From positions 726 through 64,725 of the forward strand of contig JBOGNA010000110.1 of assembly GCA_050746925.1 (NCBI GenBank): a stretch of DNA of 64,000 nucleotides, read 5' to 3'. The position numbers and the translations under genes were made by a program. This stretch comes from Candidatus Acidiferrales bacterium. Lineage in GTDB: Bacteria > Acidobacteriota > Terriglobia > Acidiferrales > UBA7541. Below, piece after piece: positions 1 through 64,000 of the stretch; within the stretch, counting starts at the first letter, position 1, and every line of letters starts with the position of its first letter. The notes below the pieces were generated by a model, which searched no databases, was not told the DNA's origin, and saw only the letters and a program-made list of their open reading frames with translations.

Positions 1-899
1 TTCTCACCGAACAGGCCAAGCACCGCGTCGAGATCCTGAACCCGCAGCGCGGACCCAAGCACCATTTTCTCGAACTCGTCGAGAAAAACGCCCAGCATTC
101 CTTCGTACAGCGATTCCGCGTGCTGCGTCCCTCGTCGGCTGCCATTGCGGAGGCTCTGGAATCCGCGCTGGGGCTGCTCGAGCCGCCGAAGCGAATCGAG
201 TGCTTCGATATTTCTCACACGCAAGGGACGGAAACCGTGGCTTCGATGGTCGTGTGGGAAGCGGGTCGGATGAAGAAGTCCGACTACCGGAAATTCATCA
301 TCCGTGGCGAAGCGGCCGTCGAAGGAGAAGCAGCGCAACCTGGCGGATTGCTGCGCGACGATTTCGCCAGCATGCGCGAAGCCGTCGGCAGGCGCTATCG
401 GCGCCTGCAGGACGAGAGCAAGCCGCTGCCCAGCCTGATCCTCATCGATGGAGGAATCGGCCAACTTCATGCCGCCGCGCAGGCGCTCGAAAAACTCGAG
501 ATCATCAACCAGCCGGTCGCGAGCATCGCCAAGAAAGAAGAGATTCTCTACATACTAGGTCGCGAAGACGAGCCCATCGTTCTCGACCGCCATTCGCCGG
601 TGCTGCAATTGATTCAGCAGATTCGCGACGAGACGCACCGTCTTGCGGTCACGTTTCACCGCCAGCGGCGCTCCAGCCGGCGGCTGCGCACTTCACTCAC
701 CGAGATTCCCGGCGTGGGCGAGCGCACGGCGCGCAAACTCTTACGGAAATTCGGCAGCGTGGCGAGGCTGCGTCAATTGACGATCGACGACTTGGCTGCG
801 GAGCTGCCGCGCGCACAAGCACAGCGGGTTTTCACGGGCCTGCGCGACGCGAATGTCGCTGGAGCTGACGGCGGCGCTGCAGAATCGAATTCCCGCTAA
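1..899 (+). CDS. uvrC: Excinuclease ABC subunit C, C-terminal part (5' end outside window)
   Basis: The frame is open from base 3. It contains CFDISHTQG...MVVWE and C-terminal helix-hairpin-helix-like IPGVGERTARKLL, as in UvrC. Confidence 0.9.
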   Translation, partial: LTEQAKHRVEILNPQRGPKHHFLELVEKNAQHSFVQRFRVLRPSSAAIAEALESALGLLEPPKRIECFDISHTQGTETVASMVVWEAGRMKKSDYRKFIIRGEAAVEGEAAQPGGLLRDDFASMREAVGRRYRRLQDESKPLPSLILIDGGIGQLHAAAQALEKLEIINQPVASIAKKEEILYILGREDEPIVLDRHSPVLQLIQQIRDETHRLAVTFHRQRRSSRRLRTSLTEIPGVGERTARKLLRKFGSVARLRQLTIDDLAAELPRAQAQRVFTGLRDANVAGADGGAAESNSR

Positions 900-978
900 C
901 ATCGCGATCCGACTAGGTTTGCGGCTCTGCTTGCTACCCCCGAAGGCCTGTGCTACTGTCACATTTGGAGGTGAAAAG

Positions 979-1272
979 ATGGCTGATAATAGCGCCGGCT
1001 CGAAGGTGAGCTTTTTCCTAGTTGGACTTGGCATCGGAGCACTGGTGGGACTCCTCTTCGCGCCGAAATCGGGCGACGAAACACGCGAATATCTGACCGG
1101 CAAGGCCGACGAAGGCCGAGAATACGCGCAGCGCAAAGCCCGTGAGTTGCGTGAACGCGCCGAAGATCTGATCGAGCGCAGCAAGGAAATTATGTCGCGG
1201 CAGAAGGACGGACTGACGGCCGCCGTCGAAGCGGGAAAAGAAACGTACAAACGGGAATCAAAAGTTTCCTAG
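979..1272 (+). CDS. YtxH domain-containing protein
   Basis: ATG 979 is preceded by GGAGGTG. The protein has an N-terminal TM helix (FFLVGLGIGALVGLLFAPKSG) and a charged helical tail typical of YtxH. Confidence 0.7.
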   Translation: MADNSAGSKVSFFLVGLGIGALVGLLFAPKSGDETREYLTGKADEGREYAQRKARELRERAEDLIERSKEIMSRQKDGLTAAVEAGKETYKRESKVS

Positions 1273-1308
1273 TTCGTCCCGTACGATCAACCTCGTAAGG
1301 AGCAATCG

Positions 1309-1815
1309 ATGTCCGGCTGGGCGGAAGCGTTCGTCGTCATCGCGGCCATCGCTATCGTGATTCAGATGGCGATTCTGCTGGCGATGTTCGTTCAGATGAA
1401 GACGGCCATCGAGCAGTTCACGCGGATCGCGACGGACTTGCAGAACCGGATCGATCCAATTCTCCTGCGCACCAACCGGATTCTCGAAGATTCCGAAGAT
1501 CGCATTGCGAGCATTATGGGCGACGCGGCGGAGATTACCCGCGTCGCTCGTGGTTCCGCGCAGAAGATCGATCGCGTGTTCACGGACGCGGTAGAGCGGT
1601 TGCGCGTCCAAATTATTCGCGCGGACCACATTTTGACCGGCACGCTCGAAGTCGTCGAAGAATCGGGCGCGAAATTCCGGCGCACGCTCTGGACTCCCAT
1701 CCAGCAGGCTTCGGCGATTCTGAAGGGGCTGAAAGTGGGAATCGACATGATCCGCGGGCAGAACCGGCGGCCGGAATCAGACGCTGCGACGCAGGACGAA
1801 GAACTTTTTATTTAA
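1309..1815 (+). CDS. DUF948-like membrane-anchored protein
   Basis: The 168-aa ORF has an N-terminal TM helix and a long helical region. It is adjacent to the YtxH gene, a common pairing. Confidence 0.6.
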   Translation: MSGWAEAFVVIAAIAIVIQMAILLAMFVQMKTAIEQFTRIATDLQNRIDPILLRTNRILEDSEDRIASIMGDAAEITRVARGSAQKIDRVFTDAVERLRVQIIRADHILTGTLEVVEESGAKFRRTLWTPIQQASAILKGLKVGIDMIRGQNRRPESDAATQDEELFI

Positions 1816-1820
1816 TCAAG

Positions 1821-1843
1821 GCTCGCGGTCCTCGCGAGTTTTT
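1821..1843 (+). terminator. Rho-independent terminator candidate
   Basis: Stem CTCGCG (1822-1827) pairs with CGCGAG (1833-1838) around a 5-nt loop, followed by TTTTT. It lies just after the stop at 1815. Confidence 0.5.
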
Positions 1844-1917
1844 CCTGCCTGAACAAATTCAACAATATCTAAGCGCGAAACTTTGATGCGCGGATGGCGC
1901 GTTGCTTTGGCGTGAGA

Positions 1918-1937
1918 GGGCACGGCATGCCGTGCCC
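1918..1937. repeat. Perfect 20-bp palindrome GGGCACGGCATGCCGTGCCC (REP-like)
   Basis: Read directly from the sequence. A near-identical copy with the same TGAGAG 5' flank lies at 11245-11264. This copy sits between convergent genes. Confidence 0.75.
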
Positions 1938-1952
1938 CTACTGAAAAAGATT

Positions 1953-3209
1953 TCAGTGAATCCAACCACCACCTAGAACTAAGTCGCCTGAATAGAATAC
2001 TGCGGCTTGACCTGGCGTGATGGCGCGCTGCGGGTCGCGGAATTTTACGCGCGCGCGGGTGGCGTCGATTGCGGTAATTTCCGCGGCGGCGGGCTCGTGG
2101 CGATTGCGGACGCGAACCATCGCTTCGACAGGAACGCTTGGCGCTTCGAATGGAATCCAGTTCACGTCGCGGACTTCGCACACGGTGCCGCGCAGATCCT
2201 CGTCTTCGCCGACGACGAGGCGATTTGCAGCGCGGTCGAGCGCGACGACATAGAGCGGGCGCCCGGCGGAAAGGCCGAGTCCGCGACGCTGGCCGACCGT
2301 GTATTGGTGCAGCCCGGTGTGGCGACCAAGGACTTCGCCTGTGGTGGTGACGATCTCGCCGGGATTTTCCGGTAACTTGCTTCCCTGCTCTTGCAGGTAA
2401 CTCTCGATGAAGCGCACATAATTCCCCGTCGGCACGAAGCAGATTTCCTGGCTTTCCGGTTTCTCGGCGACCGGAACTTTCAGCCGGCGAGCGATTTCGC
2501 GCACTTCCTGCTTCGATAATTCGCCGAGCGGAAAATCGGTGCGTGCAAGCTGTTCCTGCGTGAGGCCGAAGAGAAAGTAGGACTGGTCCTTTGTTTCGTC
2601 GATGGCGCGGAGCAATTCGTAGCGGCCGGTATCCGGATTGTGACGAACGCGGGCGTAGTGGCCGGTGGCGATGCGTTCGGCTCCGATCTGGCGCGCGATC
2701 GTCAGGAGCTGGTCGAACTTCACGTGATTGTTGCAGAGAGTGCACGGAATCGGAGTGCGCCCTTCGAGATAGTCGTTCACGAACGGGCGGATGACGGTGT
2801 TCTCGAATTCGCGCTCGAAATTCACCACGTAGTACGGCACGCCGAGATGTTCGGCCACGCGACGCGCGTCGTACACGTCGTCGATCGAGCAGCAGCGGTG
2901 CTGCGCGGGGGCGCTCGATTCCTCCTGCGGCAGGCGGCGCTGATTCCAGAGCTGCATTGTGAGGCCGACCATAGCCTGTCCGCGATCGTGCAGGATGGCA
3001 GCTACGGTGGAGCTATCGACGCCGCCGGACATTGCGACTGCGACGGTTCCTTTCGCTGCGAGCTGAGGCGCCGGCGAGGCCAGAGGCGCACAGGCCCTTC
3101 GTTCCTCAGGGCGAACATGAGCGCCCGTGGCACTCAAACCGGCTCCCGTCGCGATCGTAACCAAGTTTGCTGCGTCCCGCATTTGCAGATCCAGGCCGGA
3201 TGCGCTCAT
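1953..3209 (-). CDS. mnmA: tRNA 2-thiouridine(34) synthase MnmA
   Basis: It has the PP-loop SGGVDSS and strong MnmA-like sequence throughout. ATG 3209 overlaps the upstream stop (ATGA). The ORF-track start at 3428 would overlap the desulfurase gene. Confidence 0.9.
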
Positions 3210-4390
3210 CGGGCGGTCACCATTGTGGCGGAGCGCGGCGAAAGGGCGCGGAGGCGTTCGACGACCGCGGGGATTGTGGCGATGGCGTGGTCGATTTCTT
3301 TGGCGGTGGTTTGGCGGCCGAGGCTGAAGCGCAGGCTGGAGCGCGCGTCGTCGGGCGAGAGGCCGGCAGCGAGAAGCACGTGGGACGGCTCGACGGCGCC
3401 CGAGGAGCAGGCTGCGCCGGTGGAGCATTCGATACCGAGAAGATCGAGCGCGATGAGCATTGCTTCACCGCCCGCCGCCGCGAAGGAAAGATTTGTTGTG
3501 TTGGGCGCGCGGCGCGTTCGGTCGCCGTTCACGCGAACCGACGGAACCGATTCGAGAATCGCAGCTTCCAGTCTGTCGCGCTGCGCGCGGACGCGCTCGG
3601 GCTCTGACGATAAATTCGCCGCAGCGAGTTCGGCGGCTTTTCCGAGCGCGACAATGCCCGGAACATTTTCGGTGCCGCGGCGGCGGTCGCGTTCGTGATG
3701 GCCGCCGTGCGACTGCGGAGCAAGCGGCGTGCCGGTGCGAATGTAGAGAGAGCCAACGCCCTTGGGGCCGTAAATTTTATGCGCGGAAATGCTGAGAAGA
3801 TCGACGCCAAGTTCATCGACGTGGATCGGGATCTTGCCGGCCGATTGCACGGCGTCGGAGTGGAGGTAGACGTCGGCTTCGGCGGCCATGCGTCCGATTT
3901 CTTCGATGGGCTGGATCGTGCCGAGTTCGTTGTTCGCCTGCATCACGCTGATCAGGATGGTTTCCGGGCGCAGCGCGCGGCGAATTTCAGCGGGGTCCAC
4001 AATTCCTGTGCTGCCGACCGGAACGTAGCTCACGTCGAAGCCCTGCGCTTCGAGCGCCTGGCAGGAATTGAGAATGGCGTGGTGCTCGATCGCCGTCGTG
4101 ACGACGTGTGCGCGCGTGCCGCTGGACTTCGCGGCCACGGCTAAAACGATGCCGAAGATTGCGAGATTGTCCGCTTCCGTGCCGCCGCTGGTGAAAACGA
4201 TTTCCGATGGCTTGGCGCCGAGAAGAGCGGCTACAGAATCGCGGGCGCGATCGACGGCGGTGCGAGCGCGCTGGCCGGCCGAATGAACGGAGCTGGCGTT
4301 GCCAAAGTTATCGGCGAGGAACGGGATCATGGCGTCGAGGACGGCCGGGTCCACGGGGGTGGTGGCGTTGTAATCGAGATAGGCGCGCAT
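3206..4390 (-). CDS. Cysteine desulfurase (NifS/IscS family)
   Basis: It has class V aminotransferase features, including [17 protein letters not shown] (PLP lysine) and the C-terminal active-site region GAACSSG. Confidence 0.9.
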
Positions 4391-4412
4391 GGTCTAGGGC
4401 CGCGGTACCAGG

Positions 4413-4522
4413 GGAAAATCGCGATTGGCAAATCGCATTCTATTTGCGATTAGAAAATTGGATGTAATTGATTCTGCGTTACTTAGAGAGATCTCTAATC
4501 GCGGATTTGCGATTAGAAAATC
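4413..4522. repeat. Dispersed hairpin repeat, copy 1 (TTTCTAATCG / CGATTAGAAA family)
   Basis: It contains CAAATCGCATTCTATTTGCGATTAGAAA, a spacer, then TCTAATCGC-GGATTT-GCGATTAGA. Related copies lie at 34365-34445 and 46366-46478. Confidence 0.7.
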
Positions 4523-4800
4523 AGCCGGCCTACCCGCGGCCAGGTGCCTGCCAGCGGGCGTACCACTCCTCTTCGAGGACGTCATTCGCCCCGCCCGCTC
4601 CCGCCACCGCCGCGTTGTAAGTTGGCTGCCCATAAACGCCCAGATAAGGCTAGCAGGGTTTGCGAGGATTGCAACCGGTTGTTGGTGTGGATACTTTGGA
4701 GGCGGATTGACGGGCCAAGGAAAATGGCGATCTCAAATTTCAAATTTCAGATTGAGGCGAAACCGGAGCACCTGGTTAACGATTGCATGAGCGTAACGTT

Positions 4801-4828
4801 GAGATCCTTCGCTACGCTCAGGATGACA
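4801..4828. repeat. REP-like unit GAGATCCTTCGCTACGCTCAGGATGACA
   Basis: Its reverse complement (GTCATCCTGAGCG...GAAGGATCTC) recurs in variant form at 32349-32394. Confidence 0.55.
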
Positions 4829-5036
4829 AAAACTCGGCGGGAGACGGGATGACAAGAACTGCTCGGCAAGAGCGAGGAATCGAGGAAGCGAATCTGCGCG
4901 CGAATGCGCTGGCGGCGGAGAAAAAAGCATTAACTGGTTGGTGCGCGTTGCCTTGACAGTGGTGCGAGCGTCCGATAGCGTCGAAGAGCGCGTCACTCGC
5001 TGGAAGAATCGCACTTCATACGAATCGGAGCCTACG

Positions 5037-5837
5037 TTGGCACAGCACCGGCCCATCATCACTCTCACGACCGATTACGGCACCAACGACCATCTGGTTG
5101 GCGTCATGAAGGGCGTGATCCTCAGTATTAATCCGGAAGCGACGGTTGTGGACATTACGCACGGCGTGCTGGCGCACGACATTCTGGATGGCGCGTTGAC
5201 GATCGGGCAGGCGTACAACTATTTTCCGCCGCGAACGATTCATGTGGTGGTGGTGGACCCAGGGGTGGGAACCGCGCGGCGTCCGCTGCTGGTGGCGAGC
5301 GATCAGCACTATTTTGTGGCGCCGGATAACGGAGTGCTGTCGGCGGTGTACGACCAGACCGAAGCGCTCTATGCGTGGCACATTACCTCCGAGCATTATT
5401 TCCGCCAGCCCGTCAGCAATACGTTCCATGGGCGCGACGTGTTTGCACCGGTGGCGGCGTGGCTTTCGAAATCGTGGCAGACATCGGCGTTTGGAGACGC
5501 GGTGGAAGATTTGGCGCGCTTTGCGATACCGAAGCCCAAAGTGAACGGCAACACAATCAAGGCGATCGTGCTGAAGGTGGATAATTTCGGGAACCTGATC
5601 ACGAATTTGAAACTGGAGGATGCACCGGGGCTGGCGGAGGCGGAAGGAAAGTTTGCGATCCGCGTGGGAAATGGCGAGGTGAAAAAGATTTTGCCGACAT
5701 TTGCCGGCGGGGCGGCGGGAGAGGCGTTCGGCGTAATTGGGTCGAGCGGATACCTGGAGATTTCAGTGAATAAGGGAAATGCGGCGCGCGCGCTGGGCGT
5801 GGGGCGCGGGGCGGAAGTTACGGTGGAGCTGGGTTAG
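5037..5837 (+). CDS. SAM hydrolase / SAM-dependent halogenase family protein (DUF62)
   Basis: It contains IITLTTDYGTNDHLVGVMKGV...VVVVDPGVGT, characteristic of the family. TTG 5037 is preceded by GGAG. The ORF could also start at GTG 4938. Confidence 0.8.
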   Translation: MAQHRPIITLTTDYGTNDHLVGVMKGVILSINPEATVVDITHGVLAHDILDGALTIGQAYNYFPPRTIHVVVVDPGVGTARRPLLVASDQHYFVAPDNGVLSAVYDQTEALYAWHITSEHYFRQPVSNTFHGRDVFAPVAAWLSKSWQTSAFGDAVEDLARFAIPKPKVNGNTIKAIVLKVDNFGNLITNLKLEDAPGLAEAEGKFAIRVGNGEVKKILPTFAGGAAGEAFGVIGSSGYLEISVNKGNAARALGVGRGAEVTVELG

Positions 5838-5855
5838 CCACATCGGTCGGAGCTA

Positions 5856-6122
5856 TTAGCGCCGGAGCAGCCGAGCGACGAGCCAAGCGTACAGATAGCT
5901 CGCGAAGAATGTCAGGACGGCCAGATCCGCGATCCACCGAGGCTGGTCACTCCGCAAGTTCCGTAGAAGCATGAGTTCGGGAAGAATCAGCGTAGTCAGA
6001 AAATAAGCCGGCAGCTGGCGCCAGTCGCCGTAGCGAAATCCGGTAACCATGCACCACAGCGCGGCGAGTCGCGCGGCAGCAATCCAGGAACCGTACTTCC
6101 ACACTACGGGGTCCATTCGCAC
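5856..6122 (-). CDS. Small hypothetical membrane protein
   Basis: The 88-aa ORF has 2-3 hydrophobic helices. No family was recognised. Confidence 0.35.
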   Translation of the reverse strand: MRMDPVVWKYGSWIAAARLAALWCMVTGFRYGDWRQLPAYFLTTLILPELMLLRNLRSDQPRWIADLAVLTFFASYLYAWLVARLLRR

Positions 6123-6201
6123 GTTACCTCCCTCGCAGCAAGCTAACGGCTGACTCGGTATCGACTGCTACTTCCCCACCCACGACAGCGAGTAGGCCCG
6201 A

Positions 6202-6939
6202 TCACAGCGCCAGATCACGCAATTGCTTCGAGCCAGTTCGGCTGGCAACGATGCGTGCGCCGCTTTTCATAACCACCTGGACACGAGCGGTGTCGTAAAG
6301 ATCGATCGAAGTGATGTATTCGAGGTTAATCAGGTGGGAGCGGTGAATTCTCAAGAAATGTGCGTCCTTCAACTGCGCCTCGAGATCGGACAGCCGGACG
6401 CTAACGAGATATTGTTTCGCCGCGGTGAAAATTGTGACGTAATCATCGGCCCCTTGCACGCGTTCGAGGCTTGCGAGTGGAATGGGGAGAATGCGGTTGC
6501 CGTCACGAACGAAGATTCTGGAAAGTGCACGCGTGTGTTGCAGCGATTCTCTCGCCCGTGGGAGCAAGGGAACATCTGAGTCGTTTAATGCCTGCTGCGC
6601 GCGACGCACCACGCGTTCCAATCGGTCACGTCCAAAGGGCTTCAGAAGGTAATCGAGAGCGCCGAGTTCGAACGCGGTGACGGCGTACTGATCGTACGCG
6701 GTGGTGAAAATGACCTTGGGTTCGTATTCGAGCTGTTCGAGAACTTCCAAACCCGTTGCGCCGGGCATCACGATATCGAGAAAAATCAGATGAGGCCGCC
6801 GTTCATTGGCAATTGCAATCGCGGTATTGCCGTCGCGCGCTTCATGGATTTCGCCCGTCCAACCGAGGCCGAGGAGATGCTCGCGAAGCGTGCGTCGAGC
6901 AAGCGGCTCGTCGTCGGCGATCAGGACGGCATCGTTCAT
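6202..6939 (-). CDS. LytR/AlgR-family response regulator (REC + LytTR)
   Basis: The receiver domain has LIADDE...DIVMPG. The C-terminal LytTR domain has IHRSHLINL. There is a 4-nt overlap with the upstream kinase gene. Confidence 0.9.
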   Translation of the reverse strand: MNDAVLIADDEPLARRTLREHLLGLGWTGEIHEARDGNTAIAIANERRPHLIFLDIVMPGATGLEVLEQLEYEPKVIFTTAYDQYAVTAFELGALDYLLKPFGRDRLERVVRRAQQALNDSDVPLLPRARESLQHTRALSRIFVRDGNRILPIPLASLERVQGADDYVTIFTAAKQYLVSVRLSDLEAQLKDAHFLRIHRSHLINLEYITSIDLYDTARVQVVMKSGARIVASRTGSKQLRDLAL

Positions 6940-8102
6940 AGAGATTCACCGGTCACGGACTTCGCGGACCGAAAGCCTGCAGCGGCAGTGTCGCGGCGCG
7001 GTACGGATGAGTCTGCACCGAGTGGAACTTCGAAACTTGCTTCGAAGCCGCCGGGACCGCTTTTCACGCAGAGGCCGGCGGCGGAGCCGAAGGCGCCACG
7101 CAGGCGCTCGCGCAGCGAACGTAGCCCGAATTGATGCGATGAGCCGGCGGCAACATCAAGACGAGGGTCAACGCCTGCGTCAACGTCAGCGCCGGCGCCA
7201 GGTCCGTCATCTCGCACCGTTACGTTGAGTTTTCCATCGCGGCACGAGGAAATGATCCAGATCGAGCCGCCTTCAGGACGAACGGAAATCGCGTGGCGAA
7301 CGGCATTTTCCGCCAAGGTTTGCAGAGAAAACGGCGGAACGTCGAAGTGCACGGATTCCGGATCAATCTGCAGGCTGACTTTCAAGCGATCTTCATAGCG
7401 AAGTTGTTCGAAGACGATGTACTGGCGGGTGAAATCAAGCTCCTCGGAAAATTCCACCAATTCGCGGCCATCCTCTTTCAAGGTATAGCGAAGCATGTCG
7501 CCCAGGCGCTCGATGGCAACCTCGGAGATCGCGGGATGGAATTTCACCAGAGCAGCGAGGGTGTGGAGCGCGTTGAACAGAAAATGCGGGTTCAAGCGGG
7601 CGCGAATCGCGTCAAGGCGAGCCGAGGCTGCCAGCGCTTCCGCGCGCGCCGCGAGGGTTTCCTTTTCGTGCATGCGATTGCGCGTCTGCACGGCGTAGGA
7701 GACGCCGGCGAACAAGCCATAGAGCCAAAGTCCGGTGAGAAGTTGCCAGCCGAGAACGGGCGAGCGCCAGAAATCGTGGAGCGAGAGGTTTCCGCGGCGT
7801 ATCGAGTCGAGCCCATACACCGCGATCGTCAAAGCAATTGAGTACGCTAACGCAAAGACGATTTGCAGCAGATAGAACTTCAGACTGAGCCGAAGAGGCC
7901 ACGGTAATCGGCGGCACACATGCCAAACGGCGATTCCCAGCGCGCTCGCACTGCCCATCGAAATCATGCTGGCCGCAATGGCTGCCGGCAATTTGTAGTG
8001 CGCGTACGACATCGCGAATAACACCCAGATCGCGAAGAACGGCAGCCATGCCGCCAGGACGATCGCATAGCGCTGGATGGTCTTCGGCGTCATTTGGCGC
8101 AA
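6936..8102 (-). CDS. Sensor histidine kinase (LytS/YehU-like)
   Basis: It has a multi-TM N-terminus, a His_kinase motif LNPHFLFNALHTL and a C-terminal HATPase region. Confidence 0.85.
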   Translation of the reverse strand: MRQMTPKTIQRYAIVLAAWLPFFAIWVLFAMSYAHYKLPAAIAASMISMGSASALGIAVWHVCRRLPWPLRLSLKFYLLQIVFALAYSIALTIAVYGLDSIRRGNLSLHDFWRSPVLGWQLLTGLWLYGLFAGVSYAVQTRNRMHEKETLAARAEALAASARLDAIRARLNPHFLFNALHTLAALVKFHPAISEVAIERLGDMLRYTLKEDGRELVEFSEELDFTRQYIVFEQLRYEDRLKVSLQIDPESVHFDVPPFSLQTLAENAVRHAISVRPEGGSIWIISSCRDGKLNVTVRDDGPGAGADVDAGVDPRLDVAAGSSHQFGLRSLRERLRGAFGSAAGLCVKSGPGGFEASFEVPLGADSSVPRRDTAAAGFRSAKSVTGESL

Positions 8103-8221
8103 ATTATCGCAGTTTTTGACCTATTTCACCTCACGATTGACCGACTGATTCTGCCTGTTGGCCGAAAACTTGTGGCTCCGTTCCTAATCGCGGGCTAGTT
8201 TCGAGCGCAGAGGAGAAACAA

Positions 8222-9109
8222 GTGCGCCGAAAAAACATGCCAAGGATTGCGGCTCTACTGGTTATTTCAGCTGTAGCGATGGTCACAACAGCTGGCGGGA
8301 TGGCGGATCCTAAAGCGTCGAAAGTGGATTCCACGGTCCGCACATCGATCGTTAACGCGACGTCCGGCCTGTCGCACAAACAAGTGGCCGGGATCATCGT
8401 GCAAATACAGAGAGCCGATTATGAGGGTGATCGCGCAGCGTTGAAACGCCTGTATGACGAGCTTGCTCCTGAGGATAAGAACAAGGAACTGGCGGCGCGG
8501 GTGCGATACTGGCGCGGATTTGCTCTGTGGCGGAGAGCGATCAACGGCTTTAACGACAATACGGACCCGCAGGAGTTAGGAGCGGATTTGAAACAGGCGT
8601 GGGAGGAATTCAACGAGTCGACGAATATCGAACCGAATTTCGTGGAGGCGAAGATTGGGGCGATGTCGTGCGTGGGTCTTCTGGCATTCTCGATAAAAGA
8701 GAAAGACCCTGCCAGGATACAGGAACTAATCGTCCAAGCCAGACAACTGCGCAAGGAAATCGACGCCGCAGCTCCAGACAATCCTCGCTACCTCTGGGTG
8801 TGGGGACCGAGTCTGTGGTATGTCCCGGCGGAGCGTGGCGGCGGCCAAGAAAAAGCACTGGCGACGTATGACAAGGGCTTGGCGATGATACGGACGCACA
8901 AGGGCGCGACGAGCGATCCGCTCGAGCCAACGTGGGGAGAGCCCGAGCTGTTGATGAGCCTTGCATGGTCGAACCTGAATCGGAGTACGCCGGACTTGAA
9001 TGCGGCCGAGCAAAATGCACGTGCCGCCCTGGCGATAGTTCCCTACTGGCATTACGTGAGGGATATTTTGCTGCCGCAAATCGAGGATGCGCAGAAAAAA
9101 AAGAACTAG
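8222..9109 (+). CDS. Secreted hypothetical protein
   Basis: AGGAG lies upstream of GTG 8222. The signal peptide is AALLVISAVAMVTTAGGMA, and the mature part is helical and repeat-like. Confidence 0.6.
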   Translation: MRRKNMPRIAALLVISAVAMVTTAGGMADPKASKVDSTVRTSIVNATSGLSHKQVAGIIVQIQRADYEGDRAALKRLYDELAPEDKNKELAARVRYWRGFALWRRAINGFNDNTDPQELGADLKQAWEEFNESTNIEPNFVEAKIGAMSCVGLLAFSIKEKDPARIQELIVQARQLRKEIDAAAPDNPRYLWVWGPSLWYVPAERGGGQEKALATYDKGLAMIRTHKGATSDPLEPTWGEPELLMSLAWSNLNRSTPDLNAAEQNARAALAIVPYWHYVRDILLPQIEDAQKKKN

Positions 9110-9207
9110 AAACGCTCTCCGCGAGACAAGAACCGACCGACTGTGTTCATTCCATGCGTGACGCCGTCGCTCTCGTGCCTTAGAACCAGCGAAAGCACCT
9201 CTACTGC

Positions 9208-9529
9208 TTAACGCGCGAGGGTGGTGACAATCAAGTAGGCGCGCATGCGCGGGTCGAGCCAGTCGCGGAGGGCGTCGCCGAGGAGATTGAAGGCTAGGAC
9301 CGCGGTCATTACGGCGAGGGCTGGGAAGATTACCAGGTGCGGCGCGTCGAAAAGGTGGCTGCGGGCGTCGTTGAGCATGGCGCCCCAGCTGGGCATGGGG
9401 GCGAGGACGCCTACACCTAGGAAGCTGAGTGTCGATTCGGCGAGGATTGCGCCGGCCATTGCGATTGTAGCTTGAACGAGCACTGGCTGAAGAATATTGG
9501 GCAGCAGGTGGCGGATCACGATGCGCGCG
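9208..9529 (-). pseudogene. 3' fragment (last ~107 codons) of a second DppC/OppC-type permease allele
   Basis: It aligns without gaps to 10215-10536. By hand count there are about 27 nt differences, which give an identical peptide except for one residue. There is no 5' part of the gene. Confidence 0.8.
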
Positions 9530-9569
9530 CGCTGGGCGCGGGGCGGAAGTTTCGGTGAAGCTGGGTTAG
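9523..9569 (+). repeat. Duplicated, decayed copy of the 3' end of the SAM-hydrolase gene (compare 5784-5837)
   Basis: GCGCGCGCGCTGGGCG...CGGGGCGGAAGTTtCGGTGaAGCTGGGTTAG matches 5784-5837 with 2 substitutions and a 7-nt deletion. Confidence 0.7.
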
Positions 9570-10108
9570 GTTCGCTGCAAGCGGCGCCCGCGGTCATGGA
9601 AACCCCGAAGTCGCGCGGAACTCCTCGATTCATTTTCAACTGAAGTTTGCTGCGCGAAGAAAGCGTGCCAGCGTCCCTTCTCCCAGAGGTAGTAATCCGC
9701 GTATCGAGTCGTTCGCGTCCTTCCGTCAGAACCCGTCGAATGCGATGTTCCATAAGCGACGGCTACGTCCCCGTGCAGAAGAACCGTGGCTTCGGGCAAG
9801 TCTGGTGTCGGCAGATTCTTCCCCCGATTCTTCATCGCCAGCGCGAGCTCATCAGCCAGGAATTTGATCTCACCGGTCCGCATGATTTCGGTGAAGTCCG
9901 GGGCGAGAAGGCAGCGTTCGAAATCCATGTCGGCATGCAGATAGGCGATCGTCCAGGCGTTCTCGAGGCGCTGAATCGTCGCGCCGTCGCGGCGCTGATT
10001 CAGGAGGGGAGCCTGCTGGCATCTATCCTCATCCTGCGCGTGCAGAGGCACCGAGAAAAACGAGACGAGTAGCGTCGAGAAAAGCAATTGCATTCCGACT
10101 TGGCGCAT
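9566..10108 (-). CDS. Secreted DUF4440/SnoaL-like (NTF2 fold) protein
   Basis: The signal peptide is LLFSTLLVSFFSVPLHAQ. The NTF2-like pattern includes LENAWTIAYLHADMDF...YYLWEKGRWH. Confidence 0.7.
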   Translation of the reverse strand: MRQVGMQLLFSTLLVSFFSVPLHAQDEDRCQQAPLLNQRRDGATIQRLENAWTIAYLHADMDFERCLLAPDFTEIMRTGEIKFLADELALAMKNRGKNLPTPDLPEATVLLHGDVAVAYGTSHSTGSDGRTRTTRYADYYLWEKGRWHAFFAQQTSVENESRSSARLRGFHDRGRRLQRT

Positions 10109-10214
10109 CTTCGAGTCCTTTCGCCGCCGAAGAAACCCACCGACGCTTCAGCGTCTCCCAGATTGACGTCCTTAGACTGTTGTCGTGAGCCATTAAATGG
10201 ACGCGCCGCGAACA

Positions 10215-11087
10215 CTAGCGCACGAGCGTTGTAACTATCAGGTACGCGCGCATGCGAGGGTCGAGCCAGTCGCGGAGGGCGTCGCCGAGGAGATTGAAGG
10301 CGAGGACCGCGGTCATTACGGCGAGGGCTGGGAAGATGACCAGGTGTGGGGCGTCGAACAGGTGGCTGCGGGCGTCGTTGAGCATGGCGCCCCAGCTGGG
10401 CATCGGAGCGAGAACGCCGACGCCGAGAAAGCTGAGAGTGGATTCGGCGAGGATGGCGCCGGCCATCGCGATTGTAGCTTGAACGAGCACTGGCTGAAGT
10501 ATATTGGGCAGCAGGTGGCGGATCACGATGCGCGCGTCGCTGGCGCCGAGAGAGCGGGCGGCTAGGACGTATTCCATTTCTTTGGCTTGCAGGATTTGAG
10601 CGCGGGCGAGGCGGGCGTAGCCGGCCCAACCGGTGATGACGAGAGCGAGAATGACTTTGCCGAGGCCAGGCCCGAGAAATGCGGCGAAGGCGATGGCGAG
10701 CAGGATTCCCGGAAAGGAGAGAAATGCGTTGATGAGGACGACGTTGATGAGCCGGTCGAACCAGCCGCCGAAGTAGCCTGCCAGCGCACCGATTGCGAGG
10801 CCGATAAGCCCTGCACCCAACACTACGCTGATGCTGACTAGCATGGAGACTCGCGCGCCGAAGAGAATGCGCGAGAGGATGTCGCGGCCGAGCTGGTCGG
10901 TGCCCATCCAGTGTGCGGAGCTGGGTGCGGCGAGGCGCGCCGGGAGATTTTGCGCGATCGGGTTGTAGGGAGCGAGCCACGGGGCGGCGAGGGCGGCGAT
11001 TACGAGGATTGAGGTGAGTGCGAGGCCGACGCGGCCTGGGGTGCTGTGTCGTAGGAAGTCACGGAGGCCGCTGGTAAGCGTAGTCAT
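10215..11087 (-). CDS. ABC transporter permease, DppC/OppC family
   Basis: It has BPD_transp_1 features, including the EAA-like motif (AARSLGASDARIVIRHLLPN). ATG 11087 gives about 290 aa. The longer ORF-track start is Arg-rich and non-homologous. Confidence 0.85.
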   Translation of the reverse strand: MTTLTSGLRDFLRHSTPGRVGLALTSILVIAALAAPWLAPYNPIAQNLPARLAAPSSAHWMGTDQLGRDILSRILFGARVSMLVSISVVLGAGLIGLAIGALAGYFGGWFDRLINVVLINAFLSFPGILLAIAFAAFLGPGLGKVILALVITGWAGYARLARAQILQAKEMEYVLAARSLGASDARIVIRHLLPNILQPVLVQATIAMAGAILAESTLSFLGVGVLAPMPSWGAMLNDARSHLFDAPHLVIFPALAVMTAVLAFNLLGDALRDWLDPRMRAYLIVTTLVR

Positions 11088-11244
11088 CGCGGGCACCGCC
11101 AAAGACGGACGAGAGATTCCTCGACTGCGTCCCCCGCCTTCGTCCCGCAAACGCGACCGGGACGCACGAATCGCGCTTCGCGAAGGAAATGCAAATGCGC
11201 TGGGGACTTCGCTCGGGATGACAGGGTGCGGAGTGTGCTTGAGA

Positions 11245-11264
11245 GGGCGCGGCATGCCGTGCCC
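11245..11264. repeat. Near-perfect palindrome GGGCGCGGCATGCCGTGCCC (REP-like, second copy)
   Basis: It has one mismatch relative to 1918-1937 and the same TGAGAG flank. It lies in the 232-bp gap between the two permease genes. Confidence 0.7.
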
Positions 11265-11319
11265 TGAGGAAAACCGAAAGACGCCCGCCTGAAGGCGGCC
11301 GCTACAAAAGAGGGCTGGG

Positions 11320-12240
11320 TCATTCGAAGCGCACCCTGGGATCGACCGCAGCGTAAACGAGATCGGTGAGGAGGTTTACCAGCACATAAGAAACAGCGAT
11401 CAGCAGGATGCAGCCTTGAAGCAATGGATAGTCACGAGCTTCGATGGCTTGGACGGCCAGGCGGCCTACGCCGGGCCAGGAAAAAATTGATTCTGTGACG
11501 ATTGTGCCAGCGAGGAGCGTCCCGAATTGCAGGCCTAGAATTGTGAGGATGGGAATGAGCGCATTGCGAAAAGCGTGCCGGAAAAGGACGGCGCCGTTCG
11601 AGAGGCCCTTCGCGCGGGCCGTGCGGACGTAGTCGCTCGAAAGCTCTTCGATCACGGATGTGCGAACCATGCGCGTGAGGATGGCGGCGAGCGCGGCGCC
11701 AAGCGTGATGGCCGGAAGAATCAAGTGCGATGGGCCGCCTCGTCCCGACACGGGCAGCCAGCCGAGAATCACCGAAAAGATGAGAATCAGCACCGGGCCG
11801 AGTGCGAAATTGGGAACAGAAAGTCCGAAGAGCGTGAGGACGCCGACGGCGTGATCGGTCGGCTGGCCGCGGCGCTCGGCGGCGAGCGTCCCCGCAGGGA
11901 TGCCGATGGCAGCGCAGACGAAGAGCGCGAAGATTGCAAGTTCGAGCGTGGCGGGATAGTGCGAGAGAACGACGTCCGTGACGGGCTGCTGGAAGCGGAA
12001 TGACTCGCCGAGATTTCCGTGCGCGATTCCCTTCAGATAGCGGCCGTATTGCGTAGCGATCGGAAGATCGAGGCCAAGCGCGTGCCGAAGCTGCTGGAGA
12101 TCTTCGGCGCGGGCGCCTTCGCCCAGCATCTGCTGGACTGGATCGCCGGGAACGATGTGAGCCAGCATGAACACCATCGTGAGGATTAGCCAGAGTGCGG
12201 GAAGCGCGAACAGCAGGCGCAGGGAGATGAACTTAAGCAT
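11320..12240 (-). CDS. ABC transporter permease, DppB/OppB family
   Basis: It starts MLKFISLRLLFALPALWL and has typical DppB architecture. ATG 12240 was chosen over the extended ORF. Confidence 0.85.
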   Translation of the reverse strand: MLKFISLRLLFALPALWLILTMVFMLAHIVPGDPVQQMLGEGARAEDLQQLRHALGLDLPIATQYGRYLKGIAHGNLGESFRFQQPVTDVVLSHYPATLELAIFALFVCAAIGIPAGTLAAERRGQPTDHAVGVLTLFGLSVPNFALGPVLILIFSVILGWLPVSGRGGPSHLILPAITLGAALAAILTRMVRTSVIEELSSDYVRTARAKGLSNGAVLFRHAFRNALIPILTILGLQFGTLLAGTIVTESIFSWPGVGRLAVQAIEARDYPLLQGCILLIAVSYVLVNLLTDLVYAAVDPRVRFE

Positions 12241-12402
12241 GGGCGTCCCTTTCGAGTAGGTTGACCGAACGCCGACGATTTGTGGTGGTGGCGTGCGAAA
12301 GCTCGTCGGAGCACAGGCCCTTCGAATCTCTGGGCGAGCCGGAGTGCCTGTGCCACCGATCGAGATCACAAGCAGAGAGTGATGAGCGCGAGGTCATGGG
12401 GA

Positions 12403-13887
12403 TTATTTGCTTCCCTGCGAGCGCCTGCCGGCAGCGCGGCGCGCTTTGGCAATTTCTTTTCGCGGCTTTTCGTTGGGCACGGCACTGGCGCCGGTATTCT
12501 CCGCGACGGCTGACGGTTCGGCAACGGGCGATTCCTGTTGGTCTTCTGCTTTCGGACGCTCGGCGGGACGAACGATTTTTATTTTTACGCGCGAGACGCG
12601 GCGATGGTCCATTTCCATGACGGTAAAGCGGTAGCCGTGCGCTTCGAAGCTTTCGCCGCCGCGCGGGATGAACCCGAGGTGATTGAGGATGAATCCGCCG
12701 ACGGTTTCGTAGGAGCTGTCCTCGGGCAATGTAATGCTGTATTGCGATTCGAGCTCGCGGACGTTTGTGGCGCCGTCGAAAATCATCGAGCCGTCGGCAA
12801 GTGTGAGCGGGCGTTCGACCACGTCAAATTCGTCGTGAATTTCACCGACCATCTGTTCGAGGATGTCTTCGAGCGTGGCGAGGCCGAGGATGCTGCCGAA
12901 TTCATCGACGATCATGGCAAGGCCCGTACGGCGGGCGCGAAATTCGAGGAGGAGTTCGCTGGCGCGCTTTGTTTCGGGAACGATGAGGACGTCGCGCAGC
13001 ATCGAGCGCAGATTGAATTCAGCAGAGGGCTGGCGCTCTTCGGCGCCGCGGGCGCGGTCGAGCAGTATCCAGATCATGTCTTTGATGTGGACGAAGCCGA
13101 GGATATGGTCGAGCGAGCCTTCGTAGATGGGGATGCGCGAGCGCTGCGTGGTGGCAAACATCCGCATGGTGTCTTCGAGCGAGGCGTCGGCGGGCAGTGC
13201 GTGCACGTCCGGGCGCGGAACCATCACTTCACGGACTTCGATCTGGCCCAGCTCCATCGCGCTTTGAATGAATTTCACTTCGGCAGCGGGAATCAGGCCG
13301 CGGTCGTGCGCCTGCTGGACCATCACCTGCAGCTCCTCGGTGGACCGAACGAGGGTGTGGCCGTGCGGCGAGACGACACCGAGTGCGGCGACGACCTTTT
13401 CGGCGATGCCGTCAAGAAGGTCGATCGCCCAGCTAAAGGTGTGCAGAAACCAGTGGAACGGGCGCGCGATGAGGAGGGCGACACGCTCGGCGCGCGCGAG
13501 GCTGAGACTTTTGGGGACAAGCTCGCCGAGGACGACTTGCAGCATCGTGAGGAAGCCAAACGCGATCACAAGGCCAGCCCCGTGCGCGACGACGCCGGCC
13601 CAAGGGCGCGGGATCGTGGCGAGGAGCGGAGAAAGGATGCCGGAGAGTGTTACTTCGCCCAGGTAGCCGAGCAAAAGGCTCGCGATCGTAATGCCCACCT
13701 GGACGGCGGAGACGACGCGGCCAACGTCGCCCAAAAGGCTTTCGACGATTTTTGCGCGGGGATCGCCCGCTTCGACGAGCAGGCGGACGCGAGAGCTGCG
13801 AACGGCGACGAGCGAGAATTCTGCCGCCGCGAAAAAAGCGTTCATGCCGACGAGAAGAAGCACGGCGAAAAGTTGGAGGACAATCAT
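12403..13887 (-). CDS. HlyC/CorC (CNNM) family transporter: DUF21-CBS pair-CorC_HlyC
   Basis: It has an N-terminal 4-TM DUF21, a CBS pair and a C-terminal transporter-associated domain. It ends in a Lys/Pro/Ala-rich tail. Confidence 0.9.
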   Translation of the reverse strand: MIVLQLFAVLLLVGMNAFFAAAEFSLVAVRSSRVRLLVEAGDPRAKIVESLLGDVGRVVSAVQVGITIASLLLGYLGEVTLSGILSPLLATIPRPWAGVVAHGAGLVIAFGFLTMLQVVLGELVPKSLSLARAERVALLIARPFHWFLHTFSWAIDLLDGIAEKVVAALGVVSPHGHTLVRSTEELQVMVQQAHDRGLIPAAEVKFIQSAMELGQIEVREVMVPRPDVHALPADASLEDTMRMFATTQRSRIPIYEGSLDHILGFVHIKDMIWILLDRARGAEERQPSAEFNLRSMLRDVLIVPETKRASELLLEFRARRTGLAMIVDEFGSILGLATLEDILEQMVGEIHDEFDVVERPLTLADGSMIFDGATNVRELESQYSITLPEDSSYETVGGFILNHLGFIPRGGESFEAHGYRFTVMEMDHRRVSRVKIKIVRPAERPKAEDQQESPVAEPSAVAENTGASAVPNEKPRKEIAKARRAAGRRSQGSK

Positions 13888-14075
13888 TTCGCGGAATCCG
13901 AGCGGATGGGCGGTTGGCTGGTCATGCCTTCCCGCCGGTCGATGGAAGGGGAGATTGAGAGGCCATCGAGTGTGATTTTAGCAAGTTGGGCGGCGCGAGA
14001 GGAAAAATCCGCAGGAGGCGCGGGCGAACGAGGCAATGTGTGGGGCGGCTGCGGAAAAGCGGTTGCACCTGCGGA

Positions 14076-15359
14076 CTAGTCTTCGAGGCGAACGCGCACC
14101 GGGCCGAAGGCGACGATTCGCGCGGGAACGTCGCGAAGATACGGGATGCGAAAGAAGAGCCGGATGAGCCACGGGATACGAATCATTTGCGAAGCTCGCA
14201 GGGCGCCGGCCACCACTCGTTTTTGAATTTGCGTCTGGACGAACTGGATGACTCGCGTGGGCCACTCGCGCTTGCGCTGGACGGAGCGCAACTCGTTGAG
14301 CGTGACGTTGCCGGCGAGCAGCGGCCTGGTGAGCAGATTCGCCGCGACGACCGCGTCCTGAATTGCGTAGTTGATGCCGACGCCCCCGACCGGAGACATC
14401 ACATGCGCGGCATCGCCAATCAACAGAACGCCCGGCGCGCACCAGCGCGGACAGAGGCTCGATTCGACCGACAGCAGCGCGACTTGCTGCCAATCGGTGA
14501 GCGACAGGACGTGCTTCGCGAGCGCCGGAAGAATTTCGACGATGTGCCGGCGGAGGCCTTCGATGCCTTCGGCGCGAACGCTTTGATAGCTGCCCTTCAT
14601 GATGATGTAGCCCGCTTGCCAGTAATCAGCGCGATCGAGCCCGATGACCATGTGCCCCTTGCCGATGCCTCCAAATGCTCCACCAATGGATGGCGGATCC
14701 TCGGGGAGATGCGGAAGGCGGAACCACAACACGTCCATCGGTGGCGAAGTGCCAACGGGTTCGATCCCGAGAAGGCGGCGGACGCGAGAAAACCGGCCGT
14801 CGGCGCCGACGGTGAGTAGCGCGCGGAGTTCGTGCGGATTGCCGTCCTGCTCGTAGTGCACACCGCGGACGACTCCGTTCTCGGTGATGAGGCCAGTGAC
14901 GTTCGCGCCCATCTCCAGTCGAAAATTCGGGAACTTCCCTGCTTCCGCGGTGAGCAGCTCGAGAAGATCTTTCTGCGGAAGCATCAGAATGTACGGAAAC
15001 TTCGACTTGAGTCGATGGAAATCGAGCGGGCTGAAAGGACCGTCCGCCGTTTGAATTGTCGGGCCGGTGACTGTTGCGTGGCGGAGCTGGTGGAGCCGGT
15101 CAGCGAGACCAAGCTGATCCAATACTTCGAGCGTAGAGGGATGAACCGTATCGCCCCGAAATTCGCGGTCGAAATCCTTGTGCATTTCGAGAAGCGTCAC
15201 GCGGACGCCGCGGCGGGCGAGTAGCAGCGCGAGCATGGCGCCGCCGGGGCCTCCGCCAACAATACAGCAGGTGGTTTCGGGCTCGGCGATCGCGGACGCG
15301 TTCGCTGACGCGGGAGACGGGAGCGTAATGGAACCTGAATTCATGCGCGCAGGCGTCAT
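14076..15359 (-). CDS. FAD-dependent monooxygenase (UbiH/VisC-like)
   Basis: It has the Rossmann motif CCIVGGGPGGAMLALLLARRG and the second FAD motif LIGDAAHVMSPVGGVG. Confidence 0.85.
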   Translation of the reverse strand: MTPARMNSGSITLPSPASANASAIAEPETTCCIVGGGPGGAMLALLLARRGVRVTLLEMHKDFDREFRGDTVHPSTLEVLDQLGLADRLHQLRHATVTGPTIQTADGPFSPLDFHRLKSKFPYILMLPQKDLLELLTAEAGKFPNFRLEMGANVTGLITENGVVRGVHYEQDGNPHELRALLTVGADGRFSRVRRLLGIEPVGTSPPMDVLWFRLPHLPEDPPSIGGAFGGIGKGHMVIGLDRADYWQAGYIIMKGSYQSVRAEGIEGLRRHIVEILPALAKHVLSLTDWQQVALLSVESSLCPRWCAPGVLLIGDAAHVMSPVGGVGINYAIQDAVVAANLLTRPLLAGNVTLNELRSVQRKREWPTRVIQFVQTQIQKRVVAGALRASQMIRIPWLIRLFFRIPYLRDVPARIVAFGPVRVRLED

Positions 15360-15512
15360 TTTATCGCAAGCGATGCCAAGGTAAAGCGCTGAATCCCTGC
15401 AACGCCTCACGGAAGCGCGGTTGCGGGGCTGGTAGCTGTGGGCTACACTCCGCGGGCACGAACGAACGTCACATTGAAATCAGAAAGAGCCGAGAAAGTC
15501 GAGAGCGACTAG

Positions 15513-18008
15513 ATGACACGAGGTTCGCGGATTGTACGGAATGTGATCGCGGCGCTGCTATTGCTGGCGGGGATTGCGATGATTGCCGGGTGGTGGATCG
15601 AGCATCGGCCGCTTCCGACGCTGGACGGGCAGGTGCCGGTGGCGGGGTTGAAGGCCGGCGTGATTGTCGATCGCGATCAGTGGGGCCGGCCGTGGATTCG
15701 CGCGAAATCGACGGAAGATCTGGTGATGGCGCAGGGATACGTGATGGCACAGGACCGGTTGTGGCAGATGGACCTGCTACGCAGAGTGGCAGCCGGCGAG
15801 TTGTCGGAGATTGTGGGGCCGGGGGCGCTGAAATTTGACGAAGATCATCGGACGCTTGGAATGCGGCAGGCGGCGGAGCGAGCGGCCGCGGAGTCGAGTC
15901 CGGAGATTCGCGCGCTACTGGATTCATACGCGCGAGGTGTAAACCAGTACATCGAGGAGCGCCAGAAGAAGCTCCCCATTGAGTTTTCGCTGCTGCATTA
16001 CAAGCCGCGGCCCTGGACACCGACGGACACGTATCTCATAAGCTTGTATATGTGGGAAACGCTGACGACCACCTGGCAAGCGAAGATCAATCGAGCGTGG
16101 GTGAAGCAGAAGGTAGGACCGGAGCGGGCGAGCCAAATGTTTATGAGCGAGTCACCGCTCGATCATTTCATTGCCGGTCAGGCGGCAGCGCCGCCGCCCA
16201 CACCTGGCAAGACGGGACGATCGGGAGCCAAGGCGACGGCAGCTAGCGACGGCGAAATGCAGGCCGATGCGATTGCTCCGTTGGCACCGCTTGGGTGGGA
16301 CGAAGCGCGCGATTTTCTGGCGCAATTCCAGAGGGAATCATCGGAGATTATCGGGAGCAATAATTTTGTGGTGAGCGGGGCGCATACAGCGTCTGGAAAA
16401 CCACTGCTGGCGAACGATACCCATCTGGCCCTGTCTGTGCCGTGTATCTGGTACCTGATTCATTTGACGGCGCCGGGATGGAACGTGGAAGGGTTTGCCC
16501 TTCCGGGCGCACCGCTCGTGATTATCGGGCACAACGAGCGAATCGCGTGGGGATTCACGAACAGCAACGCGGACGTGCAGGATCTCTATGAGGAGACGTT
16601 CGATCCGGCCAATCCGTTGAATTATCGTGCGAACGGCAAATGGATTTCAGCGGACGTGCGCCACGAAAAGATTCACGTGCTCGGAAAACCGGATGTGGAT
16701 CTCGAGGTGACGGTGACAAGGCACGGCCCGATCGTCGCGCGGGAGCCTGCCAGCGATGGAGGGCACGGTTTTGCGTTGCGCTGGACGGCGCTTGAGCCGG
16801 GTGGCCTCGACTTCGGATTTCCGCTCCTGGGGCGCGCGAACCATTGGAACGAGTTCCTGGAAATGACCCGGCACATTGCGGGCCCCGGGCAGAATACGAT
16901 CTATGCAGACATCGACGGAAACATCGGATTCACGATTCCAGCGAGAATTCCGATTCGCGCGAAAGGAAACGGATCACTGCCGGTTCCCGGCGACACGGAT
17001 GAATTCGATTGGAACGGTTACATTCCGTTCGACGATTTGCCACGGGCGTTCAATTCGCCGGACGGAGTGATTGCGACGGCCAACGCGCGCACGGTAGGGC
17101 CGGGATACAAGTACTTTCTGTCGGGCCGGCAGGCGGGACCGTTTCGCACCGAGCGAATCTACGAATTGCTGGCGGGCCGCACCGGCTTGAAGCCGGAAGA
17201 CCTAAACGCGGTGCAAAATGACATTCTGAGCCTGCCGAATCAATTTCTGGCACAGCAGCTGGTGAATGCTGCGAAGACGGTGCCTCCCAAGGATTCACGG
17301 ACGCAAAAACTGATCGCGGAATTGAATACGTGGGATGCGCGGGCAACCGCCGATTCATACGAGACTCCGTTTGTTGAGCTCACCAGGCACGCACTATTTC
17401 ACAATCTAATTGCCCCGTACCTTGGCGACGGCACGCCGAGGTATGAGCTGTGGGAGCCGCGCAGCATTTACAACGAAGTGTGGTGGCGTGACAAAGTGTT
17501 TCTGGAAAATATTCTGCGCGAGCAGCCGGCCGCGTGGCTTCCGAAGGGTGTCGTTAGCTACGACGTGCTGCTGATCTCCAGTGCGAACGACGCGGTGGAT
17601 GCGCTCGCGCGTGAAACCCGGACGAGCGACGTGAACAAATGGACGTGGGGGAGCCTGCATCCGCTGAATATGCTCCATCCGCTGGGGCGGGCGGGTACCC
17701 TGCACTCACTCTTCAGCATCGGCCCTTATCCGCAGGGTGGCACGATCGATACAGTGCGAGCAATGGGCGTGGGGCACGGGCCGGCGATGCGCATGGTGTC
17801 CGACCTGTCGAACTTCGATAATTCGCTGATGGAAGTTGCGACGGGCGAGTCAGGGCAGATTGCGAGCCCTTACTACCGCGACCAATTCGTGGAATGGTTT
17901 GCGGGACGCGGCATTCCGGCGCCATTCAGTGAAGCCGCAGAAGATCGGATGCGCGCGCACCGGTTGACGCTGGTGCCGGCAGGCGGGAGTGCGCCTCCCG
18001 CGGAGTAA
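15513..18008 (+). CDS. Penicillin acylase family protein (Ntn hydrolase; possible acyl-HSL acylase)
   Basis: The 831-aa protein has an N-terminal TM/signal region and GSNNFVVSG at the predicted autoproteolytic Ser nucleophile. Confidence 0.9.
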   Translation: MTRGSRIVRNVIAALLLLAGIAMIAGWWIEHRPLPTLDGQVPVAGLKAGVIVDRDQWGRPWIRAKSTEDLVMAQGYVMAQDRLWQMDLLRRVAAGELSEIVGPGALKFDEDHRTLGMRQAAERAAAESSPEIRALLDSYARGVNQYIEERQKKLPIEFSLLHYKPRPWTPTDTYLISLYMWETLTTTWQAKINRAWVKQKVGPERASQMFMSESPLDHFIAGQAAAPPPTPGKTGRSGAKATAASDGEMQADAIAPLAPLGWDEARDFLAQFQRESSEIIGSNNFVVSGAHTASGKPLLANDTHLALSVPCIWYLIHLTAPGWNVEGFALPGAPLVIIGHNERIAWGFTNSNADVQDLYEETFDPANPLNYRANGKWISADVRHEKIHVLGKPDVDLEVTVTRHGPIVAREPASDGGHGFALRWTALEPGGLDFGFPLLGRANHWNEFLEMTRHIAGPGQNTIYADIDGNIGFTIPARIPIRAKGNGSLPVPGDTDEFDWNGYIPFDDLPRAFNSPDGVIATANARTVGPGYKYFLSGRQAGPFRTERIYELLAGRTGLKPEDLNAVQNDILSLPNQFLAQQLVNAAKTVPPKDSRTQKLIAELNTWDARATADSYETPFVELTRHALFHNLIAPYLGDGTPRYELWEPRSIYNEVWWRDKVFLENILREQPAAWLPKGVVSYDVLLISSANDAVDALARETRTSDVNKWTWGSLHPLNMLHPLGRAGTLHSLFSIGPYPQGGTIDTVRAMGVGHGPAMRMVSDLSNFDNSLMEVATGESGQIASPYYRDQFVEWFAGRGIPAPFSEAAEDRMRAHRLTLVPAGGSAPPAE

Positions 18009-18033
18009 TGCGGCGCGCTGGGTGAAGGAACCG

Positions 18034-18864
18034 ATGCCGGAACTTCCTGAAGTCGAAGCGGTGGCGCGAGCATTGAGGCCGCTTGTCGTCGGAAGGACGA
18101 TACGGCGCTGCCGCGTGATTCATCCCATTGCCGTACGGCCATCGTCGGGGCGGGGAGCGAAGCAGGCTGCCTCAGCGATGGAACACGCGGTGCGCGGGCA
18201 GAAAATCCACGCGGTCGAGCGGCGGGGAAAGTATCTGATTCTCACGCTCGGCCTCGGAGCGCTCGTGATGCACTTCCGGCTCGACGGTCAGCTCGCGTGG
18301 TTTGATTCGCGCGAGACTTCGGGGCACGTCGATGTGGCGCTCGAGTTGGATCGAGGAACGCTTGGCTTTGTCGATCGACGGCATTTCGGGCGGGTGCAAT
18401 GGACGGAGTCGCTGGACGAGATTACTGGGATCAAAGACATGGGCATCGAGCCGCTGTCGCCGGAATTCACCGCTACGCGTTTCGCGGAGATGCTTCACGG
18501 GAGCCGGCGACCGCTCAAGCTCTTTCTGCTCGACCAGAGCAAGATTGCGGGCATCGGAAACATCTACTCGAGCGAGGCGATGTGGAGGGCGCGGATAGCT
18601 CCGCGGCGTTCGGCGCATCGACTGGCTGCTACAGAAGCGCGGCGCCTGCACAAGGCCATTGTTGACGTTCTCCATCGTGCGTTAGAATGCTGCAGCCATC
18701 CGGCTCCGGACTTTCGCGACCCCAATTGGTGGTTTCAAGGACTCGAAAGCATTTTGCGAGTGTACGGACGCGAAGGAAAGCGCTGCCGGAGGTGCCGCCA
18801 GCTGGTGAAGCGGATTGAGCAAGGCGGCCGGTCCACATTTTTCTGCGCGCGATGCCAGCGATAG
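18034..18864 (+). CDS. mutM: Formamidopyrimidine-DNA glycosylase
   Basis: It has the N-terminal MPELPEVE and the C-terminal zinc finger CRRCRQ...FFCARCQ. Confidence 0.9.
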   Translation: MPELPEVEAVARALRPLVVGRTIRRCRVIHPIAVRPSSGRGAKQAASAMEHAVRGQKIHAVERRGKYLILTLGLGALVMHFRLDGQLAWFDSRETSGHVDVALELDRGTLGFVDRRHFGRVQWTESLDEITGIKDMGIEPLSPEFTATRFAEMLHGSRRPLKLFLLDQSKIAGIGNIYSSEAMWRARIAPRRSAHRLAATEARRLHKAIVDVLHRALECCSHPAPDFRDPNWWFQGLESILRVYGREGKRCRRCRQLVKRIEQGGRSTFFCARCQR

Positions 18865-18884
18865 GCAATGCGCATCGAGACACG

Positions 18885-19154
18885 ATGAGTTCAGCGACCA
18901 ACAAAGCAGCCGAACCGCCGCGCAAGGGCGATTTCGAGAAATCGCTTGCGCGCCTCGAAGAGGTGGTGAAGCGCCTCGAAAGCGTGGAGCTGTCGCTCGA
19001 CGAAGCGATGAAGCTTTTCGAAGAAGGCGTGAAGCTTTCGCGCGAATGCCAGAAGCAGCTCGAAGAAGCGGAAGGCCGCGTGGAGATTCTGCTGAAGAAG
19101 GCCGACGGCAAGATCGCGGCGGAGCCATTCGAAGCCGAAGATGAGAATTCCTAG
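18885..19154 (+). CDS. xseB: Exodeoxyribonuclease VII small subunit
   Basis: It contains FEKSLARLEEVVKRLESVELSLDEAMKLFEEGVKLSRECQKQL, which is typical of XseB. Confidence 0.85.
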   Translation: MSSATNKAAEPPRKGDFEKSLARLEEVVKRLESVELSLDEAMKLFEEGVKLSRECQKQLEEAEGRVEILLKKADGKIAAEPFEAEDENS

Positions 19155-19211
19155 CAGGCGGGGCGCGAGACGCGCGCCTGATTTCATTTCACAGTTTTTC
19201 CCAACCACAAA

Positions 19212-20093
19212 ATGAGCGTTCCTGAATTTTTCGAAGCCGACCGCGCGGGGATCGAGGAAGCGCTCGACGGGCTGCTGCCTCGCGAAGACGCGCATCCGGG
19301 GTCGATTCACAAGGCGATGCGCTACAGCGTGTTTGCAGGTGGTAAGCGCATCCGGCCGATTCTCTGCCTCGAAGCCGCGGGCATGTTCACGGAAAATCCC
19401 GTCGCGGCGGTTTCCATCGGCTGCGCTCTCGAATTTATCCACACTTATTCGCTGATTCACGATGACCTGCCCGCGCTCGACAATGACGATCTGCGGCGCG
19501 GGAAACCGACCTGCCACAAAGTTTTCGGTGAGGCGATTGCGATTCTCGCCGGTGACGCGCTACTCACGCTGGCATTTCAGACCCTCGCCTTCGTTCCCGT
19601 CGAGCCGCAGCGGAGATTGAACATCCTCGCGACGATCGCGCAGGCAGCCGGCACCGATCGCGGAATGATCGGCGGACAGGTGGCCGACATCGAGGCGGAG
19701 AAAAAAGCCCCGGACGTTGGCACGCTTGAATATATCCATCGGTCGAAGACGGCAGCGCTGATTCGCGCGTCGATTGTCGCCGGCGGAATTGCAGGCGGCG
19801 CAACGAACGAGGACGTGGACCGTTTGCGCCGATTCGGCGAGAACATCGGCTGGGCGTTTCAAGTGGTGGACGACATCCTCGACGTGGAGGAATCTTCGGC
19901 GGCGCTGGGAAAAACGGCTGGCAAAGATCAAGCGCAGCAGAAAGCTACCTACCCGGCGCTTTACGGAATTTTGCAATCGCGCGACATCGCGGCGGACCTG
20001 GCAGCCAAGGCGCTTCATGAACTCGAGTGCTACGGCGAAAAAGCGGCGCGGCTGCGGGAACTGGCGCAGTTTTTGGTAGCGCGCCGTTCGTAA
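19212..20093 (+). CDS. ispA: Polyprenyl (farnesyl/geranylgeranyl) diphosphate synthase
   Basis: It has the first and second Asp-rich motifs (LIHDDLPALDNDDLRRG and VVDDILD). It follows xseB, as in many bacteria. Confidence 0.85.
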   Translation: MSVPEFFEADRAGIEEALDGLLPREDAHPGSIHKAMRYSVFAGGKRIRPILCLEAAGMFTENPVAAVSIGCALEFIHTYSLIHDDLPALDNDDLRRGKPTCHKVFGEAIAILAGDALLTLAFQTLAFVPVEPQRRLNILATIAQAAGTDRGMIGGQVADIEAEKKAPDVGTLEYIHRSKTAALIRASIVAGGIAGGATNEDVDRLRRFGENIGWAFQVVDDILDVEESSAALGKTAGKDQAQQKATYPALYGILQSRDIAADLAAKALHELECYGEKAARLRELAQFLVARRS

Positions 20094-20138
20094 GCACCCG
20101 TTGCGTGTGGCTCTTCCCCGTTACAATGATCTGAAGTA

Positions 20139-20906
20139 GTGGCACAATTTCCTTCGCGCATGACTCCCAAACCTGGCAAGAGCCGGCTCGATGTGTTGCT
20201 TGTTGCACGCGGGCTGGCGCCCTCTCGCGAGCGCGCGCAGGCGCTGCTGCTTGCAGGCCAGGTACGCGTAAACGGCGAGCGAATGGAGAAACCAGGGAGC
20301 CAGGTATCGACCGAAGCGCGAATCGAATTGGCGGGAGACGGTCTGCGTTATGCGAGCCGTGGCGGACTGAAACTCGAAGGCGCTCTCGAAGATTTCGCAC
20401 TCGCGCCGAACGAGAAAATCTGCCTCGACGTTGGCAGTTCGACCGGCGGCTTCACCGATTGCCTGCTGCAACATGGCGCGCGGAGAGTGTACGCAGTGGA
20501 CGTGACGGTAAATCAGCTCGATTGGAAACTGCAGAAGGACCCGCGCGTGGTCGCCATCGAGCGCAACGCCAGGTATTTGAAAGCGGATGACATCGGCGAG
20601 GCGATCGAGTTCGTGACGATGGACGTCTCGTTCATTTCCGTGACGAAGGTGTTACCCGCGATTGTGGCGATCGCGCAAGCGGGCGCGGATTTTCTGATTC
20701 TGATCAAGCCGCAATTCGAACTCGAGAAAAGTGACGTTGGAAAAGGCGGCATCGTCCGCGACGCCGCTCTTCACGAAAAAGCCGTCGAGAGCGTCCGCGC
20801 GCAAGCCGCGATCCTCGGACTCACAGTCGTCGGCGTGCGCTCCAGCCGTATCACCGGCACCGAAGGCAATCAGGAGTTTTTTCTCCACGCCCGCCGCAGC
20901 GGGTAG
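20139..20906 (+). CDS. tlyA: TlyA-family rRNA (cytidine-2'-O)-methyltransferase
   Basis: It has an S4-like N-terminus (RLDVLLVARGL) and an FtsJ-like SAM-binding motif (CLDVGSSTGGFTDCL). Confidence 0.85.
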   Translation: MAQFPSRMTPKPGKSRLDVLLVARGLAPSRERAQALLLAGQVRVNGERMEKPGSQVSTEARIELAGDGLRYASRGGLKLEGALEDFALAPNEKICLDVGSSTGGFTDCLLQHGARRVYAVDVTVNQLDWKLQKDPRVVAIERNARYLKADDIGEAIEFVTMDVSFISVTKVLPAIVAIAQAGADFLILIKPQFELEKSDVGKGGIVRDAALHEKAVESVRAQAAILGLTVVGVRSSRITGTEGNQEFFLHARRSG

Positions 20907-20925
20907 GATAGAATTCTCGCCCACA

Positions 20926-21786
20926 ATGATTCGAGCCGCTGGAATCGTTTGCAAACCGATCAAGGAAATGGTGGCGACGGTTGTTCCGCCGCTGATCGCC
21001 TGGCTGCGCGAACGAAAGATCGAAGTGTTTGTGGACGTCGAGACCCAGGGTTGCGTCGAACTCAACGTGCCTTGCGTCAGCCGCGAGACAATCGGCGAGA
21101 ATATCGACCTGCTGATCGTGCTCGGCGGCGATGGAACGTTGCTTTCCGCCGCGCGAGCCTTGCGCGCGCACTCAGTGCCGATTCTGGCGGCGAACCTCGG
21201 CGGTCTCGGATTTTTGACGACAATTACTCTCGACCAGCTGTATCCCATGCTGGAGGCCGTTCTTCGCGGCGAACACCGCGTCGGCGAACGGATGATGCTC
21301 GAAGCGCAGATTTTTCACGACGGCAAAGCGGCGGACCGGCAGACAGCCCTCAACGACGCCGTGGTGAACAAAGGCGCTCTCTCGCGCATGCTCGAATTTG
21401 ATTTGTACGTGGACGGCGACCATGTCGCGCGTTATCGCGCGGACGGATTGATCGTCGCGACGCCCACCGGATCGACCGCGTATTCGCTCGCAGCGGGCGG
21501 GCCGATCGTGCAGCCCGGAATCGATGCGTTCGTCATTACCCCGATTTGTCCGCACATGCTGACGAACCGGCCACTCGTAATACCGGACACGTCGCGGATG
21601 GAAATCGATTTTTCAGCCGCGGACCAGCGCGTTTACATGACGCTCGATGGGCAAATCGGATATGAGTTAGGGCCTGCCGATCGCGTGGTCATCACCAAAT
21701 CAGAGAACAAAGTCACGTTCGTCCGGCCACCGCGGAAGACTTACTTCGAAGTGCTGCGCAGCAAGTTGAGATGGGGAGAACGGTGA
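20926..21786 (+). CDS. nadK: NAD(+) kinase
   Basis: It has the GGDGT motif (LIVLGGDGTLL) and TPTGSTAYSLAAGGP. ATG 20926 was chosen. Confidence 0.9.
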   Translation: MIRAAGIVCKPIKEMVATVVPPLIAWLRERKIEVFVDVETQGCVELNVPCVSRETIGENIDLLIVLGGDGTLLSAARALRAHSVPILAANLGGLGFLTTITLDQLYPMLEAVLRGEHRVGERMMLEAQIFHDGKAADRQTALNDAVVNKGALSRMLEFDLYVDGDHVARYRADGLIVATPTGSTAYSLAAGGPIVQPGIDAFVITPICPHMLTNRPLVIPDTSRMEIDFSAADQRVYMTLDGQIGYELGPADRVVITKSENKVTFVRPPRKTYFEVLRSKLRWGER

Positions 21787-22424
21787 GCCGTATTTTCACG
21801 AACGTGTCGCTGGCGTTCGCGCTTCTCGCTGGTACTTCTCTCGCGCGGGCGGTTCAGCAACTTCCCGCTGCCGAGTCGGCCGCTCATCAGGCATTTCTGC
21901 AGCGGCTGACCCTGGCAGCGCTCGATCGACCGCGCCACTCCGTACGCTATGTTTCCGAGTATGTCCGGATTCCCTACCCCGGCGGTGACGTTCCAGCAGA
22001 CACGGGTGTGTGCACCGATGAGATCATCCGGATTTATCGAGCTGTCGGGATCGACCTGCAAAAAGAAGTTCACGAGGACATGCTGGAACACTTCGCGGCG
22101 TATCCTCACCGCTGGAACGCGGCGAGCTCGAAACCGGATTCGAACATCGATCACCGCAGAGTGCCGAATCTCATGGTGTTCTTCGTCCGAAAAGGAGCGT
22201 CGCTACCTGCGACATTGCGCGCTGAAGACTATTCGCCCGGCGACCTGGTTACCTGGGATCTTGGTGGTGGAGTGCCGCATATCGGAATGGTGGTGAACCG
22301 GCTCGGATCCGAGAATCGGCGCTACATGATTTTGCACAACATCGGAGAAGGACCCAGGATCGAGGACGTACTCTTTCGCTGGAAGATCACGGGACACTAT
22401 CGATACTTTGGCCCGAGCTCCTAG
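21771..22424 (+). CDS. DUF1287 domain-containing protein
   Basis: It contains YPGGDVPADTGVCTDEIIRIYR...PGDLVTW...HIGMVV, which is typical of DUF1287. An N-terminal signal-like segment is present. Confidence 0.75.
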   Translation: MGRTVSRIFTNVSLAFALLAGTSLARAVQQLPAAESAAHQAFLQRLTLAALDRPRHSVRYVSEYVRIPYPGGDVPADTGVCTDEIIRIYRAVGIDLQKEVHEDMLEHFAAYPHRWNAASSKPDSNIDHRRVPNLMVFFVRKGASLPATLRAEDYSPGDLVTWDLGGGVPHIGMVVNRLGSENRRYMILHNIGEGPRIEDVLFRWKITGHYRYFGPSS

Positions 22425-22457
22425 TCCCCTGCAAGAGTAGCGCTAACAGGCGCGGCC

Positions 22458-24281
22458 TTACTTCACTTTCAGCACAACGAGAGTGCGATCGTCGGCCGGA
22501 TGAGCGCCGCCCGAGAAGGCGTCAAGATTTTCGAGAATCTTGTCCGCGAGGCCGTCCGGCGAAAGTTCATGATGCGTGGCAATCATCTGGCAGACGCGAT
22601 CGTGACCGAAGAATTCCCCGGCAGGATTCTGCGTATCGCCAATTCCATCGGAGTGAAATACGACCACGTCGCCAGGATCGAGAATAAAGCTGCGCTGGTC
22701 GTAGGTGGCCTCTTCGAAAATCCCCAGAGGAAATCCCGCGAGGCGGATTTTTTCGCAGCGCCCGCCGTGAAATAGAAACGGCTGCTCCTGTCCGGCATTG
22801 GCGACACGAAGTTTGCGCCGGCCGCGATGCCACGTAGCGAAGCAAAGCGTCATAAAACGGCCTTCGATCATTCGCTCGCCGAGAAATCCATTGATGGCGT
22901 GGAGCATTTCGGCGGGCCGGTGCTTTTGCGGCGCAAGACTGCGAAGCGTCCCGATGCCGACAGCGCCGTAGAGCGCGGCGGCGCTTCCCTTCCCGCTTAC
23001 ATCGCCGAGCGCGATCGCCAGTTCCTGCGGGCCATATCGCAGAAAATCGTAGAGGTCGCCGCTCAACTCGCGAGAAGAAACGACGCGCGCGGCAATCTCC
23101 AACCCATATTCCGGGCCCGGCAAGCGCGGCAACATAGCGCCTTGAATACGGCGAGCGGCGTTTAGGTCACGCTCCATGCGCGCTTCGTCGCGAGCGACCC
23201 GTTCGTAGAGGCGCGCGTTTTCGAGCGAGACGGCGAATTGTGCCGCGAGAATCGAAAGCACCTGCACGTGGTCGGGCGTGAAGTAGTTCAGTTGCGGGCT
23301 CTCGAGATCCATCACGCCGATCACCCGATCCTGATACAGCATCGGCACGGCAAGCTCGGAGCGTGTCTCGGGATTGAGCTTCAGGTACCGCGGGTCGAGC
23401 GTCACATCGGGCACCACTACCGGCCGCCGGAGCGCCGCCGCCGCGCCAACAATTCCTTCATGCGCAGGCACCGCGTGTTTTTCCTGCACACGCTGGCCGA
23501 ATTTCACGTTCACGCGATGGCGAAACACTTTCTCGCTCTCTTCGTAGAGAAGAATGCTGAAAATCTGGTAATCGATTACACGCTTCGTGAGTTCGGCGGC
23601 GCGCCGAAGCACTTCCTCCACACGCAGCGTTGAATTCGCTTCGCGGCCCACCTCGTTCAGCAACAGGAGGGTTTCGGCCTGATTGCGCTCGTGCTCGAAC
23701 AGGCGCGCGTTTTCAACGGCCGTGCTGATGCGGCTCGCAACCAGCGTCAATATATTTTGCTGGTCGGGCGTGAAATAGTCGGGCTGGCTGCTTTCAATAT
23801 CAAGCACACCGACAACCCGGCCGCCCAGAACGAGCGGAACGGCAAGTTCGGAGCGCACTCCATCGACTGCATTCAGATAACGCTTGTCTTTCGTCACGTC
23901 GCCGACGCGGATCGGCTGGCCGGTAGCGACCGCGGCGCCGATGATTCCTTCGTCCATCGGAATGCGCCAATGTTCCACCACTTCCGGGCGATGGCCGATC
24001 GCAAAGCGAAAATACATCTGGTCGGTGTTCTTTTCGGGGAGCAGCACGGCGAAAATCTCGTAATCGATCAAGCGCTTGATTTGCGCCGCGGCGGTGGCCA
24101 GCACCTCGTCAAGATTCAGCGAAGCATTGATCTCCTGGCTGATGTCGGCAAGGATCGCCAGGGTCTCGGCTGAGATGTCCGCTTTCGAATTGAGTTCAGC
24201 TGAATCCATCTGGATTGCGCGCGCACTCTGGCCCCGAAACTCTTCTCGTATCGGCATCAGAATGTCTCTGATGCGAAGCAA
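22458..24281 (-). CDS. GAF-GAF-PP2C (SpoIIE/RsbU-type) protein phosphatase
   Basis: It has two GAF-like repeats (SELAVPL.. twice) followed by a PPM domain (SGDLYDF...GDVSGKG...FHSDG). Confidence 0.85.
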   Translation of the reverse strand: MLRIRDILMPIREEFRGQSARAIQMDSAELNSKADISAETLAILADISQEINASLNLDEVLATAAAQIKRLIDYEIFAVLLPEKNTDQMYFRFAIGHRPEVVEHWRIPMDEGIIGAAVATGQPIRVGDVTKDKRYLNAVDGVRSELAVPLVLGGRVVGVLDIESSQPDYFTPDQQNILTLVASRISTAVENARLFEHERNQAETLLLLNEVGREANSTLRVEEVLRRAAELTKRVIDYQIFSILLYEESEKVFRHRVNVKFGQRVQEKHAVPAHEGIVGAAAALRRPVVVPDVTLDPRYLKLNPETRSELAVPMLYQDRVIGVMDLESPQLNYFTPDHVQVLSILAAQFAVSLENARLYERVARDEARMERDLNAARRIQGAMLPRLPGPEYGLEIAARVVSSRELSGDLYDFLRYGPQELAIALGDVSGKGSAAALYGAVGIGTLRSLAPQKHRPAEMLHAINGFLGERMIEGRFMTLCFATWHRGRRKLRVANAGQEQPFLFHGGRCEKIRLAGFPLGIFEEATYDQRSFILDPGDVVVFHSDGIGDTQNPAGEFFGHDRVCQMIATHHELSPDGLADKILENLDAFSGGAHPADDRTLVVLKVK

Positions 24282-24349
24282 CGCAGGAACGATCCATTAT
24301 ATCAGCAGAGAGTGGCGGCTAAGGCGGGAGATCACGGGCAATCGAAAGG

Positions 24350-25279
24350 CTAATACGTTCCGCTGGGAGTTGCACTGGCGACGGCTTCCGATGGAGCCGC
24401 AGCGCGAGCCTGCTCCAGAATCTTGACGCTGGCGCTCGCACCGATTCGCGTGGCGCCTGCTTCCACCATTTTCTGGACATCCTCGAGACTGCGAACGCCG
24501 CCGGACGCTTTTACGCCTAGGCCGTCGCCGACTACTGCGCGCATCAAGCGGACATCCTCCGCCGTTGCGCCTCCCGTGCTGAAGCCGGTGGAAGTCTTAA
24601 CGAAATCCGCGCAGGCGTTTTTCGCCGCCAGCGAGCCGCGAACTTTCTCTTCGGTCGTTAGAAGCGACGTCTCCAGAATCACTTTGCAAATAGCCCCGCC
24701 GCGATGGCTGGCGTCGGCGACGCCGCGGATATCGGCTTCCACGGCATCGGTCAGCCCAGACTTCAGCGCGCCGACGTTGATAACCATGTCGATTTCCTGC
24801 GCGCCTAATTTGATGGCTTCTTCCGCCTCGAATTGTTTTACTTGCGGCAGCGTGGCACCGAGCGGAAAACCAACCACAGTGCAGACGCGCACCTCGCTTC
24901 CGCGCAGCAATTCGGCCGCTTGCGACACGTTCCACGGATTGACGCAGACGGATGCGAATCCAAACTTCAGCGCCTCCAGGCAAATCTTGCGAATTTCTTC
25001 GCGCGTGGCGTCGGGCTTCAGCAGCGTGTGGTCGATCAGCCGGGCGATGTCGGCTTCGATCGGACCCACCGCGGCTCCAGCAGAAATTCGATCGGCGCCT
25101 GCTTCCACCACTTTGCGTGTTTTTCGCGCGCAACGCTCGGCGCAACGCTGGTCGCAGCCCGGGCAGACAAGCTCGTCAATTTCGAGTCCGCAGAGATCGG
25201 TGCATTTTTCGTTGCCGAGATAGCCGAGGATTTCTTCGGTGATCGCCTGGATGACTTTTTCGAGTTGCTGCTGATCCAC
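24350..25279 (-). CDS. deoC: Deoxyribose-phosphate aldolase with ~85-aa N-terminal extension
   Basis: The DERA core has [11 protein letters not shown]...CVNP...KVILE...KTSTGF. The N-terminus has an amphipathic helix plus a 6-Cys cluster. Confidence 0.85.
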
Positions 25280-25340
25280 CCGGCTCTCCAGTGCTGGATT
25301 TTCGGGGCGGCGCCGCCGCCGGAGATTGCCGGCGCGTGGC

Positions 25341-26015
25341 TCAGGATTTTAAATGCCGCTTCTCGATTGCAAGAATCTTATCGACGCGCTTTTGATGGCG
25401 TCCGCCCGCGAACGGCGTCTCCAGCCACGCCGCAAGGATCTCGCGCGCTGCCTCTGCCGGAATCAAGCGCGCGCCCAGAGAAAGAATGTTCGCGTCATTG
25501 TGCTCACGACTATTGCGCGCCGTAGCTCTATCATAACATAGCGCCGCGCGGGCTCCCGGGACCTTGTTCGCAGCGATCGAGGAGCCGATTCCGGCGCTGT
25601 CGATCACGATGCCCAGTGAAGCATCACCGCGCACCACCGCGTTCGCCACAGCTTCGGCAAAATCGGGATAATCGACTGCATCGCGGCTGGATGTGCCCTG
25701 GTCGAGAACCGTGTAGCCCCACGCACTGAGGTACGCTTTCAGTTCCTCTTTCAATTCGAATCCGCCGTGGTCTGCTCCAATCGCAATCACGCGGGCAGAA
25801 ACGGCGGCGGCGCGCTCCGGATTGTCAGGGGCTGCCGAGTTCCGGTCCTCGAATCGGATCCTGATGCCACGAATCGCGGCCTCTTCGAGCGCCAAAGGCG
25901 TCACGATCGAGCCGTGGGGCACAACCACTTCGCCCCCTACGGCAATCGATTCAAGGTCCCGCGCGGTGAGGACTTTTCGAGCCACGGTTATTCCGGAGGA
26001 AGGCTTAGGACGCAC
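25341..26015 (-). CDS. rpiB: Ribose-5-phosphate isomerase B with ~75-aa N-terminal extension
   Basis: The RpiB core starts at [17 protein letters not shown]. An alternative GTG start at 25985 lies 2 nt after the hpt stop. Confidence 0.85.
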
Positions 26016-26530
26016 ACGTCTTTCAAGTTGCGGTAGCGCTCGGCATAGTCAAGACCATAGCCGACGACAAATTCGTTCGGAATCGTGAAGCCTACGTAGT
26101 TGGCTTTCACTTCCTTGATGCGACGAGATGGCTTGTCGAGAAGCGCGGCGATGTGGAGCACCTTCGGCTTGCGCTGTTGCAGAACGCGAATCAGGTAGCT
26201 CAGGGTCAGTCCGGTGTCGAGTATGTCTTCGACAAGGACGACGTTGAGGCCCTCGATGCTGCTGTCGAGGTCCTTCAGAACGCGCACCTGTCCGGAACTC
26301 TGTTTTCCCTTGCCGTAACTGGATACCGCGATGAAATCGATCGAAGTATCGAGACTGACCTCGCGCACGAGATCGGAGAGGAAAATACAAGCGCCCTTCA
26401 GAACCCCTATGATATGGACGCGCTCGCCTTTGAAATCCTTGGTGATCTGCTGAGCGACTTCGCGGACGCGCTTCTGAATCGCAGCGCGGCGAATCAATAC
26501 TTTCAGCTTGGCCTGACCGGTGCCCGGCAT
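25988..26530 (-). CDS. hpt: Hypoxanthine phosphoribosyltransferase
   Basis: It has the PRPP-binding motif VVLVEDILDTGLTL and overall Hpt-like sequence. Confidence 0.9.
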   Translation of the reverse strand: MPGTGQAKLKVLIRRAAIQKRVREVAQQITKDFKGERVHIIGVLKGACIFLSDLVREVSLDTSIDFIAVSSYGKGKQSSGQVRVLKDLDSSIEGLNVVLVEDILDTGLTLSYLIRVLQQRKPKVLHIAALLDKPSRRIKEVKANYVGFTIPNEFVVGYGLDYAERYRNLKDVCVLSLPPE

Positions 26531-26699
26531 TTGTCCGCCCCCGTGGGAAGGCGGCTACTCTATCCCACGACCCAAGGCGATAACAAGGCGCGAGAATGAA
26601 ACGAGGTGCGCTCCGAAAGATTGGGGATTCGGCGTGAGTGCGGCATCGTGCATTCTGATTCTCGGAATCGTCGCCGATCGCTCTTTCGATGGCGGGCGG

Positions 26700-27518
26700 C
26701 TAATGCTCGGCCGGTGCGGTTTTTTCCGATTTCCCCGCGGCGGGCTTCGATTCCGCGGCGCCTTCCTTTGTCTCAGATTTCGACTCTTCTTCCGGCTGCT
26801 TCACGAGGTATTGCACGATCATCGAAACTCGCCGATTCGAGGGGTCCAGTGGTGCGTCCGGCTTGCGAAGGCTTTGATCGGCAAAGCCTCGTACCTGAGT
26901 CACCTGGTCGGACTTCACTCCGTTCTGCTGAATGAGCCTCCGCGTCGCATTGGCGCGGTCCGCGGATAACTCCCAATTTGTGAAATTGCTATTCTCGGCA
27001 TAGGGTTTGGCATCGGTGTGGCCTTCCACATAAATCTTGTTGGGGAGCTTTCCCAATTCCTGAGCTAGGGCAATCAATATGTCCTGACCGTCGGAGTTTG
27101 GCTTTGAGCTGCCACTATCGAAAAAAGTGCCACTCGCTGTTTCAAGAAGTTCGATGCGAAGACCCTCGTTCGTGACCGTCATGTCGATATGGTTTTTCAA
27201 TCTGTCTATATTGGGAACTTCCCGGATCGCCCTTTGCAACTGCTCTTTCAGCTGCACCATGTTGTCTTTTGTCACGACAAAGTTTTGCCCGCCTCCCTGC
27301 ATGTCGCTGCCGACTTTCTTTGACGTCCCGGTCGGATCCTTGAAATATCCCCCGACGGCATCCTGAACCTGTTTGCTCGAGTTCAGCAGCCAAAGGACGA
27401 TAAAGAGCGCCATCATCGCAGTCACAAAATCGGCATACGCAACCTTCCAGGCTCCGCCGTGATGGCCGCCGTGGCCGCTGACTTTTTTGATGACGATGAT
27501 GGAAGGCTTTGTGGTCAT
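26700..27518 (-). CDS. motB: Flagellar motor stator protein MotB (OmpA-like C-terminus)
   Basis: It contains GAWKVAYADFVTAMMALFIVLWLL (plug/TM with the conserved Asp). The peptidoglycan-binding OmpA domain has NWELSADRA. Confidence 0.9.
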   Translation of the reverse strand: MTTKPSIIVIKKVSGHGGHHGGAWKVAYADFVTAMMALFIVLWLLNSSKQVQDAVGGYFKDPTGTSKKVGSDMQGGGQNFVVTKDNMVQLKEQLQRAIREVPNIDRLKNHIDMTVTNEGLRIELLETASGTFFDSGSSKPNSDGQDILIALAQELGKLPNKIYVEGHTDAKPYAENSNFTNWELSADRANATRRLIQQNGVKSDQVTQVRGFADQSLRKPDAPLDPSNRRVSMIVQYLVKQPEEESKSETKEGAAESKPAAGKSEKTAPAEH

Positions 27519-27535
27519 TTCCTCGGCATGAACGG

Positions 27536-28414
27536 CTACGCTGCAGCGGCAGCGGGCGCGTCTCCTTTGTCCTTGATGAATTTCTCGGTTTCCTGAAAGT
27601 CCGGCCGGACGTGTCCGGGAATTGCGCGCCGCCCGATTTCAACAGCCGTCGTTGGCGCGTTCCCTTTCATGAACGAAATAATCAAGACGCGGAGCACGTT
27701 GTAGTAGGCGTGTTCTTCTTCGGCCGCCTTGCCCATGTTGGAAGCAACCGGCCCCACCAACCCGTAGCACAAAAGTATTCCGAGAAAGGTTCCGACCAGG
27801 GCCGCCGCGACTTTGTGCCCGATTTCTTCCGGTGGCCCACCGAGAGCCCCCATCGTGATCACCACTCCGAGAACCGCCGCAACGATTCCCAAACCCGGCA
27901 AGGAATCGGCCATGGTCGCCAGCGCCGCGATGGGCTGCGTTGCCCCATGGTGGTGCACATCCATATCGCGCTCGATCATTTGATCCGCATCAAACGGTTC
28001 CACGCCGCCGCTCGATGCAAGCCGAATTGAATCACACACGAAATGCAACGCGTGATGATCTTTCAGAAAGCTCGGATACTTCGAAAAGATCGGGCTCTGG
28101 TCCGGGGCGTCGCTGTCGGTTTCAAGAGCCATGAGCCCGTCTCTTCGCGCGCGGCTGAAAAGCTCGTACATCATTTTCAGCGATTCAAGGTAACGCTGCT
28201 TGTTGTACTTCGAACCTCCGAACGCGGCTCCGATTCCGCCCGCAATCTTTTTCAGAATGTAAAGCGGATTGCCGATCAACACCGTCCCAATCGCCGCACC
28301 GCCGATAATTACCAGCTCCGCCGGCTGAATGAGCACCTTCAGATTTCCGTGCTCCATCAGATAGCCCGCGACAACCGCGCCAAACACCACCACGATTCCT
28401 ATGATCGTGAACAT
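27536..28414 (-). CDS. motA: Flagellar motor stator protein MotA
   Basis: It resembles E. coli MotA end to end (YQPAELVIIGGA.., SLPGLGIVAAVLGVV, VGTFLGILLCYG). ATG 28414 is preceded by GGAGGAG. Confidence 0.9.
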   Translation of the reverse strand: MFTIIGIVVVFGAVVAGYLMEHGNLKVLIQPAELVIIGGAAIGTVLIGNPLYILKKIAGGIGAAFGGSKYNKQRYLESLKMMYELFSRARRDGLMALETDSDAPDQSPIFSKYPSFLKDHHALHFVCDSIRLASSGGVEPFDADQMIERDMDVHHHGATQPIAALATMADSLPGLGIVAAVLGVVITMGALGGPPEEIGHKVAAALVGTFLGILLCYGLVGPVASNMGKAAEEEHAYYNVLRVLIISFMKGNAPTTAVEIGRRAIPGHVRPDFQETEKFIKDKGDAPAAAAA

Positions 28415-28445
28415 CGCGATCCACTCCTCCAAATCTCCGCATTCG

Positions 28446-29360
28446 CTATTGAGCGAGGACCGTGAGTTGGTTTCCGCCGGCCGTTGTGCTCGCGAGAAGC
28501 GCAGCCTCTGCACGGGAGACCAGCACTTCAATCGTGTCACCGGGTACCGACGACGCCCCTCCGAAAGACGCTGTCACCGAAAGCTTGTCGCCCCACCAGC
28601 TGATATCCGTGAAACCCACCATTCTCTTCAGGCGCTTCGCTACGTTTTCAATTTCCGGGCCCTTGCACTCCGTCAGGATCGCGAGAAAGAGCCGCTCGGA
28701 GAGCCGGCCTAAGAAGTCCGTAGGACGCAAACTATTTCCCAGCGTTTGCGCGATCGCGTGTTGAACGGCCGAGACGGCCCGTGCGCCATGAGTCGCCTGA
28801 AAGTGATCGAGCTGATCGATCTGAATGCAAAGCACGCTGAATGGAATTCGATACTCTGTGTACGTCGAAAGCTGCTCTCGCATCTGGAAAAAAAGATATT
28901 TCCGGTTCAGAACACCAGTTTCCTCATCGATACAGCCAAAATCAGAAAGCTTTCCTTGTCTTCGATCCCAACTTGAAACTGATAGGCTCTCCTCAAAGCT
29001 TTCCGCCGCGCCAATCACCGTCCCATGACTGTTCCGAATCGGAACCGCCCGTAGCCTCACTAGAACTCGGTGTCCGTCCTTGTGGCGCATCGACACGTTG
29101 ACCGCGACAGGCTTACCGTCGCGTAGCACGGCAACGATCGCATCGGAGGCGTCGGACGCAAAGCTATCCCGGCCGCCGCGATTCGCCAAGAGCGTCTCGA
29201 CGCAGAAGCGCCCTACAACGTCCTGCCGGAGATATCCTGTGATGCGTTCCGCGCCATCGTTCCAGAACAGAATTTTCTGGTCCCGGTCCACCAGGTAGAT
29301 TCCGGTCTGCAGGCTTTCGAGGATCGTCCGAAATACCGCCGGATTCTCGAGCTCGGACAT
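28446..29360 (-). CDS. PAS domain protein with degenerate GGDEF domain
   Basis: The PAS N-terminus has IYLVDRDQKILFWN. The GGDEF-fold C-terminus has DEETGVLNRKY, but the signature reads RLSERLF instead of RxGGDEF. Confidence 0.8.
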   Translation of the reverse strand: MSELENPAVFRTILESLQTGIYLVDRDQKILFWNDGAERITGYLRQDVVGRFCVETLLANRGGRDSFASDASDAIVAVLRDGKPVAVNVSMRHKDGHRVLVRLRAVPIRNSHGTVIGAAESFEESLSVSSWDRRQGKLSDFGCIDEETGVLNRKYLFFQMREQLSTYTEYRIPFSVLCIQIDQLDHFQATHGARAVSAVQHAIAQTLGNSLRPTDFLGRLSERLFLAILTECKGPEIENVAKRLKRMVGFTDISWWGDKLSVTASFGGASSVPGDTIEVLVSRAEAALLASTTAGGNQLTVLAQ

Positions 29361-29379
29361 TTAGTGACTCCGTTAGGAG

Positions 29380-29406
29380 TTATCGGTTAGAAACAGAACG
29401 AGTTTA
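29380..29406 (-). promoter_or_regulatory. Sigma-28 (FliA)-type promoter candidate
   Basis: On the minus strand it reads TAAA-N15-aCCGATAA, against the consensus TAAA-N15-GCCGATAA. It lies about 20 nt upstream of ATG 29360, with GGAG in between. Confidence 0.5.
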
Positions 29407-29500
29407 GGCCGGCAAGGCGCGAATGAATTGACACATACGAGTGCGGGAAAATACAGAAGGCCGACGTGCTGCCGGTCAGCGCCCCGGGGAAAACCAGAAT

Positions 29501-30706
29501 TCAGCAGCGCTCGATGATCGTCGCGATGCCCTGCCCCACGCCAATACACATCGTGCAGAGCGCATATCTCGATTTGGTACCTTCGAGTTGGTTCAATGCG
29601 GTCGTAACGAGCCTTGCTCCGCTAGCGCCCAACGGATGACCGATCGCGATCGCGCCGCCGTTGGGATTCACATGCGGGGCATCGTCCGGCAGTCCCAGAT
29701 CGCGCGTCACTGCAAGCGCCTGCGCCGCAAACGCCTCATTCAACTCGATTACATCCATCTGCGAAATCTGCAATCCTGCTTTCGCGAACACTTTACGCGA
29801 CGCAGGTGACGGCGCAAATCCCATGACGCGGGGAGCAACGCCCGCCGTAGCCGTCGCGATCACGCGCGCGCGCGCCTTCAACCCATATTTTCTTGCCGCA
29901 GCTTCCGATGCCAGCAACAGCGCACACGCGCCATCGTTGATGCCTGACGCATTCCCCGCCGTCACCGTCCCGTTCGGCTTCACGATCGGCTTCAGCTTTT
30001 GTAAACCTTCCAGCGTCGTGTCCGGCCGCGGCTGCTCGTCCGTATCGAAGATTTTCGGATGGCCCTTCGCCTGTGGAACTGCCACCGCCACGATCTCGCT
30101 CTTGAAAAATCCCGCCGCGTGCGCACGAGCCCAGCGCTGCTGTGTTCGCAAAGCAAACGCGTCCTGGTCATTCCGGCTAACGTGATAATCCTCTGCAACA
30201 TTTTCCGCAGTCTCGGGCATCGAGTCCACGCCGTACTTGGACTTCATCGCCGGATTCACAAATCGCCAGCCAATCGTCGTGTCGAATATCTGGCCGTCTC
30301 GGCTGAACGCCTTTTCCGCCTTGCCCATCACGAAGGGAGCGCGTGTCATGCTTTCCACTCCGCCCGCAATCATCATCTCCGCTTCGCCGGATTTAATTGC
30401 GCGCGCGGCAATCGACACGGCTTCAAGGCTCGATCCGCACAACCGGTTCACCGCAGCGCCCGAAACTTCCTTCGGCATGCCGGCCAGCAGCAGTGCCATC
30501 CGCGCGACGTTGCGATTGTCTTCTCCCGCCTGATTCGCGCACCCGTAGATCACGTCGTCGAGCGCCTGCCAATCCACGGCGGCGTTCCGCTCCATCAGCG
30601 CGCGAATCGGCAGCGCCGCCAGATCGTCCGTACGAATTGTTGACAGCGCGCCACCATAGCGTCCGAAAGGGGTTCGTATTGCGTCGCAAATGAAAACTTC
30701 GTTCAC
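29501..30706 (-). CDS. Acetyl-CoA C-acyltransferase (thiolase; 3-oxoadipyl-CoA thiolase-like)
   Basis: It has the thiolase motifs NRLCGSSLEA (active Cys), NPNGGAIAIGHPLGASG and CIGVGQG. GTG 30706 is preceded by GGGGAG. Confidence 0.9.
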   Translation of the reverse strand: MNEVFICDAIRTPFGRYGGALSTIRTDDLAALPIRALMERNAAVDWQALDDVIYGCANQAGEDNRNVARMALLLAGMPKEVSGAAVNRLCGSSLEAVSIAARAIKSGEAEMMIAGGVESMTRAPFVMGKAEKAFSRDGQIFDTTIGWRFVNPAMKSKYGVDSMPETAENVAEDYHVSRNDQDAFALRTQQRWARAHAAGFFKSEIVAVAVPQAKGHPKIFDTDEQPRPDTTLEGLQKLKPIVKPNGTVTAGNASGINDGACALLLASEAAARKYGLKARARVIATATAGVAPRVMGFAPSPASRKVFAKAGLQISQMDVIELNEAFAAQALAVTRDLGLPDDAPHVNPNGGAIAIGHPLGASGARLVTTALNQLEGTKSRYALCTMCIGVGQGIATIIERC

Positions 30707-30877
30707 ACTGGTCTCCCCTAAAGCATCCACAGGAATCGCGAGGCCAAAAAAACGAAACTACATGATGAAGCTTTTGCTGCGTTCCGACAAGTGAGAGAAT
30801 CGCCCGGCGCAACGGGCGAGAGACTTCGAGGTAGAACGCGCAGATTCAGCCCGGAACTTCTGCGGCGGTGAAATGAA

Positions 30878-31720
30878 TTGACGACGCTAGAACTCATCGC
30901 GCTGACCGCCCTCGGCTCGCTGATCGCGGGCTTCCTCGGCTCGCTCACCGGCCTTGGTGGCGGCGTCGTGGTTGTGCCGCTACTTACGCTCGTTTTTGGC
31001 GTGGACATCCGCTACGCCATCGGCGCTTCGCTCGTTTCCGTAATCGCCACGTCATCCGGCGCCGCCGCCGCGTACGTGCGCGAGGGATACTCCAACATCC
31101 GCGTCGGGATGTTTCTTGAGATCGCCACCACGGTCGGAGCGATCGCCGGCGCGGTCGTCGCAGTCCACCTGCGGCTTTCCTGGATCGCCATCATCTTCGG
31201 ACTCGTGCTCCTTTACTCCGCCTATCAATCGATCGAGCCGCAGAGCCACGCGAGCGGCGAGACGGAACCCGATCGCATTGCGACCTTGCTCCGAATGGAC
31301 GGAACATTCCCTACCCCGCATGGCGCGCAAGCCTACAACGTCAGAAATGTCCCAGCCGGATTTGGAATCATGTTCACAGCCGGCGTCTTGTCCGGCGTGC
31401 TCGGTATCGGCTCGGGCGCTGTAAAGGTCCTGGCGATGGACCGCGCGATGAAGCTCCCCTTCAAAGTTTCAACCACGACGAGCAATTTCATGATTGGCGT
31501 CACCGCGGCCGCCAGCGCCGGCGTGTATCTCAATCGCGGTTACATCGATCCCGGGCTCGCCGCGCCCGTAATGCTCGGTGTCCTCGCCGGTTCGATGGCG
31601 GGTGCGCGGCTGCTTGCGGGCGCGAAGGTCCGCGTGCTGCGTATCGTCTTCAGCGTCGTAGTCGCAGCGCTCGGAGCTGAGATGATCTACAACGGCCTCG
31701 CCGGGAGGTTCGTACATTGA
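30878..31720 (+). CDS. TauE/SafE family sulfite/anion exporter
   Basis: It is a multi-TM protein with duplicated G-rich helices (LGGGVVVVP / LGIGSGAVKV). Confidence 0.85.
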   Translation: MTTLELIALTALGSLIAGFLGSLTGLGGGVVVVPLLTLVFGVDIRYAIGASLVSVIATSSGAAAAYVREGYSNIRVGMFLEIATTVGAIAGAVVAVHLRLSWIAIIFGLVLLYSAYQSIEPQSHASGETEPDRIATLLRMDGTFPTPHGAQAYNVRNVPAGFGIMFTAGVLSGVLGIGSGAVKVLAMDRAMKLPFKVSTTTSNFMIGVTAAASAGVYLNRGYIDPGLAAPVMLGVLAGSMAGARLLAGAKVRVLRIVFSVVVAALGAEMIYNGLAGRFVH

Positions 31721-32130
31721 GTCCAACAATGCCCGCCCGGGCTTCCAACCCCGCGCCGGCGATGTCCGACAAGCGCGCCGAAGCGATTATCGGCATATTG
31801 CTGCGCACCGGCGTCACGATTGCCGCAATCGTTGTCTTCGCCGGCGCGATTCCATACCTCGTCCACCACGGCCACACGCAACCCAACTACGCCACATTCC
31901 ACAGCGAGCCTCCCGGCCTGCGCCACATCTCAGGAATCTTGAAAGCAAGCCTCGCTCTCGACGCCGCAGGAATCATTCAACTCGGCCTGCTGATTCTGAT
32001 CGCCACTCCCGTCGCGCGCGTCGCCTTCTCCGTCTTCGCCTTCGCCGAAGAGCGCGACTGGTTCTACGTAGCAATCACCCTCATCGTCCTCGCACTCCTC
32101 GTCTTCAGCCTCAGCGCCACAAATCTGTAA
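31717..32130 (+). CDS. DUF1634 domain-containing membrane protein
   Basis: It has a 4-nt overlap with the TauE gene. This is the typical TauE partner, with 3-4 TM helices. Confidence 0.75.
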   Translation: MSPTMPARASNPAPAMSDKRAEAIIGILLRTGVTIAAIVVFAGAIPYLVHHGHTQPNYATFHSEPPGLRHISGILKASLALDAAGIIQLGLLILIATPVARVAFSVFAFAEERDWFYVAITLIVLALLVFSLSATNL

Positions 32131-32348
32131 GTTTCTTCCGCCGCTCTGTCAGCCGCAATAGCCTTCGTAGCGCCGGGCTTCAGACCGGAAGGGGTTCACT
32201 TGGAAGTTTCTCTTCTCATTTGCGAATTGCTCCGCCACGCGCCCCAGACTCCGCCGTCCTTTCGCGCCGATCGCGCACTTCCGTAGCGCCGGCATCTCGC
32301 CGGCTCTTTTGAATTTCCTCGTTCCAATCGGCGCAAAGAAAAACCGCT

Positions 32349-32394
32349 GTCATCCTGAAGGCATCCGTTCAGGATGCCTGACCTGAAGGATCTC
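32349..32394. repeat. REP-like unit GTCATCCTGAAGGCATCC-GTTC-AGGATGCCTGACCTGAAGGATCTC
   Basis: It is a variant of the 4801-4828 unit, with an internal GGCATCC/GGATGCC hairpin. Confidence 0.5.
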
Positions 32395-32443
32395 AGCGTC
32401 CCAATCAGCAACCATCGACGCCACGTGCAAACGCCCCCCTCTC

Positions 32444-32737
32444 CTACTCATGCACCGTCGTATGCCGCACCGCATACCAGCATGGCACATACCCAAAATG
32501 CGGAAACAACGAATGAAGGCAAGCCTCCGCCCGCGGCGCATCAAAACTAAACTCCACCCGCCCATCCTTCCGCGGCACATCCCACTCCGTACGCACCTGA
32601 ACAGACCCCAGCGCCGCAGCAGCATTCGCCCCCGCCATCCGGTGCCGCGCCCACCCATAATCAGCCGCGTAAACCAACGCAGCCGCCAAAATCAACCCGC
32701 CAATCCCCCGCTGCAAAATACCCGACGCTCGCATCAT
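32444..32737 (-). CDS. Hypothetical membrane-anchored protein (98 aa)
   Basis: It starts at ATG 32737 (MMRASG..) and has one TM helix. No family was recognised. Confidence 0.35.
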   Translation of the reverse strand: MMRASGILQRGIGGLILAAALVYAADYGWARHRMAGANAAAALGSVQVRTEWDVPRKDGRVEFSFDAPRAEACLHSLFPHFGYVPCWYAVRHTTVHE

Positions 32738-32918
32738 TTCTCCCGTACCCAGTAGGGGCGGGTCTAAGCTTGCCGCGCCAGATCTCTGGCGGGACCCGCC
32801 CGTGTCCATTACAAGCAATGCCACCATGCCGCGCACTGATCGTTACAGTTCTAGCACTAACTGTCCTGCGCCAGCCTCTCCCATTTGCACCGCCCGCCGC
32901 GCCGCCTTCTAGCGGGCC

Positions 32919-32999
32919 GTGGCCCACCCTTTCCCTCGCGGCGGGGTGAGCTTCTAAGATGCCCCACCTCTCGCGATTTTCAAACGGCGGGGCTTTTCG
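32919..32999. repeat. ~80-bp dispersed repeat (GTGGCCCACCC...TGCCCCAC...GGGGCTTTTCG), copy A
   Basis: It shares ordered blocks with 33864-33942. Confidence 0.55.
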
Positions 33000-33351
33000 T
33001 TTCGCTCCGCGGTGAAGATCCGATTGCGGCATAAATAGACCGTCGAGAGCGCACGGACTGTATTCGCCGCAGCGGCCTCACCTGCAAACGCTTCAGAGCC
33101 ACGGCGTGGCATCCCCCGCGCAAGACTACAAAGCGAAAAGAACCCGAGAAGACCAAAACCCCCACCCTCCGCACAAACCGTAAAGGATGCGGCACCCGAA
33201 ACACCTAGAGGCTAAACCGCCCAGTGAGCTGCCTGAGTGGTATTATGCGTCGCGGAATGAAGTTGGATGCGGAAGTCTCGACAAGGACGAGAGGAAGACG
33301 GCGCCACCCGCCAGCCGCGAATCCGGGGATGGACCAAACAGGAGGCGTTCA

Positions 33352-33849
33352 ATGAACTTTTCGGCGTACTGGAAACCAAGTCTGCTTCTGCTCGCCTTCG
33401 CTGCTGCCGGGAATGCGTCATCGACCACACCCGTGACGGTCGATACGGCGGTGATCGCCGAAACAATCAAGACGGATGTCGCTCAGATCGTCGCCGGGCT
33501 AAATGCCCACGATGTGGCCAGGACGACCGCTTATGACGCCCCGAATATCGTCTCCATGGAATGTGGCAGTCCCTCGACTGTCGGGGACGAAGCCGATAGA
33601 CAGGGCTTCAGCATGGGCTTTGCCAGCGACCCCACTTGGAAGGTCAAGCTCATCGACGAGACTGTTGACGTCGCAAGTGGCGGAGACATGGCGATCTACC
33701 GTGGCACCTATCACGAGGACCACGGTCGTGCAGGTGTGCTGATGACCCATAGGACGAACTTCATTGCGGAATTCAAGCGTCAAAGCGATCGATCGTGGAG
33801 GCTCGTCTGGTACAGCGTGTCCAATATGGAAGAATCGCGTCCGAAGTAA
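33352..33849 (+). CDS. Secreted DUF4440/SnoaL-like protein
   Basis: AGGAGG lies upstream of ATG 33352. It has a signal peptide and an NTF2-like C-terminus (FIAEFKRQSDRSWRLVWYSVS). Confidence 0.7.
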   Translation: MNFSAYWKPSLLLLAFAAAGNASSTTPVTVDTAVIAETIKTDVAQIVAGLNAHDVARTTAYDAPNIVSMECGSPSTVGDEADRQGFSMGFASDPTWKVKLIDETVDVASGGDMAIYRGTYHEDHGRAGVLMTHRTNFIAEFKRQSDRSWRLVWYSVSNMEESRPK

Positions 33850-33863
33850 TTATCGAGATAACG

Positions 33864-33942
33864 GTGGCCCACCCTTCCCGAACCGACGCCCGATTTTGTG
33901 GGTGCCCCATTTTTCGCGCCTCTCGAAAGGTGGGGATTTTCG
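33864..33942. repeat. ~80-bp dispersed repeat, copy B
   Basis: It reads GTGGCCCACCCTTCCC...GTGCCCCAT...GGGGATTTTCG, with the same block order as 32919-32999. Confidence 0.55.
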
Positions 33943-34364
33943 CCGAACAGTGGGCCGTCAACCGCGTTCCAAATTACCGCGTCTCCGCCTCGTTGCATCG
34001 CGTGCCGTTTTACCCTGTGTCGCGATTGGCTTACCTGCAAGACTTCCCTCAGCGCGCATCTCCGAGTTCGCTGCGAATTCTCGCCACCCCTTCCAGCGCC
34101 AAGTCTCAAATCTCCAGAAAGTACAGTTCTAGGACCAACTGTCCCGCGCCTGCACACACGACCAGTCGATTTTTCCACGCGCCGCGTGCTACCTTCGGCT
34201 GTGACAAACGATAACAAAATTAAGCTTCAATCACTCACCGGGTTTCGGCTTCGGCGTACTCCGCACCGGATCACGAACCATCACTCCAACGTCCGGCCAA
34301 ACGCAATTTCGCAAGCCACGAATCCCTCTTCACTAATCACTCGTCACTTGTCACCAATCACTGC

Positions 34365-34445
34365 TTTTCTAATCGGCATTTCCCCGATTAGAAATCGTCA
34401 CAACTCCCATCGCATCAGCTACTTCCAAATTTCTAATCGGCGCCG
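34365..34445. repeat. Dispersed hairpin repeat, copy 2
   Basis: It has the hairpin TTTCTAATCGG-CATTTCC-CCGATTAGAAA, then CAGCTACTTCCAAATTTCTAATCGG. It is the same family as 4413-4522 and 46366-46478. Confidence 0.7.
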
Positions 34446-34541
34446 ATCGAGCCTTTTTCGAGCGCGATTTCGCCCGCCCATTTCCAAAATCCACCCCGCT
34501 CGCCAGCGAACTTTTTCATTTCGCGGTATAATTGGACTCCT

Positions 34542-36167
34542 TTGCTTACCGTAAACAACATCAGCATGCGGTTCGGCGCTCGAATACTGTTCGAGGACGT
34601 AACCTGCACCTTTTTCACCGGACGCCGCTACGCCATCACCGGCCCCAACGGCGCCGGCAAATCCACGTTCATGAAAATTCTGACGGGCGAGCTCGAATCC
34701 TCGAAAGGCTCCGTCACGCGCCCCAAGAAACTCGGCATTCTCCGCCAGGACCAATTCGCCTTCGACGAATACCGCGTCATCGACGCGGTGATCATGGGCA
34801 ATAGCCGCCTCTGGAAAGCCCTGCAGGAGCGCGAAGCCCTCCACGCCAAGCCGCACGACGCGCTCACTGATAAAGACGGCATGCGCATGGGCGAACTCGA
34901 AGGAATCGTCGGCGACGAGGACGGCTACACGGCCGAAGCGGACGCGGCGATCCTTCTCGACGGCCTGGGCCTCGAAGAACCGCTGCACGAACGCAAAATG
35001 CGCGAGCTGCAGGGCGGCCAGAAAGTTCGCGTCCTGTTGGCTCAGGCTCTTTTCGGCAATCCGCAAGTGCTCCTGCTCGATGAGCCGACCAACCACCTCG
35101 ACCTTGATTCCGTTCACTGGCTGCAGGATTACCTCTGCGAATACGAAGGCGTGCTGATCGTCATCTCACACGACCGCCATTTCCTGAACAGCGTCTGCAC
35201 CCACGTCGCCGACATCGACTATCAAACGATCATCATGTACAACGGCGGCTACGACGACATGGTGCTCGCGAAGACTTCGATTCGCTCCCGCATCGAATCC
35301 GAAAACGCGCAGCGCGAGAAAAAGATCGCGCAACTGAATGAGTTCATCGCGCGCTTTTCGGCCGGCACGCGTTCCGCGCAAGCTACATCCCGCAAAAAAG
35401 AGGTCGAGCGTCTCCAGACCGCCGACCTCGCCCGGTCCAACATCGCCCGTCCCTTCATTCGCTTCCAGATGGACCAGCACTCCGGGAAACATCCGCTCGA
35501 AATCAAGAGCGTCGTCAAGGAATACGACGGCGTGAAAGTCTTTAAGCCGTTCAGTGCCAGCGTCTCACGCGGAGAAAAAGTGGCGCTGATGGGCCGCAAC
35601 GGTACCGGCAAGACTACGCTTCTAAGATCCCTCGTCCGCAATGCTCCCGGATTTATCAGCGACGACGAAAAGCAGTTCCCCATCGACGGCGGCACCGTCG
35701 CCTGGGGACACAATGTCGCAGTCGGTTATTTCGCGCAGGACCACAGCGACACCATCGTGAAGGGCGCCACGGCCATCGACTGGCTCCATCAATTCGATCC
35801 GATGGCCACGCAGGAGCAGCTTCGCGGCGTGCTCGGCCAAATGCTATTCAGTGGCGAAGAAGCGCTCAAGCCCACCGCTGCCCTTTCCGGCGGTGAAGCG
35901 GCGCGGCTGATTTTCTGCAAGCTGATGCTGCAAAAGCCCAACGTGCTGGTGCTCGACGAGCCCACGAACCACCTGGATCTCGAATCGATCAACGCGCTCA
36001 ATATCTCTCTGCAGAAATATCTCGGAACCGTCCTGCTCGTCACCCACGATCACGACGTGATCGACGAAGTCGCCACGCGCATCTGGCATTTCGAAGCCGG
36101 TCGCGTCGAAGACTTCAAGGGCCCCTACTCCGAATACGTCGTGTACGCCCAGGAAAAGGCTTCCTAG
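34542..36167 (+). CDS. ABC-F family ATPase (YbiT/EttA-like, two ABC domains, no TM)
   Basis: It has two Walker A sites (GPNGAGKST and GRNGTGKTT), two LSGG signatures and an inter-domain linker. Confidence 0.9.
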   Translation: MLTVNNISMRFGARILFEDVTCTFFTGRRYAITGPNGAGKSTFMKILTGELESSKGSVTRPKKLGILRQDQFAFDEYRVIDAVIMGNSRLWKALQEREALHAKPHDALTDKDGMRMGELEGIVGDEDGYTAEADAAILLDGLGLEEPLHERKMRELQGGQKVRVLLAQALFGNPQVLLLDEPTNHLDLDSVHWLQDYLCEYEGVLIVISHDRHFLNSVCTHVADIDYQTIIMYNGGYDDMVLAKTSIRSRIESENAQREKKIAQLNEFIARFSAGTRSAQATSRKKEVERLQTADLARSNIARPFIRFQMDQHSGKHPLEIKSVVKEYDGVKVFKPFSASVSRGEKVALMGRNGTGKTTLLRSLVRNAPGFISDDEKQFPIDGGTVAWGHNVAVGYFAQDHSDTIVKGATAIDWLHQFDPMATQEQLRGVLGQMLFSGEEALKPTAALSGGEAARLIFCKLMLQKPNVLVLDEPTNHLDLESINALNISLQKYLGTVLLVTHDHDVIDEVATRIWHFEAGRVEDFKGPYSEYVVYAQEKAS

Positions 36168-36345
36168 ATTCGATCTCCACCACCCAACTTCCAGAAAACG
36201 GATAATTGCCGTTTAGGAACATAATCAAACAAACGCAGAATAAAATCCCGGAACAGCGCCGAATGAACTACCCTTCCCTGCGTCATTACTTCCCTCGAAG
36301 CTCTCTGGTTGCGTGCCAGAAAAAAATCACGCCAAATATGAAAGC

Positions 36346-37224
36346 ATGGAGCTGATGCGAAACTCGCACAAATTGCTTGCTGTCTTCGCAATCGCAGCCG
36401 TCGCTTCTCTTTCGGCGTGCTTTCCAAGTCTGGGCGACATCATCGGCGGCGGCGGTTCACCGCCCGCCAGCGTCTCCGGCAAATGGTCGGCATTTCTCAC
36501 CTCCAGCCACGGCTCGGATAACAACGTGGACCTCGAAGCAAACTTCACTCAGTCCACTGGCACAGTCACCGCCGCGCAAAACGTCATACTTACCAACTCA
36601 CCGTGCGAATCGGAAACCGATTCAATCAATGGGACCGTGAAAGCGAGCGACATCACCTTCACGCTTTCCTTCGGCACCGGCCAGCCCACGGAATCTTTCA
36701 GCGGTTCGATCAGCAGTGACGGCTTGACGATGTCCGGCAAATACAGCGTCCCATCCGGCGGTTGCGCCGCTGCAGATTCCGGCACCTGGATCGCAACCAA
36801 GTTCGGTGACTCATCGGCTTCCTATTCGGGGCAGCTCGTCTCCGCAGTAACGGATCGCTCGATCAACATTGCCGCGGTGGATCAGGAAGACACCAGCAAC
36901 AATGTGACGTTCACGGCGACGCTTACCGGCGGCGGCTGCTCGATGCTCCATCTTACGGGCGTAGCGATCGGCAGCGTTCTGGAGCTACAGAACGCGAACA
37001 ACACGATCACCTTGATCGCCCAGGCTTCTGCTCCGACCTACGCGACCCTCGCCGTGGAGTACACCATCGGTGGAACAACCTGCGGCCTCGCCGACAACGG
37101 AACGGGCGCCCTTTCGAAGACGGCGGTCAATGTCGTCCGCCAGTCAGGCCAGCGAACCCAGATCAATCCGGTGATGCACTCCCTGTTCGACAAAGTGCGA
37201 GCGATACTCGCTACAGACCAATAG
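36346..37224 (+). CDS. Hypothetical lipoprotein
   Basis: The signal peptide has a lipobox (AVASLSAC). The mature part is Ser/Thr/Gly-rich and beta-like. Confidence 0.6.
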   Translation: MELMRNSHKLLAVFAIAAVASLSACFPSLGDIIGGGGSPPASVSGKWSAFLTSSHGSDNNVDLEANFTQSTGTVTAAQNVILTNSPCESETDSINGTVKASDITFTLSFGTGQPTESFSGSISSDGLTMSGKYSVPSGGCAAADSGTWIATKFGDSSASYSGQLVSAVTDRSINIAAVDQEDTSNNVTFTATLTGGGCSMLHLTGVAIGSVLELQNANNTITLIAQASAPTYATLAVEYTIGGTTCGLADNGTGALSKTAVNVVRQSGQRTQINPVMHSLFDKVRAILATDQ

Positions 37225-37593
37225 GCGCAACCGGTTTTCTCCGTCACAGCGGCCCCCTTGTTTCGCCTCGCGTGCGCCGTCAAATCCGCGTAAATCTTTC
37301 TCGGGAATGATCGTCACGTTGGAAGTGTTGGGCTGGGCATTCCATTCAATCTCCGGGCCGGGGCGCTGCCGTGGATCGCGATGACCAGCATGATGTTGTG
37401 CGTGGCGGCGTAAGTGACGCCCTGCGCTGCGAAAAGTTCGGCGAGGGCGGTGGGGATCGAACAAAATCCTATTCCCATAAAGTCCTGCAAACAGTGGTCG
37501 TGCAGCCGCTCCTACGCGGACAATCACGACATTCGCTATCAACCTTGGGTGTGATAGATTTCCGGCGGCTGCGATCGACCCAGGGGAGAAATT

Positions 37594-38094
37594 ATGAAAT
37601 TCGGACTACGGACGCCTTGCGCGATTGTTCTAAGTTTCGCGCTGGGGATGGTTTTGCAATCGGCGCGAGGATCGAGCGCGGCGAACGATGCCCCCAGGGT
37701 GACGGGTTTGGGCGGATTCTTCTTCAAAGCGCAGAGCCCGGGGACATTGGCCGATTGGTATCGCACCCACCTGGGAATCGCGCTCGTGGCAGCGGGCAAA
37801 AGTGAACGCGCGCCGCAATTCTTTGCGTTCAAGTGGCGCGAAAAGGACCATCCCGATACCATCGGTTCAACGGCATTCTCGATTTTCCCGGCGACCACGA
37901 AATACTTCGAGCCCAGCACCGCTACGTTCATGCTGAATTTTCGCGTCGCCAATCTCGAGCAATTGCTCGCGCAGCTCAAGCAAGAGGGCATAAAGGTCGG
38001 CGACAAGATCGACGACGATTCCACCGGCAGGTTCGGGTGGGTGATGGACCCGGAGGGCAACCGCATCCAGCTTTGGGAGCCAAAGGGCGAGTGA
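37594..38094 (+). CDS. VOC (glyoxalase/bleomycin-resistance) family protein with signal peptide
   Basis: The C-terminal GRFGWVMDPEGNRIQLWEP is typical of VOC proteins. GGGGAG lies upstream of the ATG. Confidence 0.8.
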   Translation: MKFGLRTPCAIVLSFALGMVLQSARGSSAANDAPRVTGLGGFFFKAQSPGTLADWYRTHLGIALVAAGKSERAPQFFAFKWREKDHPDTIGSTAFSIFPATTKYFEPSTATFMLNFRVANLEQLLAQLKQEGIKVGDKIDDDSTGRFGWVMDPEGNRIQLWEPKGE

Positions 38095-38116
38095 TTCGGC
38101 CGAGAGTGGATTTTAG

Positions 38117-38188
38117 TAGGGGCGGTGGGGATCGAACCCACGACCTTCGGCTTAAAAGGCCGCTGCTCTACCACTGAGCTACGCCCCT
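38117..38188 (-). tRNA. tRNA-Lys (anticodon UUU)
   Basis: I folded the cloverleaf by hand. The acceptor stem is AGGGGCG/CGCCCCT, the D arm GCTC..GAGC, the anticodon loop CTTTTAA and the T arm GTGGG-TTCGATC-CCCAC. No CCA is encoded. Confidence 0.9.
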
Positions 38189-38348
38189 AGAGAGGAACAA
38201 TCGATTCTAGCGTGCGCGCGGAGAACGAGCAACACGCGTTTGGGCCTGGCGAGCGCTGCTCAAACCTTCGCAGATGCCCGGCTCGTCGAGCACACTCGCT
38301 CATGAATCGCGGGCGGCTCGAAGCCACAGCCTTCGAAATATCCCGGAG

Positions 38349-38711
38349 CTAGTCCGCGGCTTCGTTCTTCGCTGAAATCCCGCGGCCGCGCTTTCGTTTC
38401 CAGAGGTAATCCTTGCGGACTTTCTGCTGGTGCTTCTTCACTTGCGCTTCAATTTCGGCGAAGGCCACTTTTGCGCTCGCCCGCACGTCTCCGCCGGCGC
38501 CCGATGCGTGCAGATTCCCCGTCGGCAGCCGCAGATTTACCGAAAACGTGTACTCGATTTTGCGCGGCGTTTTCTCAATTGACCAGTGCAGTTCGACCAG
38601 CTCGGGATCGTAATGCTTCAGCAGCTTTTGCAACTTCTGAATATGAAACGCAGCTTCCTCGTCGATCGGCTTGCGATGTTCCGGTTCGATATTGCTGTAG
38701 AAGATTTTCAT
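38349..38711 (-). CDS. hpf: Ribosome hibernation promoting factor / RaiA family
   Basis: It has the S30AE pattern, including IQKLQKLLKHYDPELVELHWSIEK...AFAEIEAQVKKHQQK. Confidence 0.85.
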   Translation of the reverse strand: MKIFYSNIEPEHRKPIDEEAAFHIQKLQKLLKHYDPELVELHWSIEKTPRKIEYTFSVNLRLPTGNLHASGAGGDVRASAKVAFAEIEAQVKKHQQKVRKDYLWKRKRGRGISAKNEAAD

Positions 38712-38872
38712 TGGAGCACCCTCTTTCGAGTTCGCTCTTCAAGGGAAGGGGTATTCTCATGGAGGCATCTTCAGAATAGCGCCGCACGCGGCGCGTTTCA
38801 ATACCGCGTTCGACGGATTGACAGTGCGAGGGCGCGCGTCATACGCTGAAAAGATTGAGCCGATTGCAGACG

Positions 38873-39808
38873 ATGACCGCAAATAATATCAATACGCTGG
38901 GAAGCAAAGCTCATCGCATCCGGGTGGGACTGGCCGGCTGGTCGTACGACGATTGGAACGGAATCGTGTATCCCACGCCGCACCCGCGCGATTTCCACGA
39001 AGTGACATTTCTGGCGCAGTATTTCGACACGATCGAAATCAATACCTCGTTCTATCAGCCGCTGAAGCCCCAACTGGCCGTGCAATGGATCGGCCGCGTG
39101 GCAGAAAATCCCCGTTTCCTTTTCACCGCCAAGCTCTGGCAGAAATTCACGCACGAACCAAGCGCCACGGCGGACGACGAAAAGCTGGTCCGCGCCGGAT
39201 TCGATCCGCTGCGCGAAGCCGGCAAACTCGGCGCCGTTCTGTTGCAATTTCCCTTTTCCTTCCACCACACGCCCGAGACGCTCGCGCGCCTGAAACACCT
39301 GCTCGATATCTTTCGCGACTATCCGCTTGTCGTCGAAGTCCGGCACTCGTCCTGGGATCATCCCAGCTTCTACGAACTTCTCCACGAGCGCGGCGTGGGC
39401 TTTTGCAACATCGACCAGCCCGTCATCGGCCGGTCAATGAAGCCGACCGAGCGCGCCACTTCTCCCCTCGGCTACTTCCGCTTGCACGGGCGGCGCTACG
39501 ACACCTGGTTCACCGACGACCCGACGGTGCCAAGCCACGAGCGCTACAACTACCTCTACACCGAAGAAGAGCTTGGGCCCTGGGCACATCGGGTCGAGCA
39601 CGTCGCGAAGCACGCCGAGAACACATTCGTCGTCGCGAATAATCACTACGTCGGCAAAGCGGTGGTCAACGCGCTGCAGCTTATTCGCCTGCTGAGCGGA
39701 AAGAAAGTGAACGTGCCGGAGCCGCTGCGCCAGCACTATCCCCAATTGGAATCGATTGCCAGCGCGCCTGCAAAGGAACCCCTGCTGTTCCCTCTCCCGC
39801 CGCCCTAG
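38873..39808 (+). CDS. DUF72 domain-containing protein
   Basis: It contains GLAGWSYDDWNGIVYP...FDTIEINTSFY...VEVRHSSW, typical of DUF72. A TTGACA-17/18-TACGCT promoter-like pair lies at 38818-38847. Confidence 0.85.
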   Translation: MTANNINTLGSKAHRIRVGLAGWSYDDWNGIVYPTPHPRDFHEVTFLAQYFDTIEINTSFYQPLKPQLAVQWIGRVAENPRFLFTAKLWQKFTHEPSATADDEKLVRAGFDPLREAGKLGAVLLQFPFSFHHTPETLARLKHLLDIFRDYPLVVEVRHSSWDHPSFYELLHERGVGFCNIDQPVIGRSMKPTERATSPLGYFRLHGRRYDTWFTDDPTVPSHERYNYLYTEEELGPWAHRVEHVAKHAENTFVVANNHYVGKAVVNALQLIRLLSGKKVNVPEPLRQHYPQLESIASAPAKEPLLFPLPPP

Positions 39809-39956
39809 TTCAAGCCCGGTTCAGGCGCAGTTCAAAAGTAGTCCACGAGTGGTCCAGGCGTAATCCGGCCTCGCGAAAAAGCGTTCACGCGAGCGAACGC
39901 GCATACCTGTGGCATTGTCCAGTTTTGTTCGAGCTAGCGCCGTGGGGTGCCGAAAG

Positions 39957-40427
39957 CTACTTCTTGAAGAGGTCTTCGAAGGCTTTGCGCGCGTCGTTGG
40001 GACGTCCTGCAGCCGGCGCGGCCGGAGTATTCGTCGCGTACGTTACCGGCGAGGTGTCCTTTTCAACCGTCATCCGAAATTCGAAGAAGGTGCAATCGTT
40101 CTTGGCAAGCTTGTTGGCGATTCGCTCCGGAATCGGCTGGGTGCATTCAAACTGCGCTCCCGTATCGAAGTGCACGCACTGCTTGCAGGAATGCATCGCG
40201 GCGTGGCATTTCGGACATTCGCCGTTCTGATCGAATCCCGGCGCTAATACGGCGCCACAACTCGAACAGCGCGCGCGCATGACCGTTCCGACCATCCGCG
40301 GCGTACGCGGCCCCAGCATATCTTGCTTGGGTCGCGGCTGCTGCTCGGGCGGACGCTCGCTGCGTTCCCGCTTTTTTTCCTTGGCATCGGAGTCGCTATA
40401 ACCCCTCTGCCTATACTTCCGCTCCAT
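39957..40427 (-). CDS. Hypothetical zinc-ribbon protein
   Basis: GGGAGGA lies upstream of ATG 40427. Cys pairs are CSSCG...CPKCH...CKQC. The N-terminus is basic and low-complexity. Confidence 0.55.
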   Translation of the reverse strand: MERKYRQRGYSDSDAKEKKRERSERPPEQQPRPKQDMLGPRTPRMVGTVMRARCSSCGAVLAPGFDQNGECPKCHAAMHSCKQCVHFDTGAQFECTQPIPERIANKLAKNDCTFFEFRMTVEKDTSPVTYATNTPAAPAAGRPNDARKAFEDLFKK

Positions 40428-40645
40428 GAAGGTCCTCCCGGGGGGATGTCTCATCATACCCCCAATCCCCTTGTGTAAAGGGGCTTTTGCGTGTGGCGTG
40501 TGGAATGGTAATGAAGCAGAGATGCGTTCGTGCCGCCCTGCGCTTCATCGATATGGCCCCAAAACCTCCGCGCGGCGGACTGAAACCACTTCGCGCGGAA
40601 CGAAAAATGCAAAACTCCGTTCGCCGAAATCGGCATCGAAATCGG

Positions 40646-42148
40646 CTAGGAAGCGCTCCCTGCTTGCTGGTTCGCCCAAAACTTTGCGAGTCCTTCCAGC
40701 GGCAGATCCGGCTGAAGCAGAGCCGTTGGCCGCCCGAATCCCGCCAGCACCGCCTCCGCCGCCAGATAACCGCTCCGTACGGCTCCTTCCATCGTGGAGG
40801 GCCAGCCGGTTTGGGTCCAGTCACCGGCGAGGTAGAAATTCGCCGACGGCGTTTCCTGGCCGGGACGCCAGCGGTCCACACCGGGCTCGGGCGAAAATGT
40901 CGCGTTCACTTCCTTGATCACTGTCGCTTTCAGTACTTTCGCTTCGCGCGTTGCCGGCAGCACGTCCGCCATCTCGCGGCGGCACAGCTCGATGATTTCA
41001 AGGCGCGAGCGCGGAACCAGATCGTAGGAAGCGCTGATCACCAGCTGCAAATATTGGCCTTCTCGCGCGCCGGGCTCAGACCGAAGCACGCCCGCGGCCG
41101 AAACTCCATCCGTATGCTCCCTTGGACGCGCGCTTCGTCCGTTCGTTTCGTTCCACGCTGAAAGCTGCGTCTTGTTGAAAATCCACTGTGTCGTGTGATC
41201 GAGCAGCGTCAGAAACGGCTCCGTCATCACGGCGCGATCGAACCAGAAATGCGCGCTCGTAATCGGCGACGTCTTGATATGCTGCAATCCTTCGAGCAGC
41301 GCGCCGGGCTCCGAAGCTTCCTTGGGCACGAGACTGAGCAGCGCGTCATGCGTTACCGCCGCGATGCACGCATCCGCTGCAAGTTCGGAACCGTCTTCCA
41401 GGACGGCGCTCGCAAATCCGCCGTCACCGAAACGGAGTTGGCGAACGCCGCAGCGCACCCGCACTTCCCCGCCGCGCTTCACAATCTCCTCGCGACAGCC
41501 CTCATACAAATCCGCCAGCGGTACCGACGGAATACCGACCCGATACCCTTTCGCGTTACTCAGAAATGCTTTCCAAAAAACCTCGATGCCGTAGCGCGCG
41601 TCCGTGCGCGCCAGCTCTTCATCCAGCGCACTCACCAGCACCACGCGCCAGAATCGCTCGATCGCACCCGGCGTTTGCCGCATCGAGTGCAGCCAGGCCA
41701 GCATCGACGCGCCCTCCGCCCGCGGGGGACTTCCCGCCGAGCGCGCGATTGCGAGCATCGCTTCGGCGATCGATCGCTTATCGGCCAGCGTAAACGCGTC
41801 GAACAACAGGAACGACGGCGCCATGTGCAGCGGCGGCGGCAGCGGCGACGCTTGAATCTCCGACCGCCGGCCGGCGCCATCGACGAAATACAGCCGGTCG
41901 TAGAACCGAATCTTTCCGCTCGCGCCCACACGCCGGTAAAAATCGGCCAGATTCGTGCAGCAACCCAGCGTCACGTGCTGGCAATTGTCCACTTCGCTGC
42001 CGTCCGGCAGCGTGTACGACGTGGCGCGCCCTCCGAGGTGAGGACGCTTCTCGATAAGTTGAACGCGAAAGCCTGCTTCAGCCAGCGCGATGGCGGAGGA
42101 CAGGCCCGCCAGGCCGCCGCCGATTACCAGGACGCTTTGCGAGGGCAT
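40646..42148 (-). CDS. hpnE: Hydroxysqualene dehydroxylase (FAD-dependent, amine-oxidase fold)
   Basis: It has the Rossmann motif VLVIGGGLAGLSSAIALAEAG directly after ATG 42148 and the C-terminal LAGDWT motif. It is adjacent to hpnC/D. Confidence 0.85.
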   Translation of the reverse strand: MPSQSVLVIGGGLAGLSSAIALAEAGFRVQLIEKRPHLGGRATSYTLPDGSEVDNCQHVTLGCCTNLADFYRRVGASGKIRFYDRLYFVDGAGRRSEIQASPLPPPLHMAPSFLLFDAFTLADKRSIAEAMLAIARSAGSPPRAEGASMLAWLHSMRQTPGAIERFWRVVLVSALDEELARTDARYGIEVFWKAFLSNAKGYRVGIPSVPLADLYEGCREEIVKRGGEVRVRCGVRQLRFGDGGFASAVLEDGSELAADACIAAVTHDALLSLVPKEASEPGALLEGLQHIKTSPITSAHFWFDRAVMTEPFLTLLDHTTQWIFNKTQLSAWNETNGRSARPREHTDGVSAAGVLRSEPGAREGQYLQLVISASYDLVPRSRLEIIELCRREMADVLPATREAKVLKATVIKEVNATFSPEPGVDRWRPGQETPSANFYLAGDWTQTGWPSTMEGAVRSGYLAAEAVLAGFGRPTALLQPDLPLEGLAKFWANQQAGSAS

Positions 42149-44024
42149 CACCCTTCCACCAGCTCGTCTTGCCAACGGCCAGACTTGCCGTGAGGAGATA
42201 TTGAACTTTTTCGGCGCTCGACAGGGAGACGCGCGAAGTGAAGACGTCGAAGTTACGCTCTTCCATCCGTGCGAGTAGCGTGCTGTAAGTGCGCACGAGC
42301 GCCCACAAAGTGGCGCGGCTATCGGCGTCGATCTGCCCGATGAGCGCGACGCCTTCTTCGTAGAATCGCCAGGCGCGGTCGGCTTCAAATTCGAGAAGGG
42401 CCTGCAGGCGCTCGGTAAGCGGACCTGCAAGTTCCTGCGCCACGCAGCCAAACCGGCTGAGATCCTCTTGCGGCAGATAGACGCGGCCCATATCGGCATC
42501 GGCGCGCACGTCGCGAATGATATTCGTCAACTGAAATGCGAGGCCCAAGCGTTCCGCGAGATCGGGATCGCGCGGGTCTTTGAATCCGAACACGTGCAAG
42601 CACGTGAGGCCAACGGTTCCCGCGACGCGATAACAATACTCGGAGAGTTGGTCGAACGTCGCGTAGGAAGCGACCGTGAGATCCATCTCAGCGCCGAGAA
42701 TCAAATCGTGGAAGTAGCGCGTGGGGATATTGAATCGCGCAATCGCATCGGCCAGTCCGGGCAGAATCGCGTGGCCGCTTGTCTCGCCTGCGATCGCTTG
42801 GTCGAGCATGCCGCGCCAGCGCGCGAGGCCTCGTCGCTTGGCTTCGAGATCGCCCGGCTCGTCCGAGACGTCGTCGATCAAGCGCATGAAAGCGTACAGA
42901 GCGAACAACGCGTTGCGCTTGTCGCGCGGCAAGCCAAAAAACGCGAGGTAGAAGCTGCTGCGCGCGCCGCGCGCGATCCGATTGCATTCGGCGTACGATT
43001 CGCGGGCCGGCAGCGCGTCCGAAGCAGCGGATGCGCCCACGGGCATGGCAGCGGCTGCGATGGATTCCGTGTTGTGCGACGAGGGCTTGCGCGAAATCGA
43101 GCCTTCCTTGCGTTTTCTTGAAACTGCTCGAACCGCGAGCGCGCGCGTCAGCATGCGAATCTGCGTCCACTTCGTGAGCGCAGGCCGGTGTTCGAGCGTG
43201 TTGTAGCCTGCCGCTTCGATGGCATCGAGAATCGCCAGGCCGCCGCGGCTGAACATCTCGAGATCGACGCTGAGTGCCCGATCCACCTGCCCGACGAGCG
43301 GCATTCCCAGCGCAAACAGCTCCCGGGTGCGCGCGATCAAGTCTTTCATCAATTCGACGTATCGCGGACTGAACTTCCGGGCCACGATATCTTCTTCCGT
43401 CAGTCCATGGGCAGCGAGCGCGTCGAGCGGAATGTAGATGCGGCCCTTCTCAAGGTCACGCGAGACGTCTTGCCAGAAATTGGCCAGCTGCAAGGCCGTG
43501 CAGGTGAAGTCGGAAAGCTTCTGCCGTCCGGCATCGCGATAATCGCAAAGATAGAGAACGAGGCGGCCTACCGGGTTCGCCGAATAGACGCAATAGTCGA
43601 GCACGTCGTCCCAGGTGGCGTAGCGCTGGACCCTCTGATCTTGACGAAACGCGCGCAGGAGATTGCTGAATGGCTCGATCGGGATATTCTTCGCGCGTAT
43701 CGTCTCGCGCAACGCGATCAGCACGGGGTGCGAAGGGTTGCGGTCCGCCCGATAGCAGAGACGAAGTTCGTCTTCCCAGGCATCGAGCAATTCAAGCGCC
43801 CGGGTGCGATCGGGAATTTCGTCACCGAGATCGTCCGACCAGCGGCAGTAAGCGTACAAATTATAGAAATGCTGGTGCAGGCGGCGAGGAAGTAGCCACG
43901 AAACGACGTTGAAATTCTCGTAGTGGTGCGTCGCCAGCCAGCGCGTGTAGCGCTGGGCGGCTTCGGCGCTCGATCCTTCCGCAGGAAGATTGCGCGCGAT
44001 TTCCAATTCAGGTGTGTTGAGCAT
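42078..44024 (-). CDS. hpnCD: Fused squalene-synthase-like HpnC (N-terminal) and presqualene diphosphate synthase HpnD (C-terminal)
   Basis: One uninterrupted ORF holds two complete SQS/PSY domains. Each has both Asp-rich motifs: WSDDLGDE and WQDVSRD in the first, LIDDVSDE and IIRDVRAD in the second. Confidence 0.85.
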   Translation of the reverse strand: MLNTPELEIARNLPAEGSSAEAAQRYTRWLATHHYENFNVVSWLLPRRLHQHFYNLYAYCRWSDDLGDEIPDRTRALELLDAWEDELRLCYRADRNPSHPVLIALRETIRAKNIPIEPFSNLLRAFRQDQRVQRYATWDDVLDYCVYSANPVGRLVLYLCDYRDAGRQKLSDFTCTALQLANFWQDVSRDLEKGRIYIPLDALAAHGLTEEDIVARKFSPRYVELMKDLIARTRELFALGMPLVGQVDRALSVDLEMFSRGGLAILDAIEAAGYNTLEHRPALTKWTQIRMLTRALAVRAVSRKRKEGSISRKPSSHNTESIAAAAMPVGASAASDALPARESYAECNRIARGARSSFYLAFFGLPRDKRNALFALYAFMRLIDDVSDEPGDLEAKRRGLARWRGMLDQAIAGETSGHAILPGLADAIARFNIPTRYFHDLILGAEMDLTVASYATFDQLSEYCYRVAGTVGLTCLHVFGFKDPRDPDLAERLGLAFQLTNIIRDVRADADMGRVYLPQEDLSRFGCVAQELAGPLTERLQALLEFEADRAWRFYEEGVALIGQIDADSRATLWALVRTYSTLLARMEERNFDVFTSRVSLSSAEKVQYLLTASLAVGKTSWWKGDALAKRPGNRRRPGGPVLRHRAG

Positions 44025-44189
44025 GAAGGCCTGACGCGGCCGAGGAGCGTGCCTTTCTACTTCCGTACTTCTACCGTTTTCCAGCCTCCCGCAATCGCAA
44101 AACTGTCGCGGGATGCGTTGCACGGAACCAACTGAGCTTCGCCGGAATAAAGCGCCGAACGTAGCGCCTAAAATTATCCCGGCCCGAGA

Positions 44190-45227
44190 CTATCCCGGAA
44201 TGACGGCGGTCTTCAGCTGCCCGTTTCGATTCTTCATGTGCTCGAAAACGGCCGGCAACTCCGCCAGCGGTACTTCGCCGGTGATGAAGTCGCTGGCGCG
44301 AACTTCCCCGCGCGCAATCGTCTCAAGCGCTTCGCGCATGAATTGCGGCGTGTGGTGAAAAGTCGATTTGATGGTGATCTCCGAGTAGTGAAGCGCGGCG
44401 GGATCGAACTCCACGTGCGCGCCGCGGGGACATCCTCCGAAGAGATTGACGGTGCCGCCCTTGCGAGCCATTTGCACAGCCCACTGCCAGGTGGCCGCCG
44501 TGCCGACCGCTTCAATCACTGCGTCGGAACCGCGGCCGCCCTCGCTCAATTCGCGAACGAGCTTCACCGGGTTCTCGATCTCGGAAATATCGAACGCGGC
44601 GATTGCGCCCAGGCGTTCCGCGGCGCGAATCTGGGATTTTCTCTTGCCCAGCGCGATCACTCGGACGCCGCGCGCGGAAAGCACGCGCACGAATTTCAAT
44701 CCGATCGGCCCGCAGCCAATGACAACGGCCGTATCGCCCGGCTGAATGCCGGTTTCATGAATGCCGCGCAGCACGCAAGCGAGCGGTTCCGCCATCGCAG
44801 CGTCCACGAACGAAACGCCGTCAGGAATTTCGAGCATGTTCTGCCGGACGATTCTGCCGGGAATGCGGATGTATTCGGCGTACGCGCCATTGTTGAAGAG
44901 CAGATCCTCACAAAGATTCGGCTGGCCTTTGCGGCAGTAGAAGCAAGCGTTGCAGGGCGCTGAATTCGCGGGCAGGACGCGCATGCCCTTGTGCACGCCG
45001 CCATTCACCGAACGTCCCTGTTCTTCGATCACGCCGGCAAGCTCATGTCCGAAAAGCGCCGGCGGCTTGATCATGCGCGCGTGAAATCCCTGCTTCCAGA
45101 CTTTCAAATCGGTGCCGCAGGTCAGGGCTACTTCGACGCGCACCAGTACTTCGTCGTCGCCGAGCCGCGGAATATCGACTCGCTCGATTTTCAGGTCTTC
45201 GCGGCCATACAGCACCGCCGCATTCAT
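44190..45227 (-). CDS. Zn-dependent alcohol/polyol dehydrogenase (MDR family)
   Basis: The catalytic Zn ligands are CGTD and GHE, the structural Zn site is CNACFYCRKGQPNLC, and the NAD fold is VIGCGPIG. Confidence 0.85.
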   Translation of the reverse strand: MNAAVLYGREDLKIERVDIPRLGDDEVLVRVEVALTCGTDLKVWKQGFHARMIKPPALFGHELAGVIEEQGRSVNGGVHKGMRVLPANSAPCNACFYCRKGQPNLCEDLLFNNGAYAEYIRIPGRIVRQNMLEIPDGVSFVDAAMAEPLACVLRGIHETGIQPGDTAVVIGCGPIGLKFVRVLSARGVRVIALGKRKSQIRAAERLGAIAAFDISEIENPVKLVRELSEGGRGSDAVIEAVGTAATWQWAVQMARKGGTVNLFGGCPRGAHVEFDPAALHYSEITIKSTFHHTPQFMREALETIARGEVRASDFITGEVPLAELPAVFEHMKNRNGQLKTAVIPG

Positions 45228-45247
45228 GTGACCGTTCTTTTCGCGTC

Positions 45248-46354
45248 TCATTCGTGCACGATGACCACTTTTAAAGTATTATCCGCCGGCTTGGCCGCCA
45301 AAGCCAATGCATCGGCGATTCGCTCGAGCGGAAACCGGTCGGAGATCATCTCCCGTATCGGCAAACGCCGCTCGAACACCAGCGCCGCGGACTCTTCCTG
45401 ATCTTCCGCCGACGCGCTGTAACTTCCCAGAATCTCTTTTTCTTCCACGCCAACGGCCGCCGCCGGAAAGTCCAGCTGCGTCACCGGGTCGTTATGAGCA
45501 AACAGTAGCACGCGTCCACCCGGCCGCGCGATAGCCAAGGCTTCGGGGACTAATGACGGGTTAGGCACGGCGAGCAGGACGGCGTCGGCGCCCCGGCCGG
45601 AGGTGTGGCGGCGCATCTCGTCAGAGAGTCTTACGCTGGCCGGATCGAAGGATTCGGCGGCACCAAAGCGAACGCTGGCGGCGCGACGTCCCGCCATCGG
45701 GTCGCTCGTGAAAACTTCCGCACCTTCGCACTTCGCGAGCAGCATCAGCAGCATTCCAATGGGTCCCTGGCCGATGACGAGAACGGTTTCGCCCGGCGCG
45801 ACGCGCGCCTTGCGTACGGCTTTCAGGCAGGTGTTCACGGGTTCGACGAAGGTGGCGTCTTCAAACGTGACATCGGGAGGCAGCGCGATCATTCCGCGCT
45901 CGACCACCCACGGCATGGCGCGAACGTATTCGGCGAAGCCGCCGCCGTTGGGATCGAAGCCGGCGGTGAGACCGGTCTTTTTGTAGCCGGCGCATTGCGA
46001 GAAGAGTTTGCGTTCGCAGTAGAAGCACGCGCCGCACGGAACGTGGTGAAAACTCATGATCCGGTCGCCGGCCCTAAATTTTTTCACGCCGGCGCCGACT
46101 TTCACGACGGTGCCAGCGAGCTCGTGGCCGAGGATTTGCGGCGGCGTTACGTAGCCGTGCTGGATTTTCTTGATGTCGGTGCCACATATACCGCAGGCGG
46201 CGACGCGGAACAGGACTTCGCCTTCGGCGATTTCGGGCACGGGTACCATCTCGACGACGACGCGGCCCTTGCCGCGATAGACGCCGGCGCGCATCTGGCC
46301 TACCGGGCCAATTGGCCTGTCGCCTACGCGGATTGAGGTGGTCGTCTGGCTCAT
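45248..46354 (-). CDS. Zn-dependent alcohol/polyol dehydrogenase (MDR family)
   Basis: It has CGICGTDIKK, GHELAG, CGACFYCERKLFSQC and VIGQGPIG. ATG 46354 was chosen. Confidence 0.85.
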   Translation of the reverse strand: MSQTTTSIRVGDRPIGPVGQMRAGVYRGKGRVVVEMVPVPEIAEGEVLFRVAACGICGTDIKKIQHGYVTPPQILGHELAGTVVKVGAGVKKFRAGDRIMSFHHVPCGACFYCERKLFSQCAGYKKTGLTAGFDPNGGGFAEYVRAMPWVVERGMIALPPDVTFEDATFVEPVNTCLKAVRKARVAPGETVLVIGQGPIGMLLMLLAKCEGAEVFTSDPMAGRRAASVRFGAAESFDPASVRLSDEMRRHTSGRGADAVLLAVPNPSLVPEALAIARPGGRVLLFAHNDPVTQLDFPAAAVGVEEKEILGSYSASAEDQEESAALVFERRLPIREMISDRFPLERIADALALAAKPADNTLKVVIVHE

Positions 46355-46365
46355 CTTCGATTTAA

Positions 46366-46478
46366 CAAATCGCAATCTATTTGCGATTAGAAATTTTTAT
46401 GGCCCTTAGTTTCAGCTACTTAACTCGATTTCTAATCCCGTATTTGCGATTAGAAATTGGCCTGGTCTAATCGCGAAG
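46366..46478. repeat. Dispersed hairpin repeat, copy 3
   Basis: It reads CAAATCGCAATCTATTTGCGATTAGAAA...CAGCTACTTAACTCGATTTCTAATC-CCGTATTTGC-GATTAGAAAT. It lies between hpnG and the first dehydrogenase gene. Confidence 0.7.
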
Positions 46479-46512
46479 ATTGTCTCTCGCGCCGCCGCTT
46501 TGCCTAAGCTCC

Positions 46513-47274
46513 TCATACGGCCAGCGCCGCCGATTTCGCGTTCTCGATTTGCGGCGGCGCGGCGAGCGAGCGAACGAAAGAGTCGAGAAATGCCGCCAAG
46601 TTAGATGCGGCTCGCTCGCTATCGTGCGCCAAGCGCATCAGGCCGCCGAGCTGCGCGGGCCGGGAAACCAATTGGGCGATTACTTTGGGAATACTCACCG
46701 CTCCCCGCTCGTTGAAAATTCGATCGAAATCGAGAGGTAGCGTGGAATCCGCCGTGTCGCTGATCGCTCGAATCGCAATCGCGGGAATGCTTCGCTTGGC
46801 GCTGGCCGCGAGAATCCAAAGGCCTTCCAAGTCGACGGCGTCCGCCGACGCGCCCAGATCTTGTTTCTCCGCGGCGGTTCCGACGACGCGATCCGAAGTC
46901 AGAAATCGTTCGACTCGGTTCGCACCGAGAGCCACAGCGTTCCCAAGCAAGTCTGGGTCACTGTACTGAAGCCTCGCACCCCCGGCGTCCCCTACGCTTC
47001 GAGCGGCGAGCACCTTGCCGAGCGAATGCTCAGGACGCAACCCGCCGGCGAGACCGGAGGCGATGCAAACCTCGGGAAGCTCATCAAACGCGATCTCGGC
47101 CGCTCGCTGGGCCGCAAAGCGCCCGGCGCCCGTGAGGAAGACCCGAACGTCCACGTCGTCGATCTTGGTGCGGTAGGAATGGTCCCACTGATCCGAGGCG
47201 ATCTTGCTGAAGCCTCGCAACTTCCGCCAGGGGGCGAATTCATTTTCGAGCGCGAATGTGACCAATACCTTCAA
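46513..47274 (-). CDS. hpnG: Hopanoid-associated phosphorylase/nucleosidase (PNP_UDP_1 fold)
   Basis: The nucleosidase-like motifs are ASGLAGGL, DLEG and IRAISD. TTG 47274 is preceded by GGGAG, right after the hpnA stop. The call rests partly on context. Confidence 0.75.
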   Translation of the reverse strand: MKVLVTFALENEFAPWRKLRGFSKIASDQWDHSYRTKIDDVDVRVFLTGAGRFAAQRAAEIAFDELPEVCIASGLAGGLRPEHSLGKVLAARSVGDAGGARLQYSDPDLLGNAVALGANRVERFLTSDRVVGTAAEKQDLGASADAVDLEGLWILAASAKRSIPAIAIRAISDTADSTLPLDFDRIFNERGAVSIPKVIAQLVSRPAQLGGLMRLAHDSERAASNLAAFLDSFVRSLAAPPQIENAKSAALAV

Positions 47275-47284
47275 ATGCTGCTCC

Positions 47285-48313
47285 CTAGGCTGCGGCGGCG
47301 CGTGAGAAAGGCGCCGTGGCGGCTTTTCCGCGAATGTAGCCGTGCGATTCGTACCAGCGGACGGCGCGCTGAAGAGCCGTCTCGACCGGGGTCGGCTTGA
47401 AGCCGAGTTCTCTCGCGGCTTTATCGCTCTCGACGAACATGCGGTGGCGCGACATCTTGACGCCTTCGACCGGAATCTGAGGCTCGCGGCCGCGAAGGCG
47501 CGAGAAGAATTCATCGGCGTAGCCGGCAGCGAGCGCGACGGCGTGGGGCAGTCGAACGCGCGGCGCCGGACGTCCGGTGATGGCGGAAAGCACATTCAGG
47601 ATCTGTTTCAGGGTCATGTTACGCGCGCCCAGGATATAGCGTTCGCCGACGCGTCCCTTATCGGCTGCGAGCAGGTGCCCAGCGGCGACGTCTTCCACCG
47701 CAACGACGTTCAACCCTGTATCTACGTAGGCGGGCATCTTCCCGTTCAGGAAATCGAGAATAATTCGACCCGTCGGCGTGGGTTTCCAATCGCCCGGACC
47801 GACGGGAGCAGTGGGATTGACGATGACAACCGGAACGCCCTTCGCGGCTGCTTCGAGGGCCACCTTTTCGGCGAGGAACTTCGAGCGCTTGTAATGGCCG
47901 ATCATTTCAACCAGCTCGGATTCGGTGTCTTCATTGGGAAGAGCGCCGTGGCGCGGCACGGCAATCGTGGCAACCGTGCTGGTATAGACGATGCGCTCGA
48001 CTCCCGCGCGCTGCGCCGCATCGAGCAGCCGACGGGTGCCCTCGACGTTGCTTTCGTAGATTTCTTCGGGATGCCGGGTCCAAAGCCGGTAATCGGCGGC
48101 GACATGGAAGACGCGCCGGACGCCGCGCATGGCGCGGTCGATCGAAGCGGCGTCGCGCAAATCACCTTCGGCGCGCTCGACCGGCAAATCGGCGAGAATC
48201 TCCGCATTGCTCGTCTTTCGAGAGAAGGTACGGACAGCATGGCCTTGAGCGACAAGCTGCCGGGCTACGTGGCTCCCTACGAAGCCCGTCGCCCCGGTAA
48301 CAAGAGTGGTCAT
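47285..48313 (-). CDS. hpnA: Hopanoid-associated NAD-dependent sugar epimerase/dehydratase
   Basis: It contains VTGATGFVGSHVARQL...FHVAADYRLW, as in HpnA. There is a 4-nt overlap with hpnH. Confidence 0.85.
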   Translation of the reverse strand: MTTLVTGATGFVGSHVARQLVAQGHAVRTFSRKTSNAEILADLPVERAEGDLRDAASIDRAMRGVRRVFHVAADYRLWTRHPEEIYESNVEGTRRLLDAAQRAGVERIVYTSTVATIAVPRHGALPNEDTESELVEMIGHYKRSKFLAEKVALEAAAKGVPVVIVNPTAPVGPGDWKPTPTGRIILDFLNGKMPAYVDTGLNVVAVEDVAAGHLLAADKGRVGERYILGARNMTLKQILNVLSAITGRPAPRVRLPHAVALAAGYADEFFSRLRGREPQIPVEGVKMSRHRMFVESDKAARELGFKPTPVETALQRAVRWYESHGYIRGKAATAPFSRAAAA

Positions 48314-49482
48314 AAAATGCGGAATACTTCGTCTCCCTGCTGAGCAGGAGCTACCGGAATGACGCGCCTGCTGCCATTGCCGGAGCCGTTTCCGTGGCCG
48401 CTGGAGTGGCCGTTGCCGTTGGGATGTTTGTTCGCGTCGTTTTCCTGGTCCGTGGGCTCACCGATCAGGCCGCCCATCTTGCCGGAGAGAGTCCAGCTCA
48501 GCATTTTCCAGGTGTCGCCAAGCTTTTTATTGCCGCCCAGAACGGCGGAAGCTTCATAGCCGACGTGAACCATGCAATCCGCACAGCGAGGATCGCGGCC
48601 ACGTCCGTACTGTTCCCAGGGAGTCTTCTCGATCAGGTCTTTGAAGGTTTCGTGGTGGGCGTCCGTCATCAAGTAGCACGGGCCTTTCCAACCGCGCGGG
48701 TTGTAGGTGGGCATGCCCCAAGCAGTGCACATCAGCTCGCGCTCGCCGCGAAGATATTCCATGTAGATGGGCGAGGTGACGATGTTGTAGCGCTCGAGCA
48801 AGGCGCTGGCCTGGCGGAATTTTTCGCGAATTTCTTCGCGGGACATGAAGATTTCTTTGGTCATTACAGCCGCGTAGGAGTACGCCGGCGAGAGCATGTG
48901 TCCATCGACGCCAATCGTTTGCAAGTAGGCGAAGAGGTCGGCAATTTCCTCGATGTCCGTCTCTTTGTAAATCGTGGTGTTGGAGGTGACCAGGAATCCA
49001 GCCGCCTTCGCAGCCTTGATGCCTTCCACAGCTTCGCGGAACACGCCATCGCGTTCCACGCAAATGTCGTGGGTCTTTTCCAGGCCGTCGAGATGGACGT
49101 TGAAAAAGAAACGCGAAGTGGGCTTGAAATCTTTCAGGTGCTTGCGGATGAACATGCCGTTGGTGCAGAGGTAGATATGCTTTTTGCGCGCGAGAATTTC
49201 GCTGGTGAGCCGGCCAATTTCGGGATAGATCATGGGCTCGCCGCCGCAGATGGAGACGATCGGGGTGCCGCACTCATCCACGGCCTTCAAGCACTCCTCC
49301 ACGGTCAGCATTTCGTTGATCGTGGATTTATATTCGCGAATGCGGCCGCAGCCCGTGCAGGTAAGGTTGCAAGCGTGCAGCGGCTCGAGCATCATCGTGA
49401 GCGGAAACTTCTGCGCTCCGGTGATGCTCTTGCGAGCCAGATACCCCGCCATGCTCGCAGTCATGCTCAAAGGAACTCTCAT
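48310..49482 (-). CDS. hpnH: Adenosyl-hopene transferase (radical SAM)
   Basis: It has the CxxxCxxC motif within MLEPLHACNLTCTGCGRI and HpnH-like sequence throughout. The C-terminal tail is Gly/Asn/His-rich. Confidence 0.9.
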   Translation of the reverse strand: MRVPLSMTASMAGYLARKSITGAQKFPLTMMLEPLHACNLTCTGCGRIREYKSTINEMLTVEECLKAVDECGTPIVSICGGEPMIYPEIGRLTSEILARKKHIYLCTNGMFIRKHLKDFKPTSRFFFNVHLDGLEKTHDICVERDGVFREAVEGIKAAKAAGFLVTSNTTIYKETDIEEIADLFAYLQTIGVDGHMLSPAYSYAAVMTKEIFMSREEIREKFRQASALLERYNIVTSPIYMEYLRGERELMCTAWGMPTYNPRGWKGPCYLMTDAHHETFKDLIEKTPWEQYGRGRDPRCADCMVHVGYEASAVLGGNKKLGDTWKMLSWTLSGKMGGLIGEPTDQENDANKHPNGNGHSSGHGNGSGNGSRRVIPVAPAQQGDEVFRIL

Positions 49483-51536
49483 CCATTACCCCCGTCTTCG
49501 TTTAGATGCTTTATTTCTTCGGCGGGAATCTGCAAAGCGAAAGATTTGCGCCGGCCTTTGCGCATATTGTCGAAGCGCGAAAGGGCGTACAGCGGAAACG
49601 AATTCCGGTAGAGGTGATACTTCAGATAGAAAACGCAAGGAAAACCCGTGCCGGTGAATTCGGGCTCGTCCCAGGAGCCGTCATCGCTCTGGTGTTCGGT
49701 GAGCCATCCCGCGGCGCGCTCGGAGGCCGGATCATCCGGGCCCACGGTGGCGAGCAGGCCAATCAGCGCCCAAGCGGTTTGCGAAGCGGTGCTCTTCCCT
49801 TTTCCTTTGAGCGCGGGATCGTAGTAGGAAAGGATCGATTCACCGAAGCCGCCATCCGGGTTTTGAACGGAGCGAAGCCACTGGGCGGCGCGCTGGCAAT
49901 CGGAATGGGAGGTGAGTCCCACGGTTTCGAGAGCGCGCAGGACGCCGCTGGTGCCGTAGATGTAATTCACGCCCCAGCGCCCGTACCAGGAGCCATCGGG
50001 CGTCTGGTCGTGAGCGATGAAATCACGCGCCCGCTCGATGACGGGATGATTGGCCGGCCAGCCAAACTGGCCGAGGCATTCGAGGACGCGTGCGGTGACG
50101 TCGGCGGTGGAGGGATCGAGCATCGCGTTGTGGTCGGCAAACGGGATGTGATTCAGGAACTGCAGATTGTTCTCGTGGTCGAATGCGCCCCAGCCACCGT
50201 CGCTATTCTGCATGCTGACAAGCCAGGCAATCCCGCGGCGAATCGAAGCGCGCAGAGGCGCGGAATCGGGATCAGCGACACGGCCGAGCGCCATCAGCAC
50301 GAAGGCGGTATCGTCCACGTCAGGATAGAAGTCATTCTGGAACTCAAACGCCCAACCGCCCGGCGCGGCTTTCTTATTTTTCACCTGCCAATCACCAGGG
50401 CCCAGAATTTGGTTTTTGAGAACCCAGCGCTCAGCAGCTACGAGAGCGGGATGGGATGGATCGAGGCCGGACTCTTCGAGCGACACCATGGCGATGGCGG
50501 TGTCCCACACGGGCGAGATGCAGGGCTGCACGCGAATGGTGCCATCGTGCTCGTCTTCAATTTCGTAGCGCTCGAGGAATTTGATTTCGCGGTGAAGGAG
50601 CGGATCGTCCGCGTCACCTGCCTCTGCGAGGAGCGCGAAGATGGAATTCATCATCGCGGGGTAAATGGTGGCGAGGCCTTCGCTGCGCTCCAGGCGCTCC
50701 ATCATCCATTTTCGCGCACGAGCGAGACACATCTTTCGAAACGGCTTCCACGAGGAGCGTTCGTAGAGCTTCAGTCCGCGCTCAAGCGCGAGAAACGCGT
50801 TGCGCCAGGAGATGAGGCGCTTGTCCCACTTGAACGAAGGCGGCTTCTGCCCCGGCACTTTGAACAGGTCGTTCACCGAGATGCCTTCGGGCAAGCGCCA
50901 TTGGGGCTTGTGGGCGTAAACGATCGAGAGCGGCACCACGATTCCGCGCGTCCACGACGACATTTCGTAGATATTCAGCGGGAACCAGTCCGGCAGGAGC
51001 AGCATCTCGGGCGGCATCGAGGGGACGATGCTCCAATCGATCGCGCCAACCATCGCGAGATAGAATCGAACGTAGGAATTTGTGGCTTCCAGGCCGCCGA
51101 GTTCAAGGATTTTCGCCTTGGCGCGCTGCATGTGCGGCGCGGTATCGGCATCACCGGCAAGCCGCAGCCCGACGTAGGCCTTCACGGTGGCGTTCAGCTC
51201 CGCGGGGCCGCCTTGAAAAATGTTCCAACCGCCGTCAGCGAGCTGGCGAACGCGGATATAGCGCGCGAGCTTTTCCGTTTTCTCGGATTTCAGCTGGCCC
51301 AGGATGTGGAGATACAGGATGTAATCGGATTCCAGCGTGGTATCGGCTTCGAGTTCGCCCCACCAGTAGCCGTCCTGCGCCTGCGCAGCCAGCATCCAGT
51401 CGCGACTGCGGGAGACTGCCTGTTCAATTTGAGATTCGAGGTTGCGAGTGGGCGCAACTGCCGTACCCTGTCCCGCGCCCGAATGGGCAGCTTCTATGCG
51501 CAGTCTTGCTTCCGGTGTCATCAATCCCTCAGACAT
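49479..51536 (-). CDS. shc: Squalene-hopene cyclase
   Basis: It has QW repeats (QDGYWWG, ADGGWN, DGGWG, PDGSWYGRWG) and the catalytic DVDDTA motif. The start is ATG 51536 or TTG 51560. Confidence 0.95.
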   Translation of the reverse strand: MSEGLMTPEARLRIEAAHSGAGQGTAVAPTRNLESQIEQAVSRSRDWMLAAQAQDGYWWGELEADTTLESDYILYLHILGQLKSEKTEKLARYIRVRQLADGGWNIFQGGPAELNATVKAYVGLRLAGDADTAPHMQRAKAKILELGGLEATNSYVRFYLAMVGAIDWSIVPSMPPEMLLLPDWFPLNIYEMSSWTRGIVVPLSIVYAHKPQWRLPEGISVNDLFKVPGQKPPSFKWDKRLISWRNAFLALERGLKLYERSSWKPFRKMCLARARKWMMERLERSEGLATIYPAMMNSIFALLAEAGDADDPLLHREIKFLERYEIEDEHDGTIRVQPCISPVWDTAIAMVSLEESGLDPSHPALVAAERWVLKNQILGPGDWQVKNKKAAPGGWAFEFQNDFYPDVDDTAFVLMALGRVADPDSAPLRASIRRGIAWLVSMQNSDGGWGAFDHENNLQFLNHIPFADHNAMLDPSTADVTARVLECLGQFGWPANHPVIERARDFIAHDQTPDGSWYGRWGVNYIYGTSGVLRALETVGLTSHSDCQRAAQWLRSVQNPDGGFGESILSYYDPALKGKGKSTASQTAWALIGLLATVGPDDPASERAAGWLTEHQSDDGSWDEPEFTGTGFPCVFYLKYHLYRNSFPLYALSRFDNMRKGRRKSFALQIPAEEIKHLNEDGGNG

Positions 51537-51896
51537 ATTGTTGATCGTTATTTGAGCCAATCAGAAACCGCAGATGCAGCACGACGGCCTAGTCGTCCAG
51601 CGCCCCAAGAAAAACAGCGCGGAGAAACTAGCAAGCCCGCTTCGCTGCCCTGCAGTGAGCACCCGTACCAGGCGGCCTGATGAACAAGCCTCTCCTGCCG
51701 TCCGGACTCGCTGCCCGGCTCCCTACCGCGCCGGTTCCAATGGCCCGTGTGTGGGCTATCATAACTCCGGCAAAATTCAACTTGGCCCTTGATGCAACTA
51801 CAGTCATACCGTAACAGTAACATTATGTTCGGCTTTGCCTGCTTGGTCAACTAGAAATCCCGAACTGAGTGTCCAAAGGCGTGAGATGGCTGGAGG

Positions 51897-52517
51897 CTAG
51901 GAAATGCTGCCTGACAAAAATTGTCGCAGTTCCAAAGGGAGAGGAGAGCCGAAAGTTTGCAGGAATTGTGGCTTCTGCGCGACAGCGATACCGAGACCGG
52001 CGGGGGCAAAGGGCGAACGATAGACGAAGCCATCGGCGAGCGAAAGGTTCTCGCGAGCAGAACTCTTAAAATCTGGATTCCCCGGGTCGAGTACTATCAG
52101 GAATAACGACGGCTTCCAGAACTTCATAATTGCGTCGCTTTCGATGATCACGTGTTTTGCGTTTGCGATCTTGGCTTGGAGCGCAGGGAGCGCGTCGCTC
52201 AGCCGATTCTCCTTGGTTTCGAGCCACAGGGCTCGACGAGCGCCTGCTGCGAGGAATCGCAATGTGTCTGCCGTACCGGCATGCTTGGCCTCTTCGTGGA
52301 TGGCGTAGGGATGCTCATCGGCCGCGCAGTCGCAGGTCTGGCCGTTTACCGGGCAACCGCTTTCGGCGTAGGGCGTGATCTTCACAGCCGCCCAGTTCCG
52401 ATCTGGGAAAGCCCTGATTATGTCTTCGACGAGGGCAGACTTCCCCACCTTCCGGCATTGGCCTCCCACGACGAGCAGGAAACCGGGCAACGGAGCTGGT
52501 GTTGGGTCCGCGGCCAC
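51897..52517 (-). CDS. Hypothetical P-loop protein, MobB-like layout
   Basis: It has Walker A GGQCRKVGKS near the N-terminus. GTG 52517 overlaps the lpxD stop (TAGTG) and is preceded by GGAGAG. Similarity to MobB is judged by eye only. Confidence 0.45.
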   Translation of the reverse strand: MAADPTPAPLPGFLLVVGGQCRKVGKSALVEDIIRAFPDRNWAAVKITPYAESGCPVNGQTCDCAADEHPYAIHEEAKHAGTADTLRFLAAGARRALWLETKENRLSDALPALQAKIANAKHVIIESDAIMKFWKPSLFLIVLDPGNPDFKSSARENLSLADGFVYRSPFAPAGLGIAVAQKPQFLQTFGSPLPLELRQFLSGSIS

Positions 52518-53545
52518 TAAGACTTCTCTCCTTCTTCCAGCTTGCGCACGCGCGCTCCCAGTTCTGGCAGCCGGGCGAACCAAGCGTATTGCTCTTTGAA
52601 CTTTTCAAGCGGCCGTGCCGGGGTGCCCCAGACGATCTGGCCGCGGCGGATTGTTTTGCCAGTTGGAATGCCGGCCTGGGCGCCCGCGATTGCGCCGTCT
52701 TCGAGGATGCAATGATCGGCGATGCCGACCTGCCCGCCGATGAGGACGCGCTTCCCGATTGTGCTGCTGCCGGAGATGCCGGTTTGCGCGGCGATAACGG
52801 TGTGTTCACCGATGCGGACGTTGTGGGCGATCTGTACGAGGTTGTCGATTTTGACTCCGGCGGCAATTTGCGTGGTTTCGAGTGAGCCGCGATCGATGGT
52901 GGTGTTCGCGCCGATTTCAACGTCGTTGCCTATCTCGACTTTGCCGATTTGCGGAAATTTCCAGTAGCGGCCGTCCGCTTGGTCGGGGCCGAAGACGTAG
53001 CCGAAACCGTCGCTGCCGATTACCGCGCCCGAGTGGACTTCTACGCGATCGGCGAGATGAGCGCCGGCATAGAGCGTGACGCGCGGATGCAGTGTGCAAT
53101 CGGCGCCGATGCGAGATCCGCGCCCGAGAAAAGCGAACGCCCCGATTGCCGTGCCCGTGTCGATTTCAACTTCATCTTCAATTACGGCGTAGGGGCCCAC
53201 GGACACATTGGCGGCAAGCTTCGAGGTGGACGCAATTACGGCGGTGGGATGAATCCCGGCACTTGGAGCGGGCTTTTCGATTAACCAGGCGGCGGCTTTT
53301 GCGAAGGCGAATTTCGGGTCGGCTGTCTCGAGGATCGTCTTATTTGCGAGGCGCGTGCCGGGGAGCGCAAGGACGCACGTGGCGGCGGATTTTTCTGCAC
53401 GTGCGGCAAATCTCGGCGTGTCGAGGTAAATGAGATCTGTGGATGCGGCGGCATCCGGGCCTGCTACACCGGCGACCGTGAGGCGGCCGTCTCCTTGAAG
53501 AGTTGCACCGAGGTAAGCGGCGACTTCTGCGACTGTGCGTTTCAT
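52517..53545 (-). CDS. lpxD: UDP-3-O-(3-hydroxyacyl)glucosamine N-acyltransferase
   Basis: It has an LpxD N-terminal domain and long left-handed beta-helix hexapeptide repeats (IGxxxxIG...). Confidence 0.9.
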
Positions 53546-53615
53546 GGGAACCTCGTCTGTATTCTACGCGGCGACGCGCGGAGACATGCGACTACGATGG
53601 CTTCCGGACGCGCCG

Positions 53616-54521
53616 CTAGAACGGATAGATTGGTTGCTCTCCCAGCGGGCGCGTTTTCCAGCGCTTGTGGACCCAGAGCCACTGGTCAGGATGTTCGCGA
53701 ACGTAGGCTTCGATGACGGCAGTGAAGCGCGCCGTATTCTCGCGGACGTCGGCGTCCTCGTCGCCTGTTCGCGCTTGCTTGAGCGCGGGTGAAAATTGCA
53801 GACGATACATCTTGCGCGCAGCGTCCCACGCGAGGAAACCGGGAATCACGGCCGCATCGGTGCGCAGCGTTATGCGCGCGAGCCCTGAGGTGGTTGATGC
53901 CGGGATGCCGAAGAAATTTGCGAATACACCTTCTTCGAGCGCGGTGTTGGTGTCGGCGAGAATACCGACCGTGCCTCCCTCGGCAAGGATTTTCAGAATC
54001 GCACGAGCGGAGCGATTTTTCTCGATGGGGCGATTGCCGGAAAGGCAGCGATAACGATTGATGAGTGCGTCCACGCGCGGGTTGGACACCGGTCGCACGA
54101 GAAAATGGAGAGGGTGGCCGTAAAGCGCGTGCGCGAAGGGAGCGAGTTCCCAGGCGCTCATGTGGCCGGTGAGGAAGAGGACGCCTTTGCCGCGACGCTG
54201 CGCTTCGGCGAAATGTTCGGCGCCGTCGATCTCGACGATGCGGGCAATATTCTCCGGAGTGTATTTCGGGAACTGCGAAAACTCGCCGGCCATCCAGCCG
54301 ATCTGGCGGATCATGCCGCGAACGATTTCCGCACGTTGGGCTTCACTCGAATCGGGAAACGCCAACTGCAGATTGAAAAGGGCGGCTTGGCGCAGCGGCG
54401 TGCGGACGACGTAGGCCGCCGAGGCAAATGCCGCGCCCACAAAACGGGCTGCGGGGCGCGGTAGGAGGCCTAGGGCTTTCAGTCCTGTCCATGCAGCTGC
54501 GTATTCGAGCCATTGTCGCAT
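53616..54521 (-). CDS. Lipid A biosynthesis (lauroyl/Kdo-dependent) acyltransferase, LpxL/HtrB family
   Basis: It has an N-terminal TM helix, the HMSAWE (HX4E-type) acyltransferase motif, and family-like length and order. Confidence 0.85.
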   Translation of the reverse strand: MRQWLEYAAAWTGLKALGLLPRPAARFVGAAFASAAYVVRTPLRQAALFNLQLAFPDSSEAQRAEIVRGMIRQIGWMAGEFSQFPKYTPENIARIVEIDGAEHFAEAQRRGKGVLFLTGHMSAWELAPFAHALYGHPLHFLVRPVSNPRVDALINRYRCLSGNRPIEKNRSARAILKILAEGGTVGILADTNTALEEGVFANFFGIPASTTSGLARITLRTDAAVIPGFLAWDAARKMYRLQFSPALKQARTGDEDADVRENTARFTAVIEAYVREHPDQWLWVHKRWKTRPLGEQPIYPF

Positions 54522-54709
54522 CGCGCGACATTATGCAAGAGGCTTGTGAGGGGATGCTAGCGATGAGTGCGGAAAGGCTTCCGTGCTGAAACATTGTAGG
54601 GCGCGGTGTTAGACTCGGCGAGCTTGCGGCAGCGAATCGGCGTGAAGATAGCAGGGCCGCGAGCGTCGTCGGGTTCATATGGATTGCGTGAGTGGGGCGT
54701 GCTGCTGGA

Positions 54710-56404
54710 ATGAGCGATTTTTCGCGGCTTCGGGAACGCAACAACCTTGCGGCGCTCGCCGGTGCGGCGGTGGTTGTTGTGATTTGCTTGTTCAGCCATT
54801 TGGGGGCGATTGGACTCGTGGGGCCGGACGAGCCGAGATATGCGTGGATCGCGCGGGCGATGGCGTCGAGTGGGGATTGGGTGACGCCGCGCTTGTACGG
54901 GCAACCGTGGTTTGAGAAGCCGGTGCTGTATTACTGGGCGGGGGGGGCGGGATTTTTGTTTCATTTGCCGGCGGAATGGGCCGCGCGGCTGCCTTCAGCG
55001 TTTGCGGCGCTCGCGGTGGCGCTCGCGATCGGATGGCTTGGTTGGAAGCATTATGGTGCGGAGAGCGAGCCGCTGGCTTCGGCCTGGTTGATCGGACCGC
55101 TTTTTTTTTCAACGAGCGTCGCTGCGATTGGATTTGCGCGGGCAGCGTCGCCGGACATGCTATTCAGCGCTGCACTTGCGCTTGCGATGGCTAGTGCTGC
55201 GGCGGTATTGCGGCGCCGCGGTGCCTTGCGGCGCTGGGCGGATGCTGCCACCCATGGCGACGCGTCGGAGTATGCGTCTCTCGCATTATTCGGAGTGTGG
55301 CTGGGGCTTGCCGTGCTCGCCAAGGGGCCTGCGGGGGTTGTACTTGCCGGCGGCGCGGTAGGAACTTGGGCTCTTGCGACCGGGCGATGGCGCGACGGGT
55401 TTCGGCTGGCGCATCCGATTGCGATTGCGGCTTTCTGCGTTGTCGCGCTGCCTTGGTACGTTGTCTGCGCCCTGCGCAATCCCGATTTTATCCACATATT
55501 CATTTTTCAGCACAATTTCGAGCGTTACCTGACGCCGATGTTTCAGCATCGGCAGCCCTTCTGGTATTTCGTACCGATTCTGATTCTCGGCATGGTGCCC
55601 TGGACGGCGGGCTTGTGGCCCGTGGCGCAGGGAGCGATGCGGCGGTGGCGAGAAAAATCATTCAGCGATTCGCCCGGATTTTTCTTCGCTTGCTGGGCGG
55701 CGTTTCCGCTCCTCTTCTTCAGCTTTTCGCAATCGAAGCTGCCCGGTTATATCTTACCGGCCTTTCCGCCGCTCGCGCTCTTGATTGCGGTTGGGCTTGG
55801 ACGTGAAATCTCGCCTGCGCCCCGAACCGAGCCGGCCGGATCGTCGTCCCGATGGGCCTCCGTCGGGATTGGTCTCACGTGGGTTGTGCTCTCGCTCTTC
55901 GCGATCCATTTTCTGAAGCGGCTTCCGCATTCCGTGGACGACGGAGCGGGGCGAACGATACTGGTTATGGCGGCTTTCGGAATCGTGGCAGGAGTCGCGG
56001 TCGCGCTGCTCGGGCGACTCGGCAATCGTGCTTTCCTAACATTGTCACTTCTAATGGTCGCAGTATTCACCGAAGCGGCGGGATTGCGAGTGTTGCCGGC
56101 GTTCGACCCGCAGCTATCGGCGAGATTTCACGCCGACATGCTCCGGAACGACCGCTATCCGGATCGCGTCTTCACGTTTGATCTAACGCGCTCGTGGCAG
56201 TACGGCCTCGATTTTTATCTCGAGCGGAAAGTTCCAGAGTGGTCGCCTTCGGACACGCGGGCTGCGCTCGTATTGACGAACCCTCAGGGTCTGGCGGAAA
56301 TCAGAAAAATGGGGAGGATCGAAGGAGCGCTCGACGAACCGTATGAAGGAATTGTTTACGTTCCGGTGTTTCCCGCCGCACCAAACCAATCTAACGCGAA
56401 GTAG
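54710..56404 (+). CDS. ArnT/PMT-like (GT39/GT83) membrane glycosyltransferase
   Basis: It contains GPDEPRYAWIARAM...PWFEKPVLYYW, has more than 10 TM helices, and lies divergent from the LpxL-like gene. Confidence 0.85.
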   Translation: MSDFSRLRERNNLAALAGAAVVVVICLFSHLGAIGLVGPDEPRYAWIARAMASSGDWVTPRLYGQPWFEKPVLYYWAGGAGFLFHLPAEWAARLPSAFAALAVALAIGWLGWKHYGAESEPLASAWLIGPLFFSTSVAAIGFARAASPDMLFSAALALAMASAAAVLRRRGALRRWADAATHGDASEYASLALFGVWLGLAVLAKGPAGVVLAGGAVGTWALATGRWRDGFRLAHPIAIAAFCVVALPWYVVCALRNPDFIHIFIFQHNFERYLTPMFQHRQPFWYFVPILILGMVPWTAGLWPVAQGAMRRWREKSFSDSPGFFFACWAAFPLLFFSFSQSKLPGYILPAFPPLALLIAVGLGREISPAPRTEPAGSSSRWASVGIGLTWVVLSLFAIHFLKRLPHSVDDGAGRTILVMAAFGIVAGVAVALLGRLGNRAFLTLSLLMVAVFTEAAGLRVLPAFDPQLSARFHADMLRNDRYPDRVFTFDLTRSWQYGLDFYLERKVPEWSPSDTRAALVLTNPQGLAEIRKMGRIEGALDEPYEGIVYVPVFPAAPNQSNAK

Positions 56405-57317
56405 GCGGAATATTCTGCAGGAAGAAATTGACGATCTGATTCTCGTAAGTGTGGCGATCGTCGTCGGTCATTTCGGAATAGCTCAATCGGTCGCGCACTA
56501 ATTGTTTTGGCTCGGGCGCGCGGCCAAAAATCCGCAGCGTTTCGTCGGCGAGGCCCGGGCGGTCATCTGATTCGATGAAGAGCTTGGCGACTCCCTGTGT
56601 ATTCGACAGGTGCGTTGAGACGGGCTGCTGCGATCGAAACTTGTAGTTGATGAGGCGGAATCCCCAGTCGCTAAACCGGCTCACGTACGGAATGGCTCCG
56701 AGGCCGGAACTCTTCACCTCAATCTGGATCTTGTCGCGCGGATCGTCCCAGGGATCGTCCACCACCAGTGCCACAATTCGAGGATCGGTCGCGGCAACTT
56801 CCAGAGCGGCGTATCCGCCCATATTCACGCCCCACACCCCGAAGCGCTTCGGATCGACGTCATCCCGTCTTGACAGCGCTTGAATCGCTGCTGCCAGCTC
56901 TGCGGTCTCGCGATATCCCAGCGTGGTGACGCCTGGATTTGTGCCGTGTCCCATGAAGTCGAACACAAACACGTTGAACTGGTGATCCTGCAGAGCGGAT
57001 ACCAGCGTCAATACGTCTGCGCGCTGCGAAAGATATCCGTGGCACACCACGATCGTGGGCGCTCCGCGGAGTCCTGGAAAAAACCACCCTTCCCGCTCCG
57101 GCTCTCCCGGAATGGGAAAAGAGAATGGGACCGGGTGACCCATCATTACATTCAAGTCGTAGGACGATGCGGAGTGTGCTGGCTTCAGGACCTGATATAG
57201 GAGAAACCCCGCAACGGTAGCGACCGAGACGAAGCAAAAGAGAATGATCGCCAGCAGCGCGGAGAGAACTTTGGCGGGACGCGTGGTGGGATAGCGTAGC
57301 TCTGAGAGGACGGCCAT
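56391..57317 (-). CDS. Membrane-anchored alpha/beta-hydrolase-fold protein (nucleophile motif reads GVNMG)
   Basis: It has an N-terminal TM helix, an HG oxyanion motif (VVCHGY), and GxNxG at the nucleophile-elbow position where GxSxG is expected. Confidence 0.75.
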   Translation of the reverse strand: MAVLSELRYPTTRPAKVLSALLAIILFCFVSVATVAGFLLYQVLKPAHSASSYDLNVMMGHPVPFSFPIPGEPEREGWFFPGLRGAPTIVVCHGYLSQRADVLTLVSALQDHQFNVFVFDFMGHGTNPGVTTLGYRETAELAAAIQALSRRDDVDPKRFGVWGVNMGGYAALEVAATDPRIVALVVDDPWDDPRDKIQIEVKSSGLGAIPYVSRFSDWGFRLINYKFRSQQPVSTHLSNTQGVAKLFIESDDRPGLADETLRIFGRAPEPKQLVRDRLSYSEMTDDDRHTYENQIVNFFLQNIPPTSR

Positions 57318-57481
57318 CCGTTGAGCGCGGGCGCTCGACCGCTGCGCCTCGACGAACGCATGTTAGCACAATTATCTAGCCGTACCGGTACAACACCCTT
57401 TTGCGTTTCCAACACTTACACCGGCTTGGGTTCTATCGGGACACCCGGCTATAATGACTTCCGGGAGCGGCGCGGGCCTTC

Positions 57482-58417
57482 ATGCAGATTGTTGACCTCC
57501 GGCAGGTCCATTCAAGATCCCTGGATGTGCTGTTTCAAGAGGAAGCTCGCCACTGGCGCGAGGAACTGCATTGGGACTATCGTCCCTCGATCGACCTCAT
57601 CCGGAAATTCATCGATTCCCGCTCGCTGAACGGCTATCTCGCGCTCGATAACGGACGCCCCGCGGGCTACGGCTTCTACGTCCTCGAAGATCACAAGGGA
57701 CTAATCGGCGGCCTGTTTGTTGCTTCCGACTATGTGCGCTCGCCGATTTCGACTGAGATCCTGAACGAAATGCTCACGTCGCTGCGCGCGACTCCGCGAC
57801 TCGAGCGCATCGAAGCGCAATTGATGCCTTTCGGCGCCGAATTTGAGCCGGCGTTTCTCTCGAAATTCATGCGGCTTCACACGCGGCAGTTCATGCTGCT
57901 GCGTCTAGCAGACGTGGAGCTGAGCGAGAAGCCGCTCTCCAGCGCTTTCCGCATGGAACTCTGGACCGATCGGGCATTCGACGCAGCCGCGAAATTGATC
58001 CAGCTTTCCTACGCGGATCACGTCGATGGTGAAATCAACGATCAATACCGGTCGGAAGCGGGCGGAATGAAGTTCCTTCGCAACATCGTGATTCTACCCG
58101 GCTGCGGCCAGTTCCTGCCGGAAGCGTCATTCCTGGTGCGGCCGGCGACGGGCGACCGGCTCGTGGGAATGGTGCTGACTTCCACGGTGCAGGAGGGCGT
58201 GGGCCACACGACTCAAGTGTGCGTTCTGCCCGGTTACCAGGGAAATCACATCGGCCGCGCGTTAATGGAAGCGTCGATTCAGGCGCTGCAGCGGCGGCGG
58301 TATGAGTGGCTGTCGCTGACCGTTACGGCGGTGAATACGTCCGCAGTACGGCTCTACGAGCACCTGGGATTCAAGACGATCAAAAAATTCTCCGCGGGCG
58401 TGTGGCAGGCGCAGTAG
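57482..58417 (+). CDS. GNAT family N-acetyltransferase
   Basis: The C-terminal acetyl-CoA binding pattern is VLPGYQGNHIGRALMEA...AVRLYEHLGF. Confidence 0.75.
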   Translation: MQIVDLRQVHSRSLDVLFQEEARHWREELHWDYRPSIDLIRKFIDSRSLNGYLALDNGRPAGYGFYVLEDHKGLIGGLFVASDYVRSPISTEILNEMLTSLRATPRLERIEAQLMPFGAEFEPAFLSKFMRLHTRQFMLLRLADVELSEKPLSSAFRMELWTDRAFDAAAKLIQLSYADHVDGEINDQYRSEAGGMKFLRNIVILPGCGQFLPEASFLVRPATGDRLVGMVLTSTVQEGVGHTTQVCVLPGYQGNHIGRALMEASIQALQRRRYEWLSLTVTAVNTSAVRLYEHLGFKTIKKFSAGVWQAQ

Positions 58418-58423
58418 CTCCGG

Positions 58424-58888
58424 TCACTTCTTCGCGCGGTCCTTCAGCAGGCCCTTCAGCTCGTCCATGAATTCTTTCACGTCCTTGAAATCTAGATAGA
58501 CGGACGCGAAGCGAACGTAGGCAACCTTGTCGAGCTTCTTGAGGCTCTTCATAAGCTGCTCGCCGATTTCTGCCGTCGTGCGCTCACGCTCCGGCGCTTC
58601 GCTGACGTAGGCTTCCGCTTCGTCCACAATCGTTTCGAGCTTTCCGACTGGCACAGGGCGCTTTTCGCACGCCTTCAGCAATCCCTGCAAGATTTTCTGG
58701 CGGTCGAATTTCTCGCGGCGGCCGTCTTTCTTGATGACCATGTACGGAATTTCGTCGATGCGCTCGTAGGTGGTAAAGCGGCGGTTGCATTTCAGGCACT
58801 CGCGGCGGCGGCGAATCAAGTCGCCCGTGCGCGCCTCTCGCGAATCTACGACTTTGTCATCGAGGTGCGCGCAAAAGGGGCACTTCAA
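58424..58888 (-). CDS. nrdR: Transcriptional repressor NrdR
   Basis: It has the zinc ribbon KCPFC...CLKCNRRFTTYE and an ATP-cone. TTG 58888 is preceded by GAGAGGA. The ORF-track 335-aa version is an out-of-context extension. Confidence 0.9.
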   Translation of the reverse strand: MKCPFCAHLDDKVVDSREARTGDLIRRRRECLKCNRRFTTYERIDEIPYMVIKKDGRREKFDRQKILQGLLKACEKRPVPVGKLETIVDEAEAYVSEAPERERTTAEIGEQLMKSLKKLDKVAYVRFASVYLDFKDVKEFMDELKGLLKDRAKK

Positions 58889-60003
58889 CGAGTCCTCTCT
58901 TTCCGAGCCGCCGGCTGCCGCTCGGCATCCGCCAGCAACGTCGCTTCGCCCGCCCGCTCTTGCTCTTTGACCATGCGCCGCAATTCTCCCATCGACCAGC
59001 CCTCTCGAAACATCAATGGCACGCCGACCAGGCAGCACCCCGCAAACGTGATCAGCCACGTGACGATGGATACGGTCACGGCTGCTTCCTGTTCTACTCC
59101 AAAAATCAGCGTGAACACAAGAATGCTGCTGGCCTGCGCGCCGCCGCCCACTCCGGGAAGTTGGGCCACCGATCCCACCATCGTGAACGCGAGAACCAGC
59201 AGCGCCCCGGCAAAATCGAGCGACGCAAGCTGTCCGCCGAACGCATGGGCGATCCAAAGATAAATGAATGCCACCAGCAGCCAGTGCAGCGCTGTATAAA
59301 CCACCAGCAATGCCAAATCGCTCCACCCGCGAATTCCCTGCAGCCCCTCGCTGAATCCTTCGACGACGACAACAATTTTCTCGCGCCAGCCGGTGCGCCA
59401 CTTCGGTTCCTGCAATCGTGTGGCCAGCCATCGAGCGCCGTGGTAGCGAAAATAAACGAGCAGTGCGATCACTACAACGAGCCCCAGCAGCAGCGCCTTC
59501 CCCGTCGAACGGGCGAAAGCCAGCAGATGCGCGTTCTGATCGTTCACGAGCCCGCGCCCCTGGAAAAGCACAAGCGCGACACCTGCCAGCACCACCGTCG
59601 CGGCGATATCCGAAATCCGCTCGAGGAAATAGACGCCGAACATTCCAGCGACGGGCAGCGAATCCTTCTTGGCAATCAAAATCGGGCGAATGGGCTCCGC
59701 CGGACGTCCCAGCAGAAAGTTACAAGCGAACCCCATAATCGTCGCACTGAACATATTCCAGAAGTTGGTGCGCCCCAGGGTTCGCGAAAACTGCATCCAG
59801 CGCAGCGCGCGAATCGCGTAGCAGACGTAGATCGCCACGAGCGACAGAAGCAGGAGAGCGAGATTCGCGTGACGGAGCGAGGCAGCCACCGCGCCCCAAT
59901 CGAACCTCTTCATCGCAGAAGAATGCCGGAACTCAAAGAAAATAAATCCGGCAACCGCGACCGCCACAACGAGCAAAAAGTATTTTCGGGACTTGCCAGC
60001 CAT
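58885..60003 (-). CDS. Flippase-like / lysylphosphatidylglycerol-synthase TM-region family membrane protein
   Basis: It has about 8 TM helices in a UPF0104-like pattern. Its stop overlaps the nrdR start (TTGA). Confidence 0.75.
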   Translation of the reverse strand: MAGKSRKYFLLVVAVAVAGFIFFEFRHSSAMKRFDWGAVAASLRHANLALLLLSLVAIYVCYAIRALRWMQFSRTLGRTNFWNMFSATIMGFACNFLLGRPAEPIRPILIAKKDSLPVAGMFGVYFLERISDIAATVVLAGVALVLFQGRGLVNDQNAHLLAFARSTGKALLLGLVVVIALLVYFRYHGARWLATRLQEPKWRTGWREKIVVVVEGFSEGLQGIRGWSDLALLVVYTALHWLLVAFIYLWIAHAFGGQLASLDFAGALLVLAFTMVGSVAQLPGVGGGAQASSILVFTLIFGVEQEAAVTVSIVTWLITFAGCCLVGVPLMFREGWSMGELRRMVKEQERAGEATLLADAERQPAARKERTR

Positions 60004-60115
60004 TGGTGGCAGAAGCTAACAGCTCGGTTCCGAAGGTGTCAAGCCGGGACTGGCAGGATGTTGTCAGCAGGGCGTGAATAATTTCCGCGAAGGCGTGGCT
60101 TTTGGCTGCCCAATT

Positions 60116-61282
60116 TCAATCCGCAACAGCCCGCCGCACCGAGCGCCGCTCGATCACTTCACCGAGCCGCTCAAGCGCAGCGCCAAATCTCTTCGACACA
60201 GCGCCAAACCCCAGCCGGAAATGCGCGGGAGCGTCAAAACAATCGCCCGGATCGAGCAGCACACCGTTTTTGGCAGCTTCCACGCAAAACGGGCGAGAAT
60301 CCTCGCCGGAATTCAGCCACGGAAACGCGGTCATGCCGCCTTCGGGCCGGATCCAGCTCAGAGTGTCTGCGTGCGCTTCAAAGAATCGGTCGAGCATCGC
60401 GAGGTTCGCTTTCGTCACCGCGCGAACGCGCTCGTAAATCGCCTGGTGATTTCGAAGCGCGAGCACGGCTAGCGCCTCGCTCATGGCAGCGCCAGACACG
60501 GTCGAGTACGCCCGTGCCGTCCGGTAGCGCTCCATCCGGCTGCGATCGCGTTCCACGATCCATCCGATTCGCAATCCGCCCAGGCAGAGGGCTTTCGAAA
60601 AATCTCCCAGCACCGTCGCGTGAGGCAGCCGGGTCGCCGAAGCGACTGTGGAAGCGGTCGCAGGAGAAGTAGCACCAGGCCGCTCGTGATACACCGGATG
60701 AAACACCTGATCCACCACGAATTGAATCCCGCGCCCCGCGGCAAAATCGTGCAGGCCCTCGAGCTCCTGCGCGTCAATCGTCGCACCCGTGGGATTGTGC
60801 GGCGAATTCACCAGCAGCAATTTCGTGCGCGCATCCACGAGCGCCTCGATTTCCTCCCGCACGATGCGAAATCGATTCTCGCGCCGCTGATGATAAAAAC
60901 GCACTTCCGTTCCGAGCGCTCGCGGCATCTCGTAGAACGAAGGAAACGCCGGCATCGACACGACTACGTTCGCGCCCGGCTCCGCGCAATCGCCGAACAG
61001 GAGCAGCAGCGCCTCCGCCGCTCCGGTCGTCACCTGCAAGTCCGCCGCATCCACGCGTTCCAGCTTTGCGATCTCGTCGCACAAAGGCGCGCTGCCCTGC
61101 AAGCGCGTGTAGTCCAAACTCGTATCCAGCAGCCGGTTCCACTCATCCGGTTCGCCAAGCGCCAGTAATTCCCGCAGCGTCCACACTGGACCAGTGCTCG
61201 TGGAAAGATCGAACTCCATCGGCCGCTCGGAATGTTGATACTCGTTCATCCACTCATCCAGCAAAAACCGGTTGAAACGCAT
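60116..61282 (-). CDS. Pyridoxal-phosphate-dependent aminotransferase, class I/II
   Basis: It contains LLVNSPHNPTG and the PLP-lysine region LGDFSKALCLGGLRIGW. ATG 61282 was chosen. Confidence 0.85.
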   Translation of the reverse strand: MRFNRFLLDEWMNEYQHSERPMEFDLSTSTGPVWTLRELLALGEPDEWNRLLDTSLDYTRLQGSAPLCDEIAKLERVDAADLQVTTGAAEALLLLFGDCAEPGANVVVSMPAFPSFYEMPRALGTEVRFYHQRRENRFRIVREEIEALVDARTKLLLVNSPHNPTGATIDAQELEGLHDFAAGRGIQFVVDQVFHPVYHERPGATSPATASTVASATRLPHATVLGDFSKALCLGGLRIGWIVERDRSRMERYRTARAYSTVSGAAMSEALAVLALRNHQAIYERVRAVTKANLAMLDRFFEAHADTLSWIRPEGGMTAFPWLNSGEDSRPFCVEAAKNGVLLDPGDCFDAPAHFRLGFGAVSKRFGAALERLGEVIERRSVRRAVAD

Positions 61283-61419
61283 CGCTTCCTCCCGATCGTA
61301 TCCTTCCGAATCCTGCGCCGAAGCACCCACTTTCCACCTGGCGGCGCGCCTCTGCAACAGCCAAAATGGCGCAAACAGGCAAGGCCAAATACAACCTGGC
61401 GGAGAGCGGTCTGGGGAGC

Positions 61420-61427
61420 CAGGCGTT
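61420..61427. repeat. Target-site duplication CAGGCGTT (left)
   Basis: The identical 8-mer directly abuts the outer side of both terminal inverted repeats. Confidence 0.8.
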
Positions 61428-61444
61428 GGTGGTGTCTTAATTTG
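61428..61444. repeat. Terminal inverted repeat, left
   Basis: GGTGGTGTCTTAATTTG is the exact reverse complement of 63858-63874. Confidence 0.85.
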
Positions 61445-61456
61445 AAGTTCGCCGCG

Positions 61457-61639
61457 CTAGAGATTGGCATTTAGAGTGCTCCTAATCCATTGTGAAACGG
61501 TCTGCTTCGCGCTCTTGGCTTTCGACTCAATGGCTCTCAGTTCCTCTGGCGTGACGCGCACACGCAACGTACCAGCTTTCGCGTGTCCCTTCGGAAGCGG
61601 CGGCCTACCAGCCTTCTTAGCTTTCTTGAGCTTCGGCAT
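61457..61639 (-). CDS. Ribbon-helix-helix (CopG/MobC-like) small DNA-binding protein
   Basis: AGGAG lies upstream of ATG 61639. It has a basic N-terminus followed by LRVRVTPEELRAIESKAKSAKQTVSQWIRSTL, a beta-strand plus two-helix RHH pattern. Confidence 0.6.
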   Translation of the reverse strand: MPKLKKAKKAGRPPLPKGHAKAGTLRVRVTPEELRAIESKAKSAKQTVSQWIRSTLNANL

Positions 61640-61928
61640 TCCTGAACTCCTGAACGATGGATGCGCGAACCGCCAGAACTGCTGAGGTCACTGGGTGGAC
61701 GTGCAGAACAGTGACATGCCGTCGTGGATTCGCGGCATCGTCTGTCTCGTGCGCCCATGCGTAAACCATTGGCGCTTTCGGGTGTCCCACCAGCTCGAAC
61801 ACTTCTACGATTCCCTCCCACACCGTCTTTCCCTGAAACGTCTCTTTCACTGGCACGCTCTCAATGTATTTCGATTCGACGCCATGCAAACGCCGAATTA
61901 CGTCCCGAAGCTCCTCAATGTGATTCAA
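61617..61928 (-). CDS. Hypothetical protein (103 aa), translationally coupled to the transposase
   Basis: The TTG start overlaps the transposase stop by 2 nt, with GAGG upstream. The 3' end overlaps the RHH gene by 23 nt. No family was recognised. Confidence 0.5.
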   Translation of the reverse strand: MNHIEELRDVIRRLHGVESKYIESVPVKETFQGKTVWEGIVEVFELVGHPKAPMVYAWAHETDDAANPRRHVTVLHVHPVTSAVLAVRASIVQEFRNAEAQES

Positions 61929-62728
61929 GCTGCCGCCTCAATCAAATCCCGCACTGTCAGGAAATCCCGTTCGATTCCTGCCGCCATTGCGGGAGTCATA
62001 CGAAGCGTATTGTGGCGCTTCACAAAATTGTAGTAAGCGAAGTGAAGCGCAACGGCTGCCTCGAAGTTTTCCAGCTTCTTGCTGAAAGCGTAGGTGAGAC
62101 GGGTCAAGCGTCGCATGTGAAGGCGCGTGGTGCCGTTCAATCGCTCAACGTGGCTCGTGGAAGCAAGCGCTAGGTCGGGACGGCCAACGAGCGGAGTCTT
62201 GTCCACGCGAATCACTTCCGCATCGGCTGCCTCGCTCTCGAAAACCTTGACGATCTGCGCGAAGTCCACGTTGGAGCCGAAGGCTAGTTCGACGGCTTCC
62301 ACATACTGCCGCAATGCGTCCGTAGAGATTTGAACGCGATTGGCTAGGCGTGAAGCTACATCGCTAACAAATGCGTTCGCCGTGGCTGCATCCCGCTTGC
62401 CCACCATGAACGAAGGAACCAGCTTGTTTTCGGGGTCAATCGCGCAGAACGTCCAAGCGTCGCCCATTTCCGGGTTATCGTCGGGCATTACATGGCGCTG
62501 CTTCTTGCCGATGAATCCCCACAATTCATCGAATTGCAGTTGTTCGCAGGGGAGATTCCGCATCTTGCGGTCGAGCAGATTCGCGCAGCCCTTACCGACG
62601 CGCACGCCAAGATTCATAATCGTGTTGCGGTTAATGCCCGTCATACGCTCAATCTGCCGGATGCCAGAGCCTTCCGCCAGTGCGCTTATCACTGCCACCT
62701 GCTTTTCTTTCGGTAGGACGTTCGCCAT
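61925..62728 (-). CDS. DDE transposase, IS1-family-like (single ORF, 267 aa)
   Basis: It has an N-terminal HTH (SGIRQIERMTGINRNTI), then DELWGFIGKKQ and HVERLNGTTRLHMRRLTRLTYAFSKK...YNFVKRHNTLRMTPAMAAG. Confidence 0.85.
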   Translation of the reverse strand: MANVLPKEKQVAVISALAEGSGIRQIERMTGINRNTIMNLGVRVGKGCANLLDRKMRNLPCEQLQFDELWGFIGKKQRHVMPDDNPEMGDAWTFCAIDPENKLVPSFMVGKRDAATANAFVSDVASRLANRVQISTDALRQYVEAVELAFGSNVDFAQIVKVFESEAADAEVIRVDKTPLVGRPDLALASTSHVERLNGTTRLHMRRLTRLTYAFSKKLENFEAAVALHFAYYNFVKRHNTLRMTPAMAAGIERDFLTVRDLIEAAA

Positions 62729-62827
62729 TTGCGCTCTCCCTATGCCAATAACTGTACCCCAATAAGTATTGCTTGTCAAGAGATATTTGTGTGGTACAGT
62801 ATTGGAATCGAGTAGCCGAAGGCCAAT

Positions 62828-63841
62828 ATGACCAATCCAACACCCGAAAACGATAAGAACCAGCCCCAGCAGAGCGCCCCAGACGGTTCCTTTTCTGGAG
62901 ATGTAGGAGAAGTGAAGGCAGATGAGTCCATAAAGGACACAGAGCAGTCCACATCCGCAGGCCGCAACACCTCGCCACCACACGAACCTTGGAGATTGAA
63001 TTTGGGAGGGAAAATCGGCGAGTGGTGGGATTCCCTGAAGAAAGCGGAGGTCAGCAATAGACTTATTGCCCTCGCGACGATCGCGATGGCCGTCGCCACG
63101 ATTGTAACCACATACGAAATCATTACAAGCTCCGGACAAACCGACAGAATCGTAGCTGCCTCCGAGAAGATTCAATCTGCCTTGGAGAACAGCAACATAC
63201 AAAATAGGCGAGCCCTGAGGCGTATATTGCGGGAGAACCGCAACGACTTGGGCCAAACCTTGGCGCAAAACCAGAGGCAATTCGAAGCTACATTGGTTGA
63301 AATGAAGAGGCAGAGCAAGGCAATGAATAATGCTGCCACAGCAAGTTCCGGTCTCGCCGTAACTGCCAACAAAGCTCTTGAGGCCCAAACGCGCCCTTCG
63401 GTAGGAATAGATGGCCCCATCGAAGCCGAGAACGCCGATCCAAAAGCTGACCATATGATCCTCAAGATTAAATTCCGAAACTACGGGCGATCCCCGGCGA
63501 TTTTGCCCGCTAATCCGTACTTCAGGCTGACGACCGGAGGCGGACACGGCGGTTGGTGTGATGACAATGCCCATAGGTGGACAGAAGTCGAAAAGCCACT
63601 TCATGAAAAGGGTTACGGCAAACACCTTGACGCAGTCTTTCCCGGAAATGAGGGAATCATTATTGATGTTTATGCTCCATATGAGGGTGCCGAATTCCAC
63701 AGCGGTAAACTCATTCTCATTGGTTGCATCGCTTATAAAAGTGGCACTGATGCGGTCTACCATACTGAGGTCGTTTATTGGGTCAATCGGCCTGAGGGCA
63801 GGAACGTCGAATTTGAGAGACGGGACACAGAACCCTACTAG
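62828..63841 (+). CDS. Hypothetical membrane-anchored protein (337 aa), IS passenger
   Basis: Purine-rich first codon positions favour the plus strand. It has a disordered N-terminus, one TM helix (LIALATIAMAVATIVTTYEII), a Q/N/R-rich helical segment and a beta-rich C-terminus. Confidence 0.6.
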   Translation: MTNPTPENDKNQPQQSAPDGSFSGDVGEVKADESIKDTEQSTSAGRNTSPPHEPWRLNLGGKIGEWWDSLKKAEVSNRLIALATIAMAVATIVTTYEIITSSGQTDRIVAASEKIQSALENSNIQNRRALRRILRENRNDLGQTLAQNQRQFEATLVEMKRQSKAMNNAATASSGLAVTANKALEAQTRPSVGIDGPIEAENADPKADHMILKIKFRNYGRSPAILPANPYFRLTTGGGHGGWCDDNAHRWTEVEKPLHEKGYGKHLDAVFPGNEGIIIDVYAPYEGAEFHSGKLILIGCIAYKSGTDAVYHTEVVYWVNRPEGRNVEFERRDTEPY

Positions 63842-63857
63842 TAGCAGAACAAAAATC

Positions 63858-63874
63858 CAAATTAAGACACCACC
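63858..63874. repeat. Terminal inverted repeat, right
   Basis: CAAATTAAGACACCACC lies 17 bp after the stop of the 337-aa gene. Confidence 0.85.
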
Positions 63875-63882
63875 CAGGCGTT
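63875..63882. repeat. Target-site duplication CAGGCGTT (right)
   Basis: It is identical to 61420-61427. Confidence 0.8.
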
Positions 63883-64000
63883 CGATTGCTTGTGTTCCCT
63901 TGCGCAATATCGATAAGATGCCGATGACGCCGTGGAACTTTTCGTCCCCAAATTGCGTTTCATGATTGAGGCCGAAGAGGTGAAGCAAGTTGCGAGGCTG

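What the first reader, a model, noticed from the sequence alone, without database searches (positions are those of the whole stretch)
9208..9569. Recombination scar: 3' fragment of a divergent dppC allele joined at microhomology to a duplicated 3' end of the SAM-hydrolase gene
Positions 9208-9529 align gap-free with the 3' end of the intact permease gene (10215-10536). By hand count there are about 27 nt differences in 107 codons. Of these, 25 are synonymous, 1 is non-synonymous (penultimate Ala/Val) and 1 is TAA versus TAG. The fragment therefore diverged under purifying selection as part of a functional gene, presumably in another lineage, and was truncated only recently. At about 9523-9536 the homology switches, across a GCGCGCG-rich microhomology, to a copy of the last ~50 nt of the SAM-hydrolase gene (5784-5837; 2 substitutions and a 7-nt deletion, ending in the same CTGGGTTAG). 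This pattern is what homology-facilitated illegitimate recombination would leave. One crossover would lie in the SAM-hydrolase gene and one illegitimate joint inside the donor's dppC, inserting donor DNA between the two.
Basis: partly seen in the sequence, partly recalled or inferred. Interest (0 to 1): 0.6.

Follow-up and report, generated by a model that had tools for sequence, protein, structure and literature searches.

The report
Recombination scar stacking two locus alleles
A 362-base leftover made of the tail ends of two neighbouring genes marks where DNA from a related species was spliced into this cave acidobacterium's chromosome; it is a clean but ordinary example of gene gain without a mobile element.

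Summary
Positions 9208-9529 are a gap-free copy of the last 107 codons of the intact permease gene (10215-10536). There are 27 differences: 25 synonymous, one Ala/Val and one TAA/TAG (dN 0.004, dS 0.38). Positions 9523-9569 copy the last 54 nt of the SAM-hydrolase gene, with 2 substitutions and one 7-nt repeat unit lost. The two homologies overlap in GCGCGCG (9523-9529).

Independent per-run contigs from three metagenome runs cross the joint, and both permease versions occur at equal depth. This makes a mis-assembly unlikely.

In nearly all of the 80 related Acidiferrales genomes, dppC and the SAM-hydrolase gene converge on a short, variable spacer. The three closest carry DUF4440 there. None carries the LytTR regulator/kinase/secreted-protein block, and none has a second dppC piece.

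The window therefore holds two alleles of one variable locus, joined head to tail. One illegitimate microhomology joint plus one homologous exchange with DNA from a sister species explains it. Homology-facilitated illegitimate recombination is the simplest route.

It cannot be told which allele was the import. No donor was found in any database searched. This is a neat natural example of a known process, of modest interest.

The parts
4938..5837 (+). Intact SAM hydroxide adenosyltransferase (SAM-hydrolase) gene, the conserved left flank of the variable locus
   Evidence: Pfam SAM_HAT_N 1.9e-54 and SAM_HAT_C 2e-20. It is convergent with dppC in nearly all of the 80 relatives.
5784..5837 (+). 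Functional copy of the duplicated SAM-hydrolase 3' end (encodes ..GAEVTVELG*)
   Evidence: Aligned to 9523-9569. Its C-terminal peptide is the conserved state in the 8 relatives aligned (6 end ..VTVELG*, 2 ..VTVELS*).
5838..9207 (.). Cargo of allele 1. It holds an 88-aa membrane ORF (5856-6122, -), a LytTR response regulator (6202-6939, -), a His_kinase-type sensor kinase (6936-8102, -) and a 295-aa secreted helical-repeat protein (8222-9109, +).
   Evidence: Pfam hits. The block is absent from this locus in all 80 relatives. The regulator-kinase-secreted-protein trio is a conserved module in soil acidobacterial metagenome contigs, never next to dppC. No transposase or integrase is present.
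9208..9529 (-). dppC' fragment: the last 106 codons plus stop of a second, diverged dppC allele, truncated at its 5' side
   Evidence: Gap-free alignment to 10215-10536 with 27 differences, dN 0.004 and dS 0.38. It has no amino-acid change of its own. It is sister to the intact copy with UFBoot 99.
9523..9529 (.). Illegitimate joint: 7-nt GC-only microhomology (GCGCGCG) shared by the two homologies
   Evidence: dppC homology runs to 9529 and SAM-hydrolase homology starts at 9523. Contigs from three runs cross it.
9523..9569 (+). SAM-hydrolase' fragment: the last 47 nt of a SAM-hydrolase gene. It has 2 substitutions that are both nonsynonymous (T->S, E->K) and has lost one 7-nt tandem unit.
   Evidence: Its TAG (9567-9569) overlaps the TAA of DUF4440 (9566-9568, minus strand).
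9566..10108 (-). DUF4440 gene, the cargo of allele 2
   Evidence: Pfam DUF4440 1.5e-07. Orthologues lie in the same place in L002, L004 and L005 at 68-70% amino-acid identity. The window's copy has a 22-aa C-terminal extension.
10215..11255 (-). Intact dppC/oppC-type ABC permease gene, the conserved right flank. Its 3' end (10215-10536) is the counterpart of the fragment.
   Evidence: Pfam BPD_transp_1 1.3e-32 and OppC_N. It is 94% identical in protein to the nearest relatives. Close homologues are 286 aa, so the real start is probably about 60 codons inside this ORF.

Best explanation
The 362 bases are a functionless scar. In this order of Acidobacteriota (Acidiferrales), dppC and the SAM-hydrolase gene converge on a spacer whose content differs from lineage to lineage. 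The window's lineage carries two versions of that locus in series:
- SAM-hydrolase, then the regulator/kinase/secreted-protein block, then the dppC tail;
- then the SAM-hydrolase tail, then DUF4440, then dppC.

This arose when DNA from a sister species with the other version entered the cell. It paired by ordinary homologous recombination in one conserved flank. At its other end it was joined illegitimately at the 7-nt microhomology GCGCGCG, between codon -107 of one dppC and base -47 of one SAM-hydrolase gene. This is homology-facilitated illegitimate recombination (HFIR).

The result added one cargo beside the other instead of replacing it, and left the two truncated gene tails at the joint.

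Shown:
- the structure and the joint;
- the purifying-selection history of the dppC tail;
- the conserved flanks and the variable spacer;
- the absence of the structure in relatives.

Inferred:
- that it was a single event;
- the use of one homologous anchor;
- the route of DNA entry.

I slightly favour import of the 3.7-kb block anchored in the SAM-hydrolase gene (about 45%). The alternative is import of the 1.0-kb DUF4440 unit anchored in dppC (about 30%). The data do not decide between them.
For: - Exact anatomy of the two homologies and their 7-nt overlap.
- dN 0.004 and dS 0.38. All roughly 8 changes assignable to the fragment's own branch are synonymous (P about 2e-5 if neutral). The fragment keeps the ancestral Ala105.
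- Fragment and intact copy are sister sequences (UFBoot 99). Their dS of 0.38 exceeds the 0.16-0.22 between the distinct GTDB species L002, L004 and L005. The two sources were therefore different species of one clade.
- The order CNNM-dppB-dppC> <SAM-hydrolase is conserved in nearly all of the 80 relatives. In the 73 that have both genes the spacer runs from -1 to 2342 nt (median 145). Its cargo varies: DUF4440, a DDE transposase, GNAT, SPFH and SUKH-1. One further relative (L156) has a TonB-like gene downstream of dppC.
- DUF4440 sits at this place in the three closest relatives.
- No second dppC piece occurs in any relative.
- The block has no transposase or integrase, and no terminal inverted repeats were found.
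- The joint and both copies are present at equal depth in three runs.
- In HFIR as described, the illegitimate junction carries a 3-10 bp microhomology in most cases (PMC3240628).
Against: - No donor or un-inserted recipient genome was found. The nearest homologue of the secreted protein is 72% identical and sits in other contexts. The nearest dppC DNA is 89% identical.
- Classical HFIR usually deletes recipient DNA (PMC3240628). Here 47 nt (or 322 nt) are duplicated instead.
- The differences between the two dppC tails are unevenly spread. There are 2 in the 80 nt next to the joint against about 9 expected, chi-square p 0.003. Tract-length permutation gives only p 0.25. This hints at an exchange inside the fragment or later gene conversion, which a plain one-step model does not predict.
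- The SAM-hydrolase tail has 2 substitutions, both nonsynonymous, in 36 nt. The dppC tail has none in about 235 nonsynonymous sites (conditional P about 0.018).
Confidence: 0.7

Rival explanations
1. Two-step route. First, a microhomology-mediated tandem duplication of the spacer unit (SAM-hydrolase -47 to dppC -322, 1007 bp) occurs within one genome. Then ordinary double homologous recombination with a diverged donor replaces the cargo of the left copy. The full SAM-hydrolase gene and the 322-nt dppC tail serve as the homology arms.
For: - The joint has exactly the topology of a tandem-duplication junction.
- Differences between the two dppC tails are depleted in the 80 nt next to the joint (2 against about 9 expected). 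That is expected if the right-hand crossover fell inside the fragment.
- Both steps are individually common processes (established knowledge).
Against: - It needs two events. The intermediate, a perfect 1-kb direct repeat, is unstable.
- Differences at gene positions 36 and 69 lie within the supposedly unconverted part.
- The permutation test for a long identical tract is not significant (p 0.25).
Confidence: 0.12
2. Circle integration. A linear fragment from the other allele circularised at the GCGCGCG microhomology. The likeliest candidate is the 1007-bp unit of SAM-hydrolase tail, DUF4440 and dppC tail. It then integrated by a single Campbell-type crossover within the 322-nt dppC homology.
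For: - The repeat period is exactly 1007 bp, and the product order matches.
- Circularisation followed by a single crossover is a documented fate of incoming linear DNA in E. coli (PMC3240628).
- Heteroduplex repair during the crossover could give the patchy identity.
Against: - It requires end-joining of a linear fragment plus recombination across 8% divergence in only 322 nt.
- There is no independent sign of it, and its product cannot be told from that of HFIR.
Confidence: 0.08
3. Old paralogy. A large segmental duplication gave two full working copies of the region. They diverged under selection in the same genome, and a later microhomology-mediated deletion removed everything from dppC(1) -322 to SAM-hydrolase(2) -47.
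For: - Simple deletions at GC-rich microhomologies are common (established knowledge).
- The purifying-selection signature only requires that the fragment was once part of a working gene.
Against: - No relative among 80 has any second copy of dppC, dppB, CNNM or the SAM-hydrolase gene within 10 kb.
- The two copies are sister to the exclusion of all sampled species. The duplication would therefore be lineage-specific, yet maintained for longer than the split between GTDB species (dS 0.38 against 0.16-0.22).
Confidence: 0.04
4. Assembly artefact. Two co-occurring strains with different alleles were stitched together by the assembler.
For: - The window comes from a metagenome.
- A relative at about 87% identity co-occurs in run X2.
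- The two dppC tails share exact stretches of 32-44 nt that break de Bruijn unitigs, so phasing inside the fragment rests on the original assembler.
Against: - The junction sequence itself (dppC bases fused to a mutated SAM-hydrolase tail) exists in no parental gene. It is nevertheless present as error-free contigs in three separate runs at the genome's depth (11.1, 14.8 and 11.5).
- X1's contig links the fragment-specific base 9493A through the joint into DUF4440 and the intact copy.
- The block, both tail types and the flanks co-vary about 1:1 in depth across the three runs.
- A 7-nt overlap is far below any assembler's k.
Confidence: 0.02

Closest known systems
Homology-facilitated illegitimate recombination (HFIR), described for natural transformation of Acinetobacter baylyi, Streptococcus pneumoniae and Pseudomonas stutzeri and for conjugation in E. 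coli (summarised in PMC3240628)
   Same: Foreign DNA is inserted next to a conserved gene that can serve as a homologous anchor. The other end is joined at a short GC-rich microhomology (7 nt here; 3-10 bp is typical). No mobile-element genes are involved.
   Different: This is a natural event in an uncultivated acidobacterium, inferred from sequence only. The recipient shows a short duplication (47 or 322 nt) instead of the usual deletion. The 'foreign' end is itself homologous to a gene 0.7 kb further on, so a normal allele replacement was narrowly missed.
Orphan-module arrays at T6SS effector-immunity, Rhs and CDI loci, proposed to grow by displacement through HFIR (Kirchberger et al. 2017, PMC5361080)
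   Same: A new module enters by homology in a conserved flank. The old module is kept and shifted downstream, leaving orphaned 3' gene pieces, so alleles are stacked rather than replaced.
   Different: No toxin or immunity genes are involved. The cargo is a two-component system with a secreted protein, and a DUF4440 gene. There is a single stacking step, and the orphaned pieces come from both flanking housekeeping genes.
Microhomology-mediated tandem duplication
   Same: The junction topology is the same: the end of the unit is joined to its beginning at a few shared bases.
   Different: The two units carry different genes, and their shared ends differ by 8.4%, almost all at synonymous sites. 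A duplication alone cannot explain this.

Membership tests
HFIR product | Illegitimate junction at a short (3-10 bp) microhomology between sequences that are otherwise unrelated | tested here: met
   GCGCGCG at 9523-9529 is shared by the dppC homology (which ends at 9529) and the SAM-hydrolase homology (which starts at 9523). The criterion is taken from PMC3240628.
HFIR product | The inserted DNA is of foreign (diverged) origin | tested here: met
   The dppC tail differs from the resident copy by dS 0.38 with dN about 0. This exceeds the divergence between GTDB species L002, L004 and L005. The block is absent from this locus in 80 relatives.
HFIR product | A homologous crossover (anchor) on one side only | tested here: inconclusive
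   Conserved genes that could serve as anchors flank both sides. Without a donor or a conspecific genome, no crossover point can be located.
HFIR product | Accompanying deletion of recipient DNA (usual, not obligatory) | tested here: not met
   There is no loss: both flanking genes are intact. Instead, 47 nt of the SAM-hydrolase gene and 322 nt of dppC are present twice.
HFIR product | RecA dependence and entry of linear DNA by transformation or conjugation | not testable with these tools
   This needs genetics.
Mobile-element insertion (IS, transposon or integrase island) | Transposase or integrase gene, terminal inverted repeats or att sites, and a short exact target-site duplication | tested here: not met
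   The four block ORFs are an 88-aa ORF, a LytTR regulator, a His_kinase and a secreted protein. There are no inverted repeats at 5838/9529. The flanking direct repeat is a 47-54 nt imperfect piece of a gene.
Simple paralogy (second dpp operon) | A full-length second dppC in this genome or in relatives | tested here: not met
   The copy stops at codon -107. No relative has a second copy within 10 kb. The window's whole genome could not be searched.

The most novel reading that the evidence does not exclude
The dppC tail may not be a dead scar. It lies directly downstream of DUF4440 on the same strand, inside an open 181-codon frame (9753-9208). It has not one amino-acid change of its own, while the 36-nt SAM-hydrolase tail beside it has two plus a frameshifting deletion. 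It could be kept intact by recurrent gene conversion with the working copy 1 kb away. It could also be expressed as a three-helix half-permease, or serve as a standing homology arm for further cargo swaps at this hotspot.
Probability: 0.06. Interest if true: 0.5.

Novelty: new member of a known kind. Interest (0 to 1): 0.3.

Why it matters
The scar is an unusually legible natural record of how a chromosomal hotspot gains genes without any mobile-element machinery. Two alleles of one variable locus were stacked by a homologous exchange plus a 7-nt illegitimate joint, using DNA from a different species of the same clade.

It gives sequence-level evidence for inter-species DNA exchange in uncultivated Acidiferrales (Acidobacteriota), a group with no genetic system. 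It also shows that a LytTR two-component module with its secreted partner travelled as one unit.

It does not reveal a new mechanism or open a new question.

Tried and rejected
A second dpp operon elsewhere in the genome, and competence genes, could therefore not be checked.
- Donor hunt, which found no donor:
  - Exact look-up of the secreted protein found only the same three cave runs.
  - A metagenome scan found 69 homologues at 75% identity or less, and 65% or less over long alignments. None was next to dppC.
  - A protein search found a nearest homologue at 72%, in unrelated contexts.
  - The nearest DppC proteins are 93-95% identical. The best candidate (L156) is 89.4% identical in DNA to the fragment, which is less than the 91.6% between the two window copies.
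- Run searches with the flank and with the block gave the same three runs. No conspecific population without the insertion is indexed.
- GC and GC3 of the block are not anomalous. That is as expected for a close donor, so composition cannot give the direction.
- The promoter and terminator scan found nothing above the shuffled expectation. The in-frame start codons upstream of the fragment have no evident ribosome-binding site.
- A mosaic or gene-conversion test gave mixed results: binned chi-square p 0.003, longest identical tract p 0.25, runs at third positions p 0.02. I treat this as suggestive only. The split into 'divergent' and 'similar' patches was made after seeing the data.
- The de Vries & Wackernagel 2002 paper (PMC122324) is not held. 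HFIR properties are cited from PMC3240628 instead.

Full report
**The observation**

Reading the sequence and comparing it with itself shows that 9208-9529 matches 10215-10536 without a gap. Similarity begins exactly at the stop codon; the 58 bases outside it are unrelated. It ends at 9529/10536.

On the minus strand both stretches encode the last 106 residues of a DppC/OppC-type ABC permease. The 27 differences fall 1, 1 and 25 on codon positions 1, 2 and 3. Of these, 25 are synonymous, one is Ala/Val at the penultimate codon and one is TAA/TAG. NG86 gives dN 0.0043 and dS 0.382. The chance of at least 25 of 26 changes being synonymous, if they fell at random, is 6e-14.

From 9523 the sequence instead matches the last 54 nt of the SAM hydroxide adenosyltransferase gene (5784-5837), with 2 substitutions and a 7-nt gap. 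The gap-free 36-mer recurs nowhere else in the window, and no shuffle produced a second match.

The two homologies overlap in GCGCGCG (9523-9529).

Two details can be added:
- The missing 7 nt are one unit of an imperfect tandem repeat (GGGCGTG GGGCGCG GGGCGGA), so they look like slippage.
- The overlap lies in a longer chance resemblance between the two genes: GCGCGCG-T-CGCTGG-CG in dppC against GCGCGCG-CGCTGG-G-CG in the SAM-hydrolase gene.

**Is it an assembly artefact?**

The window is held by three cave-metagenome runs of one study. Logan's independent per-run contigs cross the joint with no differences: X1 9461-10287, X2 9500-10287 and X3 9500-10038. X2 also has one 3837-nt contig running from the SAM-hydrolase gene through the whole block into the fragment (5444-9280).

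In each run both the fragment-type and the intact-type 124-nt unitigs are present at similar depth: 8.9/7.7, 9.8/6.9 and 11.2/11.5. The junction sequence exists in no parental gene, so it cannot come from mixing strains.

Unitigs break where the two copies share 31 or more identical bases. The phase of variants inside the fragment therefore rests on the original assembler. This does not affect the existence of two copies or of the joint.

**Genes**

Pfam identifies, in order:
- SAM-hydrolase (4938-5837, +);
- an 88-aa membrane ORF (5856-6122, -);
- a LytTR response regulator (6202-6939, -);
- a His_kinase-type sensor (6936-8102, -);
- a 295-aa secreted protein with no Pfam hit (8222-9109, +);
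- the dppC fragment;
- the SAM-hydrolase fragment;
- DUF4440 (9566-10108, -);
- dppC (10215-11255, -), dppB and a CNNM transporter.

No transposase or integrase is present, and no inverted repeats bound the block.

**Relatives**

A scan of one genome per species with DppC returned 80 loci. Nearly all are labelled Acidobacteriota or Candidatus Acidiferrales MAGs.

The order CNNM-dppB-dppC> <SAM-hydrolase-desulfurase-MnmA is conserved in nearly all of them. In 73 loci with both genes, the distance between the two stop codons is -1 to 2342 nt, with a median of 145. In the window it is 4377 nt.

The content of this spacer varies:
- DUF4440 in the three closest relatives (L002, L004, L005);
- a DDE transposase in L046;
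- a GNAT acetyltransferase in L026;
- an SPFH protein in L048 and apparently in its close relatives L025, L039 and L050, which have a spacer of the same size (only L048 was scanned);
- a SUKH-1 protein in L036.

In a metagenome contig (L156) that ends before any SAM-hydrolase gene, a TonB-like gene lies downstream of dppC.

No relative has the regulator/kinase/secreted-protein block here. None has a second dppC piece; the only second hits are the dppB paralogue.

The block's regulator-kinase-secreted-protein trio does recur as a unit in soil acidobacterial metagenome contigs. Identities are 73-83% for the regulator, 64-77% for the kinase and 48-62% for the secreted protein. It is never beside dppC.

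**History of the fragment**

The fragment and the intact copy are each other's nearest sequences, at 91.6% identity against 79-89% to relatives. A maximum-likelihood tree of 81 sequences separates the pair from all others with UFBoot 99.

Their dS of 0.38 exceeds that between the separate GTDB species L002, L004 and L005 (0.16-0.22). The two sources were therefore different species within one clade that is not otherwise sampled.

Polarising the differences with ten outgroups gives three results:
- The fragment keeps the ancestral Ala105, while the intact gene has the derived Val.
- The fragment has no amino-acid change of its own.
- The roughly 8 changes assignable to its branch are all synonymous (P about 2e-5 if neutral).

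It therefore spent nearly all of its separate history inside a working gene and was truncated recently.

The SAM-hydrolase tail, by contrast, carries two substitutions that are both nonsynonymous (..VSVKLG*). None of the 8 relatives aligned shares them: 6 end ..VTVELG* and 2 end ..VTVELS*. It also has the 7-nt loss.

**Mechanism**

The locus reads as allele 1 (SAM-hydrolase, block, dppC tail) followed by allele 2 (SAM-hydrolase tail, DUF4440, dppC). The two are joined at a 7-nt microhomology. Any route needs one illegitimate joint and one homologous exchange with DNA of a diverged relative.

The most economical route is HFIR. In HFIR, one end of incoming linear DNA recombines homologously and the other is joined at a 3-10 bp microhomology (PMC3240628). 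The same idea was proposed for orphan-gene arrays at T6SS, Rhs and CDI loci (PMC5361080).

Two mirror-image versions give the identical product. Or the 1.0-kb DUF4440 unit came in, anchored in dppC.

Two further routes also give the same structure:
- a 1007-bp circle closed at the microhomology and integrated by a single crossover in the dppC tail;
- a tandem duplication followed by allele replacement.

Unlike typical laboratory HFIR products, nothing was deleted. Instead, 47 or 322 nt are duplicated.

Composition does not help with direction. No donor, and no conspecific genome without the scar, could be found. The direction therefore stays open.

**Loose ends**

- The differences between the two dppC tails are unevenly spread. 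There are 2 in the 80 nt next to the joint against about 9 expected from the relatives' variability profile (chi-square p 0.003). Permutation of identical-tract length is not significant (p 0.25), and runs at third positions give p 0.02. This could reflect a crossover or heteroduplex repair inside the fragment, later gene conversion between the copies, or noise.
- The contrast between the mutated SAM-hydrolase tail and the pristine dppC tail (conditional P about 0.018) is also unexplained. The changes may have been made at the joint, may be native to the source lineage, or may mean that the dppC tail is being refreshed by conversion.
- The fragment lies downstream of DUF4440 on the same strand, inside an open 181-codon frame. 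No start site with an evident ribosome-binding site was seen.

**Verdict**

The interpretation as a recombination scar of the HFIR type is supported, with the direction unresolved. It is a new, clean natural instance of a known process in an uncultivated lineage, of modest interest.

Noticed in passing
window 5838-10214; loci L001-L080 between dppC and the SAM-hydrolase gene: The spacer between the convergent dppC and SAM-hydrolase genes is a gene-cargo hotspot across Acidiferrales. In 73 relatives it runs from -1 to 2342 nt (median 145). Its genes include DUF4440, a DDE transposase, GNAT, SPFH/Band 7 and SUKH-1. In the metagenome contig L156 a TonB-like gene lies downstream of dppC. The window's 4377 nt is the largest.
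   Followed up: partly
window 9566-9635 (minus strand): The window's DUF4440 protein has a 22-residue C-terminal extension (..SVENESRSSARLRGFHDRGRRLQRT*). Orthologues in L002, L004 and L005 end ..SVEK*. Its stop codon overlaps the TAG of the SAM-hydrolase fragment.
   Followed up: no
window 11076-11255 (minus strand): Nearly all listed close DppC homologues are 286 aa (a few up to 333), and most begin MNAIRNF... The 346-aa ORF starting at 11255 is probably over-extended by about 60 codons. That would leave a spacer of about 240 nt after dppB.
   Followed up: no
window 11143-11202: In all three runs one contig, at a depth close to the genome's, replaces these 60 nt of the palindrome-bearing dppB-dppC spacer with 26 other letters (CTTCGCGAAGGAAGAGAGAAGCGCGC). 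This is a population variant or an assembly difference (tables 5 and 5c).
   Followed up: no
run X2, laid on window 5721-5837 and 9230-9280 / 10278-10956: A co-occurring relative is present at about 87% identity and about twice the depth, on a 63-kb contig. Another contig of similar depth carries a SAM-hydrolase 3' end and a dppC 3' end without the block. It shares the base 9493A with the fragment but is too distant to be the donor.
   Followed up: partly
L008 11897-12787; L032 11604-12405: The SAM-hydrolase gene of these two relatives comes back as overlapping pieces in different frames. This suggests a frameshift or pseudogene.
   Followed up: no
window 6202-9109; loci L088-L092, L105, L111, L112, L118, L120, L121, L123, L142: The arrangement <LytTR regulator <His_kinase secreted-helical-protein> is a conserved three-gene module in soil acidobacterial contigs. 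The secreted protein family is large, with more than 3200 homologues at E<=1e-30. It has no Pfam model, and some sources label it TPR.
   Followed up: partly

What the first reader, a model, noticed from the sequence alone, without database searches (positions are those of the whole stretch)
44190..46354. Two tandem Zn-dependent polyol/alcohol dehydrogenases embedded in the hopanoid cluster: candidates for an unassigned side-chain step
All genes from shc (51536) to hpnE (40646) are on the minus strand. The order is shc-hpnH-hpnA-hpnG, then two MDR-family dehydrogenases with complete catalytic and structural Zn sites, then hpnCD-hpnE. Established pathway knowledge is that HpnH makes adenosylhopane and HpnG removes adenine to give ribosylhopane. 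To my knowledge, the reduction of the open-chain (aldehyde) form of ribosylhopane to bacteriohopanetetrol has no assigned enzyme. Sorbitol/threonine-dehydrogenase-like enzymes act on exactly this type of polyol/aldose carbonyl. Their placement directly after hpnG is therefore suggestive, but it is only guilt by association.
Basis: inference. Interest (0 to 1): 0.6.

Follow-up and report, generated by a model that had tools for sequence, protein, structure and literature searches.

The report
Dehydrogenase pair in hopanoid gene cluster
Two intact zinc dehydrogenase genes, one built for NAD and one for NADP, sit inside the hopanoid-lipid gene cluster of this soil acidobacterium; the pairing was already listed in 2017 as unknown genes ug1/ug2, and the two remain plausible but unproven, lineage-restricted candidates for a still unassigned redox step of the pathway.

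Summary
On the minus strand the order is shc, hpnH, hpnA, a divergent hpnG, MDR_A, MDR_B, fused hpnCD, hpnE. Both dehydrogenases keep all catalytic and structural zinc ligands.

They are the genes that Sinninghe Damsté et al. (2017) called ug1 and ug2, with function "not established". So the association is known, and this window adds one more member.

What I could add:
- **Conservation.** All 80 best related loci keep the pair inside the hpn cluster. In 301 Acidobacteriota genomes the pair occurs in 72% of HpnH+HpnC+ genomes, 19% of HpnH-only, 7% of HpnC-only and 0.5% of the rest.
- **Cofactors.** MDR_A has an invariant NAD-type Asp. MDR_B has an NADP-type basic motif.
- **Split clusters.** In one genus the cluster breaks exactly between the two genes. 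MDR_A stays with shc-hpnH-hpnA-hpnG and MDR_B stays with hpnCDE.
- **Second phylum.** In Armatimonadota-labelled genomes, hpnC-hpnD-hpnE is the pair's only recurrent neighbour.
- **Not universal.** 27 of 57 HpnH+ Acidobacteriota lack the pair, a few genomes without shc or hpnH keep it, and stand-alone pairs exist.

Verdict: a real accessory redox module of the hopanoid pathway. The ribosylhopane-reductase reading is partly supported, best for MDR_B, and remains untested.

The parts
44190..45251 (-). MDR_B (= ug2), 353 aa. A zinc MDR of the polyol-dehydrogenase type, with an NADP-type cofactor motif (VIALGKRK, no Asp at the end of beta-2).
   Evidence: Pfam ADH_N 80 bits and ADH_zinc_N 70 bits. 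Motifs read. Conservation in 45 orthologues. It lies directly upstream of hpnC in nearly all loci.
45248..46294 (-). MDR_A (= ug1), 348 aa from the conserved start. The open frame allows starts at 46354 (ATG) or 46375 (TTG). A zinc MDR of the polyol-dehydrogenase type, with an invariant NAD-type Asp (TSD).
   Evidence: Pfam ADH_N 90 bits and ADH_zinc_N 66 bits. Motifs read. Asp present in 45 of 45 orthologues. Orthologues align from residue 28 on.
45248..45251 (-). ATGA overlap: the MDR_A stop codon shares bases with the MDR_B start codon, the arrangement expected for translational coupling.
   Evidence: Read directly from the sequence. In 119 related loci the median distance from the MDR_A stop to the conserved start of MDR_B is 35 nt.
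46366..46478 (.). Hairpin-repeat copy in the hpnG-MDR_A spacer (two stem-loops with the unit TTTCTAATCGCAAATA). It lengthens this spacer relative to relatives.
   Evidence: Sequence. Fold of -41.5 kcal/mol with z = -2.0. From the hpnG stop to the conserved start of MDR_A is 218 nt here, against a median of 56 nt in 93 relatives.
46513..47595 (-). hpnG-like nucleoside phosphorylase/hydrolase. This is the longest ORF; the true start probably lies near the hpnA stop.
   Evidence: PNP_UDP_1 44 bits; TIGR03468 97 bits, below the cut-off of 187. Relatives align from about residue 107 on.
47285..48313 (-). hpnA (SDR family, 'hopanoid-associated sugar epimerase').
   Evidence: TIGR03466 490 bits against a cut-off of 368.
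48310..49482 (-). hpnH (radical SAM adenosylhopane synthase).
   Evidence: TIGR03470 437 bits against a cut-off of 225.
49479..51560 (-). shc (squalene-hopene cyclase).
   Evidence: TIGR01507 764 bits.
42078..44123 (-). Fused hpnC-hpnD (hydroxysqualene synthase plus presqualene diphosphate synthase).
   Evidence: TIGR03464 510 bits and TIGR03465 422 bits in one ORF.
40646..42499 (-). hpnE (hydroxysqualene dehydroxylase).
   Evidence: TIGR03467 444 bits.

Best explanation
MDR_A (ug1) and MDR_B (ug2) are a co-inherited two-enzyme redox module. It is an accessory, lineage-restricted part of the hopanoid pathway in Terriglobia-type Acidobacteriota and in some Armatimonadota.

**Shown**
- Both are intact zinc MDRs of the polyol-dehydrogenase type.
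- They almost always occur together.
- Their trees run in parallel.
- They are transcriptionally packed with hpn genes.
- Their presence follows HpnH.

**Inferred**
- They act on the ribose-derived C5 side chain that HpnH and HpnG create.
- The NADP-type MDR_B reduces a side-chain carbonyl to the polyol, giving bacteriohopanetetrol. The substrate would be the open-chain aldehyde of ribosylhopane or a 34-keto isomer.
- The NAD-type MDR_A oxidises a side-chain carbinol or hemiacetal.
- Together they would set or edit the oxidation state or the stereochemistry of the side chain.

Bacteria without the pair must do the reduction with another enzyme.
For: **Anatomy**
- Both proteins have the two MDR domains and all zinc ligands.
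- The cofactor split is conserved: Asp in 45 of 45 MDR_A orthologues, and [KR][RH] with no Asp in MDR_B.
- The nearest solved relatives are NADP(H) ketose reductase (1e3j), sorbitol dehydrogenases, threonine dehydrogenases and galactitol-1-phosphate dehydrogenase.

**Linkage**
- Same gene order in all 26 genomes that carry the pair among the 41 relatives searched, kept even where hpnH has moved away.
- 80 of 80 best loci among GTDB species genomes keep the pair inside the hpn cluster.
- 40-41 of 45 orthologues in a phylum-wide sample lie in hpn context, and the two trees are parallel.
- Spacers are short and the window has an ATGA overlap.

**Phylogenetic profile**
- 34 of 301 genomes have both genes. 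That is 26 of 36 HpnH+HpnC+, 4 of 21 HpnH-only, 3 of 41 HpnC-only and 1 of 203 with neither (built).

**Split and second phylum**
- In one genus MDR_A stays with shc-hpnH-hpnA-hpnG and MDR_B stays with hpnCDE.
- In an Armatimonadota MAG and its relatives the only conserved neighbours of the pair are hpnC, hpnD and hpnE. One locus lies beside shc-hpnH-hpnA-hpnG.

**Literature**
- The step is unassigned (PMC12583986).
Against: - No biochemical or genetic data exist for these genes.
- 27 of 57 HpnH+ Acidobacteriota lack the pair.
- Chloracidobacterium thermophilum, for which PMC5462960 reports bacteriohopanepolyols, lacks ug2.
- A 2025 survey of Alphaproteobacteria found no obvious new candidate genes beside hpn clusters.
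- Five genomes keep the pair without canonical shc or hpnH.
- Homologous tandem pairs at 43-53% identity stand alone or follow proline dehydrogenase.
- The best-kept junction is to hpnC, not hpnG.
- From established knowledge of the family: polyol-type MDRs usually act on a secondary carbinol or ketone next to the chain end, not on an aldose C-1.
- The profile statistics are not corrected for shared ancestry.
Confidence: 0.4

Rival explanations
1. The pair serves squalene supply. It would work with HpnC, HpnD and HpnE, for example by handling hydroxysqualene or a farnesyl-derived alcohol or aldehyde, or by feeding the reduction step. It would not act on the C35 side chain.
For: - MDR_B sits directly upstream of hpnC in almost every locus.
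- When the cluster splits, MDR_B stays with hpnCDE.
- In Armatimonadota-labelled genomes hpnC, hpnD and hpnE are the only recurrent neighbours: 13 of 44 genomes by coordinates, 6 of 21 fetched loci.
- In the ENA contig L193 the coding regions of the two MDR genes and hpnC overlap by 4 nt at each junction, and hpnD follows after a 16-nt gap.
- The source of reducing equivalents for HpnE (FADH2) is not named in the papers I read (PMC7306690).
Against: - 38 of 41 HpnC+ HpnH- Acidobacteriota lack the pair, so HpnCDE works without it.
- Most pair-less relatives of the Armatimonadota genome also have HpnC.
- Zinc polyol-type MDRs are neither flavin reductases nor C=C reductases (established family knowledge).
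- hpnA and hpnB also sit next to hpnC in Zymomonas-type clusters (my recollection of Perzl et al. 1998, not read here), yet they are absent from genomes without hpnH (PMC12583986). Adjacency to hpnC therefore does not imply a role in squalene synthesis.
Confidence: 0.15
2. The pair is a self-contained dehydrogenase cassette for a soluble polyol, sugar or amino alcohol. It has no hopanoid substrate and merely sits in, or is co-regulated with, envelope-lipid operons.
For: - Stand-alone tandem pairs occur in a marine TARA contig and in two other metagenome contigs.
- One acidobacterial family has proline dehydrogenase-MDR_A-MDR_B.
- 13 of 21 Armatimonadota loci have variable neighbours.
- Genomes G099, G319 and G330 carry the genes without shc or hpnH.
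- Automatic annotation calls them L-iditol 2-dehydrogenase.
Against: - Chance hitch-hiking does not explain 80 of 80 conserved placements.
- It does not explain retention of each half next to hpn genes after the split.
- It does not explain recurrence beside hpnCDE in a second phylum where no other neighbour is conserved.
- It does not explain the 33-fold enrichment with HpnH among HpnC+ genomes.
- No sugar transporter, kinase or catabolic regulator accompanies the pair in any locus I annotated.
Confidence: 0.25
3. One reading: one of these enzymes is THE missing, general ribosylhopane reductase of bacteriohopanetetrol producers.
For: - The step is unassigned.
- The family chemistry is of the polyol/carbonyl type.
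- The genes lie after hpnG.
Against: - Absent from 27 of 57 HpnH+ Acidobacteriota.
- The whole MDR_A orthogroup is small: about 12 full-length 50%-identity clusters at 40% identity or more among 1.84 billion representatives.
- No substitute reductase sits after hpnG in pair-less Acidobacteriota.
- No candidate was seen next to alphaproteobacterial clusters (PMC12583986).
Confidence: 0.04

Closest known systems
ug1 and ug2 of acidobacterial hopanoid gene clusters (Sinninghe Damsté et al. 2017, Front Microbiol 8:968, PMC5462960)
   Same: - Cluster C is hpnA-hpnG-ug1, where ug1 is a Zn-dependent alcohol dehydrogenase of about 370 aa.
- Cluster A is ug2-hpnC-hpnD-hpnE, where ug2 is a Zn-binding alcohol dehydrogenase of about 350 aa.
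- Subdivision 2 genomes have fused hpnCD.
- Position, size and family all match MDR_A and MDR_B here.
   Different: - That paper gives no function and suggested HpnA for the ribosylhopane step.
- It does not report the NAD/NADP split, the phylum-wide profile or the occurrence in Armatimonadota.
- This window is an uncultured Acidiferrales (subdivision 2) genome in which clusters B, C and A are contiguous.
Polyol-dehydrogenase branch of zinc MDRs: NADP(H)-dependent ketose reductase (PDB 1e3j), sorbitol dehydrogenase (1pl6, 3qe3), L-threonine 3-dehydrogenase (2dq4, 2d8a), galactitol-1-phosphate 5-dehydrogenase (4a2c)
   Same: - Domain architecture.
- Cys/His/Glu(+Glu) catalytic zinc site and Cys4 structural zinc site.
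- Rossmann GxGxxG motif.
- These are the best sequence matches among solved structures, with E-values from 1e-30 to 1e-44.
   Different: - All NCBIfam equivalog scores lie far below their cut-offs: IolM 159-168 against 450, Tdh 138 against 458. Neither protein is a member of any named enzyme family.
- MDR_A carries its own invariant TAGFxPxGGG loop after the structural zinc lobe.
- The substrate is unknown.
HpnA (hopanoid-associated SDR), the other unassigned oxidoreductase of hpn clusters
   Same: - Encoded in the same operon, directly upstream.
- Also proposed, without evidence, for the reduction of ribosylhopane (PMC5462960).
- Also often adjacent to hpnC in other bacteria (my recollection of Zymomonas-type clusters, not checked here).
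   Different: - A different superfamily (SDR rather than MDR).
- Much wider distribution. It is present in pair-less Acidobacteriota loci next to hpnH and hpnG.
- Reported as not essential for bacteriohopanetetrol in Burkholderia, as cited in PMC5462960.

Membership tests
Zinc-dependent medium-chain dehydrogenase/reductase (MDR) superfamily | GroES-like catalytic domain plus Rossmann cofactor domain, both above the Pfam gathering scores | tested here: met
   ADH_N scores 80 and 90 bits against a cut-off of 23.5. ADH_zinc_N scores 70 and 66 bits against a cut-off of 31.8.
Zinc-dependent medium-chain dehydrogenase/reductase (MDR) superfamily | Catalytic zinc ligands (Cys, His of GHE, Glu) and a structural zinc Cys4 loop | tested here: met
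   Read in the translations. Kept in 44-45 of 45 orthologues of each gene. Metal binding itself cannot be tested with these tools.
Named polyol/threonine dehydrogenase equivalogs (Tdh, IolM, GatD, IdnD) | Score above the curated NCBIfam equivalog cut-off | tested here: not met
   The best match is IolM at 159 and 168 bits against 450. Tdh scores 138 against 458. GatD scores 92 and 132 against 550.
ug1/ug2 of acidobacterial hopanoid clusters | A Zn alcohol dehydrogenase of about 370 aa after hpnA-hpnG, and one of about 350 aa directly before hpnC, in subdivision 1, 2 or 3 Acidobacteria | tested here: met
   Gene order. Definitions. Lineage names (Acidiferrales, gp2).
General ribosylhopane reductase (hypothetical enzyme) | Present in all organisms that make bacteriohopanetetrol | tested here: not met
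   27 of 57 HpnH+ Acidobacteriota lack the pair. Literature.
General ribosylhopane reductase (hypothetical enzyme) | NADPH-dependent reduction of ribosylhopane to bacteriohopanetetrol | not testable with these tools
   Only a motif can be offered: MDR_B has an NADP-type beta-2 end and MDR_A an NAD-type Asp. That the cell-free reduction (Bodlenner et al. 2015) needs NADPH is my recollection; the paper was not held.
HpnG (TIGR03468), the upstream neighbour | Score above the family cut-off | tested here: not met
   97 bits against 187. The PNP_UDP_1 superfamily match is above its cut-off. Position and synteny with hpnA are as for the hpnG of PMC5462960.

The most novel reading that the evidence does not exclude
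The pair is a dedicated two-step side-chain machine. NADP-type MDR_B would be, in these lineages, the long-sought enzyme that makes bacteriohopanetetrol from ribosylhopane or from its 34-keto isomer. NAD-type MDR_A would oxidise the carbinol next to the chain end. Together they could work as an oxidation-reduction epimerase that produces a bacteriohopanetetrol stereoisomer such as 34R, whose enzymology is also unknown.
Probability: 0.2. Interest if true: 0.75.

Novelty: new member of a known kind. Interest (0 to 1): 0.45.

Why it matters
Bacteriohopanepolyols are major membrane lipids and the source of geohopanes, which are widely used molecular fossils. The step from ribosylhopane to bacteriohopanetetrol, and the origin of the tetrol's stereoisomers, still have no enzyme.

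A conserved NAD/NADP dehydrogenase pair inside the operon of the most abundant soil Acidobacteria gives two concrete genes to test. If they act on the side chain, they would close a gap in the pathway for these lineages. They could also explain isomer patterns used as biomarkers.

If they do not act on it, the recurrent coupling to hpnCDE points to an unknown need of the three-enzyme squalene route.

Tried and rejected
1. **MDR_B-HpnCD fusion.** Long open frames of 1027-1135 aa reported for MDR_B matches suggested a fusion. Reading the frames showed a stop right after MDR_B, so the length comes from open frame upstream.
2. **P0094 (609 aa).** It looked like an MDR_A-MDR_B fusion. The junction is scrambled sequence, so it is probably a frameshift artefact.
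3. **P0141 (602 aa).** I hoped for an HpnG-MDR fusion. The N-terminal part is an NTP_transferase domain and the MDR part is only 38% identical, so it is a different enzyme.
4. **Substitute reductase.** I looked for another reductase after hpnG in pair-less Acidobacteriota. I found IPP isomerase plus HMG-CoA reductase, HpnI, a squalene-synthase-like gene and a transporter. Nothing was consistent.
5. **Profile in the Armatimonadota lineage.** HpnH (57 of 61) and HpnC (55 of 61) are both nearly universal there, so the profile cannot separate the hypotheses.
6. **In-frame TGA.** Stops flagged in many Armatimonadota matches lie upstream of the conserved start, not inside the enzyme.
7. **Proline dehydrogenase neighbour.** Seen in only one acidobacterial family and not in Armatimonadota.
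9. **Structure prediction.** Not run. Without coordinates it could not show a substrate pocket, and sequence already places both proteins next to solved polyol dehydrogenases.
Full report
**1. What is there**

The minus strand between 40646 and 51560 carries a tight string of genes. Pfam and NCBIfam identify them as:
- shc
- hpnH
- hpnA
- a PNP_UDP_1 protein in the hpnG position (TIGR03468 at 97 bits, under its cut-off of 187)
- two medium-chain dehydrogenases
- a single ORF holding both HpnC and HpnD
- hpnE

I call the upstream dehydrogenase MDR_A (45248-46375 as the longest frame) and the downstream one MDR_B (44190-45251).

Both translations show the catalytic zinc ligands: a Cys in the CG(I/T)CGTD or CGTD motif, the His-Glu of GHE, and the later Glu of xEPxxxC. 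Both also show the CxxCxxCx7C structural zinc loop and a GxGxxG Rossmann motif.

The MDR_A stop overlaps the MDR_B start as ATGA. Orthologues of MDR_A align only from residue 28 of the longest frame.

**2. Who owns the window**

Close homologues come from MAGs named Candidatus Acidiferrales, Acidoferrales, Acidoferrum, or "gp2". This is subdivision 2 of the Acidobacteriota, an uncultured soil lineage.

**3. State of knowledge**

- A 2025 survey says the enzyme converting ribosylhopane to bacteriohopanetetrol "has not yet been established" (PMC12583986).
- A 2026 review even draws the step as non-enzymatic (PMC13459092).

Sinninghe Damsté et al. 2017 (PMC5462960) describe cluster C as hpnA-hpnG-ug1 and cluster A as ug2-hpnC-hpnD-hpnE. 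They also note fused hpnCD in subdivision 2. Their Table S1 lists ug1 as a "Zn-dependent alcohol dehydrogenase (ca. 370 AA)" and ug2 as a "Zn-binding alcohol dehydrogenase (ca. 350 AA)", both with function "not established".

MDR_A is ug1 and MDR_B is ug2. That paper suspected HpnA, not ug1 or ug2, for the reduction. In the held literature only this paper combines hopanoid, alcohol dehydrogenase, hpnC and hpnH.

**4. Conservation of the neighbourhood**

*Close relatives.* Among the 41 relatives searched, 26 genomes carry the pair: the window's own genome, all 24 genomes of its genus and one of a second family. The third family of the order lacks both the pair and HpnH. In about ten genomes of the genus hpnH has left the cluster, and a different, higher-scoring hpnH lies elsewhere. 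The pair nevertheless stays between hpnG and hpnCD.

*GTDB species genomes.* A scan with an MDR_A profile returned at least 598 relatives. The best 80 loci are all acidobacterial in type, and every one shows MDR_A-MDR_B inside hpn genes.

*Spacers are short*:

| Junction | Median distance | This window |
|---|---|---|
| hpnG stop to conserved MDR_A start | 56 nt | 218 nt |
| MDR_A stop to conserved MDR_B start | 35 nt | 20 nt |
| MDR_B stop to conserved HpnC region | 143 nt | 243 nt |

The window is an outlier at the first junction because a hairpin-repeat copy is inserted there.

**5. Phylum-wide sample**

In 301 evenly drawn Acidobacteriota genomes:
- 35 have an MDR_B orthologue at 50% identity or more.
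- 35 have an MDR_A orthologue at 46% identity or more.
- 34 have both.
- HpnH is in 57 and HpnC (above its cut-off) is in 77.

Frequency of the pair by genome class:

| Genome class | Genomes with the pair |
|---|---|
| HpnH+ HpnC+ | 26 of 36 |
| HpnH+ only | 4 of 21 |
| HpnC+ only | 3 of 41 |
| Neither | 1 of 203 |

Among HpnC+ genomes the odds ratio for HpnH is 33 (Fisher p = 3e-9). Among HpnH+ genomes the odds ratio for HpnC is 11. These figures are not corrected for shared ancestry. They do show that the three-enzyme squalene route runs without the pair in most genomes. They also show that the pair follows the capacity to extend the side chain.

A tree of 106 sequences gives two well-supported orthogroups with parallel internal topology. 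40 of 45 MDR_A and 41 of 45 MDR_B orthologues lie in hpn context.

**6. Informative rearrangements**

- **Split cluster.** In one genus (ten sampled genomes) the cluster is split exactly between the two genes. One locus holds shc-hpnH-hpnA-(hpnG-sized gap)-MDR_A and another holds MDR_B-hpnC-hpnD-hpnE. This is probably a single ancestral event.
- **Relocated hpnG.** In another family the order is ispH-hpnA-MDR_A-MDR_B-hpnC-hpnD-hpnE, followed by a PNP_UDP_1 gene.
- **Pair without shc or hpnH.** Three genomes of that family, and two from other families, have no canonical shc or hpnH. One of them carries a very divergent cyclase beside a polyprenyl synthase and a radical SAM gene.
- **Proline dehydrogenase context.** In one further family the pair follows a proline dehydrogenase gene and no hpn genes are near.

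**7. Beyond the phylum**

A search of 1.84 billion cluster representatives with MDR_A found only about a dozen full-length clusters at 40% identity or more. Below that come generic MDRs. Their contexts were:

| Representative | Identity to MDR_A | Context |
|---|---|---|
| P0129 | 53% | A hopanoid cluster |
| P0275 (member of the P0128 cluster, marine TARA) | 44% | Tandem pair standing alone |
| P0134 | 43% | Tandem pair standing alone |
| P0139 | 43% | Tandem pair standing alone |
| P0136 | 42% | Single cyanobacterial gene |
| P0133 (ENA contig L193) | 40% | MDR-MDR-hpnC-hpnD; 4-nt coding overlaps at the first two junctions, a 16-nt gap before hpnD; hpnH convergent |
| P0140 | 40% | Aminotransferase-MDR-MDR-x-hpnC-hpnD-hpnE |

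P0140 comes from MAGs that NCBI labels Armatimonadota. That genome has shc and hpnH elsewhere.

Among 61 relatives of that genome, 57 have HpnH, 55 have HpnC and 44 have the pair. Those pairs are 47-55% identical to the window's proteins. In 13 genomes hpnC follows within about 3 kb. In one locus the pair lies beside shc-hpnH-hpnA-hpnG. In the rest the neighbours vary.

Clustering all flanking proteins showed that HpnC, HpnD and HpnE are the only neighbour families shared by more than three loci. The link to hopanoid genes therefore recurs in a second phylum, mainly through the MDR_B-to-hpnC junction.

**8. Chemistry that the sequences allow**

- No NCBIfam equivalog cut-off is approached.
- The nearest solved structures are an uncharacterised zinc dehydrogenase (4ej6), NADP(H) ketose reductase (1e3j), sorbitol dehydrogenases, threonine dehydrogenases and galactitol-1-phosphate dehydrogenase. 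Both proteins thus belong to the polyol-dehydrogenase branch without being any named enzyme.
- MDR_A has an invariant Asp at the end of beta-2 (45 of 45). MDR_B has no Asp there but has [KR][RH].
- By the usual rule for Rossmann folds this predicts NAD for MDR_A and NADP for MDR_B. That is an inference, not a measurement.
- A biosynthetic reduction would fit MDR_B.
- An NAD-linked partner suggests a second step: oxidation of the carbinol next to the chain end, or of the hemiacetal. With MDR_B this could amount to epimerisation.
- The 34R and 34S tetrols both exist, and no enzyme is known for the difference (PMC12583986).

**9. Weighing**

*For a hopanoid role:* the placement is conserved, each half is retained after the split, the link recurs in a second phylum, the pair is enriched with HpnH, and no catabolic companions are present.

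*Against the specific reductase reading:* about half of HpnH+ Acidobacteriota lack the pair. No consistent substitute reductase sits after hpnG in them. Homologous pairs exist without hopanoid genes. The strongest junction is to hpnC.

Adjacency to hpnC is weak evidence for a squalene role. As I recall (not checked here), hpnA and hpnB sit there too in other bacteria, yet they are absent from genomes without hpnH (PMC12583986).

My estimates:
- About 0.4 that the pair acts on the C35 side chain as a lineage-specific module.
- Within that, about 0.2 that MDR_B is the local ribosylhopane (or keto-isomer) reductase.
- About 0.15 for a role in squalene supply.
- About 0.25 for an unrelated cassette.

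**10. Earlier notes of this scan**

After I had reached the ug1/ug2 and NAD/NADP reading, I looked at earlier agent notes. Several describe the same pair in other genomes with the same verdict, and some claim occurrence in other phyla. I treated that claim as a lead. I confirmed one further phylum, by NCBI label only. I did not verify "three" or "five" phyla.

**11. Limits**

- There is no experimental evidence.
"Armatimonadota" rests on the NCBI label of one MAG.
- MAG incompleteness may explain some of the absences of shc and hpnH.

Noticed in passing
window 46366-46478: A hairpin-repeat copy (two stem-loops, unit TTTCTAATCGCAAATA) fills the hpnG-MDR_A spacer. From the hpnG stop to the conserved MDR_A start is 218 nt here, against a median of 56 nt in 93 related loci. 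It is therefore an insertion into an otherwise tight operon.
   Followed up: partly
G002, G003, G010, G012-G014, G016, G022, G024 (loci L021-L029) versus window 48310-49482: Two kinds of hpnH exist within one genus. The in-cluster kind scores about 437 bits on TIGR03470. A kind scoring about 550 bits is encoded elsewhere in genomes whose cluster has lost hpnH. This looks like displacement of hpnH by a second, Terriglobales-like copy.
   Followed up: partly
L084 (G250:C47) 2921-8835: An acidobacterium without canonical shc or hpnH carries a very divergent squalene-hopene-cyclase-like gene (24% identity). Beside it lie a prenyltransferase-toroid protein, a DUF116-polyprenyl synthase fusion and a radical SAM gene. 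This may be a different cyclic isoprenoid pathway.
   Followed up: partly
L064 7581-10617 and L065 9548-12763: In one acidobacterial family the orthologous pair directly follows a proline dehydrogenase gene, with no hpn genes within 20 kb. One of these genomes has shc and hpnH elsewhere and the other has neither.
   Followed up: partly
window 46513-47595: The hpnG-position protein scores only 97 bits on TIGR03468 (cut-off 187). Its longest ORF overlaps hpnA by about 310 nt, so the real start is probably near the hpnA stop.
   Followed up: no
L093, L108, L116: Three contigs carry the typical Acidiferrales lpx-shc-hpn-MDR cluster at 70-84% identity. They come from MAGs that NCBI labels Verrucomicrobiia or Rugosimonospora, so they are probably mis-binned or mislabelled.
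   Followed up: no
P0141 (metagenome protein, 602 aa): A natural fusion of an NTP_transferase domain with an MDR domain 38% identical to MDR_A. The architecture recalls cytidylyltransferase/pentitol-phosphate reductase pairs. That resemblance is from memory and was not tested.
   Followed up: no
L171 and L173 (G133, G204): In pair-less Acidobacteriota, shc-hpnH-hpnG is followed by a type 2 IPP isomerase and an NADPH HMG-CoA reductase. Mevalonate-pathway genes are thus joined to the hopanoid cluster.
   Followed up: no
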